From Thermoproteota archaeon (GTDB lineage: Archaea; Thermoproteota; Thermoprotei; Gearchaeales; Gearchaeaceae), in the NCBI GenBank assembly GCA_032249235.1, contig JAVVGF010000009.1:1-26242 (forward strand): a stretch of DNA of 26,242 bases, in the 5' to 3' direction. The translations under genes were made by a program, and so were the position numbers. Under the pieces are notes generated by a model, which was not told the DNA's origin, made no database searches, and worked only from the letters and a program-made list of their open reading frames with translations. The first letter of the stretch is position 1, and each line of letters opens with the position of its first letter. Of the stretch, positions 1 to 26,242 are shown one piece after another.

Positions 1-131
1 AAAATTGGATCGTTAAGCAAGAAACAAAGATTCAACGATTAAAGAATGAAGAATTGATTTTGTTTATTGGAACTTAGCTTAGCTATTGAGGACTCGTTCA
101 TTTAAGATGCAAAGTTCATAGTTTATGTTTC

Positions 132-575
132 TTGCAAAACTTAGATAATATATTTACGATTAACGATGGAAGTTTATCTGTACCTATAGTTTATTTTATA
201 TTTAGACAATTTCCTGGCATAGGACCTAAAAAAGCCTCTATGATTGCAAGAGAATTTGGAAGTCATGGTGATTGGTTTAAGAGCGTTAAAGCTCGACTCC
301 AAAGGAGAGGAATTAACCTTAATGTTAGTTATCCTTACTTCACAGAAATGCCTATTGACATACATGTAAGGAAAGTTTTTCTAAGATTGGGTTTCGTTAG
401 GTATAGTGAACCACAAGATTTTCAAAACTTGGCTGGAATGATATATCCTGAAAATCCAGGGTTCGTGGATTTACTTATTTGGGAAATTGGTAGGGAAAGA
501 TGCAAGAAATTTCCTAAATGTGAGAGAAAATATGATATATGCCCGCTCTCTAATGTATGTGATTATTATAATTAA
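132..575 (+). pseudogene. Endonuclease III/Nth-like HhH-GPD DNA glycosylase, C-terminal part (5' region disrupted)
   Basis: HhH motif FRQFPGIGPKKAS with the catalytic-type Lys, IDIH with the catalytic-type Asp, and a C-terminal 4-Cys cluster (C-x5-C-x6-C-x5-C). The same frame upstream has in-frame stops (TAG 75-77, TGA 87-89), so the N-terminal half is missing or broken. Confidence 0.7.
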
Positions 576-632
576 ATATATAAAAGATATAAACATAGTA
601 CTTGAAAGATTAAATGAAAATAGCTAAAACTA

Positions 633-2342
633 TTAAATTGTATATTTCAATAGATTTTCCTTAAAAATTTCAGGTAATTTTATGGCTAAAAGATAAAAAG
701 TTATAGTTTTCTTCTCTTTTTTCTTTAATTTAGAAAATGCAGGTGATATTTCTTCGAGCTTAGGTATCATTTTTTCTTCAAGCATTTTGAGAGTTGTATT
801 AAACTCAGTTTTAATGGTTCCTTTGACACCTAATGAAAGAGGTTGAATTTTAGTTATAAGGTATTCTACATCTTGAAAATCAAATTTTCCATGCTCAATT
901 TGAGTTGGTGAAGGAGAAGAAAGATGAAATAATGAGAGTAGAGTTAAAGGGTCAAAGAAGATTTCCTTCCTTAACGTTTCATCTTCTATTAATGACTTTA
1001 TAATGAGCTTTGTTTCTTCTTTCAAAATAAGTTCATTAAATACATCCTTTGCATCCTTGCTAAGTCTTTGTTTTATTAAAGTGGACATCTTTGTTGCTTT
1101 CACTTTTGATAACCTTTGCCTTGAAGCTTTGATTATCTCGCGCAAAAGTTCAGGATCTTTCCCAGAAACTTTAGCGAGTGAAGGGATAATTTTTTCTAAT
1201 ACCGAAATAAATTCTTCAGAATATTTCCTTAAGAAGTGTTTAAATGCTTTGACCTCTAACAATGAGAAGAAAGGAAGTGGTGATTGGTTATGTAAGACTT
1301 CACTACAAGCGGACCAATAATTCGTGAATTTAACCCTATATTCATCATCGAATTCTTCTACAGTACTCGACTTTATATTCAATTTGGGAAGTTTTTTATC
1401 ATTCATCAAGTTATATACTTTTTCTAAATCATAATTTTCCTTTGTTTTATTTAGATACGCCTCTGGCACATTTTTTAGATAAAGTACGATCTCTTCTCTA
1501 TATTTTATTCTTAGAGAATCAATTTTATTCTCCCAATTTTTTGCTATCTTTTCATAAAAGAAAAAGACGAGCAATAAATCATGGGGAGTATTAATGTTCA
1601 TAGCAATGCCGGAATAAACTACGAACTTAACAAGATTTTCTAATGCATTCCTTAAGTAGAAATAGCATGATAAAATGTCCATGTTTTCAAAACATTGTTC
1701 TACCGCATAGAAATCGGACTTTAACTGAAGTGCCCATAACTCTATGCCTTTTAACTTTGTTATCTTTGCAATACCCTCTACAGCTTGTTTCAGAGTTGAA
1801 AGATAATTTCGAATAGCCTGCTCTTCTCGTAGCCATTTTACCAATTTCTTAAATTTTTCAAACTCGTCTGTGTTAAATCTAAGTATAGGCATGTTCGATT
1901 TGATCGATTCAATAGGTATAGATCTAGTAAAATTATCTATAATTTCGTTGTAGACTTCTCTAATATTAGAGCCTTTCTTTTCAATTTCGGAAATTAGTTT
2001 TTGAGCTTTATCTTCTAAATATTCAAGAAAAACAGGCCAATTTACCTTAAGTTTTAGCAATAACTGTGTAGTCCATGCTGTTGGATGAAGCAATAATTTT
2101 CCAAGATAAACATTGTTAAAAGTTATCCTATCCCTTTTATCGGAATAAAACTTTTCCTTTTCTTCTTCAAAGGTTTCTTGAGGATTTTTAGATTCATTTA
2201 TTTTTGGTAAAACTTCTGATATAAAATCCCAAAATTCATACGGTAAATCCACGTAAATTTTCCGAGTAGCTATTCTAACTTTACTTCCTCTAGGCGTTAC
2301 TATTTGGAAAGGATATGTGGGAAAGAATTCACTTAATCTCAC
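633..2342 (-). CDS. 569-aa hypothetical helical protein with a possible HEPN-like central domain
   Basis: Long ORF with a GTG start. The segments YFYLRNALENLVKF and YWSACSEVLHN resemble HEPN-like signatures, but there is no canonical RxxxxH. The ORF is secure; the function is inference. Confidence 0.55.
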   Translation of the reverse strand: MRLSEFFPTYPFQIVTPRGSKVRIATRKIYVDLPYEFWDFISEVLPKINESKNPQETFEEEKEKFYSDKRDRITFNNVYLGKLLLHPTAWTTQLLLKLKVNWPVFLEYLEDKAQKLISEIEKKGSNIREVYNEIIDNFTRSIPIESIKSNMPILRFNTDEFEKFKKLVKWLREEQAIRNYLSTLKQAVEGIAKITKLKGIELWALQLKSDFYAVEQCFENMDILSCYFYLRNALENLVKFVVYSGIAMNINTPHDLLLVFFFYEKIAKNWENKIDSLRIKYREEIVLYLKNVPEAYLNKTKENYDLEKVYNLMNDKKLPKLNIKSSTVEEFDDEYRVKFTNYWSACSEVLHNQSPLPFFSLLEVKAFKHFLRKYSEEFISVLEKIIPSLAKVSGKDPELLREIIKASRQRLSKVKATKMSTLIKQRLSKDAKDVFNELILKEETKLIIKSLIEDETLRKEIFFDPLTLLSLFHLSSPSPTQIEHGKFDFQDVEYLITKIQPLSLGVKGTIKTEFNTTLKMLEEKMIPKLEEISPAFSKLKKKEKKTITFYLLAIKLPEIFKENLLKYTI

Positions 2343-2463
2343 ACTATATCTTATTTAATTTTATTAATATTTTGTAAAATATTAAAGAACAAATTTATGG
2401 ATACTATTATTGGTCATTTTCTCATGAAGATTAAATAGTTTTTTGCGTAATAATAACTAAGAA

Positions 2464-2655
2464 ATGGTTAAATGTCCATATTGTAACTATGAAGGTGAAT
2501 TTAAGTTTGGTAAGAGCTGGAAATTTAGGTTTTATGATGTTAAAAGAATAGAATGTCCTAAATGCAATGGCGTGTTCAATTATTATAAAGGTGTAAGTAG
2601 TAAGGGTAAGACTTCTGAATTTGTAATTAGGATAAAGCCTAAGGTAAAGGGTTAG
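2464..2655 (+). CDS. Small Zn-ribbon protein (CPYC...CPKC), basic, possible DNA-binding protein
   Basis: Two CxxC pairs, a KSWKF motif and a Lys-rich tail. Clearly homologous to 16948..17133. TATA-like attaaata about 30 nt upstream. Confidence 0.8.
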   Translation: MVKCPYCNYEGEFKFGKSWKFRFYDVKRIECPKCNGVFNYYKGVSSKGKTSEFVIRIKPKVKG

Positions 2656-2708
2656 AAATTATTTTAAAATGATATAAGTTTTTAAAAATTTTATATACAA
2701 TAATTCAT

Positions 2709-2873
2709 ATGAGTAGAATTGTTAGATGTCCGTATTGTAATAATGAATTTAATTTTAAACATGCTGGAAAGCTTTTCAGAATGAGCGAAGGTGATAGAAG
2801 ATATATTGTGATAAGATGTCCTAACTGTAAAGGTATACTTAAATATCGTAGAGGTGAAGTTTACCGAGTTTAG
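2709..2873 (+). CDS. 54-aa Zn-ribbon protein (not in ORF track)
   Basis: Manual translation MSRIVRCPYCNNEFNFKHAGKLFRMSEGDRRYIVIRCPNCKGILKYRRGEVYRV*. Two CxxC pairs with spacing similar to the upstream gene. Confidence 0.75.
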   Translation: MSRIVRCPYCNNEFNFKHAGKLFRMSEGDRRYIVIRCPNCKGILKYRRGEVYRV

Positions 2874-2931
2874 GTCTGGGATAAATTAAGACGAGAGCTA
2901 AGTTAAGGTATTAGATATCACTTTTACATAT

Positions 2932-2982
2932 TTTTAACAACTGGTAATATACCAGTAAGAAGGAGATTTAAAGTTGTTAAAA
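2932..2982. promoter_or_regulatory. Overlapping inverted repeats upstream of the RM gene (candidate operator)
   Basis: 11-bp IR ttttaacaact (2932-2942) / agttgttaaaa (2972-2982), plus 7-bp IR actggta-ata-taccagt (2940-2956). These lie just upstream of TATA-like tttattaa (2985-2992) and the ATG at 3021. Confidence 0.45.
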
Positions 2983-3020
2983 TGTTTATTAATCTTTAAA
3001 AATTCTTAATATAGGAAATC

Positions 3021-6000
3021 ATGAGTATTAAGTACGGAGAACGTTCGGCTCAAGGCTTAATTCTTCAGTGGATTAACCAAGTTATAAGAGAACAAAAACT
3101 TTCTTTTAAAAGAGCTGATCAAGAAGTTCAAGTTAAAACTATTCACGGTAAGGTTAGATATCCAGATATAGTTATTTGGGACAAATCAGGAGAAAAAGTT
3201 GCATGTCTTATTGAACTAAAAGTCCCTACAATTAGTCCTTATGATGAAGAATTGGTTGAAGATGCATTGAATAAATCCGTTATAGCTGGGATTCCCTTTT
3301 TCGTAACATGGAATGTAAATAAACTAGTTCTTTGGGAAACATTTAAGCCTGGAACTAATTTACTTGAAAGAAGATTACATCATGAAGATGTTTTAGATAT
3401 TAAAGATCTTAAAGATTTAGAGAAAGATGAGATTGAGAAGACCATAAAATCATTCTTGGAGAGATTTTTACAACGACTTCAGACATACTACGAAATAAAG
3501 GTAGCTAAGCCACCAGAGATATATGTTCTGCCTAAGCTTCCACCAGATGAAATCTTAGTTCATTATCTTAAAACCTTTGTCGATTCACTCTATATTCCTG
3601 TTTCCAATAATCTTATTAAGAAGAAAGAGAAAGATCCTAAATTTTATGAGGACTTAGTTCAATGGTTTGTTAGTCAAGGATGGTTATTTGAAGATACCGA
3701 AGATGACTATGATAGAGTTGCTAGACAAGCAATATATCTCTTGATTAACAAAATTTTGTTTTACAATATTCTAAAAGAAAGATTCGGTTTAAAAGAAATT
3801 GATGCTGGAAACATCTCTAGCGGTGAAGAACTTAAAAAGAAATTACAAGAATACTTTAATCGTTGTTTGAATATTAACCCGCGATATGGTATAATTTTTG
3901 CAGCAGATTTCTTAGAAAGGATCCCTCTTCCAGATGAAATTGTAAGCGGATTTACCCGCGTAATAACAGAGCTTAACAAATATGACTTCTCAAAAATAGG
4001 ATACGATATAATTGGAAGGATCTTTGAAAAGCTAATTCCGAAAACTGAGAGACATAAATTAGGACAGTATTTCACTTCGACAGATGTAGTTGATCTGATT
4101 TTAGGATTTACAATAAAACATCCTGATGATAAAGTATTGGATCCTGCATGCGGATCAGGGACATTCTTGGTTAGAGCATATCATAGAAAAAGATTCTTAG
4201 CTCAAAAGCTATTCAAAGAAGGAAAATATACAAAGCCATTCAAATCTCATGAAGAATTGGTTAAAGAACTTTGGGGAATAGATATTGCTAAATTCCCAGC
4301 TCATTTAGCTTTAATCAACATAGTTAGAGAAAACATAAAGGCTATTGAAACTATTCCCAACATAGCCTGTAAAGATTTCTTTGAAGTTTTACCTGGCAAA
4401 GAAACTCTTATGTATGAACTTGCTTTTCAAATACCAGGAGTAAAAGAGAAAGAACTTGAAGCTATATATCCTGAAGAATTTAGCGTGGTGGTGACAAATC
4501 CTCCTTATACAAGACAGGAAGAAATGGAGGACGTATTTTTGGGCGGTTATAAAGATAGGCTTCGAGAATTGATTAAAAAGACTTGGGGAATGGAAGTTAG
4601 CAAGAGATCTAGTATTTATGTGTACTTTTTCTTGCATGGAGCTAAATTCTTATCCAAACATGGAAGATTAGGTCTAATAACTTCAAATTCATGGCTTGAT
4701 GTAGACTTTGGTAAATACCTTCAAGAATTCTTCTTGAAAAACTTCAAGGTAATAGCGATTATAGAATCTAAGGTTGAAAGATGGTTTGAAGATGCTGATA
4801 TCAATACGGCAATAACCATCCTTGAAAGATGTGATGATAAAAAAGTAAGAGATTCTAATTTAGTGAAGTTTGTTTACCTTAAAAGGAAGTTGAGGGAAAT
4901 CATACCAGTTGGAGGGAATGAAGAGGAAAGATGGAATAATGTAGAAAAATTTGTTAACTTTATTGAAAACTGCGATAAAGATGAGAAGATTAGAAATCAA
5001 ATGAAGAAAATAGAGTTTCTTGGCAAAACGCTTTGGATTTATGAAGATGAGAATTTCAGAATTACGATGATCAGTCAAGCAGACCTTTGGGCTGAAGGAT
5101 GGAATGATGAAGAAAATAAATATGAAGGGTCAAAGTGGGGCAAATACATTAGAGCACCTGAAATTTTCTTTAAGATTTTAGAGAAAGGTAAGGAACTATT
5201 GGTTCCCCTAAAGAAAGTAGCTAAAGTAAACCCAGGAATTAAATCTGGGGCGGACAAATTTTTCTATTTGAAAGATGATGAGATTACAAGGTTTGGAATT
5301 GAGCGATCTTATATTAATACACCAATTATTAAATCTATCAGAGAATGTAAAAGGATAAGTGTTAAAAAGTCAGATTTAAGATATAAAGTACTGCTTGTTC
5401 ATGAAGATAAACATAAGCTCGTAGGTACAAATGTGTTAAAGTATATAGAATTAGGTGAGGAATGGGGATTATCAAATCCAGAAACTCACCCTACTTGTGG
5501 CAAACGAGAAAGATGGTATGATTTAGGAAAAAGAGATCCACCACCTATATTATGGCCTGACGTTATATTCACAAGATTCTTAGCACCCTTAAATGAAGCT
5601 GATGCACTTGCTGATTATGATCTTCATGAAATTAGACCTCATGTTGAAAACCCTAAATTAATTTGTGCAATATTAAATTCGACCTTAACCTTCCTTATGT
5701 CTGAATTAAATGGAAGAGTGAATCTAGGTCAAGGAAGTTTAAAAATGCAAAGTCATGAAATAGCTACTATTCCCATAATTGATCCTGAGAAATTATCGCA
5801 GGAAGTAAGAGCTCAGTTAGTAAGCATTATTGATGAAATGAAGGAAAGAGAAATTGAAGATGTCTTCAAAGAAATTGGTGCAACTAACGTGTGTGAAGTC
5901 TCATTAAATAAAATTAAACCTGATAGGCTAAAGTTAGATAGAATACTCTTATGTGATCTTTTAAGGTTATCCCAAAATGAGCTAATAGAAATGTATAGAG

Positions 6001-6494
6001 CTATTATTGATTTAGTAAAAACTAGAATTGAAAAAGCTAAAACTGTTACTAAAAGAAAAAAGAAGAAAGGTGTTGACGTAGAAGCTTTAGCAAATAGGAT
6101 TGTAAGCAGGCTAACTACGAAGATTGAGAAATTTCCCGATGCTTACCTAACCGGTTATAAAGGTTTGTGGTCAAAGGAAATAAAAATTCCTAAGGGACAA
6201 CCTACATTTGGAAGCGATATTAACGGATTTTATGTTCAAATAGAAGGAAAGGAAGTTTATAGAGGATGGGATCATGATGAAGCTAAGTTTATATATTTTG
6301 CCGCACTAACAGGAGCTTCAAGCGTAAAGTTACCTCTTGATAAAAATGCACTCATAGCAGCATTAGAAGCTTTTGAGAAAGATTATAGAAAGTTAAAGGA
6401 AGAAGTAGACACCCTTTTATCTACTATGATATCTGACGTGAAAGTTAGAAAGGAAGTTGAAGATAAAGTTTGGAGTTTACTCTTTTCTAGATAA
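3021..6494 (+). CDS. Type IIG-like fused restriction endonuclease / N6-adenine DNA methyltransferase with C-terminal TRD
   Basis: N-terminal PD-(D/E)XK (YPDIVIW...LIELK), GQYFT motif X, DPACGSGTFL motif I, TNPPY motif IV (gamma order), SNSWLDVDFG and a C-terminal TRD-like region. 1157 aa, intact. Confidence 0.92.
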   Translation: MSIKYGERSAQGLILQWINQVIREQKLSFKRADQEVQVKTIHGKVRYPDIVIWDKSGEKVACLIELKVPTISPYDEELVEDALNKSVIAGIPFFVTWNVNKLVLWETFKPGTNLLERRLHHEDVLDIKDLKDLEKDEIEKTIKSFLERFLQRLQTYYEIKVAKPPEIYVLPKLPPDEILVHYLKTFVDSLYIPVSNNLIKKKEKDPKFYEDLVQWFVSQGWLFEDTEDDYDRVARQAIYLLINKILFYNILKERFGLKEIDAGNISSGEELKKKLQEYFNRCLNINPRYGIIFAADFLERIPLPDEIVSGFTRVITELNKYDFSKIGYDIIGRIFEKLIPKTERHKLGQYFTSTDVVDLILGFTIKHPDDKVLDPACGSGTFLVRAYHRKRFLAQKLFKEGKYTKPFKSHEELVKELWGIDIAKFPAHLALINIVRENIKAIETIPNIACKDFFEVLPGKETLMYELAFQIPGVKEKELEAIYPEEFSVVVTNPPYTRQEEMEDVFLGGYKDRLRELIKKTWGMEVSKRSSIYVYFFLHGAKFLSKHGRLGLITSNSWLDVDFGKYLQEFFLKNFKVIAIIESKVERWFEDADINTAITILERCDDKKVRDSNLVKFVYLKRKLREIIPVGGNEEERWNNVEKFVNFIENCDKDEKIRNQMKKIEFLGKTLWIYEDENFRITMISQADLWAEGWNDEENKYEGSKWGKYIRAPEIFFKILEKGKELLVPLKKVAKVNPGIKSGADKFFYLKDDEITRFGIERSYINTPIIKSIRECKRISVKKSDLRYKVLLVHEDKHKLVGTNVLKYIELGEEWGLSNPETHPTCGKRERWYDLGKRDPPPILWPDVIFTRFLAPLNEADALADYDLHEIRPHVENPKLICAILNSTLTFLMSELNGRVNLGQGSLKMQSHEIATIPIIDPEKLSQEVRAQLVSIIDEMKEREIEDVFKEIGATNVCEVSLNKIKPDRLKLDRILLCDLLRLSQNELIEMYRAIIDLVKTRIEKAKTVTKRKKKKGVDVEALANRIVSRLTTKIEKFPDAYLTGYKGLWSKEIKIPKGQPTFGSDINGFYVQIEGKEVYRGWDHDEAKFIYFAALTGASSVKLPLDKNALIAALEAFEKDYRKLKEEVDTLLSTMISDVKVRKEVEDKVWSLLFSR

Positions 6495-6504
6495 GCTGTA
6501 TAAA

Positions 6505-7219
6505 ATGAAAAGAAATGAGATAATTAAATACATTGACGACATAAAGGATCCTAAAAAATTTCTTGAATATTGTAAAAAATATCATGAAGAAGAGGACGTA
6601 GATATAGCCTACTTAGTTTCAAGAAATGTTATTTCTAAAAATCCAGATAATATCAGTTTTATATTAGCGGGTGCTAAGCTCATTATTATAACTTGGAATG
6701 CGCTGAGATTTCAAAGATTACCAAAAGGAGTTAGAGAAAGTTTGGAAAATGATATACGTGAAGCTTATACGGAATCTAAATTGGATTTGAAAAAGATAAA
6801 AGGAGAAAGATTAGAGAACTTAAGCTTAAGCGATGACGATTTGAAGAAAACTATTAAGAAAATATTTCAAGAATTTTCATCCAAGAAATCTATAGGGTTT
6901 ACTGGTGCATCCAAAATTTTACACCTACTAAATCCTTACTTGTTTATGATGTGGGATTATAACATTAGAGAGGCATATCACAAGTTGCATACTAAGAATC
7001 ATGAATTAGGCGATCCTGATTGTTACCTTGAATTTCTTAAACAATCTCAAGAAATAATTAAGAACAATTTTAAGTAAAAGAAGTGAGAATGATATATGGA
7101 ATGACCATTTGACTTTTGTAGATAAAGATTTCATGGCTGCTTTTTCATTTAAGGAAAGTATACTAAAGATGTTAGACGAATGTAACTACATTAGATTTAC
7201 GTTAAACATAAATCTTTAG
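6505..7219 (+). pseudogene. HhH-type DNA glycosylase-like protein with one frameshift near 7063 (about 237 aa if repaired)
   Basis: Likely ATG at 6505. The motif SIGFTGASKILHLLNPYLFMMWD resembles an HhH followed by Lys...Asp. After the TAA at 7075-7077 the +1 frame continues TILSKRSENDIWNDH...KMLDECNYIRFTLNINL* to 7219. Confidence 0.55.
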
Positions 7220-10200
7220 GGAAATTCGAAAAAATACTGGCTTCTTCCACCAACTATACCTTTCTCTATAAGGGCATTGCTCGTTGCGATGTCCTTTAAA
7301 ATGAGATATCTTAGCAAAGCTACAGGGACTCCATAATGTATCATAGTAACTCTCGTTCCCTTGATATGAACCTTAAGGTCTACTTTATCATACTTCTTCT
7401 CTACCTTAAATTTGATTAACGTGCCAAGCACTATTTCAAATACATTTGTTATTTTTAAGCTATAAGGTTCATCTATACTGCTATCCACTCCAGTGAAAGT
7501 AATTTCTACCTCTAAATTTAGCAGCTTTGTTAAAGGAAACTTTTCTTTGCTTAACTCCTCTCGTATCTTTTTGATATCTTCTTCATTTCTTATTACGAAA
7601 AACTTAGTAGCCACAGGTATTTTAATAGTTATCCATTCTTTTTCTGATAAAGGTATTTTAACTATGCTCCAGCCTTTTTCATCCAAATCAAGAAAAGCTA
7701 TAATGTTAATCTCTCTTGATAACTCCTTTAATTCTTTTTTAGCTTCTTCGGGATTACTCCAAGTATATTCAAAAATGCTATCTAAAGTTCCAGACTGAAA
7801 TTTCTGTAACGTTTCCTTTATGACGGATTTTAAACTAACATTCCAAGGTCTTTCAAATGGATATCTTATTATGCTTTCACCTAATTGAGAAATCTTTTCC
7901 CTAGAAACTTCAATTAAATAACCGCTCTTAATTTTCTTAAAGGTTTCTATTCCACCCTTTATATCATAGTAAATTTTCATTGCTTGATTACCTGCTTCTT
8001 TTTCTATTATGACTTCATTTTGTGGAAAACCAAAATGTTCCTTTATCTGATCCTTAATCAATCTTGTGAAGGGCGACTTTTCGATTATATGTTTCTTTAC
8101 AAGTCCTTCAAATTCTTCAAGACTTATTTTTTCTAAAGCATGAAGAGGATTAATTATTTCCGATCTAACAGCAAAGCCTATAGGAGAAATAACGTATTTG
8201 ATAAGCAAGCTTACTTCACTGATTTTCTCGTAAATAGCTGCGGCTAATGTACGATTAATATTTTCTCCTAAAAATGTTATGAAAATCCAAGTTTTTAGAG
8301 AAGGAATGTGTTCGACTATAATTTTACCACCAGCAATAGCATTTACATAGGAATTTTCTATATTTTTAATGTAATCTAAGATTGTTTCTGCAACTTTTTC
8401 GTCTTTAATTAACTCAGAAGCTGTTTGTGGATTATTGATTATAGAACATAGAATTGTTAACATTTCTTTAGCAACCATTTCGTTTTTTTGAGGGCCTTCT
8501 CCTCTCCATGAAGGAACTTCTCCACCTTCTTTTGCTTCAACTGCAAACACTTTATGTTCTTTCTCATCTATTTCACTAACCTTCCAATTAGAACCTGCAA
8601 ACCTTATCACCATGCCTGTTGCTAAAGACCTATAAACAAAAGATGCATCAATCTCACCTAACTTTTTCTTTTTACCAAATCCCTGTTCAGCCCAAAGAGA
8701 GAAGGTTTCTCGTTTAGGAATCATACTAAAGAATTCTCTAAAATTAAACGAAGGCCACTCTATAGTTTCTAATTCCTCAAACCTCCATATTTTCCAAAAT
8801 CTATCTTTGGGAAACGGTGCTTCATTATTTAAGCTCAATAATCCACTTTTATCCAAATTGTGAATAACTTCGTTAAATTCCTCTTCAGAAAGCGTTTTAA
8901 ACAAGAAACATTTCTTAATTGTTTCATAAATAGACTTTAAGTTGATTGGCGTGAACTGATTTTTATAGCTTTTTATACCTTTATAATTGTGTAAAGCATA
9001 TCCTAAGATTTCTTTAGCTAGAACATCAAGAGGATTTTCTAAAATAATCGGTTCCTCAAGGAAATCTTTATTAAATAAACTTACTAACGCTAAACATTCT
9101 AAGAAGTCTTCAGGATCTGTAGAAATTATTTTGCAAACAGACTTTTCTCCCGGTTTATGAAAGCTTCTACCAGCTCTTTGAATTAAAGCGTTAACTTGAC
9201 CAGGAGATCTAAATTGGATAACCTGTTCTACATCACCAATATCTATACCTAGTTCTAGCGTTTTTGTAGCAATAACAGCTTTTAACAATCCTTCTTTAAA
9301 CTCCTTTTCAACAAACTCTTTTTCCTCAAATCCAATAGAACCATGATGTACTCCAACTTTTATGCCTTTCTTTTCGATTTCAGCTTTTAGTCTTTCCGCA
9401 GAATATCTTGAGTTTACGAATATCAAAGACTTTGTGCCACTGATATGCTCAGCAATCAATCTCGCACCCGCAATAAAAGGATCTTCATTTTCTTCAGGAG
9501 TTAAAGGTATAGCTAGTTTTATTTCAAACTCATGTACTCTTTTCTCAGGAGCACGTATAATCTTCAGTTTTCCATCTGAACCACCAAATACTTCTGAAAC
9601 TAATTCTGCGTTAGAAATCGTAGCTGATAAACAGATTCTTTGGAAGTTTCTTCCTGTAAGTTGTTTTAACCTTTCTAATAAAACCAATAATTGGTAACCT
9701 CTCTTAGAAGAAATAAGTTCATGAACTTCATCAATTACAACACATTTTATAGTTTTTAGATATGGCCACCAACGAGGAGACCAGTCAAGTAATATTTCCA
9801 AACTTTCTGGAGTTGTTATAACAATTTCAGGAACAGGCTTCTTAAATCCCTTATCTACATCACCGTAAAGAGGTCTGACCTTCAAGTTAAGCAAATAAGC
9901 ATAATTTTGTAATCTTTCAGTAAGGTCCTTTGTAAGAGCCTTAAGCGGATTAATATAAAGAATTTTAATGCCGATGTCTTCTTTTTCATTTAAAATTTTA
10001 TGTAAGAGCGGAAAAATAGCTGCTTCAGTTTTTCCAGAACCTGTAGGGCTTATTAAGAGAACGTGCTCGCCTTTAAGTATGGATTCAACACTAAGCTTTT
10101 GAATTTCGGTAGGTTCTGAGAAGCCAAATTTAAAAATTAAGTTTTGAAGCCTCTCATCTAGTAAGTTAAAAGGATAAATTATAGCCGTTTTATTCATCAT
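7216..10200 (-). CDS. lhr: Lhr-family DEAD/DEAH-box SF2 helicase with extended C-terminus
   Basis: PTEIQ Q-motif, SPTGSGKT, YINPLKAL, TTPESL, DEVH...KRG, SAT, VHHGS, TLELGIDIG, QRAGRS-H. Lhr-type downstream features FFSMIP, LGEID and PSWRGE are present. Confidence 0.88.
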   Translation of the reverse strand: MMNKTAIIYPFNLLDERLQNLIFKFGFSEPTEIQKLSVESILKGEHVLLISPTGSGKTEAAIFPLLHKILNEKEDIGIKILYINPLKALTKDLTERLQNYAYLLNLKVRPLYGDVDKGFKKPVPEIVITTPESLEILLDWSPRWWPYLKTIKCVVIDEVHELISSKRGYQLLVLLERLKQLTGRNFQRICLSATISNAELVSEVFGGSDGKLKIIRAPEKRVHEFEIKLAIPLTPEENEDPFIAGARLIAEHISGTKSLIFVNSRYSAERLKAEIEKKGIKVGVHHGSIGFEEKEFVEKEFKEGLLKAVIATKTLELGIDIGDVEQVIQFRSPGQVNALIQRAGRSFHKPGEKSVCKIISTDPEDFLECLALVSLFNKDFLEEPIILENPLDVLAKEILGYALHNYKGIKSYKNQFTPINLKSIYETIKKCFLFKTLSEEEFNEVIHNLDKSGLLSLNNEAPFPKDRFWKIWRFEELETIEWPSFNFREFFSMIPKRETFSLWAEQGFGKKKKLGEIDASFVYRSLATGMVIRFAGSNWKVSEIDEKEHKVFAVEAKEGGEVPSWRGEGPQKNEMVAKEMLTILCSIINNPQTASELIKDEKVAETILDYIKNIENSYVNAIAGGKIIVEHIPSLKTWIFITFLGENINRTLAAAIYEKISEVSLLIKYVISPIGFAVRSEIINPLHALEKISLEEFEGLVKKHIIEKSPFTRLIKDQIKEHFGFPQNEVIIEKEAGNQAMKIYYDIKGGIETFKKIKSGYLIEVSREKISQLGESIIRYPFERPWNVSLKSVIKETLQKFQSGTLDSIFEYTWSNPEEAKKELKELSREINIIAFLDLDEKGWSIVKIPLSEKEWITIKIPVATKFFVIRNEEDIKKIREELSKEKFPLTKLLNLEVEITFTGVDSSIDEPYSLKITNVFEIVLGTLIKFKVEKKYDKVDLKVHIKGTRVTMIHYGVPVALLRYLILKDIATSNALIEKGIVGGRSQYFFEFP

Positions 10201-10279
10201 TATTATTTACATAAACAGCTTAATTATTAGAAAATAATATGTATTTAACTTTCTTTAATATAACAGAGGTTGCTCTTAA
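10201..10279. promoter_or_regulatory. 79-bp divergent promoter region shared by the two helicase genes
   Basis: Head-to-head starts at 10200 and 10280 with an AT-rich spacer containing TATA-like elements. Exact elements were not resolved. Confidence 0.5.
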
Positions 10280-12631
10280 ATGAGTGATTTAAAAGACATA
10301 ACTTTGGCTTATCATTCTTTGATCGATCGTGAGTATAAAAAACATGAAGAAAAAGAAGGAAGAATAGAGGAAGCATATCTAACTTTGTCTGAAGCTATCA
10401 ATACTATAGCCTCAGCTTTGAAATGCGATGTGGATGTGGCGAAAACTCTTTTAGAGAATCTAATTAAAAGAGGTTTTATCGTTTACAATGGAGAAGATAA
10501 GATAAGAACTTTACATTTTGACGTGGCATATAGAGCATCAAACATTACAATCAAGTATGGAAGCCTACGTTATCCGTTAGAAACTAAAATTATTGTCAGA
10601 GACGAAAAAATACCTAGTTTTGCTGACCATTCATTTAATGAGATATCAAGTTTTGTTCCTAAAGATATATACCATATCGTCAAGTATGCTTTATATAAAG
10701 ATCCCAAGGGAATTGAGGGTATTGGTGAAATAGAGGGTTTTTCGGATTTTCAATTCAACGCTATAAAGGCTATCCTAAAAGGTGAAAGAAGGGCATACGT
10801 TCTTATAGCGCCTACCTCAGGCGGCAAAACTTATGCATTTCTAATACCTTCATTAATTATAATTTTACAGGATAAACTTAAGGAAAGAAACAAAAATAAT
10901 ATTAGAATTTTACTCGCTTATCCAAGAAAGTCTCTGGAAAGAGATCAATTTAATAAGATACTCACGATCCTATATAGAGTCAATCAATACTTTAAAAACT
11001 TTGGCCCAAAAGATATGAGAATAACTATTGGTATAGATGATGGAGAAACCCCTTATAAGAAAGATGTTGAATCTGGCTCATCCTTTAGAGGAACTATTTG
11101 TCCTGCTTGTGGGATAGGAGGAAAAGAAGGAGGCGAATTACAATATGCAAAAACTATCGATAAAATATGGATTCGGTGCTCAAATTGCGGAGCTTCATTT
11201 GACTGGATTTACGGATATAGAGAAGAGATTTGGGAGAGGAAACCTGATATTTTATTAACTAATGTCTGGACTCTTGATTGGCGACTCCCTAGTAAAACTA
11301 TTCAGCATGATTATGAAGTTTTTAAAGATCTCAAGATAATTGTATTAGATGAAGCTCACGTCTATCAATCCTTGCTGGGAGGAAATGTTAGATACATATT
11401 AAAAAGATTGGAAATAAGTTCAAAAAATGAACCATTAATTATATTATCCTCCGCAACAATCTCTAAGCCTAAAGAGTTTGCAAGGGACTTGCTTGATTTA
11501 GAACCCGATAAAGATTTTATTGTTATCGAATCTCTAGAAAAAGGAGAAAATAAAAAAGTTATTTACCTAGTCTTGGCAGTAAATCCATTAAGATCCTGGG
11601 AAACAGTTGTTTATGAACTTACTCTGCTTCTCAGCACAGTCTTTTATTATCGAAAAGCTCAAAGTGTTATATTTATTGATAGCATAAGAGAACTATATAG
11701 GATATTCCATCAAGCTAAAGTAGCAGCCGTTTATTATTATGAACCCAAAGATCATTTTAATCAAAAATTAGTTCCTGATCCTTTAGATCCTTATGCGTAT
11801 TGGCCCTATATGCTTGAGTCTAATTTTGATCCTAAAAAGACCCCTCTTGAAATGTTTCAAAAAGTAAGGCTTCATCACGCCGGTGTGAAGGATAGAGAGA
11901 AAATAGAAAAGGAATTCGTAGATGGTAAACTTGGAGTGTTAATTTCGACCTCAACTTTAGAACTCGGAGTTGACTATCCCAATGTAACTTTTATAGGGAT
12001 TGTAGGGGTGCCTTTTATGTTAGAAAGCATACCTCAAAGGATAGGACGTGCTGGAAGGAATATTGAGAAGACCCTCTATACAACTCTAGCTATAATAATA
12101 CTCAAAAATACACCTATGGAGCTTTATTATCTATATAACCACGAAGATCTCATAGAAGGATATAGGAATAAAGAAATTCCGGTTGCATGGAAAAATACAG
12201 CCGTAAAAAGGTACCACGTTCTTTCATTGCTTATGGATGAAATGGGTAGGGAAGGAAAAAATACCTATATTCTGGGTCCGGATGGAAAGTTTACAAACTT
12301 AGATGAATTCGTTGATGAAATAATAAAAATAGCAACAAAAGCGAAAGCTTTATTAAGAAAACTTAATGCGAAAGTCAGAAAAGATGAAGATGTCGATAGT
12401 GAGCTTTTATTTGATGAATTGAATAAAGAGTTTAAAAAGTTACCTATGAAGATAGATGAATGGAAGAAACTGAACGATTATGCTCTTGTTGCAAACGAAG
12501 CACTAAGCACTATTATGAAAGTTGCTAGAAGGGTGTTGGTATTTGGAAAAAAAGTGGGCGATAAAGAATTGGTAAATCACACTATTGAGCTGTTCAAATT
12601 AATAAGGAAAATTTATCCATGGGCAATATAG
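10280..12631 (+). CDS. DEAH-box SF2 helicase of the DrmA/DpdJ/DruE-like (DUF1998-associated) type, with N-terminal wHTH-like region and Zn-ribbon insert
   Basis: FSDFQ, APTSGGKT, YPRKSLERDQ, a CPAC...CSNC insert inside RecA1, DEAH, SSAT, HHAG, STSTLELGVD and QRIGRAGR. Confidence 0.85.
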   Translation: MSDLKDITLAYHSLIDREYKKHEEKEGRIEEAYLTLSEAINTIASALKCDVDVAKTLLENLIKRGFIVYNGEDKIRTLHFDVAYRASNITIKYGSLRYPLETKIIVRDEKIPSFADHSFNEISSFVPKDIYHIVKYALYKDPKGIEGIGEIEGFSDFQFNAIKAILKGERRAYVLIAPTSGGKTYAFLIPSLIIILQDKLKERNKNNIRILLAYPRKSLERDQFNKILTILYRVNQYFKNFGPKDMRITIGIDDGETPYKKDVESGSSFRGTICPACGIGGKEGGELQYAKTIDKIWIRCSNCGASFDWIYGYREEIWERKPDILLTNVWTLDWRLPSKTIQHDYEVFKDLKIIVLDEAHVYQSLLGGNVRYILKRLEISSKNEPLIILSSATISKPKEFARDLLDLEPDKDFIVIESLEKGENKKVIYLVLAVNPLRSWETVVYELTLLLSTVFYYRKAQSVIFIDSIRELYRIFHQAKVAAVYYYEPKDHFNQKLVPDPLDPYAYWPYMLESNFDPKKTPLEMFQKVRLHHAGVKDREKIEKEFVDGKLGVLISTSTLELGVDYPNVTFIGIVGVPFMLESIPQRIGRAGRNIEKTLYTTLAIIILKNTPMELYYLYNHEDLIEGYRNKEIPVAWKNTAVKRYHVLSLLMDEMGREGKNTYILGPDGKFTNLDEFVDEIIKIATKAKALLRKLNAKVRKDEDVDSELLFDELNKEFKKLPMKIDEWKKLNDYALVANEALSTIMKVARRVLVFGKKVGDKELVNHTIELFKLIRKIYPWAI

Positions 12632-15255
12632 ATACGTATATAGAGCAAATAAAAAAGAAACTAGATGAAATTCGTAAGCTGATACGCTCTAAAGAAGATG
12701 AGCTTTATGAAAAAGGATTGTTTAAAGGTTCCAAGGTCGCTAGTTCAATATTAGAAGATATTGCAGATGGAAGAAATAAAATTGAAACTAACAAGATCCA
12801 GTTGCTCAAGTTTATGGAATTATCTAAGAAGTTTAAAGATTCTCCTGAAGAACTCATCTATCTTTTATCATTGCCCGATGTACCAGCTTCGGTAGGATCA
12901 GGGAAACAGATAACAGAGGCTATAGCAGGTTTTAGGGGTCTTGGGATAGAGACTATAGATCACAAAATCGATGAAATAACATATGAAAAAGTTCCATTAA
13001 AAGCAGGTGAACAACCATTATCAGAGGTATCCGTAACGAGCTTTATATACAGAGTCCCACCTTTTGAATTAACTAAATGCGTATATGAAACAGGAAATGA
13101 TAAAGAAATAACAGATATTTTAGGCTCTAGATTTGTCTGGCTTATAAAGCCTAAAGAGGTATCTTGGGATTCGTGGAATGAAATTCTAAATAAAACAACA
13201 GATGGCAGACCTACTTCATTAATCAGGGGTAAATACACTTATGAAGTAGCATTAATTATACCTAAAACTATAGAATTGATCGATCTATCAACAAAAAGTT
13301 TAACCGTGGAGGTTGGAGGGAAATATCAGTTTTTCTTAAAGTTGGGAAGTTCCATGATAGAGAAAGAAACAAATTTAATAAGAACTAAACAAAATTTGCT
13401 TCAATATTTAAGAGAAAAAGAAAAGAATTTAGAAAGAAGCATAGGGAAAACACTGGCGTCTTGGGGATTAAGGCTAGATTATCCTTACTTTTGTTATAAG
13501 GGTTTAGGATTATCGACTGATCCATTTGATAATAGTTGTCCATTTAGAGAAAGATGCCGGCTTGGTAAAGAAAATGGCGGCCCTTGCGACGGAAAAATAT
13601 TTTGGAGCGGAAAATATTATAGAAGAAAATTTTATCCAAAATCTTATCCTTTAAGGAGATTACGTATTGGTAGCGGAGGTTTAAATATATATTATGACAA
13701 ATTCCCACTTTCCCTTATTGATTTTGCAGCATATGAAAAGAAAAGAGTTGAAGCCAGGTGGTATGCAGTTGAGATTGGTACATGGTTTATTAATGCCAGA
13801 CCTGCAGTAAGGATATTTTTCGACACTGAGATTGGCTATGCAATACCAACATCTGTCATGGAAATCTCTTTTGAGAGAGAATGGCTTATCAATAAAGTAA
13901 AAGAAATCTTAGATAAAGAAAAAGAAATAAGAAAAAATTTAGCTCTTAAATTTATCCTTTATAAAGCACTAGGTAAAACTCTTGACTACAATCAGTTAAG
14001 CAAGACCGTTCAAAATTTAATGAATAAAGAAAACGAATTGTCAAAGAAATATATCAAATATGTTGAAGGGTCTGATATTGATGACGAATTTGTAAATTTT
14101 GTTAAAAGAATTCTTTTACATTCAATAAAGCATAATTTAACTCAATATATTTTAGAAAAGTTTGCCGGTGTTGACATGAGTTTTATACTTGCAAAATATT
14201 ATCACAGATATAGCGATAAAATAATCTTAGCAGAAAATGCAAAAAATGGGAGGATAGGTATAGTAGATACTGTTATTAGAGAAATTAAAGAAAAAGGATT
14301 ACATACCTTCATCTATAAGTTCGCAGATTGGGTATCTAGCTATCTTACAGCTCATTCCGATAACTTTGAAAGAGTAACCTTGTTAAGAAAGAAGGAGGCT
14401 GAAAAAACATTAAATCAAGTAATTGATAAATTACAAAAAGGAGATTCGAAAGAACAAAAAATTGCCAAAAAGATTGAGAAAGTATGTAAAAAAGTTGAGG
14501 AATTTAAAAAGAAATTAGATGACTCAAATATAGAGCTTGACATAACACTTGCTAGAACTGTACTTTTAGCTGGTGGAATTATAAGTGAAAGTGACGTAGA
14601 AGAAATAGGTGATTATTTTGATGATATACTTGAAAGATTCGGTTTTAAGCCCTGTTTAGATGGATGTAACGGATGTGTTAGGTTAGAGAGATATTGTGGG
14701 GAAGGAATTCAGCAAATATTAACAACCAGTAGAATGCTACTTCATAAATTTATAGAAGATATAAAAGATACTATAGTGCGTGGATTAACTAAAAGATCTA
14801 ATGAATTAGGAAAATACATAGAACCCATATTGTTTAATGCGAAAAAAAGTTTGGATGTTATTTGCCCATACATTTCTCCGACTTATGCAAAAAAATTAGT
14901 TGAATTAGCTAGTAGAGGAGTAAAAGTAAGGATAATAACTTGGATGCCTAAAAAAGAAGATAAAGAATATAGCTTCCAAAGAGAATCTCTTAGAATTTTG
15001 AGAGAAAACCTTGGACAGGAGAATTTATTAGTAAAAGTGGAAGACAAACCAGAAATTAAGTTGATTCATGATAAAACCTATATCGTAGATAATATTGTTC
15101 TTACAGGATCATTCAATTTGACCGAGAGCGCATTTCACGGAAACTTTGAAAGAGCTGAGATAAAACTTCATCCACAAACGCTTATAAATGAAAAGAATCA
15201 GTTCGAGGAATTATGGATGAGAGCTACAGATCTCTTAAAATATGAAATTAACTAG
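12619..15255 (+). CDS. DUF1998 (MZB)-domain protein fused to a C-terminal PLD/Nuc-family nuclease
   Basis: LLHSIKHNL, ENAKNGRIG and CLDGCNGC...C match the DUF1998 pattern. The C-terminus has VICPYIS, RGVKVRII and HDKTYIVD...TGSFNLT (a single HKD). There is an extra Cys cluster (CPFRERC...GPC). 13-nt overlap with the upstream helicase. Confidence 0.8.
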   Translation: MGNIDTYIEQIKKKLDEIRKLIRSKEDELYEKGLFKGSKVASSILEDIADGRNKIETNKIQLLKFMELSKKFKDSPEELIYLLSLPDVPASVGSGKQITEAIAGFRGLGIETIDHKIDEITYEKVPLKAGEQPLSEVSVTSFIYRVPPFELTKCVYETGNDKEITDILGSRFVWLIKPKEVSWDSWNEILNKTTDGRPTSLIRGKYTYEVALIIPKTIELIDLSTKSLTVEVGGKYQFFLKLGSSMIEKETNLIRTKQNLLQYLREKEKNLERSIGKTLASWGLRLDYPYFCYKGLGLSTDPFDNSCPFRERCRLGKENGGPCDGKIFWSGKYYRRKFYPKSYPLRRLRIGSGGLNIYYDKFPLSLIDFAAYEKKRVEARWYAVEIGTWFINARPAVRIFFDTEIGYAIPTSVMEISFEREWLINKVKEILDKEKEIRKNLALKFILYKALGKTLDYNQLSKTVQNLMNKENELSKKYIKYVEGSDIDDEFVNFVKRILLHSIKHNLTQYILEKFAGVDMSFILAKYYHRYSDKIILAENAKNGRIGIVDTVIREIKEKGLHTFIYKFADWVSSYLTAHSDNFERVTLLRKKEAEKTLNQVIDKLQKGDSKEQKIAKKIEKVCKKVEEFKKKLDDSNIELDITLARTVLLAGGIISESDVEEIGDYFDDILERFGFKPCLDGCNGCVRLERYCGEGIQQILTTSRMLLHKFIEDIKDTIVRGLTKRSNELGKYIEPILFNAKKSLDVICPYISPTYAKKLVELASRGVKVRIITWMPKKEDKEYSFQRESLRILRENLGQENLLVKVEDKPEIKLIHDKTYIVDNIVLTGSFNLTESAFHGNFERAEIKLHPQTLINEKNQFEELWMRATDLLKYEIN

Positions 15256-16588
15256 TTGGAGTTATCTTTAAGATACATAAATATTTTTTACGTTTATGTA
15301 ATCCTTGAGTAGAGGAGGGAATCTTAGGAAAGTCATAACTTGAATGAAGCATAAAGCCATCACCGATACCTTCTTTTATCTTTCTGATAGTTTTTTTTAA
15401 TAAATGCTTATCTTTGTTATGCAGAATCAAAATAATCTTACCATCTTTACGTAAGTGATTAATGTAATTAGTAACAATCTCACAAAGCTTAGCGTTATAC
15501 CATTCTAAATTTTTACCTACTTTCCTATTAACGCATATTTCCTTTTTCCAGTAATCATAAGTTGAAAATCGCGTATCATTACAACTACCTTCTAACCATT
15601 TTTGCCAAAGATAAGTTAATTCAAAGTAATTTATTTCGTCATAGTGCGGGGGATCCAAAACTATAAGATCCACTTTAGGCAATTCATAACAAGCATCGAC
15701 TGCGTCAGCGCAACGTATATAGATGAACTTTTTTTTAGGTGTAATTATTCTTCCATCAAAAGACACTTCGACATGGTAGGGTGAAACTATTCTCAACCAT
15801 TTTTTCTTAAAAGAGTAAAGGAGAGATAATCTTCTCAAGAAAGTTCTACAAAAATTACGTTCCTCTCTTAATGGTGGAACCCAGTATCTGGGTAATTTCC
15901 ACGAAGGGCCCCCATTAGTCGGATGCGGAATCATTTTTGTTGCATTAACCAAGGAAGCGATAAAGACAAGTTTTAAAAGATCTCCTTGAGATTTGTCTTT
16001 TCTCCAGATTTTCTCAATATAGGAGTAAAGTTTAGATACAGCATACAAGTTTCGTCTAGTAAATAATTCTTTAATCTCAATTTGTCTATGCGGGCCGTCT
16101 TTGAAATCTATATTAGTTCCAGGATATACAAATTTCCCTTCTGGATACCAAAATTTCGTTTTAAGATTCTCTTCTACGTACATATACTCTTTAATTATTT
16201 CTCTCTCTTTTGTTTCTCTACCAGAAATGGATTTGAGTAGAATAACTTCATCATTATTCCAAACAGCAAAGTTTACTTTTTCAAAGTTATTAATCGTGTA
16301 AACTTCCTCCTCAATTTCGGAACAAATTTCTCTCATATCTTCAATAGTTTCTCTCTTTAAAGTTTCACCATTTAATACATTATAAGTTATAAATATGGAG
16401 ACGGGATTTATATCAGAAAGGAATCCTGAAACACCAGCAAGAATAGCACAAAAACCTGAAGACCCAGAACCGCAGAACGGATCAACCAATAATTTAGAAT
16501 TTTTGATCTCATAAAACAAAAGTTCAGGATCCTTTCTTGCCCAAAATTTTATTAGAGTATGGATATTAAGTGTGACATTCATCCTCAT
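15248..16588 (-). CDS. DNA amino-methyltransferase (N6-A or N4-C), motif I N-terminal and motif IV C-terminal
   Basis: HTLIKFWARK, DPFCGSGS (motif I), DINP, ELFTRRNL and LDPPHYDEINY (motif IV variant). This resembles the COG1743/DUF1156-related archaeal MTases, but without a Zn ribbon. Confidence 0.85.
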   Translation of the reverse strand: MRMNVTLNIHTLIKFWARKDPELLFYEIKNSKLLVDPFCGSGSSGFCAILAGVSGFLSDINPVSIFITYNVLNGETLKRETIEDMREICSEIEEEVYTINNFEKVNFAVWNNDEVILLKSISGRETKEREIIKEYMYVEENLKTKFWYPEGKFVYPGTNIDFKDGPHRQIEIKELFTRRNLYAVSKLYSYIEKIWRKDKSQGDLLKLVFIASLVNATKMIPHPTNGGPSWKLPRYWVPPLREERNFCRTFLRRLSLLYSFKKKWLRIVSPYHVEVSFDGRIITPKKKFIYIRCADAVDACYELPKVDLIVLDPPHYDEINYFELTYLWQKWLEGSCNDTRFSTYDYWKKEICVNRKVGKNLEWYNAKLCEIVTNYINHLRKDGKIILILHNKDKHLLKKTIRKIKEGIGDGFMLHSSYDFPKIPSSTQGLHKRKKYLCILKITPTS

Positions 16589-16590
16589 TT

Positions 16591-16740
16591 CTAAATTTTT
16601 ACTTCATCTTTAATTTTAAGAGCGTTAAGCCGTCTAAAAGTTGCTGATACTACCCGAATTTGTTTTACAGCCTCGCTAATTAAGAAAGTAGGCAAAGCCT
16701 TCTTGATCAATTCTGAAGATTTTTGTCGTTGTTTATACAT
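16591..16740 (-). CDS. 49-aa ORF with a degenerate MerR/excisionase-like HTH, directly upstream of the MTase (not in ORF track)
   Basis: MYKQRQKSSELIKKALPTFLISEAVKQIRVVSATFRRLNALKIKDEVKI*. The stop lies 2 nt before the MTase ATG. ISEAVKQIRVVSATFRR resembles an ISEAAK.LGVS..TLRR consensus. Confidence 0.4.
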   Translation of the reverse strand: MYKQRQKSSELIKKALPTFLISEAVKQIRVVSATFRRLNALKIKDEVKI

Positions 16741-16947
16741 CACAATTTTTATTTGTATTTAGTATATATATATTCACACCATCCGCTTAATATAAGATAA
16801 TTATATCAAAGAGTGTATATCAAACTGACTACGGATAAAAATTTAAATGATTCAACAATTATTCATACTTTTACAAACGCAGAAACCTTATTTTATCAAC
16901 TTTAAATTATTTTAAAATATATCCACTAAAAATTAAATTTTCGCCAA

Positions 16948-17133
16948 CTATGCCTTCACAAACCCTTTACCTTTTTCAAATTTCAAGGTAAAGCTGTGCT
17001 TTCCATTTCTATAATATTCCCTAAATTGTGTGTTACATTTCGGACAAACATAAGCATTTACTGTAAATTGACCATACTTCCAGCTTTTACTTTGCTTAGT
17101 TACGTTAGTTTTACAGTTTGGGCAGACAGCCAT
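16948..17133 (-). CDS. Small Zn-ribbon protein (CPNC...CPKC), paralog of 2464..2655
   Basis: KSWKYGQFTVNAYVCPKCNTQFREYY...SFTLK aligns with KSWKFRFYDVKRIECPKCNGVFNYY...EFVIR. Confidence 0.8.
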   Translation of the reverse strand: MAVCPNCKTNVTKQSKSWKYGQFTVNAYVCPKCNTQFREYYRNGKHSFTLKFEKGKGFVKA

Positions 17134-17189
17134 CTACATATTATTTGCTTAAAAGAATATAAGGCTTAAAAATAAAAAAGAAGAATAAA

Positions 17190-17725
17190 ATGCATAAGAT
17201 CATAGATTGTAATAAAATCAAAATGAAGACAAAGAAACTTTGGAAATGAAAATTCTTCTTTGCAAAATAGGTAAAAAGCTTGGATTCGAAGTCATATAGA
17301 AGAAGTTCAAGAAACAGAATTAAGTAAGCTTGTAATAAGGCATGATGTCTTGTGGTATGCAAGCAACTGGATTGGATTACTAAATTGTTCAATATAATAA
17401 TTTCAAAAAATGACTTGAATCTTGAGTATAGGAAACTTATAGAAAGAAAAGCAAAAATGACAAGGCTGCTTTATGCAGCTTTCGAGATCGTTGGCTCAGA
17501 TGAAACAACAAAAGCTATGAAAGGCACAATTTCAAATCTTTCTAAACTTCCGTATGGAGTAATTGTTGTTAAAAGAGGAAGAAAAGAGACTTTGAAGGAA
17601 GGATTGGAGCCGATTCGCAATCGATATGAAAAAGCGCTTATAGAATTTAGAGCCTTGCATGGACCGAATAATTTATAGTTGCTTCTTTCGACGACATAAA
17701 GAAGCTTACAGAAGAATTGGAATGA
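17190..17725 (+). pseudogene. Multiply frameshifted PD-(D/E)XK nuclease-like gene
   Basis: Consecutive pieces in different frames: EMKILLCKIGKKLGFEV / IEEVQETELSKLVIRHDVLWY / ...LYAAFEIVGSDETTKAMKGTISNL...GVIVV / IVASFDDIKKLTEELE*. At least three indels. ORF 17352..17678 is only the middle piece. Confidence 0.6.
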
Positions 17726-17929
17726 AATGAAATTTATTATATAAAACAGAAAATCATCGCTGAATCTATAAGCTCTATAAAATTAAAGTTAAAGAGAAAA
17801 AACTTTGATAGGAATCTTTAAAACTTTACTTTAAATGAGAAAAGTCTGTTAACAAACACAAAAGAATACTAAAATGCAAGGATGATAAGTCAAAAAATTT
17901 AAATATCTACCATTAGCAGTAGCAATTAT

Positions 17930-18365
17930 ATGACTAAGCTTCATAGAAAAGAAGGAACCTGTAAAATAGAATTCAAAGAATATGGCTTGGAAATTACTGG
18001 ACCTTGTGCGCAAGGACTTTTAAGTTCATTCGAAAAAATATTTGAAGAAAGTAAAAAGATTGGAAAAGAAATTAGTGCTTATGCATGTGTTAGTCCAAAA
18101 ACAGGAGCCGTAGAAAAAATAATGATAGGTAAAAATCGGTACACCAAAATCCACTTCTCTTCCCTACAAAAGAGTTTGTTCAAGTAATCACAGACAAGTT
18201 TCGATACATACACACCCAATATCTGGCGAATCTAAATTCTCCAAAGCCGACGCTATTACCATAACATCGAGAATGAATAAAGGTATTGATGATGGAAGTT
18301 GTGTCATAGGCGAAGATGCAACACAGTGTTTTATAAGGGTATTGGTTCCAAAAAGAAAAGGTTAG
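17930..18365 (+). pseudogene. JAB/MPN+ (JAMM) domain protein, split by one extra A in an A5 run (about 144 aa if repaired)
   Basis: Removing one A from 18131-18135 joins GKEISAYAC...IMIGK to IGTPKSTSLPYKRVCSSNHRQVSIHTHPISGESKFSKAD...PKRKG*. This gives the complete E...HxH-x7-S-x2-D motif. Confidence 0.72.
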
Positions 18366-18844
18366 TCTTCAATCGAAACGTTTAATATAATACTTCTTTA
18401 ATCCAAATATAAGGCGAATAATAGATCCGATTTTAGATTGGTTAGATTAACAATCTATTTCTTGGTTTAAGTATGTGATATTATAATATAAAATTACTTG
18501 ATGCAATTGCATCTAAAGTTGCCAGCGAGCATCTACATGGAGCGATTTTAGAATTATTAGAATATCTAACCGAATTTAGAGATAAAAATGTGAGGTACTT
18601 TTTTCATGTTTCACAGCGAAGGAGATAGCTCTGCAACTTAGGAATATTTTGAAAAGTTAGAACTAAAATTCACTACATAAATATAAATTACTTTTTTATC
18701 ATAACACTACTTTATAATAACTCTTGATAACATCTTTTGCTTTATCCCAGAACTAAATAAATTATAATCATATTTTTACAAATGTTTCTTATAAAAAATT
18801 TATAATTAATTTAAATAAAAATATGTAGAGGTAAGATAATTAAT

Positions 18845-20307
18845 ATGGCATCAACTGATGAATCAAACAAAGAAAAATTGAAGAATTGGCTAATTGAATT
18901 AGTATCGTTCTTCAGAGAAGAATTTGAGAAGTTATCTCCCAAAGAACGAGAAGTTGCATTTGGTAGTCTTTCAAATTTATCTGAACCTTGTCAATTTTTA
19001 GTCATTTGGGCTAAAGATCCAGAATTTCAAATAGTTTTTATTGTTCGATCAAATAACTTAGAAGATAAATTAATTGAAATTTACGGTCCGATTGAAAATT
19101 ATAAACTTATTGAGTTTATTGAAAATGAAGTTTTAAAATCTCGTATAGTTGAAATCATAGGAAAAGAAAAAGTTGAAGCTTCATTAGTAACCGCATTAAG
19201 AAATATTCGAAGTCTCTTTGACCCTTTAATGGGTACTCCAAAATCTCTTTTTGGAAGTAGATGGAGAATATCTACTAATACTCCCTTTGATACTCCTTAT
19301 AGCGTCTGTTGGATAGTTAAAGGTAATCTTCAAGATTTTAATATTAAAGAATTAGTAGCCCATTTCATTGAAGAAATCAAATTTGCCGCAAAACCATCGC
19401 CACCACCTTCACCTCCAAGTCCTCCTATAGCAGAAAAAATAATTCTTAAAGGATTTGGAACTTATGTGTATCCTCCAATATGGATCGGTAAGAATCTACA
19501 ATCAATATCCTTTAAAGAAAAAGTAATGGGTGGATCATTTTTGGCTAATCTTGAGAAGGATAGAATAATCGAAACATATAAAAATAGACCCCTTGTTATA
19601 AGAAAAGATGGATATATAGCTATTGGAGAAACGAATAAAGGGAGGCTCAGGAGCTTCTTAACGAGATAATGAGTGTTCTATTAATTCGTGGCGTACCAAC
19701 TAATGTTATTAGGGAGGGTGATTTAGGTGAAGCTACAATTACGGAAACCGGCGGAAGTTATAGCTGGAATCCTTTGAGTTCTAGAGTTTTGCTTTACGAA
19801 CAACAATACATTTATGATTATAATTTCTATTTACTAGGAAGAACTCTTATCGACGAGAAAGACATGAGAAAGGCCATAAAGTTAGCCGAACTTCTCACAT
19901 CTGATGATAGAATAAAAACCTTGTTATTATTATTCCTTGAAGCATACACATACTTCCAAAGTACTGAATATAAACAAAGTTTAATAATAGCATGGGTAAT
20001 TCTTGAAGAATTTTATATAGAAGATTTATGGTTACAACACATATCAAAAATAACATCTGATAAAAGAAGACTAGACAAACTTAAAAATTGGACGGTTGAT
20101 CAACGTTTAGAAGCCCTTCATATTTCTCATGTGCTTACTGATGAGGAATATTCATTGCTCATGAAGATAAAAGAAGCTCGTAATGAAGTTGTTCATGAAG
20201 GGAAAATGCCTCAAAAGGATATTGTCGAGAAATGTTTAAATCTTGTGTTTAGAGTTGTTCAGAGGCATATTGGAAATTATGTTGGAACGAAAATTCATGA
20301 ACTATAG
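18845..20307 (+). CDS. HEPN (ApeA-like) domain protein, probably one gene of about 487 aa split by a 1-nt deletion near 19640
   Basis: The frame of 19669..20307 is open from 19639 (EAQELLNEIMSVLL) and joins the upstream ORF at ...GETNK. The C-terminal part has AWVILE and the RxxxxH motif RNEVVH. Pro-rich linker at about 19394-19426. Confidence 0.7.
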
Positions 20308-20367
20308 CAATTATATCGATGGTTAGATAGCGAATATGCTCACAAAGCTATATATAATTAAATTGTT

Positions 20368-21810
20368 ATGAAGAAATCACACGAAATTTTAAAACTTTCA
20401 CTCTACAGATATTTAAAAAGAAATGGTTATAAAGTCCATTTTGATATTTCATTGAATGGAACAAATATCGACATAGTTGCTGTAAAAGACAACGTTTTCG
20501 GATTTGAAGTTGAGGACGATTTCAATAGATTCAGTAGCGGACATGCTTGGCAACAACTAAAAAATGCAAAAGAAAGTAAAATGCTGGATTATTTCAGCTT
20601 TGTGGTTCCTCACGAGATCTCTGATCATGTGCTTAGCTCCTATGGGCACGTTCTTGACGAAAATGGAGTTGGTTTATTATGCTTAAATGAAGAATTTTAT
20701 AGCTTAAAAGAACCTAAAAAATGGGAAAGGATCTTTACTCCTTCATTTTCTCTTACCGAAACAGACCTATCCATAAGGCTTATAGAATTTTTCGAATCTA
20801 AAGGATTTGAACTAGTTGATAAAGAATGCACATTACCGCAACCTTTAAGAGAGATCAAAACGAAAGGACAGCCTCAAATTCAAAAAATAGATTTATGCTT
20901 TTTGCCAAAAGGAAAAACAATTCATGATGCAGTAGATAGCAAAGAAGTTGAGCATATTGGCGTTGAAATTAAAATAAAAGAACAAAATTGGGAAGAAATT
21001 GAAGAGCAATTAATTAGATATCGATGCAGCGGATGTTTAAGTAGACTTTACCTAGCGCTTCCTCAGGATCTTTATATAAAGTTTAAGGAAAAGATCATGA
21101 ATTCAATTGCTGAATTTGGGATAATAGTTTGTAAAGAAGAAGAAATTAGAATCAAAAAAGAATCTCCGAAATTTACTGTTAAATTCGACTCTATTGGATG
21201 TTATAATAAGATAAGCCAAAAAGATTATCATCGTTATTTTCATCCCTCCTCTATTTGGATTGTAGGACATTCCGAGAGACTTAAACAAGTAGGAGAATAT
21301 GTATTTAAAAGAATGCTCCTATTACCTTTGGGAAAATCTAGTTATAGAGGAGCAGAAAATGTTATAGTTAAAGTTTCTCCTGGTCCTGTATATGAATGGG
21401 ATGCTCATCTAAAAGAGTGCTTGCTACAGGAAATATGTAAAGAAGAAATTGAACAATATGAAAAATTTCTGAATATAAAGAAAAGTAAAAAGAGCAAATC
21501 AAAAGGAAAAAAGTATAACCTTACAGAAGAACAGAGAAAGATATTAAAGAAAAAAGATTTCAAATATTTTATATTCGATTGTTATTTTGTACCTTTGCTT
21601 AAAAAGAATAAGATTTTGCCATATAGTCTCTCATATGATAAAATAGATGAAATGATAGATCGTGCAAGCATGGGTTCTCCTTTAACTAAAAAAGAAAAAG
21701 AAAAAATTGAGATATTTCTTGAAGGTTATGAATTACTGTCTTCATCAGAAAATTGGAATGAATTTTGGAATAAATTATTAACATATGTTGAAAAGAAAAA
21801 GAAGAGTTAA
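20368..21810 (+). CDS. Tandem double PD-(D/E)XK nuclease-fold protein
   Basis: Repeat 1: IDIVAV...GFEVE...QQL...YFSFVVP...GVGLL. Repeat 2: IDLCF...GVEIK...EQLIRY...LYLALP...FGIIV. Followed by a Lys-rich linker and a helical tail. Confidence 0.72.
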   Translation: MKKSHEILKLSLYRYLKRNGYKVHFDISLNGTNIDIVAVKDNVFGFEVEDDFNRFSSGHAWQQLKNAKESKMLDYFSFVVPHEISDHVLSSYGHVLDENGVGLLCLNEEFYSLKEPKKWERIFTPSFSLTETDLSIRLIEFFESKGFELVDKECTLPQPLREIKTKGQPQIQKIDLCFLPKGKTIHDAVDSKEVEHIGVEIKIKEQNWEEIEEQLIRYRCSGCLSRLYLALPQDLYIKFKEKIMNSIAEFGIIVCKEEEIRIKKESPKFTVKFDSIGCYNKISQKDYHRYFHPSSIWIVGHSERLKQVGEYVFKRMLLLPLGKSSYRGAENVIVKVSPGPVYEWDAHLKECLLQEICKEEIEQYEKFLNIKKSKKSKSKGKKYNLTEEQRKILKKKDFKYFIFDCYFVPLLKKNKILPYSLSYDKIDEMIDRASMGSPLTKKEKEKIEIFLEGYELLSSSENWNEFWNKLLTYVEKKKKS

Positions 21811-22118
21811 TTATTTTATTATGAATAAATAAAGATAAATATTTTTTAATATTATTAATTTATGAATTTAAATAACTTCATAATGAACTACGTTCGATGG
21901 GATTTTCTGAGAAAGTAAAGTAAAATTACGAAAAACTTAGCAAACTTGTATATAGTATACCGCAACCATATGTATTTGCGAGGGTAAAAATTTTTCTAAA
22001 ATTATGTGTTACATTCAGAATAACTTGATTGCATCTCCTACCTTAAATTTATTTCGTTACATTTATCTAGTTTTCTGATATAAATAGCGTTTAGTCTCTT
22101 TTCTAAATTGCTCTGTTG

Positions 22119-22961
22119 TTAAGATCTTAATATGGGCCTGTGAGGACCAAAAGAAATTAAAGGTTCCTGTTCTGAAGGATAAATGTTATATTCTTCCCTA
22201 AGTTGTTTCCGTACCTGTTCAAGAAAAGAGATTAGTTCGTTTAGCAGGTGTTTTCCCTCTTCTACCAATTTCTTTATATCTTCAAGAATAGATTTATTAT
22301 AAGATATTGCTTGCTCGAATATTTTTTCATCAACGAAAGACCATGTACCGCTTAATGCGTTACCAATTAATCTATTTTTATACTGTTGATAAAACTCGTC
22401 CACCAAATTTTTCTTAAAGGCATCAATAGTGATGTAAATATCTTTTGCTTTGGTTTTCTCATAAGTTCTTTCCACATCTTGATTTTTCTCTACAAATTTT
22501 CTTATCCCTTGTTTTAGTTCATCATTTATTTTCTCATATAAATTACGTGCTAGCTTATTATAACACTGAATTTTTTTATCCCATATCCCCTTAAGATTCG
22601 ATTTTTCAAGTAGAGAAGCAAATTCCATATAAAGTAGTTCTAGACTTGGCGGTTGAAGAGTTTTTATATATGCAAATTTTACGCTATCCAATTTTGCTAT
22701 ATCGAACTCTTCAAATTCATCTATACTCATTTGATAAGAAAACCACTCTTTTAGTGGTACTATAAAAAATCGGATTAACTCAACAATTGCAGGACGTTCC
22801 CTATCTTTTTTATATAATTGCAATGCCTGAAGGTTATAGTGATGCAACTTACGATTATACCAAAATGTAATTATAAGCGAAACTATTCCTGTAACACTGC
22901 TAATAATCTGGATGTATAGAATAATTATGTTAATTATTTCATTTACTATTAACCCAACCAT
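22119..22961 (-). CDS. Hypothetical protein with an N-terminal membrane anchor and a helical soluble domain
   Basis: Hydrophobic N-terminus (IINIIILYIQIISSVTGIVSLIITFWY) followed by a charged helical region. No family recognised. Confidence 0.65.
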   Translation of the reverse strand: MVGLIVNEIINIIILYIQIISSVTGIVSLIITFWYNRKLHHYNLQALQLYKKDRERPAIVELIRFFIVPLKEWFSYQMSIDEFEEFDIAKLDSVKFAYIKTLQPPSLELLYMEFASLLEKSNLKGIWDKKIQCYNKLARNLYEKINDELKQGIRKFVEKNQDVERTYEKTKAKDIYITIDAFKKNLVDEFYQQYKNRLIGNALSGTWSFVDEKIFEQAISYNKSILEDIKKLVEEGKHLLNELISFLEQVRKQLREEYNIYPSEQEPLISFGPHRPILRS

Positions 22962-23075
22962 TATTCTATATTACTAAAATCCTCAATATAAACACTATTA
23001 CTATGTCATATATGTATATAAAAAGAAATTTTCTTTTAAAGAAAAATTTATTAAATTTTTTATAGATGGTTAGAT

Positions 23076-23938
23076 ATGGCAATAAACAGTAATCCGATAG
23101 TTAGATGGCTTCAAACCACAACTTTCTTATTCGATCTGAATTCTGTTAGAAAAGCTTATGAGGAAAGTTATAGACTTCTTCCCAAAGATGTTCAAAATAA
23201 AATTGAGGAAGAATATCTTCATGACATATATCATTCGCTGGATTTATTGCTATGTATGATGCCTTATCGTGATATCCAATACGGTCCTAAATATAAAGTA
23301 TCATTAAGAAAACGCATGAAGCTAGGCTGGATAGCTTATAATATAAACGCGGTCCAGAAGCTTCTCAATAATTGGTATAGCGTAAAAAAGGATCTCGAAG
23401 ATTGGTATCGTAGTAGGGGTCATCCATATAGGAATGAAGGTTTATTTAATACTTTTATCGATTTTTTACAAAGTTATTTACAGACTACTATAGCGGAGTT
23501 ATCTGTACTTTATGTATATTATACAACAATAGAGCGGTTATGCCACTTGGCTTTATGCAACACCTAGTAACGCTTGAAACTAGAGGTCCTACGCTGGGAG
23601 ACCTGGTAGATATAGAAACGCTTACATTCATCGAAGTGAAATCAAAAAGAGCTGGAGTAAGACAATACAAAGGCGGTCTTCTCTCCTTAATGATAAACAC
23701 TAGATTACCCTCAGCAATAGCTGTTCCAAGATATCGTGTTGAAGTAAAAGCAGGTCTAATAGATGAAAGTGGTATAGCCGTAGAAATTTTTACTTTACGT
23801 TCTGTACCTCAAAGGGTATGGACTGAGAGAGAAAAGGAAATAGAGGCTGATATAGATAATGAGTTAAAGTCATTATTGCAAGGTATAACATTATTAAGAG
23901 AAAACGCCGAAAACTATCTTCAAGAAAATAAGAGGTAA
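23076..23938 (+). CDS. Putative PD-(D/E)XK nuclease, probably one gene (about 287 aa) split by a frameshift near 23520, or two overlapping genes
   Basis: ORFs 23076..23567 and 23540..23938 overlap, and the second frame is open upstream (YNNRAVMPLG). IAELSV (E-helix) followed by GDLVDIETLTFIEVKS gives an E...D...EVK core only when the two are joined. Confidence 0.55.
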
Positions 23939-24244
23939 CTAAAGTTCTGATCTTACCCCTAATTCTTCAAAATTAGTCATAAGAAAGCAAGCTAAAATGC
24001 CTATATTTCAAATCTAGAACCAGTCTTAATTAATAGGCTATGAAATAAAACTAGTAATATTGCGATTTTTAAGTATTGTTTCATCATAACCTTTGGAAGC
24101 AGACAAAGCTCTCTTTGGAGTTTTAACCTTTTTATACACAAGATACTTTAATAATTCTACTGCATTCTAATTGATCATCTATACTGATAATTCGTTTTTA
24201 ATCGACATAAGATTAATATAATTGATTATTGAAAAATAAATATA

Positions 24245-24865
24245 ATGATAAAAGCTCTAAATAATATTGAACTTTCAATTGTTGAAAAATATATACTTAT
24301 GCTACTTTATGCTCATGAAGGAAAATGTAAAGGAAAGCTATGGTTCCAGAAGGAAATGTTTAAGTTAGCCGAGGTTTTTAAAGAATTAAAACGATTAAAT
24401 TTTAAGTCTTCTAGCTATGGACCATACAGCGAAACACTGGGAAAATATATAAGCAAACTTGAAGAATCTGGTTTAATTAAAGATTTAAGTCTAACCGAAA
24501 AAGGTTATGAGATAGCTAGACAACTTTGGGAAAACTTTAAGGAAAAAGAAATAATTAAAGCTAATGTAGATTTTCTTGAAAGCCTTGATCAAGATGAGTT
24601 GCTCCTTTATATTTATGTAACCTCATCCAAGGAAAGCAATTTTAAGAAAATAATATTAAGAATTTTAGGGATGTTTGCAATTAAGAAAAGAAAAGTTGAG
24701 GATAGCATTCTGCAAAGAAGGAAAGAAATAGCATTGAAGATGTTAAAAGAAGAAAAAATATCACTAGGACTGGCTGCGAAACTTGCAGGGCTTTCTTATT
24801 TTGAGATGCTAGATGAAGCGATAAAGCACGGAATAAAGCCTTTCGAAGTCAAGGGCGATATATAA
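24245..24865 (+). CDS. Putative antitoxin: SocA/Panacea/YwgA-like wHTH fused to a UPF0175-like C-terminal domain
   Basis: GKLWFQKEMF...F....YGPYSE.L at the N-terminus, ISLGLAAKLAGLSYFEMLDEAIKHGI at the C-terminus. Lies upstream of a PIN gene. Confidence 0.7.
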   Translation: MIKALNNIELSIVEKYILMLLYAHEGKCKGKLWFQKEMFKLAEVFKELKRLNFKSSSYGPYSETLGKYISKLEESGLIKDLSLTEKGYEIARQLWENFKEKEIIKANVDFLESLDQDELLLYIYVTSSKESNFKKIILRILGMFAIKKRKVEDSILQRRKEIALKMLKEEKISLGLAAKLAGLSYFEMLDEAIKHGIKPFEVKGDI

Positions 24866-24996
24866 AAAATAAAAGTTGAAAAGCGCTGAGAAAAAGAAGA
24901 TATATTCGAAACATCTGCAAAATCTGCTCTTTTTCATATAAGTATTTTTTTGAAAAACTGATCAAGTTTAAACATAGTGTTGGTTATGATATTGAA

Positions 24997-25425
24997 TTGA
25001 TACTAGCAAAGGAAGTATTCGATGAACTTAAAAATTATAAAGAAATAATGAAAATTAAAAAAATTCTTAATCAAATCTTCAAAATATATGATACACCTAA
25101 GGAAATTCTTAAAGAGATCAGATCAAGGAACGATCGTTTAGGACTGGGCGAGCTTGGTGTTTTATCACTAGCATATTATTTAGCCAGACAAGACTTCAAA
25201 CCATCGGTTACAGCCATTATAGATGATAAGAAGGGAAGAAAGGTGGCTGATGAGTTGGGATTAGAAAAGCATGGTACACTTTGGCTCATAATTTATCTTA
25301 AAAAGCTTAAAATAATTGACAAAGAAAAAGCAAAGAAAGCAGTTATGAAGCTTCCAATCAAGGGTTTTTATATAACTAATGAAGAATTAAAGAAAGCAAT
25401 AGCAGAAATTGAAAAAGATTGTTGA
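24997..25425 (+). CDS. PIN-domain (DUF3368-like/VapC-like) toxin, N-terminus probably frameshifted (true start near 24876)
   Basis: V..EL, LGLGELGVLSLA and IIDDKKGRKVA..LGL..HGTL. An upstream IFETSAKSALFH segment (resembling the PIN first-strand DTS motif) lies in another frame before a T7 run at 24945-24951. Confidence 0.8.
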   Translation: MILAKEVFDELKNYKEIMKIKKILNQIFKIYDTPKEILKEIRSRNDRLGLGELGVLSLAYYLARQDFKPSVTAIIDDKKGRKVADELGLEKHGTLWLIIYLKKLKIIDKEKAKKAVMKLPIKGFYITNEELKKAIAEIEKDC

Positions 25426-25626
25426 ACTATAATTGTTATTTGGTGATTCATTATAAAGTATCATCTTATGTAGGAGAAGAAACAAAAGAAATTTTAGATT
25501 CTTGTTCGAAAACATAAGAATAAATTAAATTAATTATTAGATTACTCATTGATCTAATATTGATCATTACATACTACTGCATCGAATTCGTAACTTTGAA
25601 TGAAAAATTTCATGTGATAGTTTCAA

Positions 25627-25701
25627 AGAAATTAAAATCGAAAAAGAATCTCCGAAATTTACTGTAAATTCGACTCCATTGGAAGTTACAACAAAATAAG
25701 C
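25627..25701 (+). repeat. Diverged ~75-bp copy of 21141..21217 (relic of a paralog of the tandem nuclease gene)
   Basis: agaaattaaaatcgaaaaagaatctccgaaatttactgt-aaattcgactccattggaagttacaacaaaataagc aligns with agaaattagaatcaaaaaagaatctccgaaatttactgttaaattcgactctattggatgttataataagataagc. Confidence 0.88.
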
Positions 25702-25703
25702 TA

Positions 25704-25990
25704 ATGATCTTTAAAGATGGTTTGCCTTACTTAAGTAAAGAACGATGGAACATTTTAAAATATGTTAGGAGAAATCCACATAGGGTATCTATAAGGGAGA
25801 TTTCAAAGAGTGTTGGCATAGGCATTGACGAGGCTGTGGAGGGAGTTGCCTATCTAAGAGAAATAGGAATGCTTGTTCAGGATAGCAGAGACGCAGTTCC
25901 ACCAACACATCCTGATGCAACCTTTTACACGAATCCAAACATTAGGAAATAATAGACTCGATCCTGGATTGGCTAGCTGATAATAGATAA
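25704..25990 (+). CDS. Small winged-HTH protein, C-terminus probably frameshifted near 25946
   Basis: ILKYVRRNPHRVSIREISKSVGIGIDEAVEGVAYLREIGML is a wHTH pattern. The ORF stops at 25952, but another frame continues EIIDSILDWLADNR* to 25990. Confidence 0.6.
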
Positions 25991-26080
25991 ATTGAGCTAA
26001 AAATTGCTTTATTATTAAATAAATTTGCCCGTTTCAGTATACCAACAAAATATTACCGTATCAAAAGAAAGGCAAAATAT

Positions 26081-26242
26081 ATGAGTGTAGAAAAATATAT
26101 AGCGAAGGTGAGATTATGGACGCTCTATTGATTCTGCAAGACTACATCTCTAGCTTGATGGCTACGTTTTCAGGCTGTGCTTATAGCATAGAGGTATATG
26201 AAGATGAGCTCTACGGAAGAGTGGCCAGAATTACAGTAAACC
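26081..26242 (+). CDS. Partial hypothetical gene running off the window end
   Basis: ATG at 26081 (MSVEK...). A different frame reads YSEGEIMDALLILQDYISSLMATFSGCAYSIEVYEDELYGRVARITVN without a stop to the window end. Confidence 0.4.

What the first reader, a model, noticed from the sequence alone, without database searches (positions are those of the whole stretch)
7216..16740. Candidate new archaeal defence module: Lhr helicase + DrmA/DpdJ-like helicase + DUF1998-PLD fusion + DNA methyltransferase
Seen: four intact genes locked together by a 79-bp divergent promoter, a 13-nt overlap and an 8-nt convergent overlap, inside a region full of RM, nuclease and TA genes. Known: helicase + DUF1998 + PLD is the core of DISARM (DrmA/B/C, with an MTase and either the SNF2 protein DrmD or DrmE) and of DpdJ/DpdK. 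No SNF2, DrmE, DpdA transglycosylase or Druantia partner is visible here. An Lhr helicase, usually regarded as a repair enzyme, sits head-to-head instead. Inference: a methylation-gated two-helicase/PLD-nuclease antiviral system in which Lhr fills the accessory motor role.
Basis: partly seen in the sequence, partly recalled or inferred. Interest (0 to 1): 0.85.

Follow-up and report, generated by a model that had tools for sequence, protein, structure and literature searches.

The report
Archaeal DISARM-like defence island with Lhr
This archaeal gene block looks like a new variant of the DISARM anti-virus system, with the nuclease fused to the sensor protein and a dedicated Lhr-type helicase as its second motor.

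Summary
Four intact genes sit at 7216-16588: Lhr-type helicase (-), DrmA-like helicase (+), an 878-aa protein (+) and a DPPH amino-methyltransferase (-). They are joined by a 79-bp divergent spacer, a 13-nt overlap and an 8-nt convergent overlap.

The 878-aa protein is a DrmB-DrmC fusion. Pfam sees only its PLD domain. The AlphaFold model (pLDDT 89) matches DrmB of the solved DrmAB complex over residues 124-716 (Z 12.7) and Nuc over 719-874 (Z 18.2).

In 53 metagenome loci (37-87% identity), the Lhr gene is divergent from the DrmA gene in 33 of 33 assessable loci. The methyltransferase follows in 38 of 47. Synteny ends at the block edges.

This Lhr is a fourth, accessory copy. It belongs to its own clade, apart from three vertically inherited paralogues.

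The unit is wider than reported. It also holds a type IIG R-M enzyme, a variable small gene and a small wHTH gene. All of 2874-16945 is replaced in a sister genome.

More distant relatives keep the DrmA / DrmB-PLD / methyltransferase triad without Lhr.

Verdict: a new variant of a known kind (DISARM-like). No function was tested.

The parts
3021..6494 (+). Type IIG restriction-modification enzyme (1157 aa). N-terminal PD...ExK nuclease motif, gamma-type N6-adenine methyltransferase (DPACGSG, TNPPY) and a C-terminal target-recognition region. It travels with the module.
   Evidence: Pfam Eco57I 1.2e-20, N6_Mtase 5.2e-19, MmeI_Mtase 1.3e-10. PADLOC REase_MTase_IIG 2.8e-56 over residues 8-658; PglX models only about 1e-13. 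Motifs read. A homologue lies upstream of Lhr in 20 of 21 loci scored by the script, plus L057 and L061, which the script dropped.
6457..7077 (+). Small gene of unknown family (206 aa as listed; an internal Met at residue 16 is a possible start). Variable filler between the IIG gene and the Lhr gene.
   Evidence: No Pfam, PADLOC or NCBIfam hit. Present in many close loci. Replaced by other small ORFs in L045, L048, L049 and L060. Absent in L062 and L074, where the IIG and Lhr genes abut with gaps of 50 and 9 bp.
7216..10200 (-). Accessory Lhr/BrxHI-type SF2 helicase (994 aa). Motif I is SPTGSGKT and motif II is DEVH. The C-terminal ~250 residues differ from housekeeping Lhr.
   Evidence: Pfam DEAD 2.7e-34, Helicase_C 2.4e-18, WH_Lhr 3e-09. 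PADLOC BrxHI 7.3e-105, SngC 1.9e-99. Best solved relative is M. smegmatis Lhr, 5v9x, 7e-50. Motifs read. Own clade in the tree. Present in 33 of 33 assessable loci.
10201..10279 (.). 79-bp AT-rich divergent spacer between the Lhr and DrmA-like genes. Presumed to hold both promoters.
   Evidence: Coordinates; sequence. No promoter was tested, because the sigma-70 scanner does not apply to archaea.
10280..12631 (+). DrmA-like (YprA-family) SF2 helicase (783 aa). Motif I is APTSGGKT and motif II is DEAH. A Cys-rich insert (CPACG...CSNCG) sits in RecA1.
   Evidence: PADLOC DrmA 4.3e-36, DpdJ 6.2e-34. NCBIfam DpdJ 1.5e-28, far under its cut-off. Best solved relative is MrfA/YprA, 6znp, 3.5e-19. Sequence. 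Invariant motifs in 18 homologues.
12619..15255 (+). DrmB-DrmC fusion (878 aa). N-terminal helical hairpin (1-84), OB/connector/DUF1998-like body (about 124-716) with two Cys clusters, then a single-HKD PLD nuclease domain (719-874).
   Evidence: AlphaFold2 model with pLDDT 89.1 and pTM 0.82. VIA-align: DrmB 7s9w_B Z 12.7, rmsd 3.9, 290 residues aligned; MrfA 6znp_A Z 11.7; Nuc 1bys_A Z 18.2. Invariant across 44 homologues: H501, H505, E539, D681, C683, C686, C693. In at least 90% of them: C679, H817, K819, N833.
15248..16588 (-). Amino-methyltransferase (446 aa) with motif I near the N-terminus and DPPH about 270 residues later. Related to DUF1156-type defence methyltransferases. Presumed self-marking enzyme.
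   Evidence: PADLOC MTase_II 9.3e-24 and 4.3e-21. NCBIfam DUF1156_antiphage 3.5e-11, partial. DPFCGSG and DPPH are kept in all 38 module-linked copies. No solved relative by sequence.
16591..16743 (-). Small ORF (50 aa) directly upstream of the methyltransferase gene. It is a short relative of a 70-95-aa winged-helix-like ORF found at this place in other loci. Possible controller of methyltransferase expression.
   Evidence: ORF. tblastn: the 75-aa L040 version is found at this position in 18 loci, and the window version matches L038/L039 at 56%.

Best explanation
The block is a DISARM-like anti-virus / anti-plasmid system of hot-spring archaea, carried in a variable defence slot.

Shown by computation:
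- A split YprA-family motor. The DrmA-like helicase gene is followed, with a 13-nt overlap, by a gene for a DrmB-like OB/connector/zinc (DUF1998) body covalently fused to a single-HKD PLD nuclease.
- A DPPH amino-methyltransferase with intact SAM and catalytic motifs, encoded convergently behind a small wHTH gene.
- A dedicated clade of Lhr/BrxHI-type helicase, always divergently paired with the DrmA gene.
- A type IIG R-M enzyme almost always next to it.

Inferred, by analogy with the solved Serratia DrmAB complex (passages of PMC9142583):
- DrmA and the DrmB-PLD protein form a heterodimer.
- The heterodimer loads on single-stranded or 5'-overhang ends of unmethylated incoming DNA and translocates using ATP.
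- The fusion brings the nuclease to the substrate. A single HKD domain forms an active site only as a dimer (established for Nuc-type PLD nucleases), so cleavage would need two complexes or a 2:2 assembly.
- The methyltransferase, and perhaps the IIG enzyme, marks host DNA and keeps the system off.
- The Lhr helicase takes the accessory-motor place that the SNF2 protein DrmD/BrxHII holds in class I DISARM and ARMADA. It would unwind or strip DNA to feed single strands to the core.
For: Anatomy.

Families.

Fold of the fusion protein: DrmB Z 12.7 over 290 residues, MrfA Z 11.7, Nuc Z 18.2.

Catalytic and zinc residues are invariant or nearly so in 44 homologues. Helicase motifs are intact. Methyltransferase motifs are kept in 38 of 38 copies.

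Linkage in 53 metagenome loci (9 clusters at 70% identity, GC 31-50%):
- DrmA gene present in 43 of 43 assessable loci.
- Lhr present in 33 of 33 assessable loci. The script gave 31; L057 and L061 were mis-scored, because an over-long ORF call overlapped the DrmA start. Searches show Lhr in both.
- Methyltransferase present in 38 of 47.
- Only 1 of 19 loci keeps any of the window's genes beyond the methyltransferase.

Accessory nature:
- The same-genus, same-family and two same-order genomes lack the fusion gene.
- Those genomes hold only the three other Lhr paralogues, at 32-39% identity.
- Among 401 genomes of the phylum, no other genome has a hit above 476 bits, against 2200 for the window's own gene.

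Tree: the module Lhr clade has 100% SH-aLRT support, and the three own paralogues group with their orthologues in relatives.

Island: in the sister genome G394 the flanks 2406-2863 and 16946-17143 are conserved, while the 14 kb between them is replaced by 5.4 kb holding an unrelated IIG-like gene and a 598-aa gene.

The wider family keeps the helicase / DrmB-PLD / methyltransferase triad in 8 of 8 distant loci.
Against: No experiment, methylome or binding evidence exists.

The methyltransferase is absent next to the fusion gene in 9 of 47 loci (3 of 8 assessable subclades). One of these, L070, has a 1294-aa SF1 helicase in its place.

The 8 distant relatives have no Lhr, so the core can exist without it.

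The DrmA-like helicase scores almost equally on DrmA and DpdJ models.

Pfam, PADLOC and NCBIfam DrmB/DUF1998 models do not see the fusion protein itself. Foldseek listed only PLD matches among the rows shown.

The DrmB match at Z 12.7 is ranked 18th, below the PLD hits, in a partly helical model.

The metagenome loci are related to one another, so the counts are not independent events. Mosaic identity in L059 (IIG 95%, Lhr 86%, fusion protein 75%) shows that parts can recombine.
Confidence: 0.7

Rival explanations
1. Two or three independent systems happen to sit side by side in a defence hotspot: a self-sufficient type IIG R-M enzyme, a stand-alone Lhr-type helicase, and a three-gene DISARM-like unit (helicase, DrmB-PLD, methyltransferase). 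Lhr is linked by co-inheritance of the island, not by function.
For: Eight distant relatives have the triad without Lhr. The IIG enzyme has its own nuclease motif and looks self-sufficient. Variable genes lie between the IIG and Lhr genes. L059 is mosaic. The sister genome holds another IIG-like gene alone in the same slot.
Against: Lhr is divergently paired with the DrmA gene across a short spacer in 33 of 33 loci, down to about 40% identity and across GC 31-50%, while everything beyond the block changes. The Lhr forms a clade of its own, with a score gap from 594 to 495 bits to all other Lhr. In 401 genomes of the phylum, neither it nor the full-length fusion gene was found outside the window's genome.
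Confidence: 0.17
2. A DNA-repair module. Lhr and YprA/MrfA-type helicases are repair enzymes, and the PLD domain would be a repair nuclease analogous to MrfB.
For: The best solved relatives by sequence are the repair helicases Lhr (5v9x) and MrfA (6znp). MrfA also matches the fusion protein by fold.
Against: The genome already has three conserved Lhr paralogues. The block is missing from the same-genus, same-family and same-order genomes. It sits in a replaceable slot beside R-M genes. It carries its own DNA methyltransferase. In the YprA tree of the Bell et al. preprint, split helicase-plus-DUF1998 operons with PLD belong to the defence branch (sections 5 and 8 of 10.1101/2025.09.15.676423).
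Confidence: 0.05
3. A Dpd-type system in which a DpdJ/DpdK-like helicase-nuclease restricts DNA lacking a 7-deazaguanine modification.
For: DpdJ and DpdK models hit the helicase (6.2e-34) and the PLD domain (2.6e-07) about as well as DrmA and DrmC models do. Fused 1593- and 1677-aa relatives resemble an unsplit DpdJ.
Against: None of the window ORFs scanned hit a transglycosylase or a 7-deazaguanine synthesis family. The conserved partner is an amino-methyltransferase. The helicase and the DUF1998 part are split, as in DISARM.
Confidence: 0.03

Closest known systems
DISARM class I (DrmD, DrmMI, DrmA, DrmB, DrmC; Serratia system, structure 7S9W)
   Same: A split YprA-type motor: a helicase gene followed by a gene for the OB/connector/DUF1998 body. 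A PLD nuclease, a DNA methyltransferase, a second helicase and a defence-island setting are also shared. The fusion protein matches DrmB by fold, and the helicase matches DrmA models.
   Different: DrmB and DrmC are one polypeptide here. [quoted passage not shown] The second helicase is Lhr/BrxHI-type (Ski2-like), not SNF2. The adjacent methyltransferase is a small DPPH enzyme related to DUF1156-type enzymes, and no DrmM model is among its 15 PADLOC hits. The PglX-related enzyme nearby keeps a nuclease motif.
DISARM class II (DrmE, DrmA, DrmB, DrmC, DrmMII)
   Same: A DrmA/DrmB/DrmC core plus a methyltransferase.
   Different: No DrmE and no C5-cytosine methyltransferase appear among the hits shown.
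Dpd (DpdJ helicase-DUF1998, DpdK PLD)
   Same: A YprA-family helicase plus a PLD nuclease. The HMM scores are similar to those for DISARM models.
   Different: No deazaguanine genes are in the window. The helicase and DUF1998 are split. A methyltransferase is the conserved partner.
ARMADA (YprA-like helicase + BrxHII-like SNF2 helicase + PglX-like methyltransferase; Bell et al. 2025 preprint)
   Same: The same logic: a YprA-family motor plus a second BREX-type helicase plus a PglX-related methyltransferase, in archaea too (section 5 of the preprint).
   Different: ARMADA helicases are unsplit with a Vsr-type nuclease, and the second helicase is SNF2 (sections 5 and 8). Here the motor is split, the nuclease is PLD and the second helicase is Lhr. 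The word Lhr does not occur in that text.
BrxHI of BREX type 2 and SngC of Shango
   Same: They are the best PADLOC matches of the Lhr protein (7.3e-105 and 1.9e-99). BrxHI is described as Ski2-like with an Lhr-like C-terminal domain (passages of PMC12839542). Both show that Lhr-type helicases are used in defence.
   Different: No PglZ, BrxC, PglW, BrxD, SngA or SngB match is among the hits shown for the window.
Archaeal housekeeping Lhr (aLhr1, aLhr2, aLhr3; Hajj et al. 2021, PMC8301817)
   Same: The same Lhr-core domain order.
   Different: The window's genome and its four closest relatives each have three such paralogues. The window's Lhr is a fourth copy in a separate clade, and its last ~150 residues are not covered by alignments to housekeeping Lhr.

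Membership tests
DISARM | DrmA: an SF2 DEAD/DEAH helicase of the YprA family encoded without the DUF1998 part | tested here: met
   PADLOC DrmA PDLC02570 4.3e-36 and PDLC02569 1.4e-27. The Pfam hits are DEAD and Helicase_C only, with no MZB domain in this protein. Caveat: DpdJ models score almost as well.
DISARM | DrmB: a DUF1998 (OB/connector/zinc) protein encoded by the next gene | tested here: met
   Met by fold and motif, not by HMM. VIA-align gives 7s9w_B Z 12.7, rmsd 3.9, 290 residues aligned. The Cys cluster is invariant. MZB hits 3 of 44 homologues. There is no Pfam, PADLOC or NCBIfam DrmB/MZB hit on the window protein itself.
DISARM | DrmC: a PLD-family nuclease encoded as a separate gene after drmB | tested here: not met
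   A PLD domain with an intact HKD motif is present (PLDc_2 1.8e-19; DrmC models 2.1e-07; Nuc Z 18.2). It is fused to the DrmB-like body in one 878-aa ORF. The fusion is kept in the homologues: 39 of 44 carry PLDc_2.
DISARM | Methyltransferase of type DrmMI (PglX-like N6-adenine) or DrmMII (C5-cytosine) | tested here: inconclusive
   The 15 PADLOC hits of the 446-aa methyltransferase include no DrmM model. The neighbouring IIG enzyme is PglX-related only at about 1e-13, and only its best 25 of 67 PADLOC hits were visible.
DISARM | DrmD (SNF2 helicase) or DrmE | tested here: not met
   No SNF2-family or DrmE model appears among the hits shown for the window ORFs scanned. For Lhr and the DrmA-like helicase only the best 25 PADLOC families were visible.
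Dpd | DpdA/DpdB transglycosylase and 7-deazaguanine synthesis genes alongside DpdJ/DpdK | tested here: not met
   None of the window ORFs scanned hit such a family. The rest of the genome was not searched for them.
BREX type 2 | PglZ, BrxC, PglX, PglW and BrxD together with BrxHI | tested here: not met
   Only the BrxHI model matches (7.3e-105). PglX models match the IIG enzyme only weakly. No PglZ, BrxC, PglW or BrxD appears among the hits shown.
Lhr-core helicases | DEAD + Helicase_C + Lhr winged helix + Domain 4 (DEAD_assoc) | tested here: met
   The first three are above their Pfam cut-offs. DEAD_assoc scores 18.7 bits, under its cut-off of 23.5, in the window protein, but is precomputed for many clade members. 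Best solved relative: Lhr 5v9x, 7e-50.
Type IIG restriction-modification enzymes | One polypeptide with a PD-(D/E)xK nuclease, a gamma-class N6-adenine methyltransferase (NPPY) and a target-recognition region | tested here: met
   PADLOC REase_MTase_IIG 2.8e-56 over residues 8-658. Eco57I, N6_Mtase and MmeI_Mtase by Pfam. The PD...ELK, DPACGSG and TNPPY motifs were read. No activity was tested.

The most novel reading that the evidence does not exclude
This is a third class of DISARM, confined so far to hot-spring archaea. In it, a BrxHI/Lhr-type motor is an obligatory subunit in place of the SNF2 protein, and the PLD nuclease is hard-wired to DrmB as the true effector. The co-travelling type IIG enzyme and the DPPH methyltransferase would supply sequence-specific self-marking, making a single integrated R-M/DISARM hybrid. 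Because the nuclease is fused, this variant could show directly how DISARM-type systems destroy DNA, which is unresolved for the bacterial systems.
Probability: 0.35. Interest if true: 0.75.

Novelty: new variant of a known kind. Interest (0 to 1): 0.6.

Why it matters
How DISARM degrades DNA is still unclear. In the studied Serratia system, DrmC neither co-purifies with DrmAB nor is required (passages of PMC9142583). A natural DrmB-PLD fusion, kept across a broad family, argues that the PLD nuclease works at the DrmAB complex, and it offers a simpler object for biochemistry.

The strict pairing with a dedicated Lhr clade adds a third type of accessory motor to YprA-family systems, after the SNF2 and UvrD-like helicases. 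It also gives a defined, testable role to a member of the poorly understood archaeal Lhr family.

It also extends the short list of defence systems described for crenarchaeal-type thermophiles.

Tried and rejected
- Pfam on the 878-aa protein at E<=10 gave no DUF1998/MZB hit.
- A profile of 44 homologues against PDB sequences found only PLD and coiled-coil matches, not DrmB.
- Foldseek against the PDB listed only PLD-type matches among the rows shown. DrmB and MrfA appeared only in the all-against-representatives VIA-align search.
- The genome-contig scan found one relative, a MAG 77% identical with the same synteny. It is the same contig as metagenome locus L045, so it adds nothing independent.
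- The viral-contig scan found no relative.
- Co-folding DrmA-like residues 1-700 with Lhr residues 700-994, both as 18-row alignments, gave 'no answer' (score 0.00). This is not evidence either way.
- The Lhr C-terminal 295 residues were modelled (pLDDT 82). The best match was a winged-helix protein at Z 5.1, and no row reached Z 8. That is only a weak hint of a winged helix, and the last ~110 residues stay unassigned.
- The one RNA run found (X1, a metatranscriptome labelled hot springs, holding 12% of the sampled words) is held as contigs. Its pieces cover parts of the IIG, Lhr, DrmA-like and fusion genes; the eight pieces listed (211-530 nt) differ at 0-20 places each. The tool warns that DNA can be present in such libraries, so transcription is not shown. 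Parts without cover say nothing.
- The sigma-70 promoter scanner was not used, because the organism is archaeal.
- An 18-nt inverted repeat (2966-2983 / 16890-16907, 94% complementary) brackets the block. It was not tested against chance in this AT-rich DNA.
As a result, the contexts of module-clade Lhr proteins known only from the protein database (P0198, P0204, P0206-P0208, P0210) could not be seen.
- Supplementary tables of the Bell et al. preprint, which may list this clade, could not be read.
- Claim 'not in print': searches found no paper linking Lhr with DISARM/DrmA. The only listed paper holding both words was an unrelated cancer paper. The library lacks most subscription journals.

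Full report
OBSERVATION

They are 7216-10200 (-) 994 aa, 10280-12631 (+) 783 aa, 12619-15255 (+) 878 aa and 15248-16588 (-) 446 aa. The 79-bp divergent spacer, the 13-nt overlap and the 8-nt convergent overlap all follow from these coordinates. GC content is about 31% throughout, with no compositional break.

WHAT THE PROTEINS ARE

Protein 1 is an Lhr-core helicase.
- Pfam finds DEAD, Helicase_C and WH_Lhr above their cut-offs. Domain 4 falls just below its cut-off.
- The best solved relative is M. smegmatis Lhr.
- The best defence models are BrxHI (7.3e-105) and SngC (1.9e-99).
- Motifs I and II are intact.

Protein 2 is a YprA-family helicase.
- It scores 4.3e-36 on a DrmA model and 6.2e-34 on a DpdJ model.
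- Its best solved relative is MrfA/YprA.
- It has intact GKT and DEAH motifs.

Protein 3 shows only a C-terminal PLD domain to Pfam, even at E<=10.
- Its homologues share invariant H501, H505, E539, D681, C683, C686 and C693. Nearly invariant are C679, the second Cys cluster C292/C307/C313, and H817, K819 and N833.
- Three of 44 homologues hit the MrfA zinc-binding (DUF1998) family.
- An AlphaFold2 model built on 44 sequences has pLDDT 89.1 and pTM 0.82.
- Foldseek found only PLD relatives among the rows shown.
- Aligning the model to 48,161 PDB representatives gave three key matches. Residues 719-874 match Nuc with Z 18.2. [quoted passage not shown] Residues 85-716 match the DUF1998 helicase MrfA (6znp_A; Z 11.7).
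- The protein is therefore a DrmB-DrmC fusion. It also has an N-terminal helical hairpin (1-84) and a long helical insert (about 561-635).

Protein 4 has motif I (DPFCGSG) at residues 36-42 and DPPH at 312-315.
- Its best models are PADLOC type II methyltransferases (9.3e-24), plus a partial match to the DUF1156 anti-phage methyltransferase family.
- Both motifs are kept in all 38 module-linked copies.

IS IT A UNIT?

A search of 1.84 billion representative proteins found a small family around the fusion protein: 18 hits at E<=1e-30. It includes full-length relatives of about 870 aa, fused forms of about 1600 aa that carry the helicase as well, and forms of about 970 aa.

A metagenome scan returned 53 loci with 37-87% identity to the fusion protein. 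They fall into 46, 38, 15 and 9 clusters at 95, 90, 80 and 70% identity. Their GC content ranges from 31 to 50%.

Gene maps and a tally give the following.
- The DrmA-like gene lies directly upstream of the fusion gene in 43 of 43 assessable loci.
- The Lhr gene is divergent from the DrmA-like gene in 33 of 33 assessable loci. The script counted 31 and mis-scored L057 and L061, where my over-long ORF call overlapped the DrmA start. Searches show Lhr in both. This covers 6 of 6 assessable 70% clusters.
- The methyltransferase gene is convergent behind the fusion gene in 38 of 47 loci. It is absent in L068-L071, L080, L081, L083, L084 and L089, which is 3 of 8 assessable clusters.
- As a control, only 1 of 19 loci with at least 2 kb beyond the methyltransferase keeps any of the window's downstream genes. 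That locus is L039, the closest relative.
- Three loci (L084, L086, L088) hold only truncated remnants of the fusion gene.

So conservation is specific to the block.

THE UNIT IS WIDER THAN REPORTED

A homologue of the upstream 1157-aa protein lies beyond Lhr in 20 of the 21 loci the script could score. Nineteen have the same orientation, at 38-95% identity. L081 is reversed, at 27%. L066 has only about 0.9 kb of sequence there. L057 and L061 also have the homologue.

That protein is a type IIG R-M enzyme. PADLOC REase_MTase_IIG scores 2.8e-56. Pfam finds Eco57I, N6_Mtase and MmeI_Mtase. It has PD...ELK, DPACGSG and TNPPY motifs.

The genes between the IIG gene and the Lhr gene vary from locus to locus. 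In L062 and L074 there are none.

The small ORF upstream of the methyltransferase is a short relative of a 70-95-aa ORF found at that position in 18 loci.

Comparison with a same-family genome (G394) fixes the island limits. Window 2406-2863 and 16946-17143 are conserved at 79-86% identity. These flanks contain small zinc-ribbon genes. The 14 kb between them is replaced in G394 by 5.4 kb encoding an unrelated IIG-like protein and a 598-aa protein; the IIG-like protein is 30% identical over 186 residues. The slot is therefore a variable defence hotspot, and everything from the IIG gene to the wHTH gene is one segment of gain or loss.

IS THE LHR A HOUSEKEEPING GENE?

No.
- The genome has three other Lhr-like genes of about 890-930 aa at 35-37% identity.
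- The same-genus, same-family and two same-order genomes each have those three (32-39% identity to the window's Lhr). None has an orthologue of the window's Lhr, and none has the fusion gene.
- Three archaeal Lhr groups (aLhr1-3) co-occurring in Sulfolobales, Desulfurococcales and Acidilobales are described in passages of PMC8301817.
- In a database search, the window's Lhr has a family of about 990-1003-aa relatives at 39-92% identity. The full-length ones score at least 700 bits and shorter partial ones down to 594. There is then a drop to 495 bits for ordinary ~945-aa Lhr, which cover only 84% of it.
- In a quick maximum-likelihood tree of 60 rows (LG+G4, SH-aLRT only), the module-linked and close database sequences form one clade of 23 rows with 100% support. 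That clade is sister to the ordinary Thermoprotei Lhr. Each of the three own paralogues groups with its orthologues in the relatives, in the order of kinship.
- Among 401 genomes sampled from the phylum, no genome but the window's has a hit above 476 bits or a full-length fusion gene.

Source labels for clade members read Aenigmarchaeota, Nitrososphaerota and Thermoprotei archaeon. The archaeal assignment therefore holds.

THE WIDER FAMILY

Eight distant relatives of the fusion protein, from genomes of the same phylum, were fetched with their surroundings.
- All eight have a DrmA-like helicase next to, or fused with, a DrmB-PLD-like protein.
- Seven have an ORF that BLAST links to the 446-aa methyltransferase within the 20 kb. 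It is directly adjacent in four.
- The eighth has a homologue of one of those ORFs.
- None has an Lhr gene.
- Other partners recur. A large SF1 helicase lies beside the fused gene in G080, and a homologue (35% identity over full length) follows the fusion gene in L070.

The conserved core is therefore helicase + DrmB-PLD + amino-methyltransferase. Lhr is the accessory motor of one subfamily.

COMPARISON WITH WHAT IS KNOWN

DISARM is defined by DrmA, DrmB, DrmC, a methyltransferase (DrmMI or DrmMII) and DrmD or DrmE (passages of PMC9142583 and PMC11529989). Here the DrmA and DrmB features are met. The PLD is present but fused. The methyltransferase is of another family. DrmD and DrmE are missing.

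The Bell et al. preprint (10.1101/2025.09.15.676423; abstract, section 5 and passages of sections 7, 8 and 24 read) makes four relevant points.
- It notes that split helicase/DUF1998 genes are typical of DISARM.
- It describes ARMADA as a YprA helicase plus a BrxHII-like SNF2 helicase plus a PglX-like methyltransferase.
- It never mentions Lhr.

BrxHI of BREX type 2 is described as a Ski2-like helicase with an Lhr-like C-terminal domain (passages of PMC12839542). The present block thus parallels class I DISARM and ARMADA, with a BrxHI-type motor in place of the BrxHII-type one. Three literature searches found no paper linking Lhr with DISARM.

MECHANISM

See Best explanation. Only the anatomy, folds, motifs and linkage are shown. 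Complex formation, DNA-end sensing, methylation gating, PLD dimerisation and the role of Lhr are inferences from the Serratia DrmAB work and from the general properties of Nuc-type PLD nucleases and Lhr helicases.

VERDICT

This is a new variant of a known kind. Interest is 0.6, for three reasons:
- a natural DrmB-nuclease fusion;
- a dedicated defence clade of archaeal Lhr;
- an unexpectedly tight association with a type IIG enzyme.

All of this still lacks functional evidence.

Noticed in passing
window 2464-2655 (+), 2709-2873 (+) and 16948-17133 (-): Small Cys4 zinc-ribbon ORFs (63, 54 and 61 aa) flank the island on both sides. They are the conserved anchors shared with genome G394 (79-86% DNA identity). 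An 18-nt inverted repeat (2966-2983 / 16890-16907, 94% complementary) lies just inside them.
   Followed up: partly
L086 275-12006: An SNF2 + NOV_C helicase (1122 aa), a DUF1156 methyltransferase (906 aa), a DUF499 protein (874 aa) and a 216-aa ORF are followed by a 297-aa remnant of the fusion protein's PLD end and an intact copy of the 446-aa-type methyltransferase with its wHTH gene. One system appears to have overwritten part of the other. Similar DUF1156/DUF499-like genes lie near the distant relatives L108, L113 and L114.
   Followed up: partly
L070 3941-7825 and L107 15442-19146: A large SF1 (AAA_19/AAA_30/UvrD_C_2) helicase of 1294 and 1234 aa, 35% identical over full length, sits beside the DrmB-PLD gene in two distant lineages. 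In L070 it sits where the methyltransferase usually is.
   Followed up: partly
L059: Mosaic identity to the window: IIG enzyme 95%, Lhr 86%, DrmA-like 79-82% (and split into two ORFs), fusion protein 75%, methyltransferase 75%. This suggests recombination inside the island.
   Followed up: no
window 7216-7960 (Lhr residues about 745-994): The C-terminal ~250 residues of the module-linked Lhr are conserved to the very last residues within the clade, but are not aligned to housekeeping Lhr. The model (pLDDT 82) gives only a weak winged-helix match (Z 5.1) and nothing for the last ~110 residues.
   Followed up: partly
window 24245-25425: A UPF0175-domain protein, whose N-terminal part weakly matches a DarG model (1.6e-07), is followed by a DUF3368 protein that matches the PADLOC candidate system PDC-S70 (1.8e-13). 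This is probably a toxin-antitoxin-like pair.
   Followed up: no
window 19669-20307: A 212-aa ORF with weak DUF4145 (7.5e-05) and RiboL-PSP HEPN (3.7e-03) matches. With its upstream 274-aa neighbour it is shared only with the closest locus, L039.
   Followed up: no
L083 2876-4850: Two transposase genes (IS110-family, and an rve/DDE type) lie directly after the fusion gene, where the methyltransferase would be. Two SF1 helicase genes follow.
   Followed up: no
L062 11008-14418: A second, 1136-aa Lhr-like gene (28% identical to the window's Lhr) lies just beyond the methyltransferase.
   Followed up: no
L115 (G394:C6) 3425-8325: The same chromosomal slot in a sister genome holds an unrelated IIG-like methyltransferase protein (1033 aa) followed by a 598-aa protein with no Pfam family. 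This may be another two-gene defence cassette.
   Followed up: partly
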